This document shows, one piece after another, positions 1-64,000 of a stretch of DNA of 64,000 bases. Within the stretch, counting starts at the first letter, position 1, and every line of letters begins with the position of its first letter. The translations under genes and the position numbers were made by a program. The DNA is taken from NCBI RefSeq assembly GCF_001194135.2, contig NC_068985.1, positions 77,710,389 to 77,774,388 of the forward strand, read 5' to 3'. The notes under the pieces are model-generated. The model was not told the DNA's origin and searched no databases. It saw only the letters and a program-made list of their open reading frames with translations. This DNA comes from Octopus bimaculoides (taxonomy: Eukaryota).

Positions 1-362
1 AACCATCAACATAACAAACCATAACCATCAACATAACAAACCATAACCATCAAAATAACAAACCTTAACCATCAGCATAACAAACCATAACTATCAACAT
101 AACAAACCATAACCATCAAAATAACAAACCATAACTATCAGCATAACAAACCATAACCATCAGCATAACGAACCATAACCATCAGCATAACGAACCATAA
201 CCATCAGCATAACAAACCATAACCATCAGCATAACAAACCATAACCATCAAAATAACAAACCATAACCATCAAAATAACAAACCATAACCATCAAAATAA
301 CAAACCATAACCATCAGCATAACAAACCATAACCATCAACATAACAAACCATAATCATCAAC
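1..362. repeat. 22-bp minisatellite, about 16 copies, cut by the window start
   Basis: Unit AACCATCAACATAACAAACCAT with CAAC/CAAA/CAGC variants. Confidence 0.95.
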
Positions 363-631
363 ATTGCTGTTGATATCTCTCACACCTATATCTCATAATC
401 ACCTCTTCATTGAAAACTTTATGCTTAAGGTATGGCTATGTGGTTAAGAAGTTTCCTTCAACAACCACAGTATTTTGGATCCAATCCCACTATGCAGTAC
501 CTTGAGTAAGCATCTGCTATTGCTCTCAAACTTAGGAGCTGTCTGTTCAGTTCAGTTCACCAACTGCATACTCTTTCATTTGTAAATTGTAATCAATATC
601 AATCTTTTAGCATTCATATTACTCTGTCAAA

Positions 632-989
632 GAAGCTTGCTTCCCAGCCACATGGCTCCATGTTCAGTCCCACTGCATGGCACCTTAGGCAAGTGTCTTT
701 TACACTAGCCTCAGGTTGACCAAAGCCTTGTTAGTGGATTTGGAAGACAGAAACTGAAAGAACCCTCTATGTGTGCATGTATGTATCTGTGTCTGTGTTT
801 GTTCCCCAGTACCACTTGATAACTGGTGTTGGTGTGTTTACGTCCCTATAACTTAGCGTTTCAGCAAAAGAGACTGATAGAATAAATACAAAAAAAATGT
901 ACTGGGGTCGATTCATTCACCTAAAATTTCTTCGTGCCAGTGCCCCAGTAATGACTGCTTTCTAATGACTGAAACAAGTAAAAGAGAAA
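632..989 (+). mobile_element. tRNA-derived SINE, near full length
   Basis: Head AGAAGCTTGCTTCCCAGCCAC...GGCAAGTGTC, body GACCAAAGCCTTG...TTTGG..GACAGAAACTG, tail ATGACTGAAACAAGTAAAAGA; the same blocks recur many times in the window. Confidence 0.8.
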
Positions 990-2005
990 AGTTAACTTTG
1001 AATTAACCATGCATTATCTCATACCTTCGGAATTTTGATGATGTGATTGTTTATTTCCAGAATGACATCATTGGATAATTGTGATAGATTGAATCTGACT
1101 ATTTTTAACATAAAATGATATAAAACACTTGGGCTGGATATTGTTGATTTAAATGCTAAATACTTGTGAAGAAAACAAGTGAATTAAACTTAATATAAGT
1201 AGGATAGAAATAAGCATGAGTGTGTGGTACAAAGTTTGCTTTACAACCACATGGTTTCAAGTTCCATTCCTCTGTTTACCACTTTTGACAAGTATCTTCT
1301 AAGTTCATGCCTAGCCATTGCTTTGAGAGTTATATTAGTGATTAGTATATAGATGGAGGGAGGGAGGGAGAGAGTTATGTGAATAAACAAATTAGATACA
1401 TTAAATATATTAGATATAATAGTTTGGGTGTATAGATATATTTGTGTGCATTTATTTTACACATGAACACTGTGCAGGCATCAACGGGAAACACAAACTT
1501 AACATGTTTATGTTTCCCATTAGCAATATTGCTTACAACTTAGTGGTTTTGACATGGGGAGGGGGGAATAGGTTGGAAAACACATAACCATAAAACCCTG
1601 AGGTAATGATGATAATTGTCATTTCTACTATAGAAACAAGGCTAGAAATTTTATTCGGTAAAGGGGTTAGTTGTTTACACCAAGCCCAATGCTCAACTGG
1701 TATTTACTTATATTTTGTCGAACCCAAAAGAATGAATAATAATGTGTAACTGTTGAATAGCCTTTAGTAGCAACAATCTACTATAACTTCACACATTGAA
1801 AGTAACAGAGCTACATGTCATCACTGTAATATGTGATCAATTGTACAATGTTGATTTGATTTATTTTATGATTATCAGCTCCTGATGAATTCTGAAGAAT
1901 ACAAAGGCAGGGTTGGAGGCAAATAAAGCTTTAGTTTGTGTTGTATTTTTACATTTTCTTTTGGTGTTTCTTTGTTTTTTAATAATAATAATAATAATAA
2001 TGATA

Positions 2006-2513
2006 ATCCTTTCTACTGTAGGCACAAGGCCTGAAATTTTGCAGGGGTGGGGGACTAGTCAATTACATCAACCCTAGTGCTTTACTGATACTTAATTTAT
2101 CGATCCTGATGGGATGAAAGGCTAAGTCGACCTCGGCAGAATTTGAACTCAGAATGTAGCAGCAGATGAAATACCGCTAAGCATTTTGCCCAGCATGCTA
2201 ATGATTCTGCCAGCTCACTGCCTTAATAATAATAATAATAATAGTAATAATAATAATAATAATAATAATTTCTTTTAATAATAGTGATAATGATGATAAT
2301 GATTTCAAATTTTGACACAAGGCCAGCAGTTTTGCAAGAGGCTGTAAGTCAATTACATCAACCCCAGTACTCAACTGGTACTTATTTTATTGACCCCAAA
2401 AGGACGAGAGGCAAAAACTGACCTCAGCGGAATTTGAATTCAGATTGGGAAGACAGATGAAATGCTGCTAAACCTTACACCCAGCATGCTAATGATTCTG
2501 CCAGCTCGCTGCC
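2006..2513 (-). mobile_element. Two tandem antisense copies of the GAGCTGGCAGAA-type SINE (about 2006-2222 and 2295-2513)
   Basis: Each reads as the reverse complement of GAGCTGGCAGAATC.TTAGCA...GAGTTCAAATT...TTTCATCC...AGTACCAG...GGCCTTGTG; separated by (AAT)n. Confidence 0.85.
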
Positions 2514-2539
2514 CTAATAATAATAATAATAGTAGTAGT

Positions 2540-3260
2540 CTATGAGACACAATGTCAGTCTGGAAACTAAAATAAATGTATACAAATCTTGTATTTTAAG
2601 CACAATTTTATTTGGGGCAGAGGCATGGACTCCCTACTACAGATATGTAAAGAAACTTGAAACTTTCAACATGTCCTGTTTGCTCAACATATGCAACATA
2701 AAACAGCAAGATAAAATATCCAATGCCAAGATTTTTTTAAAATGTGATATCTCCAGTATCTAAGGCATGCTGACGAGAATTCATTGCAGATGGATAGGAC
2801 ATATTGTTTGGATGAAAAATGACTGCATTATGAAAATTCTTCTGTGTGGCCAACAAGTGGAAGGGTAATGCAGCAAAGGAAGACCTCTCCTTAGCTATAA
2901 TGTTAAGTTGAAGCAATCACTAAAATCTCTACAGCATAACCTGACATCTTGGGAAAGTCATTGCCTAGATCGATCTGCATGGTGTAAAATGTATCACAAT
3001 GCATCCAAACAATTTGAGTTGAAGACATTGAACAATAGAACTATATTCTACAATCAACAGACACACTTGCCCAATCCCAGGCAAAAATCAATATCATCAA
3101 TGTCCCCATCGCGACTTCATAACAAAATCCATACCTGGACTGAAATTACATTTACGCAGCCATCACAAATAGTTGCAGTTACTTAGTTCTTTCTTTCTTT
3201 CTTTTTATTACTCTCTTTAAGTCCTCTCCTTCAAACACGCTTACGTTGAAATCAACAAGA
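2540..3260 (+). mobile_element. RTE-clade LINE, 5'-truncated decayed 3' end
   Basis: KINVYKSCILSTILFGAEAWT..Y.KKLETF, then RWIGHIVWM and GRPLL.Y..KLKQSLK, which are RTE post-RT motifs; stops and frameshifts; similar to 7115-7620. Confidence 0.88.
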
Positions 3261-4287
3261 GCAATCATTAGTAGTTTATTATCTGAAATGAATTTTTATT
3301 ATTTTCTTTAACTTTTCTTTTTTTAAATTCCTCTGTCAATATTTTCTTAATCTTTTGCTTTTATTTTTCATCAGAATCAATATATCATCATCAATATCTT
3401 CATAATCAATATTAATTTCAACATCAACTTCATTAACATCATCATCATCATACCTACTTTTCTTTTTTCATTGTTGTTGTTGACTATTGTTTTCCTTCTG
3501 TTCTTTGATCCTTTGTCATTTTCTAACTTTTTTTCTCTTCTATCAATGTCTGTCACTTCCTTCTTCATACTTCTCCCTTTTTCTCTGTCACATACACCTC
3601 ACACAACATTTTATATTCTTCTTGTCTTTCTCGCATTTTAATCTACTTGAAATTTCAGGTCCTTTTCTACTACTGCAACTGATCGCAGTGATTATGATCA
3701 TAGACAATAGGCTTCTTTTAGTTTTCATCTACTAAGGCTTTGACTTAGAACGATGGTGGGAGATACTTGCCCAAGTTGTCATGCAGTACCATGTGGTTGA
3801 GAAGCTAACTTCTCACCACACAAACATGCTCTCACTCATTGGTATAAATTTTCAATTTTTTTTTTTTTTTTTTTTTTTACATCTTTTCATCAATTCAAAC
3901 ATTTGCTGTCACTCAATAAGCAAGATGTAGCTAACAACTAAGTTCATTAAGAATACTCTGCATGTACTCCTTCAGCACTCTTATTAGTGTAACTATGCAT
4001 TATATGGCTGGGTTTGAACTTGCAGTTAGTAATTATCTAACTTTCATAACAACAATAACATTTTGTGACATGTCAATCCCTGATGACAAAGTACTTTTTT
4101 AATATGACTGGTATTTATGAACTTTGTGTCATTCTGTATTTGCAGGAACGCACTGACAGCATTCATGTTTATAACAGTTTCTTCCATGTATATTGTATAA
4201 TATATAATGACCAGCACAATACTTGTGTATTATTTTCAGTTAATATTACAGAATTTGTCTTTTATTGTACTGCATTATTATTATTAT

Positions 4288-4697
4288 TAAGGCAGCAATC
4301 TGGCAGAATTGTTAGCATGCCAGATTCAATGTTTGGCTTTTTGATCCGAGTTCGAATTCTGCCAAGGTCGTCTTTGCTTTTCATCCTTTTGGAATTGATA
4401 AAATAAGTACCTGTTGAACACTCACTGGGGTCAATGTAATTGACTTGCCCCTACCACTAAAATCGCTAGCCTTGTGCCAAAATTTGAAACAAATGGCACT
4501 GAGCTGACTGTCATTAGGACACCGGACAAAATATTAAGCAGCATTTCATCCGTTTTTACATTCTGAGTTCAAATTCCACCAAAGTCAACTGTACCTTTCA
4601 TCCTTTTGGGATCAATGAAATAGGTACCAGTTGAGCACTGGGTTCGATATCATCAACTAACCCCTTCCCTCAAAATTTCAGGCCTTGTGCCTATAGT
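4288..4697 (+). mobile_element. Two tandem sense copies of the GAGCTGGCAGAA-type SINE
   Basis: GGCAGCAATCTGGCAGAATTG at 4291 and GAGCTGACTGTC at 4501, each ending in GCCTTGTGCC. Confidence 0.82.
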
Positions 4698-4734
4698 ATG
4701 TTTAATACATGTATGTGTGTGTGAGTGCGAGAGA

Positions 4735-4885
4735 GAAGAGGTACTGAAAAGTTCCTGGCTTTAAAGGTATCGCAAAAGGCCTGGTTGGGGACCCAACCTT
4801 CCAAGTTCTTTTACAAAGCTTAGAAAAACTGAAGAACAGCAGCAATAGTTTCCTGGTGGTTACAAAAGTGAATTTTAGAGGAATG
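4735..4885. mobile_element. Mariner-derived MITE fragment (one end only)
   Basis: GAGGTACTGAAAAGTTCCTGGCTTT resembles a mariner-type TIR recalled from octopus repeats; the second TIR was not found. Confidence 0.6.
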
Positions 4886-5149
4886 TGACAGCAACAATTG
4901 CAACTATAGAAAGAACAGCAGCAATGGCAGCAACAACACTCCATTGAAGCCATAGAGAATAGCCTGAATGAGGAAGATGATAACATCTAGGACAACAACA
5001 ACATCATAGATCACATCAGAGCTGCCACTGACAACACCACCAAGTAGTAGTAATAGTAATTGCGCTAGCAAAAGTACTAATGGGAATAATTAGTGAAAGT
5101 GGTATAACTTATCAAAAAAAGGAAGCAATTAACTGTGACATGGTTGAGC

Positions 5150-7617
5150 TGTCAGCGACTGAACTGGCTATCGCACTAGGTTTGCTTGGTGAGAAAGGTG
5201 AAGGTTGATTTTTGGAGACCATGCAGGATGAAAAATAAGACCCGGCTTTGGCTGGCAGTCTGTCTAGGAGAAGGCACACTCTGGTTTGAAACTCTCTCGT
5301 CACCTTGGCCTTTTCCTTGGGATAAAGCAGAAGAACCATGAAGCATGAATTAGCTTCGGAGTAACGGTCGGATGAGAATAAGCACCATGCAATGTCATCT
5401 GTTTCCCACTGGAAATCATGGACATCGTATGAATGGTGTGGGGGCTTCATCTGGTATTAAAGCTTGAGCAAATTCCATCTTCACTATTGAGCCAACAGTC
5501 CTGCATCCAAACAGCCTTTTCCCCATGTGGCTTTAATATGCACCAGTGTCTAAGCTATTTGGATGAGTGAGTGTGATGGGTGACACAAGCTCATACCACT
5601 TAAAACAAATTTATTGTGGAGGTAGTTTGAAGGTGAGTTGAAAGTCCTATGGTGACAAAAACTGGCAAAGGGTTCTTGCTTGAAATTCCTTGCCAGAGCC
5701 CCACATATAGGTGGCACAGAGGATGTCTGTCTCTTTGTAGAATCTGAAAGATATCTAAGTGTAACACTGCTTCTCCAATATTGGAGACGAGGTGAGAAAA
5801 GGAACCCTAAAGAAAGTGTTGCTATCAATAAGTTTGCATTAACTGCAGATGTCTAGCCATGCAGTTTATTGCATTTGAGATAAAGATAAGCAGAAAGTTG
5901 GCATATGAACCAAGAATTCATGGTGTTGGCTTTGCTATTAAATCGACTCTACTTTGCAAATTGATATCCATCCATCAAGCTGTTGACGAGTGTCTCATGG
6001 CATTCCATATACTGATAGGTAATTCCTCATCTAATCTCCTACATTATCAGCATCCAAACAAGAGCACCTACTTCAAATTGCAGATAGTTGTCAGTAAAAT
6101 TCCATATAAGGACAGTCATATTGATAGGCAATTTTAATGCTAGAATAGGCAACAAACACACACTGTGATCAAAAGTAATAGGGAAACATGGAACAAGAAA
6201 GATGAATGCAAGCTGTTTTATATCTGCTGTCTTTTTGTTAACAGTTTGGTCTAAGCAGGCAGATAAATATAAAAACATCTGGAAGCACTCCCCCCCCCCT
6301 CGATCTGGTAACTGGCACGTGCTTGACTATGTTATCACTAAGAGCAAAGATTGAAGCAATTTCAGATTAACCAGAGCTCACAAAACTCCCAGGCGTTACT
6401 TGGATCACACAATGGTTTACAGTAAGGTATTTGTTAAACCATATACAAAGAGGCCATTAAAATCTGATATGCCTCTGAAAACAAGCGTGTCTTCTTTAAA
6501 AAATCCAGAAAGGACAAAAAAAAAAAAGACATTTTTTTTTTTTTTAAATGCATCCTGAATTCAAAGCTTGAGAACATAGCAATGATTCTGAAGTTTTGTG
6601 GCAAAATATTTGTGACATCAAATCATCTGCTGAAGAAGTTCTAGGATTTGTCAAATGTAAGGACCAAGATTGGTTTGTTGAGAATGATTATCAAACCAAA
6701 CTCCTCATAAAAACCAAGCACAAAAGACACAAGGCATGGATCTCAAACAAAAGCTCACCATCATTCAGATCCTTATATATCTTTAAGAAAACTACTCAGA
6801 ATAAACTGCATGAGATGAAATATTCTTAATGGGCAAAAAAAAAAAAACAAGAATTGGAACAGGCTGCTAACTCTCACAACCTGAGAGCATTGTATAACAA
6901 TCTGAAAGGTGCATTTGGTTCAAAAATGTGTTGTACAGAACCAATTCTGAAAAGAAGGGCTGAACATTTTAAATCTGTATTAAATCAAGAATCAACTACC
7001 AATTCTGAAGTAATCAATGAAATCCTTATAATTGAGAGGCCTACAGTTGAGGAACTTGTGGAAGATCCTCCCTTGAATGAGTTAACTACTTCTGTTAAAA
7101 AAACTTTCCAACAGTTGTTTGAATGAAAGATGACTGCATTCCGAAAATTCTTTTGTATGGCTGCCAAGTAGAGGGACACTGTGGTAAAGGAAGACTGTCC
7201 TGAGGTATAAGGATAAATTGAAGCAATCACTAAAGTCTCTCCAGCTTAATTTGACACCTTGGGAAAGTCATTGCCTATATCGATCAACATGGCATAAAAT
7301 GTGTCATGATGTACCGAAACAATTTGAGTTGAAGAAACAGAACAATAAAAGATGAAAATCATATCCTGCAATCAGCAGACAAATTTACCGAAGCAAAATC
7401 AAAATCATCAGTGTCCCCACTGTGACTTCCAAGCAAAATCTATACCTGGACTCAAATTACATTCACACATTCATCTCAAATACATGCAGCTTCTTTTATT
7501 CTTTTACTTTCAGAGTTTTTTTTCTTCTTTTTCTCACTTAAATTTTTTTTTTTTTACTTTAAATCCTCTGCTTCAAACACTCATACATCAAAATTGACAA
7601 GAATGACCATCATCATC

Positions 7618-7620
<3 letters not shown>
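5150..7620 (+). mobile_element. RTE-clade LINE relic: 5' UTR, AP endonuclease, linker and 3' end, with the RT core deleted
   Basis: GTCTAGGAGAAGG..ACTCTG 5'-UTR-like motif (about 5263). APE motifs HGVGFAIK, ILIGNFNARIG, VIGKHG and PRSGNWHVLDYVIT; linker KDQDWFVEND and ILKRRAEHF; then a direct jump near 7115 to MKDDCIPKILLYG and a C-terminal CPHC..H..H finger. Confidence 0.88.
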
Positions 7621-7654
<34 letters not shown>

Positions 7655-7704
7655 TTTTCCAAAGGTCAACTTAGCCTTTCATGCTTTTCGGATTGACAAA
7701 TTAA

Positions 7705-7915
7705 GTTGTTGAGCTGGCAGAATTGTTAGCACACTGGGCAAAATGCTGTGTGGCATTTCGTCTACCTTTCTGTTCTAAGTTCAAATTCTACTGATGTTCA
7801 TTTTGCCTTTCATCCTTTCAGAATCAATAAAACAAGTACTAGTTGAACACTAGGGGGCAATGTAATTGACTTACCCCTCCTCTAGAATTGATGGACTTGT
7901 GCCAAAATTTGAAAA
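7705..7915 (+). mobile_element. GAGCTGGCAGAA-type SINE
   Basis: GAGCTGGCAGAATTGTTAGCAC...AGTTCAAATTC...TTTCATCC...TTGTGCCAAAATTTGAAA followed by (ATT)n. Confidence 0.85.
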
Positions 7916-8329
7916 CATTATTATTATTATTATTATTATTATCATTATTATTATTATTATTGCATATCTTTATTGCACAACTAATCTCAACTCTGTATGT
8001 TTTGGTCACATGTAGTGTTTTATCTTTTCCTCTTATATTGAAAACATTATGTAATATATATGCAATGTCCAGTAGTGCTATGCTATTTTCTGTATATTGT
8101 GTATATAAGTGCTGAAATTTGTGCTTTGTATTTATTTCCAGTCTTTCTTAATGGTTCCTGAGGTACCTGTTACTATAAAGTTTGTTTCTGTTTTCCATCC
8201 CCATTCATCTCTCTTTTCAGATCTTTATAATTGTGTAGCTTGGATATCATCATCATCATCATCATCATTTTGATGATGATGAGGTTTCCTTCTTTCAATT
8301 TTGTTTCCATTTCTTGCTGAGGGTCTTCC

Positions 8330-8705
8330 CAACACCTAGAGCAAAGAAACTCACTGTACTTTGATAGGCCATGAAACTAAACACACTAGATAGTTCATTT
8401 TCAAAATCAATTGAAGTTATGTGAAAAAAAAAAAAAAAAATACACGGTCGGTAATTGTTCTCACATCAACAAATGTTCTTCTCAATATGTGTGATGTACC
8501 AGTTAAAACAATCCTTTGTACTTCTTTTGTGGATGGTAAGCCAGGGATCATTCTCAAACAATTTTCAGTTCTTTTTATTTTTATATCATTTCTAGTGCTC
8601 ATTCAATCATTGGTATTGTTTCCGTTTTCATATATGCCACATTGTTTTTGATTTAAATGAGCAAGTCTTTATATTTTCTGACCTTGTCGATTTCATTGAG
8701 TGTGT
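8330..8705 (-). mobile_element. Dong/R4-like (REL endonuclease) non-LTR retrotransposon, 3' fragment
   Basis: Minus strand reads KYKDLLI*..MW..KTETIPMI..AL then RTENCLRMIPGLPSTKEVQRIVLTGTSHILRRT, resembling the R4/Dong C-terminus (IPVIVGALG...QK..L.GT..ILR). Confidence 0.68.
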
Positions 8706-8795
8706 TTGTTTGTTGTTTCATTGTTTCATTTCACTACTAGAAGTGCAGATTATTATCATTGTTGTTATAAGTGTTATGCCTTGCCTTTGTTACAG

Positions 8796-8916
8796 GTTCA
8801 AATACACAAGATGAGGTTGAGGAAGAGAAGGGTAACATGACAGCTGTCATAGTGGCTGCAACCATGGTCCCTGTCATCGTCATACTTATTATTGTCTTGG
8901 TGACTCTAAGTTTCCG
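8796..8916 (+). CDS. PTP exon 1 in window: acidic stalk plus transmembrane helix
   Basis: ttgttacag|GT...TTC CG|gtgagt; (G)[39 protein letters not shown](R); 121 nt, phase 1 to 2. Confidence 0.88.
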
Positions 8917-11900
8917 GTGAGTACTACTGCTGCAGACACTAATATTGTAACTGTTATTTGTTCCTTTGGCATTTTAGGTGCAGATATGGCTGTATGGTTA
9001 AGAAGTTTGTTTTGCAACCACATAGGTTCAGGTTTAACCCTTTAGCATTTAAACTGGCCATATCTGGCCAAAATATTCTTCCTGTCTTACGTTCAAAGTG
9101 GCCAGATGCAGCCTCTCACACCTATCCTACAATGTTAGTCCAAAACATATACAGTCATTTAATCAAAATTTCAAAGCTACAAGGTAATGCAGGGTAAATT
9201 CAAAATAACGTGAATAAATAAGCATTACATTTGATAGAATAATTGGAATGCTAAAGAGTTAACCCATTCTGTGACATAATGGACAAGTGTCTTTTACAAC
9301 GACCTTGAGTTAAAATTTGGTAGACAGAAACTGTACTGTAGCTTGTCGTGAGTGTGTTATATGAATGAGCACAAATTTGGATATTCTGTGCTTATGACTA
9401 CTTCAGTAAAACAATGGTGGTAGTAATATTTCTTTTCAACATTATGAATAATTGATTTGCGTTTTAAAAGATCTCTGGAATAGAATGAATTCTTGTTTGT
9501 AAAACAGGTAAGGTTTGGTGATAGGAAGAGCATCTAACCATAAAATCCTGCTTCAGATAGTGCCCTTCTAATCTCCGCTAGCATGGAAAATTGGACATTA
9601 AGTGAATATAAATTTCTGTGTGTATGCGTGTGCATGCACACGTGCATGTTTTATCATCATTTAATCTTGATGTTCCATGCTGTTATGAGTTTAATGAAAC
9701 CAAGAATTGCATCACACTCTATTATCTTCTTTGGCATGGTTTCTATGCTTGATGCCCTTCCTAATGCTAACCCCATTACAGTATGGACTAGGTGCTTTGT
9801 TTCAAGCCACCAGCACTAGTGAGGTAACCATGCAGCTCACAAGACTATGAACACCAAAGGAGTGTGGTTTTATGCTAGGAAATGAAGGGGTTAATGTATA
9901 ATTTCAAAATTAATACTGCTTAGACAGCAGTGAGATTCATTTATATGCTGCATAAACAATATATCCCTACAGCTCAGTGGTTTAACATGTTAAGACCAAT
10001 GATATGATATAAAGTGCCTTACTAGAAAACAAATAAGAGTCAGCATCTGCTGTAGAATAGTGCCTTAAGATGTCTGGTCCAACCCATACCAACATGGAAA
10101 AGGTGGACATGGAAAATTATGAGAGTAATGAAAAACAAATAATGAAATAATGAAATGTCTGTTCGTTGTTTCATTGGTCCATTTCACTGCTGGAAGTGCA
10201 TATTTGTGTTATGTTTGTTGTTGAAGTAAGCATATGTGCATTATGCATTTACAGAGTGTATTGGGTATATTTTATTGTGGCTCTAACACTAGTGGTATTA
10301 CCTTGTATTCTGTTAGCTTAAATAGTCCTCACTAGTTTACGTTGTGTTCTTGTGCTCAGGACAGAGGAGAGTGAGTGATGACAGAAGAATGAAGATGAGT
10401 GGTGGATTGGAGCATGATCGTAGAGATAGTGAGACAGATACTAATAGAGATGGACATGGTAAGAATGAGTGATGAATGTGAATAGCAAGTGGCTTGGGGG
10501 AAAGAGAGTGGTGAATGGAAATTCAGAAATGAGGATGGTAGAACATATGATGTACAAAAAGATACAATGCAATCCTTTATACATAACTCTTGTGATGAGC
10601 AAGAGAGATGATTAGCGACATTATAGGTTAGTTCCAGTTTCACCCCTTGTTAATGATGTAAATTAATGCATGAATGAAATCAACTGAATCATATTTATGT
10701 CGATAATAAATATAAGCTACCTTACCATAATTCTATCATCTTGTCTGCCATGTTTGAACTAAACTTGAGTTATTTATATGAGTATCTGAAGAAACTTGGT
10801 TATATAAATATTTACAGTAAATATGCATTACCTTGCATAGTTAGTGTCTGATAATTCACTAGTCTCGGGTAAAATCTTTAGGGAATTTAGCAACATCATT
10901 CAAATGAAGAGCAATAGTTGCATTAGTGTTAACATATCTAATCTATTTATTGATTCTCTCATTACTACTTAGGTAAGCACAGCGAAGTTTATGCCTTGCT
11001 CAAGAGGTCTAATAACACCAAAACCTATCAAGAGTTGTTACTCATACTTGCTAAAATAATTTTATTAATGAGCTAATTTTCTTTTTCTTCATAACATAAT
11101 TAATCGTAATACGATTTATGATGCTCCCTTACAGTGAACATATTACCTGTTGTTTCATAAAATGTTTGAACTTGTCTGATAATCTTATGTTTTTGTTGTA
11201 AAATATTTCAGAAACTTACATGTCTGATGTAAAAGGCTTGATAAATAAACTCATCTAACTTGTGTAAAACATTTGAGCTCTTCTGTTATGTAAAATGTTT
11301 GATCAACTTATCTATCTGGTGTAAAATGTTTGTTGTGAAATGACAGGAACCATTTTGTTATGCATTTCAGATCATTGACATGCCGGGAATATTATCAAGC
11401 AGCATATAATTATTTGGCTGTTCCCAGCCACTCACAGTCATCACAGCCGACTGTCATCCCTATACCAGAAACCTATGGTATGTATCTCTTCACTCTTACT
11501 CTTTTAGTCCTCCACAATACCTTATCTATCACATCAACACACACACACACACACAAAATTGGCTATGTTGTGTTGTAGGAAGGGTGTTTGCAATGTCAGA
11601 AAAGACAGGAAACCCTACCAATGTAATTGAATCTCTAGAGAGTATTGAAATATTAAGGAATCTTGAAAGGAAGACAAATTGTTGAACAAGCTACCCTCAT
11701 TTCAAGAATTAATTGCTGTAGATGATAACGATAAAGTAAAATAGATGTTGGGTGAAATCTTTCCTCCAATGTGGATAAGATGTTAAGACTTATCTTGGTT
11801 AAAAGGAAAACTTAGCCAGAATCATTATTGCAGGAAATGCACATATTATGTTATCTTATATGTCAATCAAAATACCTTTGTATTAATTTAGTGAAAGAAA

Positions 11901-14580
11901 ACATTAAAGAATGACCTTACTCTTACAGTAATATAATGTAAAGGGTAAAGACCCCCTTCGGTCATGAATGACCATGGGATTGCACCTAGAAAGTTACCCT
12001 CCGAGGCACAAGTCCAGGCTAGGTTGTTTATGGAACACCAGCAGTCACTTATGCATACCAGCCTCCTCTCTCCACATCACCGATGTTATCCAAGAGAAAG
12101 GCAAAGGCCGATACAACTTGGCACCAGTGACATCACAATTCATTTCTACAACTGAGTGAACTGGAGTAACTTGAAAATAAAGTATCTTGTTGAAGAACAG
12201 AGCACATAGCTCAGTCAGGGGATCAAGCTCACTATCTCATTATCTCATGATTACAGTGTAGGTTCTTAGAATATGACTCTTCTGTGTATTGATAGAACAT
12301 GTGGATACTATAGTAACTGTTCATGTTGTAGGGTGTGGGCTGATGGAATATAACTTATAGAATATGGGTTAATTGAGTGGTAGAATATGGGTTAATAGAA
12401 TGGTAGCTAATAACATATAATCTCACAAATGAGGTCCATTGACTCATAAAAGCATTTATCAGTCAAAATTAAAGCTTTACTGGTGTGATCATGTTAATTA
12501 CAAAATATAAAATTATGGGATGGTTTAAAGATAAAAATTTTGCCATTGAATGAAAATTATTTGTCTAGATTATATTGATGAATTATTGTAAATAAAATAA
12601 CTGTTTTGAAATTTATGTCTTAATCAGATATCTTAATTTTGATAATACTGTTATTTTGTACTATATAGTCTTTAACTCTGTTGTTTGTTTCAGTCATTGG
12701 ACATGAGATATCTTTAGTCAAATAAATATTAGAGGATTTGGTCAATCAAATAAATGTCAGAGGATTTGGTCAATCAAATAGATGTCAGAGGATTTGGTCA
12801 ATCAAATAGATGTCAAAGGATTTGGTCAATCAAATAAACGTTGGAGGATTTGGTCAATCAAATAAACGTTGGAGAATTTGGTCAATCAAATAGATGTCAG
12901 GGGATTTGGTCAATCAAATCGACCCCAGAACTTTTAAGTTTGATAGTTACCCAATTGGTCTCTTTGCTAAATTTGCTAAGCTATGAAGACNNNNNNNNNN
13001 TGAAGACATAAACAACCTCACACCAGTTGTCAAGTGGTAGAGAGGATACACACACACACACATACACACAATGGGCTTCCACACAGTTTCCATCTACCAA
13101 ATTCACTCACAAGGCATTAGTGAACCTGAGGCTGTTGTATAAAACGCTTGCCCAAGATGCTATGCAACAAGATTAAACCTGAACCCACGTGGTTACAAAG
13201 CCAACTTTTTAATCGCACAGCTATCAATTGTGTTATATATTTTGAGAGGAACATTTTAGGAGATATTTCAGATGACTGTCATTATGGAGAGTGATATACA
13301 TTATATTATTTAAGAAACTTTAGTTTCATTGGTAATATTACAAAATAATTTACCAAATTTACACACAAAAAGACAATTTCGGTTTCAGTACTCCATGTAA
13401 CCCCTCATAACTATATATTTTGCAATTTTCAGAAAATTTTTCTGAATTTGTGTTCCATACGCGGAAATTCATAGGATTATAAAAAAGAAAATTTTTTTAT
13501 AAACTAATAAATGAGGAAGGTATATGGTGGTCGTGAATTGTGCTAAAATTAAGAGCTAAGTCATCCTCATATAACACAAAAAATTTGTTTTGTTTTTTTT
13601 TGTATAATTGTATGAATTCTCCATGTGTAGAACATAAATATGCAAGTTTTCTCAAAATTGCAAAAAATAAAAAAAGTTATTAGGTGCTTAAACTAGAATT
13701 CTGCCAAAAGAAAAGATTGCTAAAAAAAAATCTCTAGGGTCACTCATTGATGAAACCTACTCCAGACAAGGCTTTGTTCCTTTTCCTTTTGGAGGCTTTG
13801 TTTGTTGAATTTTTCTGAAGTACTTATTTGTTGTTAACCCTTTTATTCTTCTTTGTTTTGCAGAAGAGGCTGACTACCCTTCTATAGCAGTACGGGATTT
13901 TATTGCTCATGTGGAAATGTTACACGCTGATAGTGACATTGGTTTCTCACAGCAATTTGATGTAAGTCACCCAGCTTTCCTACATTTTTTCTGTCTTTGT
14001 TGGTAACATTTTTCTAGCTATAAAACATCGGATTGGTCACCTTTTGCTTGTTGTACACCTAAAGCGATATGCTTTAGGACAGTTAGATGTATCCTTTGAG
14101 TGATATCTTCTCTAGAATTCTTTGGTATGTAGGAGAGCTGGAACATGAATGAGCTGAGGGAGTGAGTAGAGTTACAGACATTAGCTGTGTATGAGGGTTA
14201 GGAAATTGTGCTGAGATGGAATTGATGCAAATGAATGATGAGTGCTGAGTGAAGGAGGCTCCTGTGTTATCATTGGTGGAAAAAGAAAAATTGGTGAGGT
14301 CAGATCTCTCTTATAGAAGAGATGGTGAAGGCCAAGTACTTGTAAGGAAAAATGTTTGGTAAAACAAAGTGAAAAACAAATAAGATGACATTAATCTCCT
14401 TTAGCATTCAGATTACTCTGCCAAATCTAATGTTTATTTATTCACCTTGTTTTGATTTAATTATACATTATCTTGTAGCTTCAGAATTTCAATGATGTGA
14501 CTGTTTATTTTTAGAATGACATTGTAGGGCAGGTGTGCCAGAGGTCAGACTTTCGTGCAGTGACCTGAATAATAATAATG

Positions 14581-14619
<39 letters not shown>

Positions 14620-17600
14620 TCGAAAAAAGACCTTTGGAATGAGAACCCAGGTTTGAAATTTCCCCAAGACACCTGATGAAGGTTGGAGGGTATATCAGCC
14701 AAAACGTTGTGTTAACAACAAACAAGATGAGGACAAATATCCGTCAAATGTAAATAATGTACATAATTCCTCATCTCTTAAATATAGAACTGTATCTTTT
14801 CTCTTGTTTCTGTCATTACACTGCAGCCATGCTGGGGCACCAGTCTTATTCTAAAATACTTTTATGTGATGATCATGATGATGATAATGATCATCATTGT
14901 CATTATTTTTATATCTGCTTTTCCATGCTAGCATGGTTTGAATTGAGCTTTTTGAGGCAGTATTTTACAACGCTGTTCTTTCTGATGCCAGCCCTTTTAC
15001 TTACCTCTTATGACATACAGGGATAGAGATGGTGGTGTACCTATTGCCAAAACCCGGATACCCATGATAATAGAATAATAATACTGTATGGATTGATAGA
15101 TTATGATTTATAGAGTATGGAGTAATAAAGTATGACTTAAAGAGTAGTGGTTGATAAATTATGACTTCAGGAGTGTGTTCTATTGACTCATAAAGCATGT
15201 ATGAGTGCAGTCTAATGAAATCTCACAATACTAATCACATAAATTCCAATGTATAAAATTAAGGATTGGTTTAAAGATAACAATTTTACCATGGAAGAAG
15301 ACTTTGAAGAATAATGATATATTACATTTATTTTATTTATCTGCTGATAGAGACCCATAGATAAGTTATGTACTAAAAAAGAAATGAGATTAGGAAATTG
15401 GGTGCAAATTAACATTAAAACTTGATCTAAGCTTGAAATTATATGTTAACTGGGTTAGCCATGCCAAAACTCGGTCTATTTGAAGTTTGGCATTGTAAAT
15501 AAATATATGATGATATCATGTGCAGAAGAAATAAAATCTTCTGTGATCTCTTGACCAACCAAGTCTTTGTGAGCAGATTTGGTGGATGGAAGCTGAAAGA
15601 GCCCCATTGTGTGTATGCATGTGAGTGTATGTGTATTTGTGTCTCTTGTCTGGCCATGAGGAAATACTGTGACTGGAAGCACGTAAGAGTTGGCAACAGG
15701 AAGAGCATCTGGACATAGAAAATGTGCCTTAATAAACTCTGCTCAACCCACGCAGGCATGAGAAAGTGAACTTTAAAGCAATGATAATCAAATGTTTAGA
15801 AGCCAGTATATTACATATTTACAGAAAAATCCACTATGGCTGAATCTAAACTAAAATTGTGTTCTTGTTTCTGCTACTGATTCAGTTGTGCCACCAAAAA
15901 AGCATTCCCGATCCCTGCTGAAGCTGTTTAACTATCCTAAACATGACTTCTGTTCTGGAAGAAACTCTCTGACATAGCTTTTTCAACAACAACCAAATTC
16001 TGAATCTGTCTGCTATTATGATCAAGGACTGGCTGTGCATACTTTGACTTTGCCAAAACCTTTGACAAGGTGAACCATGGGATTTTATGCTACAAAGTAG
16101 AAAACATTGGTGCAACAGTCTATATTTCACTGTAGAAATTTCAATGTTATAAAACCTCCTGTGAATTGGTGAAATATGATGGGAATTTCTTATTGAAAAT
16201 ATAGATTTCACAATAGTCTCAGAATTAGGTAAGAGACTCGTGTGACTAGAACCATAGTATGTACTCTGAGGAGATGTGGAAAATTACCACTTTTAGGAAA
16301 ATGAAGTTAATCACTCCAAAAGTCGACTGCCATCATCATCATCATACACCTGTTTTCTATGCTGACATAGGTTTGACTGCCCAAATCAGTTCTTATTAGG
16401 CACCATTCGTAGAAGGCTAGTAGGACCACACCTTGCTCATACATTCCATCTACACCAAAACTATAATTAAAAATATCATTTAGCTTAGCTCCAATTGTGT
16501 TTATTTATGACATGGTGATATTTGTACTGAGCAGTTTAATTTTTCTATGAATCTATTGTCTCATGATTTATTTCCTCTTTTTTCCAGGACATTACTCAAC
16601 GAACTCGGTGTGATCTAAAATCAGAGTTTTCTGCATTACAAGAGAACAAAATGAAGAATAGATATATCAATATTGCTGCCTGTAAGTAGCCGTAAACTAT
16701 ACCTTCTCCCTGTTCTCTCTATACATAGTTATAAACTAATAGAACCTTTCTGGGCACTTATTTGGTTTAGCATGGAATGTTAAACTCTGTCCCCACTAAC
16801 TTTTTTGTTATATTTTTAAAATTTTAATCAGCTTTCAAATTTTTAGGTTTTGAACATCAGAATCTATAGGAAAATTTTTAAAGAATGTTTTTCTCCTGTA
16901 TCAGAAATAGATTTGGGTTAGGGGATTTACAGCTGTAGTACCTTATTTTTATATATAAATATTTTTGTTTTGTCATTCAAGTGCATAAACATATTTTGTT
17001 TTGCAGTTGTAATTACATTTCCATCCTTAATAATTTGATCGTGGGGGTCAGTGGGGGTCAGTTTATCTATCTCTGCTTTGTGTTTCTGATACTTCATATA
17101 GCAGAAAATGCAGAATGTCATTTACATATCCGATATGGGGGTAGGGGCCCAGTATTTAATAGTTTCACTCTCTTCCATATTTTTTAATGCATCTCTTTTT
17201 CTAGATCTTTATGTCTAGGTAAATCAGCCTCTTCATCATCATCACCAACAGTAGAGGGTAAAAAATGGTAAAGTTACCTTTTCAAGTCATGCCAGTTCAT
17301 AAGGGATGGTTTCCATGGCGTATAAATTCCCCACCTGGATGGGACACAGGTCCATTGCAGGATTACTCATTTTTGCCAGCTGAGTGGACTGGAGCAACAT
17401 GAAATGAAGTATTTTGCTCAAGAACACAATACTGCATCCAGTAATCAAAACCACAATCTTATAATCATGAGTCCAACACGCCTAGCCACTAAACCAGTTT
17501 GGGGTTTACACCAGTGATTTTCAACCAGGGTCCATATGCCCACTGAGGGCCCATATAAGATTTTGGAGGGTCCACGTAACAGAATAGTAAATTGGGGATC

Positions 17601-18958
17601 CACAAGAGTGTTTTTAGGGACCCTGAAAAAATTTTGCTTTAGATGTATGTATTGGTGTGTATTGCAAGAAACGGCTAGGTTTCTTTCTCTAACATTTTGC
17701 ATAGTTCCACCTATGCAAGTTAATGTGTGAAAAGCAAAGTAGGAGTTTTGATAGAAATTTCTATAAAACTAGTTTTTTAAACAGTGAATGGCTATGGTGG
17801 GGGGTCCACCAGAATAAAATAGTAATTAAAGGGGTCCATAGATAAAAAAAAAAAAATGGCTGAGAAACCCTGGTCTACACAATGCACTTTGTCACCTTCA
17901 CCACCACTGCCTTCAGTATTACCATCATCATGGTCATTATTATCACCTCTGTAATTTAGGTAATGACCGTGGAACTGGATATGGTTGTGCAATGTTAGAC
18001 CAGCATTTAGGTGCCATACCATTTGGAGTAGGTACTTTACTGTTCAGTACTCAGATGTTATTATCAGAACATTTCATATTTGTCTTCAGGTTTACAAACG
18101 AAAAAAAAAAAAAAAAAGAGAAAGCTCTTTCCTGAGACTCATAAAGCCAGTTTCTTGGATTCTGTAGTGTATATATTCCACCCAATGTGGGATGCCAGTC
18201 TGTTGCAGAAATACTCATTTTTGTCAGTTGAGTGTACATAAGATGAAGTGTTTTGCTCAAGAACAAATTGCATTTCCCAGTCCAGGAATCAAAACTAACA
18301 CCCCTGGGGTTAATCAATCATCAATACTCCTTACTTTTTATAAAACACCTTGTTCCTTGTTTAAAAAAAGACATCGACATCATCATCGCTTTTTTAATGG
18401 CGGCAGTTTTGAAGATCATGATGATGGTGGTTGTGGTGGTGATGATGTTGATGATTATTATCATTAAGGTGGCGAGCTGGCAGAACCATTAGCACACCGG
18501 GCAAAATGCTAGTAGCATTTTATCTGTTCGTATGCTCTGAATTCAAATTCTGCCATGGCTGTCTTTGCCCTTCATCCTTTTGGGGGTCGATAAATTAAGT
18601 ACCGGTGAAACTCTGGGGTCAGTGTAATCAACTAGTCTCTTCCCCACAAATTTCAGGCCTTGTGTCTTTAGCAAAAACGATTATTACTATTATTTAAAGT
18701 AGATTTCTTCATAAAAGCTAAAAAGGGTTTAAATCAAAATGTTCCATCTTTAGCAAAACCTTAATCACTTCCTTCTTCAAGTATCACTCAAAATTGTTAC
18801 CAACAATTATGAATTTTTATTATTATTCTTTCAGATGATCACACGAGATGTCAGTTGAAGCCAATAATGAGTAGGCAAAAACATTCTGATTACATAAATG
18901 CCAATTATGTTGATGTAAGTAGCATGATTTTTTAATTGCTCTTTAATGGCCATAACGT

Positions 18959-19002
<44 letters not shown>

Positions 19003-19012
19003 NNNNNNNNNN

Positions 19013-19052
<40 letters not shown>

Positions 19053-22000
19053 CACACACCCTTGCACTGGCTCTTATAACTGAGACATTCTAAACTTGAA
19101 GATACTGGTTTATATAGCACCATTGATTACACATTTGTGGGCATAAACCAACAATGGTGCCATTACTTGCTTTCATCTTCTGCTAGAAATAGTAGTGTAT
19201 CACCTACCTTCTTACAAAAGAAGGACATATTAAAAATATAAGATGGTCCTAAGTTTGCTTCTGCAAGACTGTGTTGCAGACATTGGAATGACGATGTTAC
19301 AGCTAAACTATCACTGCACACATGCATGTGCATGCATGCACACTCACTCACACACACAGACAATTTGTCTTGTTGTTTCTATTGCATTGCCTGTACTCTT
19401 CATGATACATACAATGCCTAGTAGTACCGTTTGTTGTATGTTGTGTGGTTGTGTATGGGGGAGGGTGGAAGCAAAGATGAGGTAGTATATCAGTTATTGC
19501 TTTGGAAGCAGACTCATCATAAAAGATCAAGAAGACTACCTCACTTTATGTACATCAACAAGCAGATACCAGAATGCCTGAATGGATGGATGAGTATGTC
19601 TCTCCTCCAGGCTGAGGGTTGGTGGGGGCTCAGACATAATCCACCTCACCTCACCACACACCATGGTCTTGTTGCTGCCATGCACTCCACAAGAATCCTA
19701 TCTGGCCAGTCCTTGATATTATTGCTCTTTATCTTCCTATTTTTTGCTTGCAAACCTGTTTTATATCTACTCAACTCCTGAGGATGAGTTTATGGCTTTT
19801 AGGCTCTGATAACTTGGCCAAAATATTACAGATTTTGGCCAAGTTCTGACTACCATCACCAACTATTGTTCTTATTGTGTCATACTATACTAAACAAAAT
19901 GGTTTGTGCTGCAGTTGCTCGCAGTCCTTAAATAGATTTAATAAGTTTATATACAAAGCTACAATAACCTCCATAACAATGACATTATTGATATGTTATT
20001 CTTTTAAACCCGAACTCACTTCATCTATTGTTCCTTGTTGTAAGTGACCCTCTTTTGTTGTTATTATTGGTCAACAATGCTACAATTCTGTTCCTGCCTC
20101 CTCCTGGACTGAATTGTTCATTCTATGAGTAATCTACTGGATCCAAGCACTCATCTTGTACAAGATACTTAGATCATCATCATTTAATGTTCATATTCCA
20201 TGCTGGCATGGGTTGAAAGGGTCTGATGAGTTCAAGGACTGCATCATGATCCAATGTCTGCTTTGGCATGATTTCTACAGCTGGATGCCCTTCCTCATGC
20301 CAACCACTTTACTGTGTGTATTGGATGTTTTTTCCTGCTACCAGCACTATTGAGATTTCCATGCAACTCACAAGACAACAAATGGCTCGAGAGGGGGGAG
20401 TTCAGCTTTATGCTGGAACTGAGTTAGAAAATTTGCCTGCTGTAATGAACAGTTGTGCTTATTGAAGATCACTAGGAAGTATTTGAGTTCACTCATGTAA
20501 GAGGAAATATTTATGCCCACTTAAACAGGGACCTTTTGTTGAAGAAGCTATGAAAGAGAGTTTCTTCCAGAACAGAGGCCATGTTGAGGATTGCTAAAAA
20601 GCTTCATGAGGGACTAGGAATGCTTTTTTGATGCAACTGAATCAGCAGAAGAAACAAGAATACAATTTTAATTCAGATTCAGCCCTAACCATTTTAAAAG
20701 TTGGAAAAGTGGATTTTTCTGTAAATATGTAATATACTGGCTTCTAAACATTTGATTATTATCATTGTTTTAAGGTTCACTTTCCCATGCCTGCATGGGT
20801 TGGGCAGAGTTTATTAAGGCAGATTTTCTATGTCCAGATGCTCTTACGTGTTTCCAATCACAGTATTTCTTCATGGCCATACAGGAGACATAAATACACA
20901 TACACTTACATACATGCATACATACAATGGGATTCTATCAGCTTCCATACACCAAATCCACTCACAAAGACTTGGTTGGCCCAGAGACAACAGAAGTCTT
21001 TTTTTTCTTATGCACATGATGCTGTCATCATATATTTATTTACAATGTCAATATTTAAATAGACTGAATTTTGACATGGCCAACCCATCTTACAAACTTT
21101 ATTGAAGTAGATACCATGAGAAAAACTCTCATCTTGGCTTTTTGATAATAAAAAAGGCATTCTTGTTTATATTGCCAGCGGGGAGATAAATCCCTGCCAC
21201 CTCCAGCACTGAGACCACCTGATCACATAATTTCAACTTTCCTTGATTTTGTCAACATTGGATGCTCAATCATTAGAGATAGCAGTGATTCATCCCTCTA
21301 CCAGCAATATATAGAAAATCAGTGCCAAAACAGGAACTGGCGTCGCAATTAGCTAGTGAGCTTGTTAAAAAAAGATATATATATATATTGACGGAAGCAG
21401 TATTAATACCGAGAGATAATATTTATACCCACTGAAATGTGGGTGTTCTGTAAGAACAAGCTATACTGCAGTAGATATGAGAGAAACTCTCATATTGGCT
21501 TTTGGTGCAAAATGGACTCTTGTTTATATCGTTGTAAGGAGGAGGCAGAAGAGGAGAAGTGTATGTGTAAAACTCTTGGTCATGTGTTGTTTGCCTGCAT
21601 CATTTTTAAAACCATTCCCAAGATACCTGTTATGGAGATTGTGTCTGTTTTCAGTCCTTACTTTCTGGTTATGTTTACTTCCAGATCTTTATATTTGAAT
21701 TGTTTCTTCCTTTCTTTTAGAATTATTATTATTATTTCTTTGTCTCTGTTGCAGGGCTATAACAAGGCACGTGCCTACATTGCTACCCAGGGACCACTAC
21801 CACAAACAGTCGATGACTTTTGGCGTATGGTCTGGGAACAAAACACTGCTGTGATTGTTATGATAACAAACTTAATGGAACGTGGAAGGGTAAGAATCTT
21901 TGATGTCCTTGCTAAAATACATACACTTTTCATAAGTATTGAGTACTTATTTTCTCTGGTAAATTCAGTGTGTTATTCTTACTTGTTATAGTATATAACT

Positions 22001-24866
22001 TTGTACTTCAGTGTGTGAGGAATTGGTTTTGTGTTTTGTTTTTACATGAATTTATCCTGTATTTGTTTGTCAGTCTTCTACTCTCAAATTTTCTTTTTCT
22101 CTCTGTGTCTTACAAAATCAATGAGTGAGTTCTCTTTGTGTGTGTGTAGACCAACCACTATTTTCTTCATTGATTTTGTCTTTTTTTTTCCTCTCCTCAA
22201 GCTACTTTTAAATTCTTCAAGTGATATTATCGTATCTCTTTAAGTATATATTTCCTAATTAATCACTCTTACTTTCTCTCTCATTTACAGAGGAAATGTG
22301 ACCAGTATTGGCCGAATGAAGGGACAGAGGACTATGGTGTGATGTCAGTGAGGTTACTGAGTACATTTGCGCGTGCTCACTACACAGTCAGAATATTTTC
22401 CCTCAGGAATACAAAGAAAAGAAAGGTACCTTATTGATCACATGCTTTTCACACAGAATCATAGCAGTAAAGTGCATTTTCTACACAGCTCAACTCTCTT
22501 GTGTACCTTCAACTCTTCAACTACCCCTAATTCACTAGCTGAAATCCAATTCTCTACCTGCCCCAACTCCTACCTTGCAACAAAATCTACATAAGCATAA
22601 ATTCCTCAAGTCNNNNNNNNNNNNNNNNNNNNNNNNNNNNNNNNNNNNNNNNNNNNNNNNNNNNNNNNNNNNNNNNNNNNNNNNNNNNNNNNNNNNNNNN
22701 NNNNNNNNNNNNNNNNNNGACCCTCAAAAAACCCACCCATGTCCAAGTCTCCACCTGGCTCTTCACCTATGCTCAGTTTTCTGCTGGCTTCCTTCAACTC
22801 TAACTCACCAGAACTTAGAAACATAACGTCAACATTTATACCTACCATCAACTCCTTACCTTCCCTCCACTCTCTACATAGTGTCTACATTGCCCTAATT
22901 CTCTACAAACACCCAACTTATTACATGTCCAACAACTCTTCTAAGAAAATCCACAGTTCTTTCATGTACAAGAATTACACTTAATAGATATTTTCCTCAC
23001 TCGTGACATGTAATAAAGTCACTCATATATACAATATACCATTCAGTTTATCAAAGGACATAACATTGTGTCATATACTAAGGTCACGCACTCTATAGGT
23101 TAGTCATATATATATTGTGTATTGTATTATATATATAGTAACATACTACTCAGTACTTGTTATACTATGCCTATTGTTTAGTACAATACCCAATCATTGA
23201 AAACTGCTCCAAGGCATGTTTACCAAATACTATATTAAGTATATAAATGCACAAATGATAGTATTTTAATGTTCTCTATGTGGCTTGTGTGTTTTCTCGT
23301 CTTTGTTTTGTTTGCAATGTCCTGTACCCAGATATGCACCTATACATACAGGTGGATGTCGGTATGCACATACCTGTACGTATATATGCATATACTCACT
23401 TACTATTTGTTTTTACATGATTGAACGCAGCGTCTCCAATTGTAAGTAGTTTTTCGTAACTTCATATTTTCCGACGCTACTCTATCTCTTTCTCTTCCTC
23501 TATCATTTTTCCCCACTCTCGTTCTTCCTCTTTACTACTACGTATCTCGCTTTACCCCTCTCGTTCTTCCTCTGTTACTACTACGTATCTCTTTTNNNNN
23601 NNNNNNNNNNNNNNNNNNNNNNNNNNNNNNNNNNNNNNNNNNNNNNNNNNNNNNNNNNNNNNNNNNNNNNNNNNNNNNNNNNNNNNNNNNNNNNNNNNNN
23701 NNNNNNNNNNNNNNNNNNNNNNNNNNNNNNNNNNNNNNNNNNNNNNNNNNNNNNNNNNNNNNNNNNNNNNNNNNNNNNNNNNNNNNNNNNNNNNNNNNNN
23801 NNNNNNNNNNNNNNNNNNNNNNNNNNNNNNNNNNNNNNNNNNNNNNNNNNNNNNNNNNNNNNNNNNNNNNNNNNNNNNNNNNNNNNNNNNNNNNNNNNNN
23901 NNNNNNNNNNNNNNNNNNNNNNNNNNNNNNNNNNNNNNNNNNNNNNNNNNNNNNNNNNNNNNNNNNNNNNNNNNNNNNNNNNNNNNNNNNNNNNNNNNNN
24001 NNNNNNNNNNNNNNNNNNNNNNNNNNNNNNNNNNNNNNNNNNNNNNNNNNNNNNNNNNNNNNNNNNNNNNNNNNNNNNNNNNNNNNNNNNNNNNNNNNNN
24101 NNNNNNNNNNNNNNNNNNNNNNNNNNNNNNNNNNNNNNNNNNNNNNNNNNNNNNNNNNNNNNNNNNNNNNNNNNNNNNNNNNNNNNNNNNNNNNNNNNNN
24201 NNNNNNNNNNNNNNNNNNNNNNNNNNNNNNNNNNNNNNNNNNNNNNNNNNNNNNNNNNNNNNNNNNNNNNNNNNNNNNNNNNNNNNNNNNNNNNNNNNNN
24301 NNNNNNNNNNNNNNNNNNNNNNNNNNNNNNNNNNNNNNNTATATTTTTTCTTTTTTTTTTCCCTTTTTCTATCTATTAGAGTTACTTCCCTTATGTTTAA
24401 CTGTTTTTCGTAACACCTGTTGTCATTTAGTAGCCGACAAGAATGTACTGTAGCTCTTTGCTCCAACATTCGAATCTCTGAGTACTAATAATGACAACTG
24501 TTTGCTGTTTGCTCTATAAATTATACCACATATATATCTATATATATATATATATATATATACATATCCTCATTATCTTCAATGTCTGTTTTCCATTCTA
24601 TCTTGTGTTGGTTGGTTTGACCAGAGTTGGCAAACCAGAGAGCTGCACTAGGTTCCAGTTTGATTTGGTTTTGTTTCTACAGCTGGATGCCCTTCCAAAC
24701 ACCAGCCATTTTATAGTGTGTGGTGGGTACTTTTAATATTGCACTGATATGAGCGCTTTTGCATGGTACTGATATGAGTGCTTCTTATGTAGCACCAACA
24801 CAGGACTCTTGCAGGCCAATCCTCTTCATAAGGAGGGCAGCTTTAACCCTTCTGCTGTGGAGGATG

Positions 24867-24908
<42 letters not shown>

Positions 24909-25070
24909 NNNNNNNNNNATGTGCACAAGCAATATATTAATTTAATGCTCAGAGATAGAGAGTTGTTAATGTTTTGAGCATAGCTCTTCATCAGAAAGAG
25001 AAAAGTCCAAAGAGAAAGAACGAAAAATAAGGAAAAGTTACCAACAATCCACTTGTGGTTACATTTCTGA

Positions 25071-25108
<38 letters not shown>

Positions 25109-25825
25109 CATGCATACATGGTGTATACACACATACATGCATAGATTGTTGTGTTATATAACTAGATCACATAAATATAATACAGTACAGTTGTACATAG
25201 TGTTGTTATACATGCTAATGGACATTGGTATAAGGCAGCAGTATATTGCAAAGGTATAAGCCACATGACTGCTATTTAATCTATCAGCTACAGAAAGTAG
25301 GAAGGCTATATCAATTGGGACTCTACTACTCCACCATTTCTGCTATTCATCACTCTTACATGTTATATAACAATAAGATATCTTTGTATCCTGCATTATA
25401 TAGTAATGCACATAACACTGTTCTCTGAGATAATGGTGTCAGAAATAAATATATATATATAATCTTGTTTCAGTTATTAGACTGGACCCATGCCAGAGCA
25501 CCACCTTGAATTTTAGTCAATGAATCAATCTCAGAACTTATTTTTTGAGCTTGTTATTTATTCTAGTGGTATCTTTCACTGAACTGCTAGGTTACAGGGT
25601 TGCAAACACACCACCAACAGTTGTCAAGCAGTGGTGATGATGAGGACAAACACACACACACACACACACACAATGGGCTTCTTTCAGTTTCCCTCTACCA
25701 AATCCATTCACAAGGCTTTGGTTGGCCCAAGGCTACAGTAGAAGATACTTGCCCACGCAGGGACTGAACCGGGAACCGTGTGGTTGGGAAGCAAGCTTCT
25801 TACCACACTCCCATGCCTGTGCCTA

Positions 25826-25863
<38 letters not shown>

Positions 25864-26316
25864 TAGGCACAAGTGTGGTAAGAAGTTTGCTTCCCAACTA
25901 CATGATTATGAGTTCAGTCCCCCTGCGTGGCACCTGGGACAAATATCTTCTACTTTCGCCACAGGATGACCAAAGCCTTGAGAGTTAATTGGAAAGAAGC
26001 TTGTCATGTGTGTGTGCCTGTACATATGTTTGTTACTGTCCCTTTGCTTGTTACCATTATGCAAGGGGTGTCTTTTGTTTCCAGTCTTATGTGACAACAT
26101 GTCTGATGATGGGGAAATATTACTTTATCTTGGAAACAGGTGATGCTTCACAAAGAAAAAAATCCACTTCACCAAATTTTGTGTGACCCATAAGCATGGA
26201 AAAGTGAATGTTAAAACAATGATGTTAATGACAACAAGATATATATATATTACATATTTTTTATTCTCTTATTTGTTTCAGTCATTAGACTGTGGCCATG
26301 CGGGGACCACTATATA

Positions 26317-26357
<41 letters not shown>

Positions 26358-29300
26358 GAACTTTACTGTTCAGTATAAACTGTAAAAGGAGTATCAAACT
26401 TGCTTACTTTTGCAGGGCAGATTGAAGTATAAACTAGATCTTGCAGGCCAAATAGAGACAATTATTCCTAAAGCGATATTTATGTTACTGACCAAGGTAA
26501 ATGGATAAAAGAGCCAATGTACAGAATAACAACTTTAACAGCAATAAATAAAGGAAAGAATATGAAGTGTTAGCAAAAAGTTGTGTAAACTTCATCCACA
26601 CGGTGTGTGTGTATTATATATTTGCTATTTTTTAAAAATAAAGTTCTTTAGAGTGAGAATGTGGATAGGAAATGTCGAAATGAATGCATATGCTTCTTTA
26701 ATAAAAAGTCAATTATTGATAGAAAACTTATACTATTTCAGCTGCAGTACCTTTCAATATTGTTCATATCATGTGAATCCATTTGGGTGAAATTGTGTGT
26801 AAATTTGGAGGAATTAGGGGTGGATTCTTGCTTGATTTAGCCTATTAAATGCAACATATGTCTTTTAGTATATGGATTTATAAGCTTCTTTTTCAATAGT
26901 TAAGGTAATGAAAATATTCCCTAAAGTACATTGATTTGACTAATCACAGCTGGTCTTGATCACAATTCTTGTCAGGTTCTGACTCTGAATGCATTTTAGT
27001 GATATATATTTTATGGATTATTTTAAAATTACAAAATAATAATAAACAGGCATAAAATAAAGATAAGATAGAGCCAGGCTCCTGACTAAATAGGGATGCA
27101 GGCTAGATTTGTTTCATGGAACATATGTTTGATGTTGCTGGGATATATATATATATACCTTGGACAATGTGATAATGCATGATATTGGCATACATATCTA
27201 GCACTGTGATATACACACCATATAGAAGTATCATGAAAATTACCTTACACACCGGTGAACATTTTCATATAGTTAATACAGTGATGGCATATATTCCATA
27301 CAATGATATCATGTAAATTAATGTTGCCATACAGACCATGTAAAGATGGCATAATACCCTTTAAGAATGTCACTCACACCTTCCCATTTTGCCCCACACA
27401 TAGGGTATCACATGTTATATAATATGTATATGATAAGTATACCATATTGATATGTGATATAATATGTGTATCGTATTGATACTTAATATATAGATACTAC
27501 TATGACCAACAGTTATAATTTGATGCATGGGCCAGTCAGTAGCATGATCAAATTATTAACAAACACCATACATTTGCAATACATATCATATACCAACATC
27601 ATTATCACACACCATACATTGTATAGATAAATGCTTTATCTGTATATTCTCTTAACAGAAACACTCCGCTGAGCGTGTGGTTTACCAATACCACTACACT
27701 GAATGGCCTGATCATGGTGTTCCTGATTATACGTTGCCTGTCCTTACTTTTGTGCGGAAGTCTGCTGCAGCCAACCCCCCTGGTGCTGGACCTATCGTTG
27801 TACACTGCAGGTGAGTAAAAGTCAACAATGGAGATATTTTTTACCATTTGCCATTCTTATACATAAACACACCTACCGGTTTAAGTTCATTAAGTATTTC
27901 CTTTTATCTGCTTTTGATAATAATAATAATTTTGAATTTTGAAATTCATTAATTTTGTTCTTCATGAGTTCTTGCTTAATAAAATTTTTGAATCAGTTCC
28001 AGCATTTTAAAGAATATTCTCTGCTTTATAGAAACTTTGCCTGCTTGGAAATCATAGAATAATGTGGAGTTCTCTAAAGTGAAACTTATTCTTCCATTGT
28101 TTTGGGTTACTTAGAAGTCAAAGAATAAAATTTGTTTCATGATATGGAACTCCAGACTTAGAACAAATAAATGAAGATATATATGAATAAAATGGAAGTT
28201 GTGATCAGATGTTTGATATTCAGCATATTTTGACTGTGCTACTGATTGCTTTGTATTTCAGTGCTGGTGTTGGGCGTACCGGTACCTATATATTAATTGA
28301 TAGTATGATGCAGCAGATAAAGGAGAAAGGCTCAGTAAATGTAGCTGGCTTTCTCTTACATATTCGACAACAGAGAAACTTTCTGGTCCAAACTGAGGTA
28401 AGTAGAACACATTACTTACTTTATCTTGTTACTTCATGCATTCTAAGTTACATAGAACAGGTAGAAATTGGGAAGAGGTGTTTGTCTGTTAGTGTACTGA
28501 ACAAACAAGTGTCTTAGTGCTTAGTAGAAAAGATACCTGTATGTATGTGAAGATGTTGCTTATTCACCGATCATCCCAGATGAAGCTGACTTCTATCCTA
28601 CCAAGGTGCTATTGTCTCCTTTCTCCCTCTCTCTGGTCTTGTGCCGTTTCTCCTCAGGTGCTCAAGACTCGCTTGTCTCTTATTCTCTCGAATCGTCCCT
28701 GTACAACTGATAATGGAGTTCTTCCTCTTCTGAACATTGGTTTTCTGTAATTTCCTCTTTGCCCATGTTTTCCCTGATTTGTAGCTGTTTAAAAGGAACA
28801 TGAACTACAATGATCTCACCAGTCTCAGAGGTAATATGATGGCCATGAACAAACCTAGGAAGATATGGAATGAGGTAGTGAAGCATGATGTTTGAACGTT
28901 GGGCCTTACAGAAGCAATGACAAGTGACCAAGACCTTCGGTGATATGCCATGCTTGAGAAGGCTTATCAAACCAAGTGAAATCATAGTAATGCTGGTGTC
29001 ACATGACTGGCACTCATGTTGGTGGCACATAAAAGCACCCATTACACTCTTGGAGTGATTGGTGTTAGGAAGGGCATCCAGACGTAGAAACCATGCTAAA
29101 TCAAACTGGAACTTGGTGCAGATCTCTGGTTTACTAGTTTCGGTCAAACCATCTAACCCATGCCAGTATGGAAAGCAGACACTAAATGACGATATGATGA
29201 TGATATTATAAAAAAATTCATGTGTGTAGGGTGAATAGATGTATGTGTGTGTTGATGTGTAAGGTAAACAGATGTAATTTAAAAGAGATGTAAATCTTTT

Positions 29301-32300
29301 AGAAGATGAATACATGTGAATTAGTAGTTTGCAGTAGAAAAGATGTTGCTAAAACATATGTGAATATGTTGGTTTGTAGCAGAACAAATATAAAAGTTTA
29401 CCAAACCTAAATGAATTAAACCAAAGCACTATTTCATGAAGAATACTGTTGCAAGATGTTGTTTTGTTGTGTTGTAGGACCAGTACATGTTTATTCATGA
29501 TGTTCTCGTGGAATACATTCTTGGTGGTGGTGATACTGAAATTCAAGATGCTAAGATAATGAAATATTTTGAAGATTTAGAAAAACCAAATGCAAACGGA
29601 GAGAACCACCTTGAAAGACAATTCCTGGTAAGTATATTAATATTACTTTCTGATGATTTGGTACCAATTTCTCTGTTAGATAGAGTTTTTGTAATAAGTG
29701 TGATGTGATGTATTGTGCAGCAGTGGTTGCCTAGCAGCTATAAATATGGTGAATGTAATCTTGGATGCTCTATTAAATTCCAATCCATGACAATATGGTG
29801 AAAATAAAGGGTAAAATGGACAACAATAATTACGATCATGTTAATAATTATCTCTCACATAAGTACAAAACCAGAAATTTGGGAGCATTGACTTTCTTAC
29901 TTTATTTTGTCAACCCCAGAAAAGTAAACAGTAATGTTGATTTTGGCCTATAACCACAGAAAGCAAAGCACCTTGTCTGACACTTTTATGATTCTACCAA
30001 TCCAACAATAATACAATCAAAACGACTGAGTGTGACTGCCTATATAAACCAACTTTTAACACTGGTAGTGCTCCAGCATGGCTACAGCTTTTAGGCTGAA
30101 ACATATGCAGTAATCCCTTGACTATTGCGGGTGTTATGTTCCAAAATGCCCTGTGATAGGTGAAAATCCCCGAAGTAGAAACAGTACTGTACTGTATATT
30201 TTTTTAATATTTTTGTAATTTGTATATATTTATTTTATTATAAATGCAAAACACCACCACCCACTCGCCTCCAGAGTTTCATTTTCCATACAGTATGTGT
30301 AATTCTTTGTTTACTCATACTCATCTACGGTACATCATGTGTTTTCTTTTAATATATCTTAATTAATGTGTTATACAGTGCAGTACTGTACTGTATTTTT
30401 ATTTATTAACTTTTAGGCTCGAAAATGCTTATTTTACCACAGGAATAATTAAAATCTAAAAAAATATTAATTATAAATACCTATCAGCCACAGAAACCTG
30501 CAATATACTGAGGAGTCTGCAATATAAATTTATATATATTAGCCAGAAAAATCCGCAATGTACTGAAGGCACGATAGGTGTACCATGTTATGGCGAGTGA
30601 ATACTTTAAAAGAAATATATAGGTGTTAGGAAGAGTATCCAGCTATAAAAACCCTGCCAAAACAGACAGGGAAACATATTGCAGTCTTCTGCCTAGCCAA
30701 CTCCTGTCAAACCATCCAACCCATGCCTGCTTGGAAAGCAGATGTTATATATATATATATATATATATATATACTGTCCAGATTATCTAAACTCTGTATA
30801 GATTAATATGTCACTGATTGGTGTAACACATCTTAAACTTCCTGCTGACTTATATCTAATTGTGTATTATTTCAAACTGAATTTAATTGTGTATCATTTC
30901 ATAAGCTGTTACCTTCATATCCAAGCTGTCTTGCAATTGCTGTATTATTCTAATCATACATACACTGTACATTCATAAGTTTCCAGAAAGCTCTTTCAAT
31001 TCCCGGCAATATCATTTCAGTTAATTCACTCTTTACCCCATTTTCTCTTGTGTCAGCAGATGCTTATCACTCATATTTTCTATACTTTCCTTAGAATATG
31101 ATACTAGTGAAGCCATAGACCCAGTCTTCAACAATGGGATTATATTTACTTATTTTTTTAATGATGTCTTAAATAATTTCATATTCAAAATAGTTTTGTC
31201 TTAACTGTCCCACCAAGTTCTCTGTTTTAAATCTCAACCCCTTCTAATGTTCACCTAGACAATTCAGGTTTCAACTGTCAAGGTATCAGTCTCTGTCCAA
31301 CAAGTTTATGGTTGAGCTTGTGGCAGTGGAGACCACTGGCATTCTTGGCCTCCAGACCATATCATCTCTGCTCACCACTGTTGAGGTAGCGATGGCTATC
31401 CACAAATGCAAGCCCCATGGATCAGTGGCTGTTCCAGCGCATCTTCCTTGCCATCTTCTGGGACAACTCCTTTTCCATTTTCTCTTCTGGGGCCATGAGG
31501 AAATTGTATATTCCACTTCTTAAATACTTAGATCCATGCAATAGTTTATTATTTTAATTCTATCAGATTATGAAATTTTAATTGTTTTATTTTTAAAAAC
31601 AATAGTTCCTTGATAAGTCGTTAATTTCCTAAATCTTTAATTTCAGTTGTCAACGTGCCGTAGACCCAAAGAACATGAGTACTCTCAGGCTGTAAAACCT
31701 GTAAATGTACCAAAGAATCGTATTCAAGAGATGCTACCTATCGATATGAAAAGGGTTCTTTTGCCTGTAAAACCTGGCGTGGACGGCTCGGATTATATTA
31801 ATGCTTCATACCTGCAGGTAAGTACACCTAAACAGATTCATCATTGGTTCTTTTAATGTTTTTATTTTGGTGGGTGGGGTTCTCATTTCCCCTAACCTAG
31901 CTCCATATTGTCATGTTTTAAACTGATGTAGCTAATGGGGCCATTGNNNNNNNNNNNNNNNNNNNNNNNNNNNNNNNNNNNNNNNNNNNNNNNNNNNNNN
32001 NNNNNNNNNNNNNNNNNNNNNNNNNNNNNNNNNNNNNNNNNNNNNNNNNNNNNNNNNNNNNNNNNNNNNNNCTCTTTCTTCCATTCTTTCATGCTTGCCT
32101 CCATTCTTGCATGGATTACATGGTTATACCATCTGAACATATTGTTTTGCTATAAAGACAACTACTGAATTTATGCTAACATTTAATAATTTTAATTAAT
32201 TGTTCCTTAGACTCATCTGACCAATTGGCACCTTGTGAACTGGAGCTTTACTTTTGGTTTATGAGGTGAAACTGGCACTTCATTGCTTATGACAATGAGG

Positions 32301-35300
32301 GTTCCAGTTGATCCGATCAATGGAACAGCCTACTTGTTAAATTAAAATGCAAGTGGATGAGCACTCCACAAACATGCATACCCTAAATGTAGTTCTTAAG
32401 GAGATTCAGCAGGACATAGTGTGTGACAAGGCTGACCCTTTGAAATACTGGTACTACTCATTTTTGTCAGCTGAGTAGGCTTTGAGCAATGTGAAATAAA
32501 GTGTTTTGCTCAAGGAAAGATAAATTTTACCCTGATTAGGGCATCAGTCTAATATCAGTGAAATTCCTAGACAATCTAGTACCTGTTCTCAACAGTTAAG
32601 TGAATTGAAATAGAATTAAGTGTTCTACCAAGAAACACATCCAGTGAGCTGCAACAGACACTAACAAATCAGTCCTATAATCGCCTGCTCAAAATCCAAC
32701 TTTCTAGCTATATATTATCTCTGAAACAACAGCATTTCTAGGCATAGTGTTCACTTCCTCAATGGATTATTGAAGAACATCAGGCTGTGCTCAACATGGA
32801 ATCATTTAAAATCCTTTTGGTACCAACCTGCCTGAGATCATCCTTCATTCTGTGATATAAACTTCCTGACTTAGTCATTTAAATTAAAACCTTCCATTAA
32901 AATTCCATGTTAATTTGTGTTCCAAACACTTATCTAATAAGGACAGTCATTTCATTAAAGTTTTCATTTACAATATTGATTAAAACAGAAGCTCTGTTGC
33001 TTAACAGAAATATGGTAACAAAAAGTTAAGTCATTCACTGGAAGTATTCAATCCACAATTATAGCAACCTGGAATGTAATCTAATTTTAATTGTTCAAGC
33101 CCAGTGTGGAGCTCACTAGCAGCATGTGCAGCAAGTTCTAAAATGTACAACTGAAGTAGCCACGAAATAGCAGCTGAAGTACAACCACACTCATACCACC
33201 TGGCTTCACATTGCCTAGGTCAGTGCCACAAGGGAAATTACTTGCATCATCATGTATGTTCATATATAACTGCAAATGCAAAATGAAACCAACTTCATTC
33301 ATGAAATTTAATACAAAATTCATGCAATTTAGAAAATTTGTCACCAAGAGATGATAATGGAAAGACCTCAGTCTTTGATTTCTGAGGTTGTGCTTTGAGG
33401 CTACCGATTTCAAATAATCCTACAAGATAGCTAGCCATCACCAGACCATCTCATGATCATTCAAGAAGAAGAAACAATGTGCACATTAACACCACTGTAC
33501 TCTAGTTTTTCATCTTTGCTAAAGGACTATTGCAGTTGTATAACTTTAGGAATCACCAACATGTCCAAATTGCAATGGTACTCCACATAATAACTCACAG
33601 CTCTTTCACTACACATCTAATTTTACTAGCCTAAATGTGGTGGATCTATGGAGCAACCCCCTCCCCCCGCAAGAAAGTGGACAAGTGACTACAATTCAAA
33701 TTGCAGCTTTTGAGTTTCTGTTAGAGCAATCACTTGGTAAACAGAAACTGTATGGAAGTCAATTGTGTGTGTAATGGGGGTGTGATGTTCACACATTTTA
33801 ACAAACCTGTGTCATCGTCATTTTTGTGCATGTGCATAAAATGGTGAAATTTTACACTTTGGGGCAGATTTTGTCAAATTGATGTCACAATGGCTAGTGT
33901 GCAAAGTACCAAAATTTTGCTTGAGAAATAAAATGCTCTTACCTAATCAAAACCTGAAATACTGGGGAATTAAAACAATGAATTGAAATAATAAGTTTTA
34001 GCAAAAATCCAAACAATTCGCATTGAAATGAAGAATTAGCAAATGCTAAATTGATTACCGTTAATAAGTTGTCTGTTTATACCCATGAAACATTTTTTGT
34101 GAAATTTCAGCATTTTTCAAAAAACTAAAATCTATATTAATGGGTAGGACCAATTTAATGAAAAAAATGAACAGAAACTGGTAGTGAACCCATGTTGTCG
34201 TCATTTTTGTGCATGTGCGTAAAATGGCAAAATTTTACACTTTGGGGAAGATTTCGTCAAATTGATGTCATGACAGCTAGTGCCTAAATTTTGCTTGAGA
34301 AATAAAATGCTCTTACCTAATCAAAATCTGAAATGCTGGGGAATTAAAATAACGAATTGAAATAATAAGTTTTAGCAAATCAGAACAATTCACATTGAAA
34401 TGAAGAATTAGCTAAACAGATAACCGTTAATAAGCTGTCTGTTTATACCCACGAAACATTTTTCATCAAATTTCAGCATATTTTGTCAAATTTATGTCAC
34501 GATGGCTAGTGTGAAAAATGCCAAAATCAATGCTGATTAAAAATCGATTTTTTAAAAAAATTACAAGTGTGTAAGTGACCGCATGGGCATAAGCCCCACA
34601 CACATCGAGTTTCATCAAGGTCTGTTGGATAGTCTTGGAGGAGTTAAAGTAACAAATTCACAAACACATAAACTTGCCATTTATTATTATAGATTACTAA
34701 CCAGAGTGTTTTGGGTAAATGGAGTTATTTCAGCTTACAACACGTTAGCTGTAGTAGGGTTTAAGTTAGTGAACTATCAACTGTGATGTAATCAACATTG
34801 CAGTACCTTTGACCTCTTAGGTATTTCTGACTGTGATATGGTAATTATATTATATAATTTCTTTATTCCAGGGTTATAATCGTACAGACGAGTTCATTAT
34901 AACACAGCACCCATTGGAATCAACTGTTGAAGACTTCTGGAGAATGGTCTGGGACCAAAACAGTGCTGCGATTGTGTTGCTTACAAAAATGGATAATGAT
35001 GTAAGTAATCTGCTTTAATAAACAAGCAGAATTTGGTTAATAATAAAGATTTCTTTTGCCAAGACACTAAGTCTCTAGCTGATTACATATGCCACAATGT
35101 CTTACTGCTACTTATATTACTGACCCTGGCAGTGTGAAAGTCCATTTTAGCTGTTGTATCACACTCAGTTTGTGTTGAATTTCCTGCTCAAAGCTCCACC
35201 AAGAAGTAATGCAGTGATGAATTAGTGCAAATAGGAAGAGTTATTATCCCTTGCCTTTGATCTAACTGAAGTTTTATTTGTTATAACTTCAGTGGATACA

Positions 35301-38300
35301 AGCTAAATGATTAAGAAATTTGCCTCCCAATCACAAGGTTCCAGATTCGATACCACTGCATGGCCCCTTGAACATGGCATCTTTTACTAAAGCCTGTGAA
35401 TGAAATTGGGTAGACGGAAATTCTGTTGAACCTCATTGGATGAGCTGTTCCTCTTATTCAAAAGTTCAGCTTTGTTTCATACTGTGTCACACTGATTCTC
35501 CCCAAATCGTCCAACCCATGCTAGCATGGAAGGCGGACGTTAAACGATGATGATGATGATGATGATGATGATGACACATATCTATATATGGTAATCAGTC
35601 GTTTTTGTATACTAATTTCATGATTTGATCATTCCATATATCGAATAATTGGAATATTCATCAAAATTGATTTCACAAACAATTTATTTCCCATGTTTTG
35701 AAGTAAATATCTATATAAATTATACACAGACTATTTAAATTCTGATACTAGTGAGAGATAAACTAAATACTATGAGACATTTACTCTAGTGCTTTACTAT
35801 TTCTGTTGAACTACAGCTTATTTAGTGTATTAATCCTTAAGCATTTAAGCAAGCCTTATTCCAGCAAAAATATTCTACTAGTTTAATGTCCAAACCAGCC
35901 AGATCTGACCTTTTAACACCTACCCTACAAAGTCATTCTAAATATAAACAACCGCATCATCAAAATCTTGTGGCTTCAAGATAACGCATGATTAATTCAA
36001 AACAATGTGAATAAATAAGCATGACATTTAACTGAATAATCTGAATGCTAAAGGGTTAAACTGTAATGATATACTTGTTTGTGAAATGAATATTAGTTTT
36101 TATTGTTTCATTGGACAGGACTGTAAAGAATTTTGGCCTGAAAAAGGCGATTCCATCCAAGTGGATGCTGGCAACTTTAAATTGTTCCACCGAGAGGAGG
36201 ACACCAGCTTGGATCCTGTTACACATGACTTTATCATGGAATCAACACAGGTAAGAGATACCTATCACTATAGATTCTACTATTGCTGCTTAACTCTATG
36301 TATGAAATAAAAGCAAATGAAAGCACAGCATATATATAAACATAACTTTATCACTAGCCCTTAACCCAAATGGTAAACCTTAACTCAAATGCTAACCCTT
36401 TACCTAAATGTCAAGCCTTAACTGCAATGCTGAATTTTAGCCCCACTGTTAACTTGAACTCATGTCTTTTGAGGAGTGTCTGATGTTTCATTGTACAACA
36501 TTGCATTCTTTCAGGATGATTATGTGTTGATGAGTCGAATTATTGCCACAACGGAATGGCCTGATGAGTGCCAACCACTGTATACAGCTTTTGAGTTTAT
36601 TGAGACTTGTAGGAAGTGGTATCAACAATATAACAGTGGTCCCATCATAGTAATAGACAGGTGAGTTCTATTTCTTATTTGTTACTTCGTTCCTTCACCA
36701 CTAACCCCACTTTTCTTTCATATATCTTGGATGGAAACTTCTTTTTTATGCTACTCCTCATGAGTATTAGTGTTTGAACAAGTCCTAATATTTGTTTGAA
36801 CTTTGTGAGCATGTGAAGGCTTGATTTAAAAACATATCTGAATTTATAATATATAAGTCGTTTGCTTCCCTAGCACATTGCTTCAGGTTCACTTCCTCTG
36901 TGTGACACTTTGGGCAAACGTCTTCTACTATAACCTCTGGCCAAGCAAAGTCTTGTGAATGAACTTGGTAGACAGAAATTCTGTCCTGTGTATGTGAAAA
37001 TGTTGTATCTCTTTTGATAGATAAGATGGAATGTATTACAAGTTTGTGTGTACTGCTGTCGAAATGGCTTTGAGATTTATTCTGGGAATACATTTGCTGG
37101 AATGTTTGAAAAATGGAGTTACATGTAGGGATTTCAATAATTAAAAGAAACTAACAGGTTGTATTTGAATATTGTTGTACAGATGTGTCTTATAGAATTG
37201 CTTTAAGAATATCTTTGATGGGTTTTTGTAGCTTAAGCAGTCATCATACCCTTTAGGAATATATATTTTGCCTAGTGTGTTGAAGTAGCACCATGGAAGA
37301 ATATGGCTTTAATTGTATCAAAACCTGTTAACTGCCATCAGCTATCTATTTAAAATTAAGGGCCAATATTGCAAAGTAGCCATTATATATTCAAGTGTAA
37401 AAAAAAAAAATTATAAATGCAACAGCAAACCTTTGTGAACAAATTTGCTGAAGGTGGTAGGTCTTAGATATCTAATAATTTATACATTTTATTGCCACTG
37501 TTATGAAACCCTGTATGTATGCATACCTACCTACCTACCTTCCTACCTACATGAATAAATAAATAATCATTTTTATGTCAACTTCTTTCATGCTGGCATG
37601 ACTTGAGTGAATTGTCATGGACCAAGTAGTCAGTTCTTATTTGTGGTGAATGTCCTGATTGACTTGAGAACTACATCTCATTTAAGTGTTCCACTTTTGG
37701 CATGTTGTCTACACCTGGATGCCCTTCCTAACACCAATCACTTAACAGAGTGTAATGGCAACACTTTGTTATGGCACTAGCACTAAAGATGTTGTTATAC
37801 CCATGGCAAGACTAAAGAGTCCTCACTACATTGTTTCCATTCATTCACCAATCTCTTCACACAGTGTGCTAGGTGCATTTTTTAGTGGCACATCACTAGA
37901 AACATGCTTTCACTCCGAGATTAAAGAGAACTCTTTCTTCTTTGTTATTACCATTCATTAACTGATTACTTTACAATACACTGATACGCTCTATCATGGC
38001 ACCAGCACTAGAGACGTTGTCTGATCCCTGTCAAGACTAAACACTAACATTGCATAATTCAGTATTTAGAATTCACTTCACAAATTCTTATTGATCAATA
38101 AACTGTGGTGTGTTGTGTGCAAATTCAATCTGTACCTCATTAGTAAGAGTATCCAATAAGTCTACAATGATTTATTTGGGAAAATAATTAGTTGGTAGAG
38201 GAATAAAGGGTAAAGACCCCCTTCAGTCATGAATGACCATAGGATTGCACCTACAAGGTTCCCCTCCACGGCACAAGCCTGGGCAAGGTTTTTTATGGAA

Positions 38301-41300
38301 GACCAACAGTCACCCATGCATACCAGCCTCCCCTCTCCACGCCACCAATGTTATCCAAGGGAAAGGCAAAGGCCGATACAGCTTGGCACTAGTGATGGTA
38401 CAGGTGATAGAACTGGAGCAGCATGAAATAATGTGTCTTCCTCAAGAACACAACACAGCCTGGTCTGGGAATTGAACTCGCTACCTCTTGATTGTGACTT
38501 CGACACTCTAGCCACTCAACCATGCACCTTCACACCAGAATAACCAACTGATGATATTTAACACTTAAGCATTCAAACCAGTGATAGCCGGCCAAAATAT
38601 TCTACAGGTTTTATATTCAAGCTGGTCGGATCTGACCTTTCACACCTACTCTACAATGTCATTCTAAAAACGAACAATCACTTTATCAAAATCTTAAAGA
38701 TATGAAGCAGTGCAGGATTAATTCAAAACAATGTGAATAAATAAGCATTACATTTGATAGGGTAATCTGAGTGCTAAAGAGTTATGGGTTGTTGTAAGGT
38801 TTGTTTCCTACCAAATGTTATTGCTGTTAGATGTCACATTGTATTCACATCCATTCTCTCCTTTATTCACTGAACAGACATGGGGGCTGTCAAGCTGCAT
38901 TATTCTGTGCCCTGTGGACACTCTATGACCAACTCCATCATGACAAGTCTATAGATGTTTACCAAGTTGCTAAACTGTATCACTTAAAGCGAACTGGTAT
39001 TATTGGAACCAAAGTAAGTAGATTCTCTTTTGTTTTTGTTTTTTTCTTTCTTGACACAACCCATTACATATAATGTATATATGCATATAAGTTTTGGAGA
39101 TAAAGACACATGCAAAGAAAAATGTTAGTTTGCAGAATACGATGCTATATGTGAAATAAAAATGTATGTAATCCTATTTTTCTGTAAACTGATCTCGCAT
39201 GTATATATACATTATTTTCATGTGTATGTGTGTGTGTAATTAGTAAGTAAACAAAGTACCTGTCATTGAGATTAGGACATATTTCTGTACAATATGGTTA
39301 ATATGACTGAAACAGGCTTCAGTATCCCTAATTAATTATATCAGCAATCTTTCCATGAGATACTGAGTAAGCATTTAAACTTTTGAAATTCAGCAGTTGC
39401 AGATAAAGATTTCTGAGTTCAATCTCACCTTAGGGCTTGAGAAAATATTATATAACTGTATTTTGTGGATTATAGAAAAATGACAGAGTTAGAAGAAATA
39501 GTCCAAAATATTTCACAACTGCTAAAGTTCCATTTCACTTCAAATCAAAGGTAGGTCAACTTATACTGCTGAAACGATCTCAAGGGACTAAAAAATCCAT
39601 GTGAAATGCATCAGGATTTGGAAAGATAGTGACAATGTTTTAAATGTTTACACTATGTACTACATCAACTTGTCAGCTGGAAAATACAGTATCCTAAATT
39701 TTTTTTTTATTTGCATGGGTATGCCATATCATTGCATATCATTAGAGGTAATGAAAGATATTAGTATCAAAAAGAGGCATGTGACCAGATAATACTGCTT
39801 TGATCATTCTCACCCAAGCCATATCTGCATAGAAAAGCAGACATAAATACAATGATGATGCCCATCACTCCTATTGGATTAGTAAAATCAGTAAGCGGTT
39901 GGACAAAATACATCAAGTATTTATTTGCTTTACTCTACATTCTGGGTTCAAATCTTGCTGTTCTGGCTTCACATTAATCAACTCTCTCCCTCATCAACCA
40001 AATTTGTCTTCCTTCTGCCTCTGTTAGCAATTAATGTTATTAAGCTCGTTAAAATATTTCAATCATTTATCAAGAGTTTTTTTGTTTGTTTCCTTCCTAT
40101 AAATATCTGGAAATTAGGTGATGAGGTTAAGTCTAGATAGTCATTATATCAATAATTCCTCAATTAAAAGATGAATAGGATATATGTTATGTTACAACTT
40201 CTCTAATCTACGTCCATCCGTATGTCCTAATGCAGAGGCAATTGAAACAAGGGAGATTACTCTACTAGTGTGTTCAACTTGAGATGCAGTTTACTCTAAC
40301 AAGGAGTTAAGTGTTCTGGGGTAGATTCTCAGTTTTTGGTTTTTGGTTTTTTCTCAGGAAAAAAATTGAGGAGGTGGTATTTATGTTTTCTAATGGAATT
40401 GGCTATAAAACGAAATCAGAACGCTCCCTTAACAGTTCCAGACACTGAGCTCTCAGTGAAAAACAGTCTGCCTGTCGCAATGTTTTCATCTCACATTTCA
40501 ATGGTTCTGTTTTACATCTCTTGTTTCATGCTTCCATGANNNNNNNNNNNNNNNNNNNNNNNNNNGGGGGGGGGGGGCTACAGTCAGGTTGTTAGCTGAG
40601 TTTGGTGCAGCTATTTTAGAGCTGAATTTCCTTCCTAATACAAACCCTTCAAATAGGTGGTAGGACTGGAATTTGTTTTCTAACTAGGTGCCTTGATCAT
40701 GAGTACAATACAAAGAGTGTACTAGAATATGAACTTATGAGCATGGAAGTCAGTAGTATATGTGTGTCATCATTATCATTGTTTAAATTCTGCCTTCCAA
40801 GCTGGCAAGGGTTAGATGCTTTCTCAGGAGCTGACCACTCAATAGACTACACCAGTCTTCTGTGTTGTCAGAAAGGGCATCCAGCCATAAAAACTATGAC
40901 AAACACCCTGCAGAGTGAACTGAGTGCTTTTTGCACGGCACCAGCACAGGTGAGGTCAGTTTTGGCATGGTTTTTACAACTGGATACCCTTCCAAATGCC
41001 AACCACTTTACAGTCAGGACTGGATGCTTTTTATGTGGCATCAGCACCAACAGGGTCACCAAGTAACTTGCAAGACAAGGAATCTTTGAGAGGGGGGAAG
41101 GGCATTGGAGGAAGTGATCCTGTGTCAGATGATGAAAGGATAGTGTGTGACAGAGAGACAGAAACAGATGTCTTGCTATAGAGGACGTACATGGTTACCT
41201 GGCCAGAGAGAGAGAGAGAAAAAGCATGGGGGTTTAGGTATGAAATGATAGGGATAAATCAACAGTTACAGTTTTGTTTTTACTACTGTACAAATGCCAT

Positions 41301-41528
41301 CCTTCCAAAATATCTTCTTTTGCATCAAACTTTAACATTGTCTATTTGTTTCTGTTGCAGGACAACTATCATTATTTGTACAAAGCAATCGACAGTCTAT
41401 GTAAACACATGGCTGAGAAGGAGAAAGAAAAGGAGTCCTATCGAACTGCTACACTTCCTCACCACAGAGCCATCAAAAATGGCATGTTACCTAACTCTAA
41501 CTGCAATGGGCCTTGGCCAGACATGTAG
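8796..41528 (+). CDS. Ptp99A: Receptor-type protein tyrosine phosphatase, Ptp99A / R5 (PTPRG-PTPRZ1) type; 5'-incomplete, 16 coding exons in window (about 695 aa)
   Basis: Exons joined by hand at GT-AG sites give one continuous frame of 2090 nt ending in TAG. Order is TM helix, wedge ([12 protein letters not shown]), D1 ([79 protein letters not shown]), then D2 with IVIDRHGG in place of VHCSAG. A D2 Cys-to-Asp change is the known R5/Ptp99A signature. Orthology is from motif recall, not a search. Confidence 0.92.
8983..9350 (+). mobile_element. tRNA-derived SINE interrupted by a MITE
   Basis: Head GGCTGTATGGTTAAGAAGTTTG..GCAACCAC at 8988-9033; resumes CCCATTCTGTG..GGACAAGTGTC after 9262. Confidence 0.75.
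9038..9258. mobile_element. piggyBac-like MITE (family 1) with TTAA target-site duplication
   Basis: TTAA|CCCTTTAGCATT ... AATGCTAAAGAG|TTAA; other copies at 35834-36055 and 38562-38781, partial copies at about 14392-14560 and 970-1165. Confidence 0.8.
11371..11477 (+). CDS. PTP exon 2: juxtamembrane segment
   Basis: catttcag|A...TAT G|gtatgt; [35 protein letters not shown]; 107 nt, phase 2 to 1, which bridges the flanking exons exactly. Confidence 0.85.
11940..12240 (-). mobile_element. tRNA-derived SINE with a GGTCTTTACCCTTTA-type tail
   Basis: AAGGGTAAAGACCCC..GGTCATGAATGACCAT tail hairpin and CTGAGTGAACTGGAG body; paralogous copy at 38207-38530. Confidence 0.82.
12685..13225 (-). mobile_element. 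tRNA-derived SINE containing an expanded 28-bp minisatellite
   Basis: TTGTTTCAGTCATT start, CAGTTGTCAAG, (CA)n, CTACCAAATTCACTCACAAGGC, CTTGCCCAAG. Confidence 0.8.
12731..12920. repeat. 28-bp minisatellite, 7 copies
   Basis: GAGGATTTGGTCAATCAAATAGATGTCA; invariant core ATTTGGTCAATCAAAT at 12736, 12764, 12792, 12820, 12848, 12876 and 12904. Confidence 0.95.
13397..13693. repeat. Fold-back inverted repeat / long-TIR MITE
   Basis: Left arm ..TTTTGCAATTTTCAGAAAA..TTTGTGTTCCATACGCGGAAATTCATAGGATTATAAAAAA is the imperfect reverse complement of the right arm TTTTTGTATAATTGTATGAATTCTCCATGTGTAGAACATAAAT..TTTTCTCAAAATTGCAAAA. Confidence 0.8.
13864..13961 (+). CDS. PTP exon 3: wedge region
   Basis: gttttgcag|AA...GAT|gtaagt; [32 protein letters not shown]; 98 nt, phase 1 to 0. 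Confidence 0.92.
14620..14760 (+). mobile_element. Penelope-like pseudo-LTR fragment with a minimal hammerhead relic (14668-14713)
   Basis: GACAC-CTGATGA-A-GGTTG-gagggtatat-CAGCC-AAAA-CGTT-GTGTT; minimal hammerheads are a known feature of Penelope-like elements. Confidence 0.65.
15430..15990 (+). repeat. Arm A of a local inverted duplication (partner 20530-21100)
   Basis: SINE body plus unique flank plus the start of a CR1/L2 fragment; 15784-15835 is the exact reverse complement of 20708-20759. Confidence 0.9.
15925..16115 (+). mobile_element. CR1/L2-type LINE reverse transcriptase fragment
   Basis: [13 protein letters not shown] (QHGF..GRS.LT motif) followed by [25 protein letters not shown] (YLDF.KAFDKV.H motif). 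Confidence 0.82.
16588..16681 (+). CDS. PTP exon 4: D1 start, KNRY pTyr-recognition loop
   Basis: ttttccag|GAC...GCC T|gtaagt; [31 protein letters not shown]; 94 nt, phase 0 to 1. Confidence 0.95.
17290..17495 (-). mobile_element. tRNA-derived SINE
   Basis: CTCATTTTTGCCAGCTGAGTGGACTGGAGCAAC..GAAATGAAGT..TTGCTCAAGAACACAA block; similar copies at about 18170-18310, 32400-32515 and 43715-43985 (+). Confidence 0.78.
17512..17872. mobile_element. hAT-type MITE with 8-bp target-site duplication
   Basis: TIRs CAGTGATTTTCAACC / GGCTGAGAAACCCTG; flanks GTTTACAC (17504-17511) and GTCTACAC (17873-17880); repeated GGGTCCA subterminal motifs. Confidence 0.8.
18470..18690 (+). mobile_element. GAGCTGGCAGAA-type SINE
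   Basis: GGTGGCGAGCTGGCAGAACC...TTCATCCTTTTGGGGGTCGATAAATTAAGTACC...CAGGCCTTGTG. Confidence 0.88.
18835..18914 (+). CDS. PTP exon 5: D1 YDHTR and DYINANY motifs
   Basis: tctttcag|AT...GAT|gtaagt; (Y)[26 protein letters not shown]; 80 nt, phase 1 to 0. Confidence 0.95.
18960..19058. repeat. (CA)n microsatellite with an internal N gap
   Basis: Direct reading; one of many (CA)n, (TA)n, (ATT)n, (CAT)n and (CT)n tracts in the window. Confidence 0.95.
19460..19600 (+). mobile_element. RTE-clade LINE 3' fragment (second family)
   Basis: [30 protein letters not shown] resembles RTE W(R)SKDE.VS.LLLW.PTHG.R..GRP..TYI. Confidence 0.6.
20530..21100 (-). repeat. Arm B of the local inverted duplication (partner 15430-15990)
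   Basis: Colinear reverse complement of arm A, with about 24 extra bases near 20680-20705 and about 17 fewer near 20845. Confidence 0.9.
21755..21889 (+). CDS. PTP exon 6: D1 YIATQGP and FWRMVW motifs
   Basis: ctgttgcag|GGC...AGG|gtaaga; [45 protein letters not shown]; 135 nt, phase 0 to 0. Confidence 0.97.
22291..22425 (+). CDS. PTP exon 7: D1 KCDQYWP motif
   Basis: catttacag|AGG...AAG|gtacct; [45 protein letters not shown]; 135 nt, phase 0 to 0. Confidence 0.95.
24585..24810 (-). mobile_element. SINE of the GGAAGGGCATCCAGC family
   Basis: TTTCTACAGCTGGATGCCCTTCC block; other copies at about 9505-9590, 9655-9870, 20180-20370, 29000-29210, 30620-30745, 40780-41060 and 63800-63990. Confidence 0.8.
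24940..25070 (-). mobile_element. Penelope-like fragment with a hammerhead-core relic (24967-24997)
   Basis: Minus strand reads CTTT-CTGATGA-A-GAGC-tat-GCTC-AAAA-CATT. Confidence 0.55.
25465..26010. mobile_element. Adjacent SINE pair: antisense copy (about 25465-25830) then sense copy (about 25865-26010)
   Basis: GTTTCAGTTATTAG...CTACCAAATCCATTCACAAGGCTTTGG...GGAAGCAAGCTTCT, then (TA)n, then GGTAAGAAGTTTGCTTCCC...GACCAAAGCCTTG. Confidence 0.8.
27659..27810 (+). CDS. PTP exon 8: D1 WPD loop and catalytic Cys
   Basis: cttaacag|AAA...TGC AG|gtgagt; [50 protein letters not shown]; 152 nt, phase 0 to 2. Confidence 0.96.
28262..28397 (+). CDS. PTP exon 9: D1 P-loop and Q-loop
   Basis: gtatttcag|T...GAG|gtaagt; (S)[45 protein letters not shown]; 136 nt, phase 2 to 0. 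Confidence 0.97.
28790..29210 (+). mobile_element. RTE LINE 3' end fused to a SINE
   Basis: [35 protein letters not shown] (RTE GRPRKTW...DR..WR motif) followed by TAGGAAGGGCATCCAG...CCCATGCCAGTATGGAAAGC and an (ATG)n tail. Confidence 0.75.
29478..29627 (+). CDS. PTP exon 10: D1 end and D1-D2 linker
   Basis: gtgttgtag|GAC...CTG|gtaagt; [50 protein letters not shown]; 150 nt, phase 0 to 0. Confidence 0.94.
30108..30606. mobile_element. Tigger/pogo-like MITE, long copy
   Basis: CAGTAATCCCTTGACTATTGCGGGTG ... degenerate ACCATGTTATGGCGAGTGAATACT end; shares both ends with 61552-61775 in the opposite orientation. Confidence 0.72.
31280..31490 (+). mobile_element. CRE/SLACS-like non-LTR retrotransposon REL endonuclease fragment
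   Basis: [23 protein letters not shown] and, after a frameshift, [20 protein letters not shown], resembling CRE KY..L...F.P.AVET.GV.G and WL.QRISLA..RGNA. Confidence 0.68.
31647..31817 (+). CDS. PTP exon 11: D2 start
   Basis: aatttcag|TTG...CAG|gtaagt; [57 protein letters not shown]; 171 nt, phase 0 to 0. Confidence 0.95.
32805..33030. mobile_element. piggyBac-like MITE (family 2), degenerate
   Basis: AAATCCTTTTGGTACCAACC...TAAATTAAAACCTTCCA..AAAAT...CAGAAATATGGTAACAAAAAGTTAA; second copy at about 56890-57115. Confidence 0.62.
33804..34695 (+). mobile_element. Helitron/Helentron-like non-autonomous element with an internal 383-bp tandem duplication
   Basis: Units start at 33804 and 34187 with high similarity, plus a partial third unit near 34481. 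The 3' part GAGTTTCATCAAGG...TAGTCTTGGAGGAGTT...ACAAACAC...TTATTATTATAGAT resembles Helentron-type non-autonomous ends. The duplication is certain; the family call is recall only. Confidence 0.5.
34872..35000 (+). CDS. PTP exon 12: D2 TQHP and FWRMVWD motifs
   Basis: tattccag|GGT...GAT|gtaagt; [43 protein letters not shown]; 129 nt, phase 0 to 0. It is absent from the ORF track and was found by reading the sequence. Confidence 0.96.
35834..36055. mobile_element. piggyBac-like MITE (family 1)
   Basis: TTAA|TCCTTAAGCATT ... AATGCTAAAGGG|TTAA. Confidence 0.78.
36119..36250 (+). CDS. PTP exon 13: D2
   Basis: ttggacag|GAC...CAG|gtaaga; [44 protein letters not shown]; 132 nt, phase 0 to 0. Confidence 0.93.
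36515..36660 (+). CDS. PTP exon 14: D2 WPD loop and Asp at the catalytic position
   Basis: ttctttcag|GAT...GAC AG|gtgagt; [48 protein letters not shown]; 146 nt, phase 0 to 2. Confidence 0.94.
38207..38530 (-). mobile_element. tRNA-derived SINE, same family as 11940-12240
   Basis: TAAAGGGTAAAGACCCC..GTCATGAATGACCAT; the parallel ORF-track translations (MNDH.IAP...) reflect the paralogy, not coding. Confidence 0.85.
38562..38781. mobile_element. piggyBac-like MITE (family 1), degenerate
   Basis: TTAA|CACTTAAGCATT ... AGTGCTAAAGAG|TTA; same interior as 9038-9258. Confidence 0.72.
38878..39013 (+). CDS. PTP exon 15: D2 degenerate P-loop
   Basis: ctgaacag|A...AAA|gtaagt; (R)[45 protein letters not shown]; 136 nt, phase 2 to 0. 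Confidence 0.94.
41361..41528 (+). CDS. PTP exon 16: terminal coding exon
   Basis: ctgttgcag|GAC...ATG TAG; [55 protein letters not shown]. Confidence 0.93.
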   Translation, partial: DNYHYLYKAIDSLCKHMAEKEKEKESYRTATLPHHRAIKNGMLPNSNCNGPWPDM

Positions 41529-42156
41529 ACCTCAAACATCTCACTCGTTTCCCAACCCTAACCCACTGAATTCTCTCCACCACCCCACTACGACTCTGCT
41601 CTACTCTGCCTTCCTCCCCTCCTCTTATTTTATTACCCTCTTCGTTGCTGCAGATTACCTTCTACACCAACCAATGGGTCCATACACATCAGGTGTGCTA
41701 ATTGTCTCCCTTTGGTTAATTGCTTGGTTGGAGGAGAGAGAGAGAAAGAGAGGGAAGAGAAGGCATTCATCACCGAAATACATCCTACTTCTAATACTGG
41801 TCCTATCACCACTACTAGTATTACTACTACTTCTACATAACTATTGTTACCCCTATCCATCCCCAATCTTACACACATACACACACATGCATGCATACAC
41901 ACACATACTGACACATATGTATACCTTAACACACACATACACCAGTTTCATAAACATGCCATCTGCAGTGGTTTCTTGGGTTTTTTTTCTTGTTCTCCCG
42001 TTGTCTGGACATGTGTGACTGACTGTCATATATATCTGGTGAGCGTGATGAGGCACGCCACCGAGACAGAGGTGGAGATGACAGGGAAAATGCAAAAAAG
42101 TAAAAAAAAAAAAAAAAATTGATTAAAAACAAACCAGAAAAAAATGTATGGACAAT

Positions 42157-42197
42157 AATAAAAAGGAAAACATAAATTAAAAAACATTTTCAATAAA
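42157..42197 (+). terminator. Candidate proximal polyadenylation signals of the PTP gene
   Basis: AATAAA at 42157-42162 and 42192-42197, about 630-670 nt after the stop; the A-rich context makes chance matches likely. Confidence 0.3.
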
Positions 42198-42293
42198 AAA
42201 GAAAATGAGAATGAAATCAAATCAACTGAACAAAATGAAAGAAAATGCATTAAAAAGATGGATATATATACAAATATATATACACACACACAC

Positions 42294-42354
<61 letters not shown>

Positions 42355-42813
42355 TATATACTATATAAGACATACATCATATATGTACATTCATAGAAAG
42401 ATGAGACAGAAAAATTCTAAAAAATATTGAAAAGACAACAGGAAAAAGAAAAAGAGTTATGGGTTGGGTTGGGTGTTATATTTTATTTTATTTGGAGCAG
42501 AAATGTGAATTGCAGTGTCTGTTTGCGTGTCTACTTGTCTGTCTGTCTCATAAATACACTCACACACAAACACAAACACACACACGCACGCACCCTCTCT
42601 CTGTTTCTTTTGCTGGGCATTTTAGCAACCATTGTTAGCATTTGATATTTTATAAATGCATCGATATACACACACTCACACACACATGAACACAAATATA
42701 TGTTTATATATATGTATGTGTGTGCCTGTATGTGTGTATATACACACTCACACAATTTATGTATGCATTATATATATATGTGTGTGTGTGTATATGCATT
42801 AAAAATATTTATA

Positions 42814-42849
<36 letters not shown>

Positions 42850-45055
42850 TATGCATTAGATATACATTATATATATATATACACATCATATATAGCTTCA
42901 TACTGTAAACCCTGTTATGCTGATCAGCTGCTTCTGTTCTACTGATGATGATGATGGTGTTGGTGATGATGATTGTGGTGCTATTGGTGGTAGTGGTAGT
43001 GGTGCTGGTCTAAACTGATGGTGGCATGATGATTCAATTGCAAACCATGGAAAGTCATTGTTTTGTTCCTTTTTGTTTTTACCATCTTGTTTATATATAC
43101 ATGCAGATACACATCTATAACGTGTGTGTGCAAATGCATTCACATATGCATACACACACACACATATATATGTGTGTGCATGTATATATGTTTATACATA
43201 TATACTAACAAGGATTTGTGTACTGTGTATGCATAATGTCAAGAATATGGAAGCTTGGTACTGTAGGCAGAGTAAAACCATTTATATACCAGACAGTATG
43301 ATGTGATTACCATCAGTTTCAGCTTCATCTTTCAGTTCTTCAGATTGCAAAATTTAGGAATTGGAAGCCGAAACTTACAGTAACTTCAAACGTCTTGTAT
43401 TTTTCAGTTGATGAAATGTGTGCGTGTACGTGCATGCATGTATGTGCAAACACACTCACACATAAAGTGGTTGTCCATGGTAACGTAGGCAATCAAAGCA
43501 AGAGATTCACATTCTCTTGACATTTATCTGTCTCTCTTTTCCCTGCTTTATCCGTTTCTGTTGCACTGCCTTGTGTTTGTGATCAAGAACCCTATCTCTT
43601 TTTGACTGAGTACACTCAGCCACAAATTGATGCCAGATAGTCATCCAACTCATTGCTGTAAGTAATGGCTGCATAGAAATGCATAATTGGTTTGTTACTT
43701 AGTTGGCAATAGTGAAGGTGCATAAACTTGTGGTTAGAGTGTTGCACTCAAGATTGGGAGAGTGTGGTTTCGATTCCTGAACTGGGCAGTGCATTGTGTT
43801 CTTGAACAAAACACTTTTCATTTCATGTTGCTCCAGTCCACCCAGCAGTAAAGGAGTTTCCAGCAACAACCAGGAAGTTAACCCTGTGATGGACTAGCAT
43901 CTCGTTCAGAGGTGTGTGTAGTAATATCATTCACTTATACTCCATAGAAACCAGGCTAACCTCCAGCCTTATGAGTCCTCATGACAGACCCATCTTAATT
44001 GACAATGCCGGGTTCAATCTTTTATCCTTCCTGTGGGAAATGCTAAGAAAACCTTGAAATACATATTGACTGTCCCATCTATACCCTTGGTATTCACAAA
44101 AGAATGTGTCTGTGTGTTGGCAGTGAAAGAAGATTTTATGCCCGCAGTCATTTTCACTGTTATTTTTCTTCTCTATTTTATTCTGTTTTACTTTCTGATT
44201 CTCTGTTAATGATAGTTTCTGTTAAGTATCTCATCATAGGAGGAAAGGATGAGTAATAAATGAACACTGGGATTTTTTTCTTCTTAATTTTACACATATA
44301 CACAGACAACAAATCTATGCCTAGATTTCACTTTACATTATATACACATACATATGAATTCTAGAATAAAACTGATGTCACACACACTGTAAAAGCTAAA
44401 CAATTTCTGATACTGTAAAAGCTAAAAAATGTTCTGGGGGTGTTTTTGTTGGGGGACGGGGGTTAATGTGTACTTTAAGACAGGTGTGAAAAGCCTTTTT
44501 ATTGTAGGTTTTATGAGGGGCATCACTTTTCAAACAATAATTTAATAATTTGATAAACATTGTATGTGATATATTACATTAAGTAAATTATAAAAATTAA
44601 ATTGATAGTAAGTGATAGTAAGAGAATGAGAGAGAAATAGAAATGAAAATGCTCAAACTAACAGTTGAATATAAAGATTTATTATATTACAGACTTTTCC
44701 TGAACAGATATATTTATATAGGCATGATTTTTACATGTCCCATACAAAAAGAATTAAAAAGCCACATGCAACTCAGGAGTTTCAAGTTGATCAGGCCTGC
44801 ATTAGGGTGTATTATATACAATGAGATTATAAATACATATACTTTATGCATACATATATTCATTCATACACACTTGGTGTAAACACAAGAATTATATCTT
44901 CATGTACTGCTTATGTGTAACTCAATGATGATGCTCTACAATAAGTCCTACCCACTGGGGGTTCTTGTTCTTCCATTTTTTTAAATTTTTATTTCATCTC
45001 TTTCATTCCCTTGTAGCTCAATTCTTGGCAAGAGAACATCAAGTGTACAATGTGC

Positions 45056-45086
<31 letters not shown>

Positions 45087-46401
45087 ATTTAGCATGTTAC
45101 TATTATTATTATTATTATTATTATTATTATCATCATTATTATTAATAGGGTGATGGGTTGACAGAATGCCTTGAGGCATTGTTTCTTAGTTCTTTATATT
45201 TTAAGTTCAAATCCCACAGTTGACTTTACCTTTCATCTCTGCAGGGGTTATACTGGAGTCAATATAATCAACTGCATACTCTCCCTTTCCACCTAAATTT
45301 CAGGTCTTGTGTTAATGTTTGAAACAACTATTATAATTATGCCATGTGGAATTTGTTTTGGCTTTTTTTGATCTGAGTTCAGATCCTACAAGGGTCCACT
45401 TTGCCTTTCATCTTTCCAGCATTGATACAACAAATACTATTAAAGTACTGAAGTTGACATAATCAACTGCTCTCTCCCACTAAAATCTAAAACTTTGTTT
45501 TTATGTAAGAAATAATAATAATAATAAATGTCCTGGTGCAGTACCATGTACATGTTTTGTCTTGGTATAAAAGATGGGCTACAGCAAATATTCTGCTCAA
45601 TGCTACAGATTTGCTTGTCAGTTTGTTTGACCATAACCAGTTGAGCATGTCCCTCAGTAACTGATGATGTGTGCATCTCTGATCATGAGCAGCAGGAGTA
45701 TTGAGCATCATAGTCATGTGTTGAGAAGAATTTTGTGGGGTTTGAATAATTCACCTCTGGAAACCTGTGTTTCATTCATAATCCTTAATCAAACCTTATT
45801 CAAGGATCTTTTGAGCAGGATGAACTACTCAACCTGAAGAAAATTCTAATTCGGCTCCACCTGCAAGGTCATGCACTGTTTATTTTGATATGACATCACT
45901 ATGTCATGCACATATGGTTATGATACATGTACCTGGTGTACTCTTATCAGACAGGTAGTCATAATGGACACATTAGCCTTTGTATATTTGTAGCCCAGTG
46001 CCACTTTGATAGCCCTCTCACTTGATAATAATAATGATAATTACTGTAATTAGTAAGGCCTGTGAAATGCATAGCTAATGAAGTACCAGGCAGAATGTCT
46101 TATTACATCTTTAGTTAGTCTCTTCACATTTGTGTGTGTGTGTTTCAGATTTTCCCTGCTAGAGTTGACTCCTTGGCTTCAATCCTTCCCTGATCAATAA
46201 AATAAGTAGCAGTCATGTTAGCCATTATTTCTATACCATGTAGCTTTGTGCCAATGATGGAAGCAATTGTTAATTTTATTCACTCCTTTTCATAGTTTGT
46301 ATTCATTTGATATGTCACTGAACATCAGTTTTGAATAATTCTAAGGAGGGTGAGACCCTGACCAAGAATCTCACTCATTATATAATATACAAGGGACATT
46401 T

Positions 46402-46442
<41 letters not shown>

Positions 46443-48267
46443 TTTTTTGAATATGTTTTGCAAGAATGTTTTTAGTTAGGGCCATTTGTAATATTTAGTG
46501 CCTATTTAGGTAGGGTCATCAGATATTTTTGTGTTTCCAAATGTATAATATCGGTCAGTGCTTTCTGTTTGCCAGATTTATACATTTTTTAAAAATTACT
46601 TTGATGAGACCTTGTCAAAAGAAATAGGTATAACTATTGGTAGAAAAGAGCTGTTGTCGTATACTGGGAACATTGCTTCTGTGAGTTAAATGCATGTGTT
46701 GGTTTAGCTTTCTGCACCTTATCTACTATGGTAGCTGTAAATGTCTCTAAATGCTACACAGTATATTGCTGCATTCATATGTGCATACATTTTATGCTTG
46801 GGTATATGTACATTGAGTGTCCTGAGGTGTTATAAAATGAGTGTTTGGGTAGAGGATTATTTTTTTCTTCATTATCCACCTGCGCTATAAATATCAGATC
46901 ATATATATATAGTGTTAATAATGCTCATACGTGTATACATACTTATACATGATAGTGTATAAGTATATATACATTATGTATGTTATCTCACTGAACATAT
47001 CTGTGGTGAGATAATGTGTCAAGAGTTGTGGAAGGGTCCTTGATTAAAAGTTGACCCTGCTATTTGTTGACCTACAAAATGGAGGCTACAGCCACAACTA
47101 CCATCACCACCACCACTTATCCTCCTCTACTCAATGAATTCTTTAATCACCAACCCATGCTCTCCAGCCCAGTCCTTACACAACACCACCTAATTGTGTT
47201 CAATTCTCTGTTCACCACCCATCCCCTCTCTTTCATTGTCTCATTAAATATCTTGCTAATTTTTAATGATTTATGCTGTTTCATACCATTGTGTACACAC
47301 ATACACACGACCTATTACATGATGTATTATTGTTTTGCTTTTCTTCTGGATCAAACTGGCTTGGTCAGGATAAGAATAGACATACATATACATAGCCATC
47401 CTTATTAAGCTAGTGTGTACCCCTGGCAATACACTTAAGCCTGTGAGTAGGGAGATCTCTGTTTTCATGCAGTATGTATGACAAGATCACATCAGATTAT
47501 ATATGTGGTGTGTGTATTTCATTAAATGCATAACTATGTTCAAGTTTCATTTTTCTTTATTTTAGATTTTTCATTTTTTTTTTTTATTAGCTTTTTATGG
47601 TTGGTTTAGAACAGTAAAGTTTTCTAAATCCACTTCTGACATTTCTGGATCTTCACAGTCTCATTATCAAGAATTGAATTCAATATATTTGACATTTGTG
47701 TTGTTTCTTATAACAAACTCCAAATATATTCAATTCAGTTCCTTTGAAATGAATCTGAAGGACTGGAAATGTTGGATATGGATTTAGGAATGTTATGGTT
47801 CCAAACCAGTTGTAAAAAGCTAATAAGAAAATATGAAAAAAATCTTTAGAAAAAACATGAGGCTTGAATACTGTGCATTTAATGGAACACTATATGAGCT
47901 GTTCTACCACACACATATAGACAAAATTGACAATTTCTATATATATGCATGTTTTATATACCAAAGAGTTTGAGTTACTTAAATGGCTTGCCAATGTTGT
48001 CTGAAATAGAATTAGTGAGGCTGATCATGTCATTCTTGGCACTCGTTGCAAATTTTATTTGGTAACTGTTTTCCATGCTGGTCATTAAGTTTTGAACCCT
48101 CTTAATAGCATAACAGCTTTGCTGCTATTGGAAGGGAGATAACCATTTCTTCATAGTATTTGGCAGGATGAGAATTTTGAATTTCAAATTAAGGAATAAT
48201 GAAAAGTACGCATTAATAGACACAACACACACACACACATGTGCCATGCTTGACTCATGCATCTGTT

Positions 48268-48309
<42 letters not shown>

Positions 48310-49491
48310 GCCATGCTTGACTCATACATCTGTTGCTAAATTTAATAGTTTATTTACCAGAGCAATCTTAGAATTGTTGAAATGGCTTTAGGACTCTCCC
48401 CCACCCCACCTTATTGCCTTATGTATTTTTGTAGTAAGTGGCTGCTTGTACCCCTTAGTCAAGTACCAAGTAATAATTTATCCCAAAACTCAAGATTGCT
48501 TATTATAAAAGCAGAGGGGAAAGGTTTATGTGTAATGCATTTATTTGCCACACCTAACTAACCCTCAAGATACGTCTATAGTTATTGAGTTAAAAGAACC
48601 TGTTTTGTTTACTTGTTTTATATTTTGTTAGTGGTGTAGAAAGTTGCTATAAATATTGCTGTTCTCAGTAATTAATCTCAGCAGTTTATTTAAAAAATTA
48701 TTATTTATTATAATTGACTGACAAAAATATTTGAGAATATTTTTCATGACATTAACCTATCTTATCTCTGTTCAGTGCTTTACAGTTATTGTTAGCTCCA
48801 CCTTTGTCTTGGAGTGACCTTCAACTTTTATGTAAACCACCTGTCTTTTTGTTTGTTAGTTTGTTTGCTTGTGTTTATTTTTTTTATAATTCTGGTTTAT
48901 CATGGAACACCCATTTAGTTTGTTACCTACTGGGCGAGGGCTAACATGATCTGCTACCTAGTTCTCATAGTATACAATCTACCTAGACATAATTATCTAG
49001 CTATCCATAAATAGATAGATAGACAATTATGTTTTTGGAATATCTCAAAGTACACATAAAGCTGTAAATATTGGGTTGAAAAAATCCCTTTTTGGATAGA
49101 AAAAGTCGACGGGCAGCCTTCAACTTCTCCTGTCCAATATTTACATGATATTATTATGTGTACTTCAAGAAATTCCACAAAAAGAATTTGTTCACATTCT
49201 CTCAAAAGTTTACAAAATTCTTACGATGTCAACAATCTAGGAACATTTTCACTTATTAATTATATTTTCAATTATGTTTCTATAACATCTTTTGTAAATG
49301 ATATGCCATGTGTCCATGTTTGCCCATCTTATTGTATTTCTATCACACACTCTAGCTACACAGTTCTTATAGCCAACTGCAGAATTATTTTTATCTTGAT
49401 TAGAAAGTTGGATTTTAAGAGTTTTAGACATTCCGAGCACTGATACAGTTTTCATCTGTTGTACACTTATTCTAGCATCTTCTCACCCACT

Positions 49492-49541
<50 letters not shown>

Positions 49542-49662
49542 TTTTCTTGCAAAAGTACCTATACTTCTTGTTGTCAGCTACTGCATGTTATTCCTATCTT
49601 CCATAGTAATTTTATGGGATGGTTATATATGCAGAACTCCTTACAACTTAGGATAAATGTAG

Positions 49663-49818
49663 TAATAATGAAAATGATTTGTGAATATAAATTTTTATAC
49701 TTTATTAATGCCTTGCAACATGTCTCTGCACAGAATTTACATGTGCTATACAGAAACATATGTCACAAGGCATTAATAAAGTATAAAAATTTCCATCCAC
49801 AAATCATTTTTATTATTA
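49663..49818. repeat. Inverted repeat with about 60-bp arms and a 32-nt loop
   Basis: TAATAATGAAAATGATTTGTG..AAATTTTTATACTTTATTAATGCCTTG / CAAGGCATTAATAAAGTATAAAAATTT..CACAAATCATTTTTATTATTA. Confidence 0.88.
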
Positions 49819-50375
49819 CTATATACGTATGTATGTCATGTTTGTATATTTTATTGTTGTGTATATAAACAGATTGGTTACTTGTCTCTCTGGGATGGTT
49901 TCAAGTGGTGTAGACACCTGATGAGACCCCAATAAGAGTCAAACATCAATTAAGGCTGTTTATCGTTGCTTTCAGTCTGTGGAGAAATAGTTAAATTTAC
50001 CATGTTTGTATATCTACTATGTAGGTTTATATATATATATTATGATTTCATTTAGGCATAGTGATACTAATAACCAGTAGTTAGAACTCGATATACATAC
50101 AATATAAGAAAAGCTTGAGCAGTAGATAAATATGTTAATTGCTCTGTTGTTCCTCTGTTTTGGTTTATTTTGCTGCTTTTGTACCTGGTACAATGTTCCA
50201 TTGTGCCAGGATAGAATCCTATTTTATTAGATATCATGTTCCATCCTATTGTTAATCACTTGGATGTTAAATAGGAATATAGTTTTTGTGTTTTTTAGTC
50301 AGGCAGTCAGTTATGTACTTTAGTAGATCCAAATTTGTGACCATTTAATTCATAGTCCAGCTCTAACTTCATGAT

Positions 50376-50409
<34 letters not shown>

Positions 50410-51559
50410 NNNNNNNNNNNNNNNNNNNNNNNNNNNNNNNNNNNNNNNNNNNNNNNNNNNNNNNNNNNNNNNNNNNNNNNNNNNNNNNNNNNNNNNNNNN
50501 NNNNNNNNNTATATATATATATATACATATACAAATGTGTGTGTGTGTGTATGCACCCACATACACGCACTCATGTACATATACACATACATATATTTAT
50601 TATACATCTACAAATACACATCTCTTCCTTGCATTCCCTCCAACACACACATACACACACTGCAGTTCCAGTTTCTCAAGTCACTCTCTCTCTCTCTCTG
50701 TTTTCCTTTTCTTTTTTAATCAGTTGAAGTAGCTTGTCACTTGAAAACTTAAGTACTATTTTTCATTATGAATGTAAATGTTATATATATATATATCTAT
50801 CTAAAATCTGTCTTTCATCTTAGAAAGCAAGTTTCCCATGCATAGTTGGCCATTTGTTGGAGTCTAGGACTTCTGCATCAGCAACCACTTGGTTGTTTTT
50901 GTTTGTTTTTCTGTTTTGTATTTGTTTTTGTTTTTGCCCCCCTTCCTCACATACTCCAGAAAACCCATTTCTAAGTGCTGTTATGAGATAGTATATCTTC
51001 TGTGCTATCTTGCATTGCTGTCATATTTGCATTGTGCGCGTGAGTGTTTGTGAATATACATACATAGTCATAGACTCATTTCCTCCCCCCCCCCATCACT
51101 GTAACTCTTAATTATATCAATCATGGTCAGGGGTGTAGTATAATTCAGGGTATGCTAGGTGAGCACCACCCAACCCACCGATGGTTAATTTCTTTTTATA
51201 ATAATTCTATTCTCACAGAATCATGATATAATCTGGCTATAATTTGTTTTCAGATCTAAGCTAATAATACACATTCATAAACAGATTAAGTCAGTTTGAA
51301 GTTATGTATGGAAATAAATTAAAGTTTGCATTGTTTACAATTATACCAGTTGTAAGCTCTGCATGATGGCACACCCTATGACATACACCACTATCTACCA
51401 CTCATCACAACCTTGCTGTATAGTTCTATAAATTTTACATTAAGCCATCACACCACATATCTTCACAATATTCATGTATATGAAATCATCCATCATTCTT
51501 ACTGTGTTACATCATACCCAGCAACCTGCACATAGCTTTCATATTGCACACCATATTCT

Positions 51560-52159
51560 ATGATATTCTAACACGCAACCCTTTTGCTCAAGTTTCTTGC
51601 CCGTAACACCTTGCTTGCTTGGCTTCGAGTCAAGTATGAAAAGCTTACTCAATGCCATAAGAAATGTCTTCACCCTGCCATGTTATATCTGACACTCATG
51701 TTGTAATCTCATAACTTCATCTACAATCTTCTTCAGTTCAAGATTATCTACTGGTTTTAATTGAAAATCAAATCTAAGTGAATGTATGTGTGCGTATGTA
51801 TGCAAATCATTGAAGTGTATACAAGGTGTATTGCAAAAATCTATCTTGATATTATATATATTATACATCATTGGAGCTTTACATATGGGTTTTTACACAC
51901 CTCGATGTAGCGGTCAGTTTTGATTCAGAGTCGGAACAGTTGTAGTTGTATTCTTTACACTGTAGAGGAAGATACCAACATCATCACATTCCCGATGTAG
52001 CATTTTGTCTTTAAGGACAAATTCATTCATAAATCTAAATATTGATTACTAAACTGAGATTTTTATCCTAAGCCAAACTTTTGACAGTGTTCTCTCTGGA
52101 GCATCCTCAAGCAGCATTGGTGCTACTCTTGGAGTTTTCATATTCTCTAGATCTGACAT
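51560..52159 (-). pseudogene. Decayed reading frame of unknown origin, possibly a retroelement ORF1
   Basis: About 195 codons in one frame from an ATG at 52159 with 5 stops: MSDLENMKTPRVAPMLLEDAPERTLSKVWLRIK...HFNDLHTYAHIHSLRFDFQLKPVDNLELKKIVDEVMRLQHECQI*...LDSKPSKQGVTGKKLEQK; no family motif recognised. Confidence 0.4.
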
Positions 52160-52730
52160 CTGTATTCATATATTTATAATTGAGATATGACTATAGTATC
52201 CTAATTTGTTTTAAAGTTGATTTTATCTTTAATTACTTATACAGTCAACTGTCTTGTGTTATAGAATCAGATATTAGTAGAAATGCATTTAAAATGCTTG
52301 ATATGCATTTTTAATTTAAATTATCTTTGTACTGTGTAGCACAAGTTAATTAGTAAGTGAAGTTTCATTGACACTTTTCACTTGCAAATTCTTTAAGTTT
52401 TTGGCATTTAAAAAAACAAAACAACAAATATTGTTTTTATTCTCCAAGGCCCTGACTGCAGTTAAATGGATGTTATTGCCACTCTGTCTGAAGATGAACC
52501 TGTCTTGATTTATCTTTTGATGTCAACTGGTGTGTATGTGTTGTTTAAATTAAGTGTAAAAGCGATGTGCTTTGTAACATAGTCTAGAGCTTTTCATTGT
52601 ACATTTGGCTAATGAATTTGTGTGTACCTGAGAGAGTGAGATAGAATACTCCCCCCCCACCTCCACCACTGCCATTGCTAGTTGCAAAGGTTTTATTTTT
52701 TTTACCTATTTTTATCTGTGTGTATGTATA

Positions 52731-52772
<42 letters not shown>

Positions 52773-53491
52773 TTATGTGTGTGTGACATAATATGGCTGA
52801 TGTAACAATTCTAACAAGCATTTGATTCAGGTATTGCAGTTCTTTTTTTTTTTTCCTTAAGGTATTTTGGTACATCAGAAAACTTCACTATGTACAGTAT
52901 ATTTTTGAACTTGTCATTGGTTCTAAACTTGTATTAGCCACCATCACAATCTAGATAGCAGTGCAGAGTGAAAGCAGATCTTTCTTATTTCTCTTCCATC
53001 ATATCTTCAACTTTACTCTTTCATTGTATTTTCTTAACATTAACTAAACACACCTTGACTATTGTCACTCCATCATCACTTCATCTCTCTCTCTCTCCCT
53101 CAAAACATTTTACCATCTCACAACAAAATCACTCTCAGCTACCACCATCAGCTCTGACTATCATTAATACTGCTACAACTAATAATATTACTGCTATTAT
53201 TACTTCTACTCCTACTGCCACCTCTAACACCACTATTTATTTATTCCAATAATGATTGTATTGGGTTACTTTGAAATCTAGTCATCGGAAACTGTCCAAA
53301 AGTTATGCATTAATCACATAAGTGAATTGTTATAGACACCCAGTTTTATTATTCTTTAATATTCACACATACTGTGTGTGTGTACACACACACACACACA
53401 CACACAAACAAATGTGTATTTATACAGCCTTGTATGTATGTAAATACATATACAGATTCATGTGTGTGTGTAAAGTATGTGTATGTATGTA

Positions 53492-53529
<38 letters not shown>

Positions 53530-54113
53530 AAATATATAGTTACATATATAATTCATTTGAATATCATTCATAAGTACACCTATTCATGCACACGCATACA
53601 CACAGTACAAAGATTGTAGTTTTAGTTTGTTTTTATTTATTTATGATTTTTTTCATCTTCTGTTTTGTTTTTTTATTTATTTATTTCTTTTTATTTGTAA
53701 ATCAAAAATCAATACTGCTTGGAACAAAAACAGAAATGGATTTCAAAAAAAAAAAATTAAAATAAAAACCAAAAAAGTTACAATAAAACTGGAGATATAA
53801 AAAAAAAACCAATAACAGCAAAAAAACCCCACCATGCTTAAAGTCAATTTTTTTTTTCTTCCTTATCATGTCTCTAACTGGCCATTTACAAACTGACAAA
53901 ACAACAACATCTACAGTATATATATAATAAAATCCAATGAAACGAAATAAAAACAAAAAACAAAACTTGCTGTTGGTTCATGGGAATTATTTTGTTACAA
54001 CTCCATGGTAACAAGGAAATGTTTAATTACATAAGTGATTATTGTATTTTTCTTTTGTTCTTTTTAGATTTTAATTATCTTTGAGTTGATTTGTTTGCTT
54101 TTTTAAAAATGAC

Positions 54114-54156
54114 AATAAATGAAGTCTGTGTGAGAATTTGTATGTGTGTGTGTGAT
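54114..54156 (+). terminator. Candidate distal polyadenylation site
   Basis: AATAAA at 54114-54119 followed by a GU-rich tract (TCTGTGTG..TTTGTATGTGTGTG) and preceded by U-rich sequence; SINE density rises just after it. Confidence 0.35.
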
Positions 54157-54460
54157 TAGTACAAAGAGTATTTAATACATGCATGTACACACACACACAC
54201 ACATGTCAAGTTTTTTAGGAATACTGAGTTGAAAAACCCTTTGAGAAAAAGTTGAAGGTTGCTTGTGGGACTTGAACCCACACCTCCTGTAGACATGACA
54301 AGTGTTCTGCCCCTGGACTAAAGTAATCCTTTGAACATCTGTATCCATTTCAGAAACCATTTTTACCAGTGAGAATTCTATGTTGCTGACATTATAAGAA
54401 TTTAGAAATTTCAAGAACATGAAATTCTTTTAGTTTATACACACCCTCTGGTGCAGGCAT

Positions 54461-54700
54461 GGCTGTTCGGTTAAGAAGCTGTCTTTGCAACCAAGTGGTT
54501 TTGGGTTCAGTCCCACTGTGCAGCACCTTGGGTAAGTGTCTTCTATAATCCCAAGCCAACCAATGCCATGTGAGTGAATTTGGTAAACAGAAACTGTGGA
54601 AGCCTATCATATATGTGTGTGTGTGTGTGTGTGTGGCCTCCTTCCGTTGCTTGACAACCAGGGTTGGTTTGTTCCAGTAACTTAGCAGATATGAAGGTAC
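54461..54700 (+). mobile_element. tRNA-derived SINE
   Basis: GGCTGTTCGGTTAAGAAGC..GCAACCAAGTGGTTTTGGGTTCAGTCCCACTG...GGTAAGTGTCTTCT...TTTGGTAAACAGAAACTG. Confidence 0.82.
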
Positions 54701-54780
54701 AATTCATAGCTGTATCATAAGTGATGTTCTTCATGTACATTTGTTAGAAGTCTCAGTTTTAAATCTGTGTGCGTGTATTG

Positions 54781-55585
54781 AAATATGAATTAGAAGCAGT
54801 GCTAGTGTTGTAAAAATTATCAGCCACATATACTCAATGTATTTGTCTCACTTTTTTGCCAGCAGGCTACAGGTTAGCATGGTAGGGATGACTCCCCTCA
54901 AAACGAGATGTTAAAATCCATGAAAGTCATAGACAGGCGAGACAATCTATCTCAAATTCAAGAGCAATGGACATTGATGTTTTACCATTTTTGTGGCTTA
55001 TCACATTCCTGAACCGACCTGGAGGCAGACTGAATCACTAATCCATGGCTATATACAAATAGTGTAAAAGCCATTTGCCAGTATGCCTTAATGGTGTATA
55101 CATAAGAATAAATTCAAATATGAATTAGAAGCAGCGTTAATGTTATAAGCATTATCGACCACATATTCAATGTATGCGCTTTGCTTGTTTGCCAGTAGGC
55201 TGCAAATTGGCATGGTGGAGATGACTCCTTCAAAGTACCAGGGTGTTAAAACACATGAAAGTCATAGATTAGCGAGTCAATTCACCCCAAGTCCCATTCA
55301 GAAGTGTTGGACATCAAATTTCTGCCGTTTTTGTGGCTTAGCCTCACATACCTGAATTGCCAGTCAATGACAATATACATTGTAAAAACCATTTGTTGGT
55401 ATACCTTGACAATGCATACATAAGAATAGATTGAGATATGAATTAGAAGCAGTGCTAATGTAAACACTATTGAACACATTCTCTGTGTATGTGCTTCGCT
55501 TTTTTGCCAGTAGGCTGCGACTTAGTGCAGTGGGAATTACTCTCTGAAAGCACTGGGTGTTAAAACACCTGAACAGTATAAACAG
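54781..55585. repeat. Diverged tandem repeat of about 325 bp, 2.5 copies
   Basis: Units start at 54781, 55116 and 55434 with ATATGAATTAGAAGCAG; shared TTTGCCAG.AGGCT, TGTTAAAA and CATACATAAGAATA blocks. Confidence 0.88.
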
Positions 55586-55609
55586 GTGTGTATATATATA
55601 TATATATCG

Positions 55610-55825
55610 AAGTAAGCACATAAAATGTGCAACAAAGTGGAAAAAAGAGTACTCAAATACCAGAGGTAGAGTAATATGCTTTATTTAAAAGCAGCAGAAA
55701 TATAACAAAAGACTGTTACTCTGAGTTTCATGTTCCCGTTCATCTAACAAAACTGTCCAATGAACGGGAACGTGAAACTCAGAGTAACAGTCTTTTGTTA
55801 TATTTCTGCTGCTTTTAAATAAAGC

Positions 55826-55829
<4 letters not shown>
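55610..55829. mobile_element. Penelope-like inverted pseudo-LTR structure containing a 70-bp near-perfect inverted repeat
   Basis: 55674-55743 vs 55760-55829 are reverse complements at 69 of 70 positions with a 16-nt loop; the loop and right arm carry a hammerhead-like fold. Confidence 0.7.
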
Positions 55830-55857
<28 letters not shown>

Positions 55858-58295
55858 TCATATTTAAAGATGGATATATATTAATTACGCTTAGTTGCTT
55901 TTATTGAAACAGTTCCCTATACATGATTGAAATTATAGATCTGATTAAAAAAAAAAAAACCTTTGTCTCAATCTAACTGTCAGATGTTGTGAGATCATTA
56001 GAGTGTTAGTAATGAGATAGGAGAAATAGTGATGGGTTGTAGACCCAAAGAAGTTATAGGGACACTTTTGGGTGACCATATGACAAATCTCTGTCACTAA
56101 CATTACTTTGTATTGACCTTGGAGCTGCTACATGTTTGGTTTACCTTCTATAAATATGATCATTCCACAGACCACACCTCCACTCATGTTTGAAAAAAGT
56201 TCATATTTGGTAATGAGGTCAGGTCTTTCATTTCTTAGACAGGAAAAAGATGACGATCATGTCTGCTTGATCAAGGCTGACCTGGGGCTAAACTACTACT
56301 ACTACCACCTTCACCTCACCTTCATTAAGAATATTTCAGTGAATTATTTTCATTATTAATATCACCAACATGATTTTCTATGTGGTTGTTAGACTTGCTA
56401 GAAGTAGCAGGCAAATTGCCATCAAACCACATCCTACCATTTTAAAAAGCAGGCACATCAGATAATGTAGTCCAAGGTACATTATTGCCTTTTATCACAG
56501 TTCTGTTTAATCAGGACTAAAATGCAGTTAAGCAATACCAGCAATAACATCATTTTCTTTTAATATGCTTACCAAGGGATGCAGCCATCGAATGTAAGGT
56601 ATTTCACAATTGCCACAGTCGTCACAGCTATCAACACCATCATCAACCTGACTATTGCTGTCTCTGTCATATGACCACAAATAGTACTAATGCACTCACC
56701 ACTACCACTATATCCATCATTCCCAGATCACCAACTACCTTCCCTCTTCCTTTACACAATAAGCTTGTCTGTATCACTACTGTATACTCTGCCACAGTGC
56801 ACTACTCCATCTTCTTAGTATCAGCAATTAAACTCAAGCCCATATTCTTATATTTATTCCCGCCCATGCTCTGCAGCCTTGGTGTTTCTCTTAACCTTTT
56901 TGATACCACCCCATCTAAGACTACTCCCTGGTTCTATGATACAAACTTTCTGCTATAGAGTGTTTCTAAATTAAAACCTTCCATCAAAATGTCAATGTTA
57001 ATTTGCATTTCAAGCACCAGCTTAATAATGAGACAATTATTTTACTAAATACTTCCACTATTTTAAAAATTGGCTGAACCAAAAGCAGTGTGTTTCAACA
57101 AATATAGCAACAGAAGTTTGTTTCAACCTTGGGCTCCTATTTCTCTCAGAAGATGCATGCACACTTACCTTACAGAGCAACACCTCAGATGTATCAAAGT
57201 AAAAATGATCAGACCTTGTACAAAATGCAGGGGAAAAAAACTGACAGAAATAGTAGTGAATGGCAGAAATCAAAGAACACTAGTTCAGATACCTTGGATT
57301 ATCTTAATGATATCACTTTACATTCATATCCTGTCATGATCAACTTTGTTTTCCATCTTTAAAGTCAATAAAGTACCAAATATAGTACAGCTTATTACCT
57401 GGGGGTTATTTGCTATAAGTGTGAGAAAAGTGCTACATTTTCAATCCCCACAGTGCCTAGTCTTCAAAGCTCCAGCATTCTTGGCACAATTGGGAAGCTT
57501 GTCCAACTGTGATGAGATACTACTCTGCTGTGATGCCTTCTCCCATACCAGATAGTTTAATTTTAATGTGCTGTCATCATGCCTTTATTACTTTGTGTTA
57601 ACACCTGCCCACCTAAAGTGCAACACCATTGTGCAATGAGTGTCAAATACAGTTCACTCTCACTAGCATCACTGTCCCTTGCTTTGCTTGTAATGCTTAT
57701 GCCTTTGAGGAATACATGACTGTTGCAGCTCCCTGTTTCTTCTCCCTGTCTTTAAAAACTGATGCTCGAGGATAGAAGTAAACAAAAAATAATAAATCTG
57801 GTTTTAATATTCCTGACTGAAGGTAAGACTTGAGCTAACACTTCAGAAGTATATGAACGTTACAATTTATTTTAAAAATTATAACAATGAAATGTAATCA
57901 TTTTATTTATCATTTAACTGCTAAATGGTTTCCTGAAATATACATAAGATCTGTAATTCCTAAGATATCACTCCCCCCAACTTGCTCTATTAAAGTTGGC
58001 CTTGAGCTTAATCAAAAGTAATCATTATTTTTATTGTTATCATTGGGGGTAATTTGGCAGAATTTGGAGAGTACCAGACAAAAGACCTACCTTTATATTC
58101 TGAGTTAAAATCTCAAAATCAGTGAGCCAATAAGTATTTGTTGCAATGCTGGGTTTGCTTTAGTCAACTCCTTTCTCACCCCACCAAGTTTATCACCTTG
58201 CGACAGCGTTAGAAAACATCATCATCATCAATATGGTGAATGGCAGAAACAGTAGCATTCCAGATTAAATGCCTTGCAATATTTATGGTATTCAA

Positions 58296-58530
58296 GGCAG
58301 TGAGCTGGCAGAAACATTTGAACGCGGGGCGAAATGCTTCGCGGTTATTTCCTCTGCCGCTACGTTCTGAGTTCAAATTCCGCCAAGGTCAACTTTGCCT
58401 TTCATCCTTTCGGGGTCGATTAAATAAGTACCAGTTACGCACTGGGGATCGATGTAATCGACTTAATCCCTTTGTCTGTCCTTGTTTGTTCCCTCTATGT
58501 TTAGCTCCCTGTGGGCAATAAAGAAATAAA
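58296..58530 (+). mobile_element. Relatively young GAGCTGGCAGAA-type SINE
   Basis: Retains many CpGs (GCGGGGCGAAATGCTTCGCGG, CCGCTACG, TTCGGGGTCG) that are lost in the other copies. Confidence 0.88.
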
Positions 58531-60082
58531 TATTTATGGTATTTTACAATTTTTGAGTTAAAATCCATCAGGATCAGTCAACTTTGCTTATCAAATCCCT
58601 CAGCATTTCCTCATTATCAAGGATGTGTCCATTTCTGTGATTTTTTTCACCACTCTATGGCTATTTGGTAGTAAACTGGGTCAGTGTAAAGAAGAAGCTG
58701 CAAGTTCAATCCTCATAGTGATCAACTTTCAAAGCCCTAATATCAAAATTGTGTTGAGACAGTGGGGGAAACCTGTTCAATTCTAGAGGGATTCTCGTCC
58801 TACTGACTGCTGTAGTCTTCTATGATGCTTTCTCTCAAAGCACAAAGACCAATGGCAGCCTGTGACACTACTTTGGTAGCTGTTATTTTTAGTTTTGCTG
58901 GGTTCTCACTGAAATCTTCCCAAGGAACAAACTTGATGGGTTTAGCGATTGCCAATGTTTTGGCCATGGAACAGACTGTGGAGGTACACATTACCACAGC
59001 CAGTAACTGAAATACTCCATGCATTTGGTATATTCACATGCCAGATGAAATAAAAAAATACAGCACAAATGCAAAGTTAAATCTATCGCGCCTTCTTCCT
59101 AAAACATTTGTGGTTTATTCTAATGATAGAAAAGTGCTTGTTTTGTCTATCATCTGCTCAACATCCCACCTTCTTCTACTGTAATTTCACCTTCATCTAC
59201 TCAAACTGCCCTGTTTTTTTGTTTTGTTTTTTGCTGAAAGAAAGCTATTTTGGTTGGAGTATTTTAAAAATTTTCTTTTCTCCCTCAATTGCTGTCATGT
59301 CTTCACTATGTGAAAACCAGTCTGAATCAGCCAACATCATGTCTTAATAATTTAAAAAACCTCCACTATGACCCTACCTTCTCACACTGAAACAAAAATT
59401 TTAAAAAAATAAAAATAAATAAATAAACGTTTTCCCTATTTCTCTAGACACACAAATCTCCCCGGTCCGAACATGATTTGCCCCACCCCCCTCCATTTTT
59501 CAATGTGTTGAAAAGAAAATTTAAAGTTGCTGAAATAATAAATGAAATAAATAAAAATATATCTTCTTTTACTTATACATACATATATATATATATATAT
59601 TTTTTGTGTGTGTTGTTTGTCTCAATCTTCATTATAATGAAATAACAGAGTGAGTTAAGTAATTAATTAACGATAGTTATCCCACCTAGAAATGTTAGCA
59701 GGAATCAGATTAGGGAAGCAATAGAAAGATTGTGTGTTTTATTATGAGGTTAGAGGTTAACTAATATTTCATTAATGAGATCTTTCGCCAGAAGTGGTTT
59801 TACTTAGCCTGAGTCAGCTCTGATCAAGATTTAAGATCAAAAGCATCATCCTACCTTTTTTTTTTTTCAGCCTAGAAGCAGTCAATCAGGATCACTTCAG
59901 CATTTTTCTGTTCTAAGACTGCAGGGTTTGATTTGAAGGAGATTCGAACAGTATCTCTAGCAGGTTTAACAATCATCAAGAAGCTCCATACTGGCACATT
60001 TTAACAGAATAGAATGGTATTGTATTACAGACCTAAATCTTGTTATGAAATCTTTTGGGAACATCACATATTTTTTATTTTA

Positions 60083-60190
<108 letters not shown>

Positions 60191-60342
60191 NNNNNNNNNN
60201 NNNNNNNNNNNNNNNNNNNNNNNNNNNNNNNNNNNNNNNNNNNNNNNNNNNNNNNNNNNNNNNNNNNNNNNNNNNNNNNNNNNNNNNNNNNNNNNNNNNN
60301 NNNNNNNNNNNNNNNNNNNNNNNNNNNNNNNNNNNNNNNNNN

Positions 60343-62830
60343 CTTTGCCTTTCATCCTTTTGGGGTCGATAAATTAAGTACCAGTGAAATTCTGGGGGTC
60401 GATGTAATTGACCGGTCCCTTCCCCCAAAACTTCAGGCCTTGTGCCTATAATAGAAAGGATTATTATTATTATTATTATTTAAGGCAGTGAGCTGGCAGA
60501 ATTGTTAGCATACTGGACGAAACACTTAGCAGTATTTTGCCTGTTGCTACATTCTGAATTCAAACTCTGCTGAGGTCTACTTTGCCTTTTTTTCTCTTGG
60601 AGTCAATAAATTAAGTATCAGTGAAATACTGGGGTCGATGTAATCAACTAGTCCCCTCCTCCTAAATTTCAGGCCTTGTGCCTATAGTAGAAAGGATTAT
60701 TATTATTATTATCATCATTTAAGGCGGCGAGCTGGCAGAATCACTAGCATACTGGGCCAAATGCTGAGCGGTATTTTGTCTGCCACTGTGTTCTAAGTTC
60801 AAATTATGCATAGGTTGACTTTGCTTTCATCTTTTCGGGGCTGATAAATTAAGTACCAGTTGAGTACTGGGGTCGATATAATCAACTAGTCCCCTCCCCC
60901 AAATTTCAGGCCTTGTCACTACAGTAGAAAGGATTATTATTATTATTGCAGCAATCTGGCAGAATCATTAGCACTTCGGGCGAAATGCTTAGCGATATTT
61001 CATTTATCTTTACTTTCTGAGTTTGAATTCTGCCATGGTCAACATTGCCTTTCATCCTTTCAGGGTCGATAAGATAAGTACCAGTTGAGCACTGGTGGTG
61101 GGTGGGGGAGGTCAATGTAATCGGCTTAATCCATCCGTTGAAACTGCTGGCCTTGTGCCAAATATATTATATTCTCTTCTACACTAGGCGCAAGGCCTGA
61201 AATTTTGAGGGAGGGAAGCCAGTCGATTAGATCAACTCCAGTACGCAAATGGTACTTAATTTATCGACCCCGAAAGGATGAAAGGCAAAGCCGACTTCGG
61301 CAGAATTTGAACTCAGAACATAAAAAGACAGATGAAAATATATTATTATTATTATTATTATTAAGGTGGCAAGCTAGGAGAATTTTTAGAACGATGGAAA
61401 CAATTCCTAAAGGCATTTCTTCTTGCTTTACGTTCTTGAGTTCAAATGTCGCCTGAGGTTGTCTTTGCTTGTTTCAGAGTTGATAAAGTGAGAACCAGTT
61501 TGATGCAATCAACTAGCTCCTCCCAACAAAATTTATGGCATTGTGCCTATACAGTAATCCCTCACCATATCATGGTTCACCTATCGTGGTTTATTATTTA
61601 AGCTTACATCAATTCCTCCATGGTGTTTTGCATCTATAATAAAATAGATATATACAAATTATAAAAATAATTAAAAAAGTGTACAGCACAATAATGTTTC
61701 TACTTCATGGATTTTCACCTATCACCAGGGAGTGGGTGGTAGAACATAACACCCGCAATAGTCGAGAGATTACTGTAGCAGAAAGGATTGTTATTATTTT
61801 GAAGATAGTGAGCAGGCAGAATCATTACTGCATCAGACAAAATGTGACATTTCTTCTGACTTTATATGCATTGAATTCAAAATCCATCCAAGATCAGCTT
61901 TGCTTTTCATCCTTCCAGAATCAATAGACTCAAGTCAAATACTGAGATCAATTTAATCCACTAATCCTCACCTTCAAAATTTTGGACCCCAAAACAATTG
62001 AGGACTGGCAGAATCATTAGAGCACCAGATAAAAAAATCCAAGTAACATTTCTTCTGGCTCTCTACATCTTAAGTTCAAATCCTACTCAGATCAGTTTTG
62101 TCTTTCATCCTTCTGGAGTCGATAAAATAAAGTACTATGGGTAATACATTTGACAAGACACTCCCTAACAAATCTCAGGCCTTGTGCCGATGTTATGGTG
62201 GCAGGTAGGGTGGAATTTAGTCACAACTGTTTATGGACCAAGTTCAACTGCTTTTTATCCTTTCAGAGTTCAGTAAAATAAAATACAAGTCATGTATTGG
62301 GTTTGGTATCATTAACTGTTTCCTCCCACTAAAATGTGGGGCCTTGTGCTTATGTTGTAAGAAACTTTTTTTTCTTCTTCTAATTTTGTCAGAAGACCAG
62401 CAATTTTAAGGGGAGGGGCAAGACGATTACATGAACTCCAGTTCTTGACTATTATTTTATCAACCCCAAAGAATGAAAGGAAAAGTCAACCTAAGTATAA
62501 TTTGAACTCTGTTAGAAGAAATGGTACTAAAAATACTTCATTTTGTCTGATACCCTTACAATTCTGCCAGCTCACCATCTTATGTTAAAAACTAATATGA
62601 TAATAAGCTCAAAGTGGCAAAATGACAGAATTTTTAGCAAACTGAGCAAAATACTTTGAGATATTTTGTCTGTCTTTACATTCTGAGTTCAAATTCTGCC
62701 AGGGTCAACTTTGCCTTTTGTCCTTTTAGGAGTCAATAAAATAAGTACCAGTTGAGCAGTGGTGTCAATGCAATTGATTTACCCAACTCCCAGAAATTGC
62801 TGGCCTTGTGCCAAAATTTGAAACCAAGAT
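60343..62830. mobile_element. Cluster of about 11 GAGCTGGCAGAA-type SINE copies (9 sense, 2 antisense)
   Basis: Sense heads near 60484, 60723, 60949, 61366, 61806, 62003 and 62612; partial copies at 60343 and 62240; antisense copies at 61183-61320 and 62385-62580. Confidence 0.85.
61552..61775. mobile_element. Tigger/pogo-like MITE, short copy with TA target-site duplication, nested in a SINE tail
   Basis: TA|CAGTAATCCCTCACCATATC ... GCAATAGTCGAGAGATTACTG|TA. Confidence 0.85.
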
Positions 62831-64000
62831 TATAAGGTCAGTGAAGTAGATTTCTTTGTTCCTATTTGAGAAGATTTAAAAAGACAAAGGATTCAACACC
62901 ATTCAGATCAGTTCTTTCCTCATCTTAGATGCATTTCTCTCAGCTCACCTAACTGTATGCATTCCTATTCTGTTATATTGTCTGATTTCAGATAGTCCTG
63001 GGGTTGATTTTATCTGTAGTACCTTTGCTTTACCTATAACACCAACCACAAGGCATAATTGAAGAATTGGCCCCTTATCCACACCAACTATAGAATTTAC
63101 AGGACAGAACTCCACCATACTATCTCTTTCCCAACTGCTAAAAGATTGAGAAGATGGAGAAATTTTTCCCTAAGGAAGATAACAGGATGCCCCATGCAAT
63201 GAACTTAGTGGACAGTTGGATCCTTCCTATTCAAAGATAACTTATTGATGTAGGAATATTTGTGATCATGGAAGCAGCAAGAAATAGTAGCCAGATTCCC
63301 TTAAATCACAGCCTAGTATCTTCAAAAATGATAATGTGGTCTTACATACAAGGAGTAGGATTGGTCATGGGTCTTCTCAGTCAGGGATGATCTGGGGCTA
63401 AACAACATCCTCGATCAGGTCTGCTTGCAGGATGACAGCACTGTGAAGTCTGTGGGAATTTACTTTAATGTGACATGACTTGGGTGCCTTGTAGGGTCAG
63501 AGATTTTTCTCTGAAATAAAAGAAAAATATGATGCTCAACAGGTCTATATTGTGACTCAGAAATAATCCTTTATAGAATAAGCAAAGGAAAAAGTTCCAA
63601 CTACCTTGACTGACTACTTCATATCTGGATTATTTGTTAATTTATGTTGTTGTTTAGTAGTGTTTAGGAAAAATAATCACAATGACATTAATAAAAACTG
63701 GAAATACCAATGTTATTTGTCATCCTAATGTCAAACATCTATACAAAATACATTTAAAAATAAAATGCTGCACATACAAACAAACTCTGCAAGTGTCAAA
63801 ACATTATCATTTTCCATGCTGGCATAGATTAGGTAGTTTGACTGGAACTTGTAAGCCAGAGAGCTGTACCGGACTCCAATTTGATTTGGCATGATTTCTA
63901 CAGCTGGATACCCTTCCTAACACCAACCATTGTAAGAGTGTAGTGGGTACCTTCTACATGTCACTGGCACAGGTGCCTTTTATGCCTCACTGGCACAGTT

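What the first reader, a model, noticed from the sequence alone, without database searches (positions are those of the whole stretch)
15430..21100. ~560-bp local inverted duplication bracketing PTP exons 4 and 5
Seen: 15430-15990 and 20530-21100 are colinear reverse complements over a SINE body, unique flanking DNA and the start of a CR1/L2 fragment. One 52-nt block is a perfect match (15784-15835 vs 20708-20759). They share idiosyncratic bases, so they are not independent SINE insertions. The LINE fragment continues only beside arm A, so A looks like the donor. Inferred: in the pre-mRNA the arms form a stem of about 0.5 kb that loops out about 4.5 kb holding both exons. That is the known geometry for ADAR hyper-editing, back-splicing and exon skipping. 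The patchy identity could reflect gene conversion or selection for pairing.
Basis: partly seen in the sequence, partly recalled or inferred. Interest (0 to 1): 0.8.

Follow-up and report, generated by a model that had tools for sequence, protein, structure and literature searches.

The report
Old inverted repeat bracketing two exons
Two diverged 0.55-kb inverted copies of the same intron DNA sit on either side of two exons of a receptor tyrosine phosphatase gene; they could pair in the unspliced RNA, but nothing suggests this is more than a neutral local duplication of a kind common in this repeat-rich gene.

Summary
Arm A (15451-15989) and arm B (20536-21087, reverse complement) form one colinear alignment of 571 columns. 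Identity is 81% overall and 89% without gaps, and K2P distance is 0.115. It is the best repeat pair in the 64-kb window. The arms share a 5'-truncated SINE core with shared derived bases, plus about 290 nt that has no other copy in the window.

The arms lie in two introns of a + strand PTPRG/PTPRZ-like gene. They bracket exons 16588-16681 (KNRY motif) and 18835-18914 (DYINANYVD), 174 nt together and in frame.

The N gap (19003-19012) sits inside an intronic (CA)n run. Exon order and strand fix the orientation of both contigs.

Folding puts 477 A-B pairs in the minimum-energy structure.

I found no sign of selection. The 52-nt perfect block is within chance (P about 0.05), and G·U versus A·C mismatches are 17 versus 19. 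Two other inverted SINE pairs also bracket exons in this window.

The claim that a LINE starts inside the arms got no tool support. Genome copy number, other species, editing and back-splicing could not be tested.

Verdict: an old, probably neutral, local inverted duplication. It is a plausible ADAR or circRNA substrate, ordinary in kind.

The parts
15451..15989 (+). Arm A of the inverted duplication (539 nt), in the intron upstream of exon 16588-16681. It ends 598 nt before that exon's 3' splice site.
20536..21087 (-). Arm B (552 nt), the reverse complement of arm A, in the intron downstream of exon 18835-18914. It starts 1621 nt after that exon and ends 667 nt before the next exon (21755).
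15537..15640 (+). 5'-truncated SINE core inside arm A (model positions 102-202 of 223; the tRNA-like head is absent). The counterpart in arm B is about 20896-20989.
   Evidence: nhmmer; copies elsewhere in the window; shared derived bases
15677..15787 (+). Second SINE-type module ending in an ATGATAAT tail. It matches 9502-9611 and 26130-26223 only weakly (64-67%).
15784..15835 (+). 52-nt block identical in both arms (partner 20708-20759). Its length is within chance expectation.
   Evidence: P=0.053
15979..15983 (+). T5 run, the first run of four or more T on the + strand after the start of arm A. It lies just before the end of homology, with six matching bases (15984-15989) after it.
16046..16066 (+). 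Degenerate reverse-transcriptase motif ([13 protein letters not shown] context) just outside arm A. It is the only evidence for a LINE fragment.
16588..16681 (+). PTP D1 exon (94 nt) encoding ...[13 protein letters not shown] (KNRY phosphotyrosine-recognition motif). AG/GT splice sites with a strong polypyrimidine tract.
18835..18914 (+). PTP D1 exon (80 nt) encoding [27 protein letters not shown]. With the previous exon it totals 174 nt, which is in frame.
18958..19058 (.). (CA)n microsatellite in the intron, containing the assembly gap 19003-19012.
21755..21889 (+). Next D1 exon ([15 protein letters not shown]...ERGR), downstream of arm B. It anchors the orientation of the contig that carries arm B.

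Best explanation
An old DNA-level local inverted duplication. A stretch of about 0.54 kb of intron DNA (unique sequence, a 5'-truncated SINE, then about 200 nt of further flank) exists as two inverted copies 4.5 kb apart. They lie in neighbouring introns of a PTPRG/PTPRZ-like receptor phosphatase gene, and the copying left the two exons between them untouched.

The likeliest route is a replication template switch or repair synthesis onto the opposite strand. This is inferred, because such events are inherently local and inverted. The copies have since drifted apart neutrally to about 11% substitutions plus 9 indels.

When both introns are still present in one pre-mRNA, the arms are predicted to form an imperfect duplex of about 480 bp. 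That would make them a likely target for ADAR hyper-editing. It would bring the 3' splice site of the first exon and the 5' splice site of the second exon within about 0.6 and 1.6 kb of the base of the stem. This could allow some back-splicing (a 174-nt circle) or in-frame skipping of both exons. These RNA consequences are inferred, not shown, and I see no evidence that they are selected.
For: One colinear alignment runs through SINE and non-SINE DNA. The SINE is truncated at the same point in both arms and shares derived bases against 4 other copies. The non-SINE parts have no other copy in 64 kb, while SINE families recur 5-10 times there. It is the best repeat pair in the window. Neither end shows a target-site duplication, tail or terminal inverted repeat, and no homology resumes beyond the ends. 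The divergence looks neutral: 36 transitions against 19 transversions, 4 CpG-type changes, a 16-nt indel flanked by an AAGAG direct repeat, G·U 17 against A·C 19, and a perfect block at P=0.053. The gene and exons are established. Duplex prediction: cofold -731.7 kcal/mol against about -131 kcal/mol for arm A cofolded with shuffled arm B, arm A's own folding energy subtracted (ten plain, non-dinucleotide shuffles); 476-477 A-B pairs, longest uninterrupted helix 49 bp, and the stem is present in the MFE of the whole 5.95-kb segment. Octopus is reported to have exceptionally high hyper-editing, tied to nearby inverted repeats (PMC5625713). Flanking inverted repeats promote exon circularisation (PMC4201285).
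Against: Genome-wide copy number could not be measured, so a low-copy composite repeat family is not excluded. The unit has no T4 or longer run on the + strand for 532 nt, and its homology ends just after the first T5. That would fit an RNA-derived unit better than an arbitrary DNA segment. The direction of copying (A to B) rests on a reverse-transcriptase reading frame crossing the boundary, which the tools did not confirm. As for the RNA effect, arm A's intron can be spliced out about 4.5 kb of transcription before arm B exists. Both exons have strong splice sites and encode core catalytic-domain motifs. PMC4201285 states that more than thermodynamics decides circularisation.
Confidence: 0.65

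Rival explanations
1. The 540-nt unit is one member-type of a composite repeat family, for example a long SINE-like retroposon. Arms A and B would then be two independent insertions in opposite orientation.
For: The unit is largely built of transposon-derived pieces. It is free of T4 or longer runs on one strand for 532 nt, true of only 2.4% of windows, and ends just after a T5, as a Pol III-transcribed element would. The reverse-transcriptase signal begins only at the boundary, so arm A might simply abut an older LINE fragment.
Against: There is no third copy of the non-SINE parts in 64 kb. A and B are each other's closest relatives at 89% ungapped identity, while other SINE copies match them at 64-79%. 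No tRNA-like head or A/B boxes are present. No target-site duplications were found. Two members of a rare family landing 4.5 kb apart would be an unlikely coincidence.
Confidence: 0.15
2. Arm B is an RNA-mediated copy of arm A. A transcript starting near 15451 and ending at the first oligo-T was reverse-transcribed and inserted, or used as a repair template, at a nearby break.
For: There is no T4 or longer run in the unit until 15979-15983, and homology ends at 15989. The joint chance for the 190-nt non-SINE flank alone is roughly 0.22 x 0.11.
Against: The SINE head with its promoter boxes is absent from both arms, so the loss predates the duplication. Homology runs six bases (CAACAA) past the T run rather than ending in it. 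There is no tail and no target-site duplication. Retrocopies have no known reason to land 4.5 kb from their source.
Confidence: 0.07
3. The stem is a selected RNA structure that regulates circularisation or skipping of the two D1 exons, or editing, in this gene.
For: It is the strongest pairing in the window and brackets an in-frame pair of exons. It contains a 52-nt perfect block.
Against: There is no excess of pair-preserving G·U over A·C changes, 17 against 19. The perfect block is within chance at P=0.053. Indels of 15-16 nt put bulges in the stem. Weaker inverted SINE pairs bracket other exons of the same gene, so the geometry is a by-product of repeat density.
Confidence: 0.08
4. The inverted pair is an assembly or scaffolding artefact.
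For: An N gap lies between the arms, and the contig carrying arm B (19013-22612) is bounded by gaps on both sides.
Against: The arms differ by 55 substitutions and 9 indels, so this is not a collapsed or duplicated read set. Both contigs carry exons of the same gene on the + strand in the right order, and the (CA)n run continues on the same strand across the gap.
Confidence: 0.02

Closest known systems
Inverted Alu (SINE) pairs in neighbouring introns of mammalian genes, which are ADAR hyper-editing substrates and promote exon circularisation (Jeck 2013 as cited in PMC4201285; PMC5625713)
   Same: Reverse-complementary sequences lie in the two introns flanking internal exons. The identity (81-89%) and length are of the same order, and the predicted duplex is long and imperfect.
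   Different: Here the complementarity comes from one local duplication that carries unique flanking DNA, not from two independent insertions of a SINE. The arms are about 1.8 times as long as an Alu. The loop is 4.5 kb, longer than the +/-2 kb within which PMC5625713 looked for partners. No RNA evidence is available.
Mouse Sry locus: one exon flanked by >15-kb inverted repeats that drive circular Sry RNA (Capel 1993 and Dubin 1995, as summarised in PMC4201285)
   Same: A non-transposon, locus-specific inverted duplication flanks exonic sequence. At least 400 nt of complementarity was reported as needed there, and about 480 paired bases are available here.
   Different: The Sry arms are far longer and nearly identical, and circularisation has been shown experimentally. 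Here the arms are 0.54 kb and 11% diverged, and any effect is hypothetical.
Template-switch or MMBIR-type local inverted duplications (my own knowledge of the replication-error literature, not checked here)
   Same: The second copy is inverted and lies within a few kb of the first, and it has no transposon hallmarks at its ends.
   Different: The junctions are too old (K2P 0.115) to show microhomology. The mechanism is therefore assigned by exclusion.
PTPRG/PTPRZ (type V) receptor tyrosine phosphatases, the host gene
   Same: The D1 domain is 62% identical to human PTPRG over 199 aa. The KNRY, DYINA, TQGP, KCDQYWP, WPD and HCS motifs are present, and a second PTP domain follows.
   Different: Only the intracellular part lies in the window. 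The carbonic-anhydrase-like ectodomain that defines the type was not seen.

Membership tests
Intronic inverted-repeat pair flanking exons (IRAlu-type dsRNA former) | Two reverse-complementary segments on the same strand of one transcription unit, in the introns on either side of internal exons | tested here: met
   Arms at 15451-15989 and 20536-21087. Exons 16588-16681 and 18835-18914 lie between them, and exons of the same + strand gene lie on both outer sides.
Intronic inverted-repeat pair flanking exons (IRAlu-type dsRNA former) | The arms pair with each other in preference to other partners (predicted) | tested here: met
   477 A-B pairs in the MFE of 15300-21250, with only 6 and 10 arm bases paired elsewhere. 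No competing inverted copy of the arms scores above 69 bits.
Intronic inverted-repeat pair flanking exons (IRAlu-type dsRNA former) | Clusters of A-to-G mismatches on both arms in RNA | not testable with these tools
   No RNA-seq data or octopus read sets were reachable.
circRNA-producing locus | Back-splice junction joining the 18914 donor to the 16588 acceptor | not testable with these tools
   No transcript data. Only the geometry and the in-frame 174-nt size are known.
DNA-level segmental inverted duplication | Colinear homology that crosses transposon boundaries into non-repeat DNA | tested here: met
   The SINE profile covers only 15537-15640, while homology spans 15451-15989.
DNA-level segmental inverted duplication | Only two copies in the genome | not testable with these tools
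   Only two copies in the 64-kb window. Metagenome scans found nothing, which is uninformative. No cephalopod genome is available.
SINE retrocopy with 3' transduction | Internal Pol III promoter (tRNA-like head) at the 5' end of the unit | tested here: not met
   nhmmer finds no match to model positions 1-101. ARAGORN and Rfam found nothing.
SINE retrocopy with 3' transduction | Target-site duplication and 3' tail at the copy | tested here: not met
   Best flank-to-flank match scores 5, P=0.90. There is no A-rich or microsatellite tail at 20536.
LINE (CR1/L2) fragment inside the arms | Reverse-transcriptase homology within 15892-15989 | tested here: not met
   RVT_1 reaches only E 0.044 and starts at 15979. 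Peptides from the arms alone give no Pfam hit. PDB and the protein database gave nothing. The resemblance I recall to the CR1 reverse transcriptase is a lead only.
Receptor-type PTP, PTPRG/PTPRZ group | Y_phosphatase domain with its catalytic motifs, and tandem D1-D2 domains | tested here: met
   PF00102 at E 5e-63. Best named hits are PTPRG and PTPRZ. A second set of DYINA and FWRMVW motifs lies at 31791 and 34935.
Receptor-type PTP, PTPRG/PTPRZ group | Carbonic-anhydrase-like and fibronectin ectodomain | not tested
   The upstream part of the gene was not examined and probably lies outside the window.

The most novel reading that the evidence does not exclude
The 0.5-kb stem is a maintained switch. 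When it forms, the KNRY and DYINA exons are circularised into a 174-nt circRNA or skipped in frame. The result would be a catalytically disabled PTPRG-like isoform in neurons, with ADAR editing of the stem tuning how often this happens.
Probability: 0.05. Interest if true: 0.55.

Novelty: new member of a known kind. Interest (0 to 1): 0.2.

Why it matters
If the arms pair in vivo, this locus gives a clean natural test case in a cephalopod. It is a long inverted pair that is not purely SINE, and it brackets two in-frame catalytic-domain exons. Editing, circularisation and skipping could all be read out from one amplicon.

As it stands, it mainly shows that exon-bracketing inverted repeats are frequent in this gene (three pairs in 64 kb). 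This one shows no sequence signature of selection. It adds an instance, not a principle.

Tried and rejected
1. Cross-species and genome-wide tests all failed.
- The two-exon peptide found no homologue.
- The 199-aa D1 query returned nothing closer than 64% identity, the closest being vertebrate PTPRG-type proteins and unnamed run-assembly fragments, and no hit named as a cephalopod. No orthologous locus could be fetched.
- Ten ORFs from the arms and the loop are absent from the protein collection.
- Two exact-pattern scans of metagenome contigs found nothing.

2. LINE identity could not be established.
- The third protein search, with the stitched reverse-transcriptase peptide, found nothing.
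- Peptides from the arms alone gave no Pfam hit.
- The PDB search gave only chance hits to a homing endonuclease at E about 0.6.
- tblastx found no other reverse-transcriptase copy in the window.

3. I considered that the unit starts at the first base of the SINE. A MAFFT alignment suggested this, and it would have pointed to a retrocopy. A profile search shows the SINE head is absent, so I rejected it.

4. Target-site duplications were tested around arm B, around the SINE in arm A and around the whole unit. None is significant.

5. Gene conversion or selection as the cause of the 52-nt block was rejected by permutation.

6. Selection for pairing was tested by G·U/A·C asymmetry. There is no signal.

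7. Rfam and tRNA scans of 13000-23000 found nothing.
Full report
**Observation**

The repeat scan returns seven colinear inverted blocks running from 15444-15989 to 20536-21094. BLAST joins them into a single alignment, 15451-15989 against 21087-20536, with 571 columns, 81.1% identity and E 5e-161.

My own local alignment gives 465 matches, 55 mismatches and 51 gap columns in nine indel events. That is 81.4% identity overall and 89.4% ungapped, with a K2P distance of 0.115. The 52-nt perfect block at 15784-15835 / 20708-20759 is exact. In an all-against-all comparison of the window, this is the highest-scoring repeat pair, at 558 bits against 409 for the next.

**The assembly gap**

The gap at 19003-19012 lies between the arms, 88 nt downstream of the exon ending at 18914. 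It sits inside a (CA)n run that continues on the same strand on both sides.

- The contig to its left carries three + strand exons of the gene.
- The contig to its right (19013-22612) carries arm B and the next two + strand exons, in the right order.
- Flipping either contig would put its exons on the wrong strand, so the inverted orientation of the arms is not a scaffolding error.
- The 55 substitutions and 9 indels rule out a duplicated-read artefact.

Only the loop length, nominally 4546 nt, is uncertain.

**What the arms are made of**

I built a profile from eight other SINE copies in the window. It matches arm A only at 15537-15640, which is model positions 102-202 of 223, and it matches the equivalent part of arm B. 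The tRNA-like head is absent from both arms. A second SINE-type module at about 15677-15787 matches other copies only weakly, at 64-67%.

In the core, A and B share several derived bases that four other copies lack. The remaining roughly 290 nt (15451-15536 and about 15790-15989) have no other copy in the window. Homology does not resume beyond either end.

**The LINE claim**

The claim that the arms include the start of a CR1/L2 fragment got no tool support.

- A degenerate reverse-transcriptase motif ([13 protein letters not shown], 16046-16066) lies just outside arm A.
- Pfam RVT_1 scores only 13.9 bits (E 0.044), below its cut-off of 29.6. The match starts at 15979, practically at the boundary.
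- Peptides from the arms alone, the PDB and the protein database gave nothing.
- No other reverse-transcriptase copy exists in the window.

From memory, the arm peptide [16 protein letters not shown]...IKDWLC resembles the CR1 reverse-transcriptase segment upstream of that motif. That would carry the LINE across the boundary and make A the donor. It is a lead, not a result.

**The host gene**

The gene is on the + strand. Exons with PTP motifs lie at the following positions:

| Exon | Motif or domain |
|---|---|
| about 13881-13961 | – |
| 16588-16681 | KNRY |
| 18835-18914 | DYINANYVD |
| 21755-21889 | TQGP, FWRMVW |
| 22291-22425 | KCDQYWP |
| 27659-27810 | WPD, VHCS |
| 28245-28397 | – |
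| from about 31620 | second PTP domain |

The stitched D1 sequence scores 5e-63 against Pfam Y_phosphatase. It is 62% identical to human PTPRG, and the other top named hits are PTPRG and PTPRZ.

The two bracketed exons are 94 and 80 nt, 174 nt in total. Skipping both would be in frame and would remove the KNRY and DYINA motifs. A back-spliced product would be a 174-nt circle. Both exons have consensus AG/GTAAGT sites with good pyrimidine tracts.

**Pairing**

Cofolding the two arms gives -731.7 kcal/mol with 476 intermolecular pairs. The longest uninterrupted helix is 49 bp. Arm A cofolded with a shuffled arm B gives about -131 kcal/mol once arm A's own folding energy is subtracted (ten plain shuffles). 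The minimum-energy fold of the whole 5951-nt segment keeps 477 A-B pairs. The stem is therefore thermodynamically dominant.

Whether it forms in vivo is an inference with a kinetic caveat. Arm A's intron can be removed as soon as 16588 is transcribed, about 4.5 kb of transcription before arm B exists.

**Selection**

I found no signal of selection.

- A perfect run of 52 or more occurs in 5.3% of permutations of the observed differences.
- In the sense RNA, transitions produce 17 G·U wobbles and 19 A·C mismatches, so pair-preserving changes are not favoured.
- Four differences are CpG-type transitions.
- Indels of 15-16 nt introduce bulges, and one of them is flanked by an AAGAG direct repeat.

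The geometry is also not unique. Of 15 inverted pairs of at least 100 nt within 10 kb in this window, two others bracket mapped exons of this gene. They are 24559-24735 / 29030-29210 and 9112-9256 / 14399-14544.

**Origin**

The shared truncation point of the SINE, the shared derived bases and the colinear non-repeat DNA show one ancestral segment copied once. The local, inverted placement, with no target-site duplication (P 0.45-0.95), tail or terminal repeats, fits a DNA-level template switch or repair synthesis.

One oddity remains. Arm A has no T4 or longer run on the + strand for 532 nt, which is true of 2.4% of windows at a density of 9.7 runs per kb. The first T5 (15979-15983) lies just before the end of homology. 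That would suit a Pol III-type transcript unit or a composite retroposon. However, the promoter-bearing head is missing, homology runs six bases past the T run, and a retrocopy landing 4.5 kb from its source would be a remarkable coincidence. I keep these as minor rivals.

**Comparison with known systems**

The structure works like inverted Alu pairs in mammalian introns and like the mouse Sry inverted repeats. Flanking complementarity promotes circularisation, although "more than simple thermodynamics" decides it (PMC4201285).

Hyper-editing in Metazoa is mostly in duplexes formed by neighbouring inverted repeats. Octopus bimaculoides has an exceptionally high hyper-editing rate and dsRNA-forming potential (PMC5625713). 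The arms exceed that study's 65% identity criterion but lie further apart than its +/-2 kb search range.

It agrees with my recollection of octopus SINE sequences, but no tool confirmed it.

**Verdict**

This is a real, old and probably neutral local inverted duplication. It is the strongest potential dsRNA former in the window. It is a plausible ADAR substrate and a possible weak promoter of back-splicing or skipping, and it is ordinary in kind. The key refutation tests (genome copy number, orthologues, RNA evidence) were out of reach of the tools.

Noticed in passing
window 55674-55829: Near-perfect hairpin: two 70-nt arms, 99% complementary, separated by a 16-nt loop and flanked on both sides by (TA)n runs. 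It is a far tighter potential dsRNA than the finding. It could be a foldback or MITE-like element, a hairpin RNA source or a fold-back assembly artefact.
   Followed up: partly
window 24559-24735 and 29030-29210; 9112-9256 and 14399-14544: Two further inverted SINE pairs (183 nt at 76%, 147 nt at 78%) also bracket exons of the same phosphatase gene. The first encloses the exons for the WPD loop and the catalytic cysteine.
   Followed up: partly
window 15380-15983: No run of four or more T on the + strand for about 600 nt, in a window that averages 9.7 such runs per kb. The first T5 lies just before the end of arm homology. Unexplained; it could be chance.
   Followed up: yes
window 33804-34117 and 34187-34483: Direct repeat of about 314 nt at 85% identity, 70 nt apart, in the intron just upstream of the D2-domain exon at 34872-34991.
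   Followed up: no
window 60343-61340: Cluster of tandem and inverted SINE-like copies. It includes overlapping direct repeats 60343-60870 / 60580-61095 at 77%, and self-inverted matches at 60998-61337.
   Followed up: no
window 22613-22718, 23596-24339 and seven other N runs: The window has nine assembly gaps (1283 N in all). A 744-N gap lies in the long intron between the exons at 22291-22425 and 27659-27810, so intron lengths in this gene are only estimates.
   Followed up: no
window 31620-34991: A second, membrane-distal PTP domain (D2) starts here ([18 protein letters not shown]). D1 keeps the catalytic [11 protein letters not shown] split across the 27810 / 28245 exon junction.
   Followed up: partly
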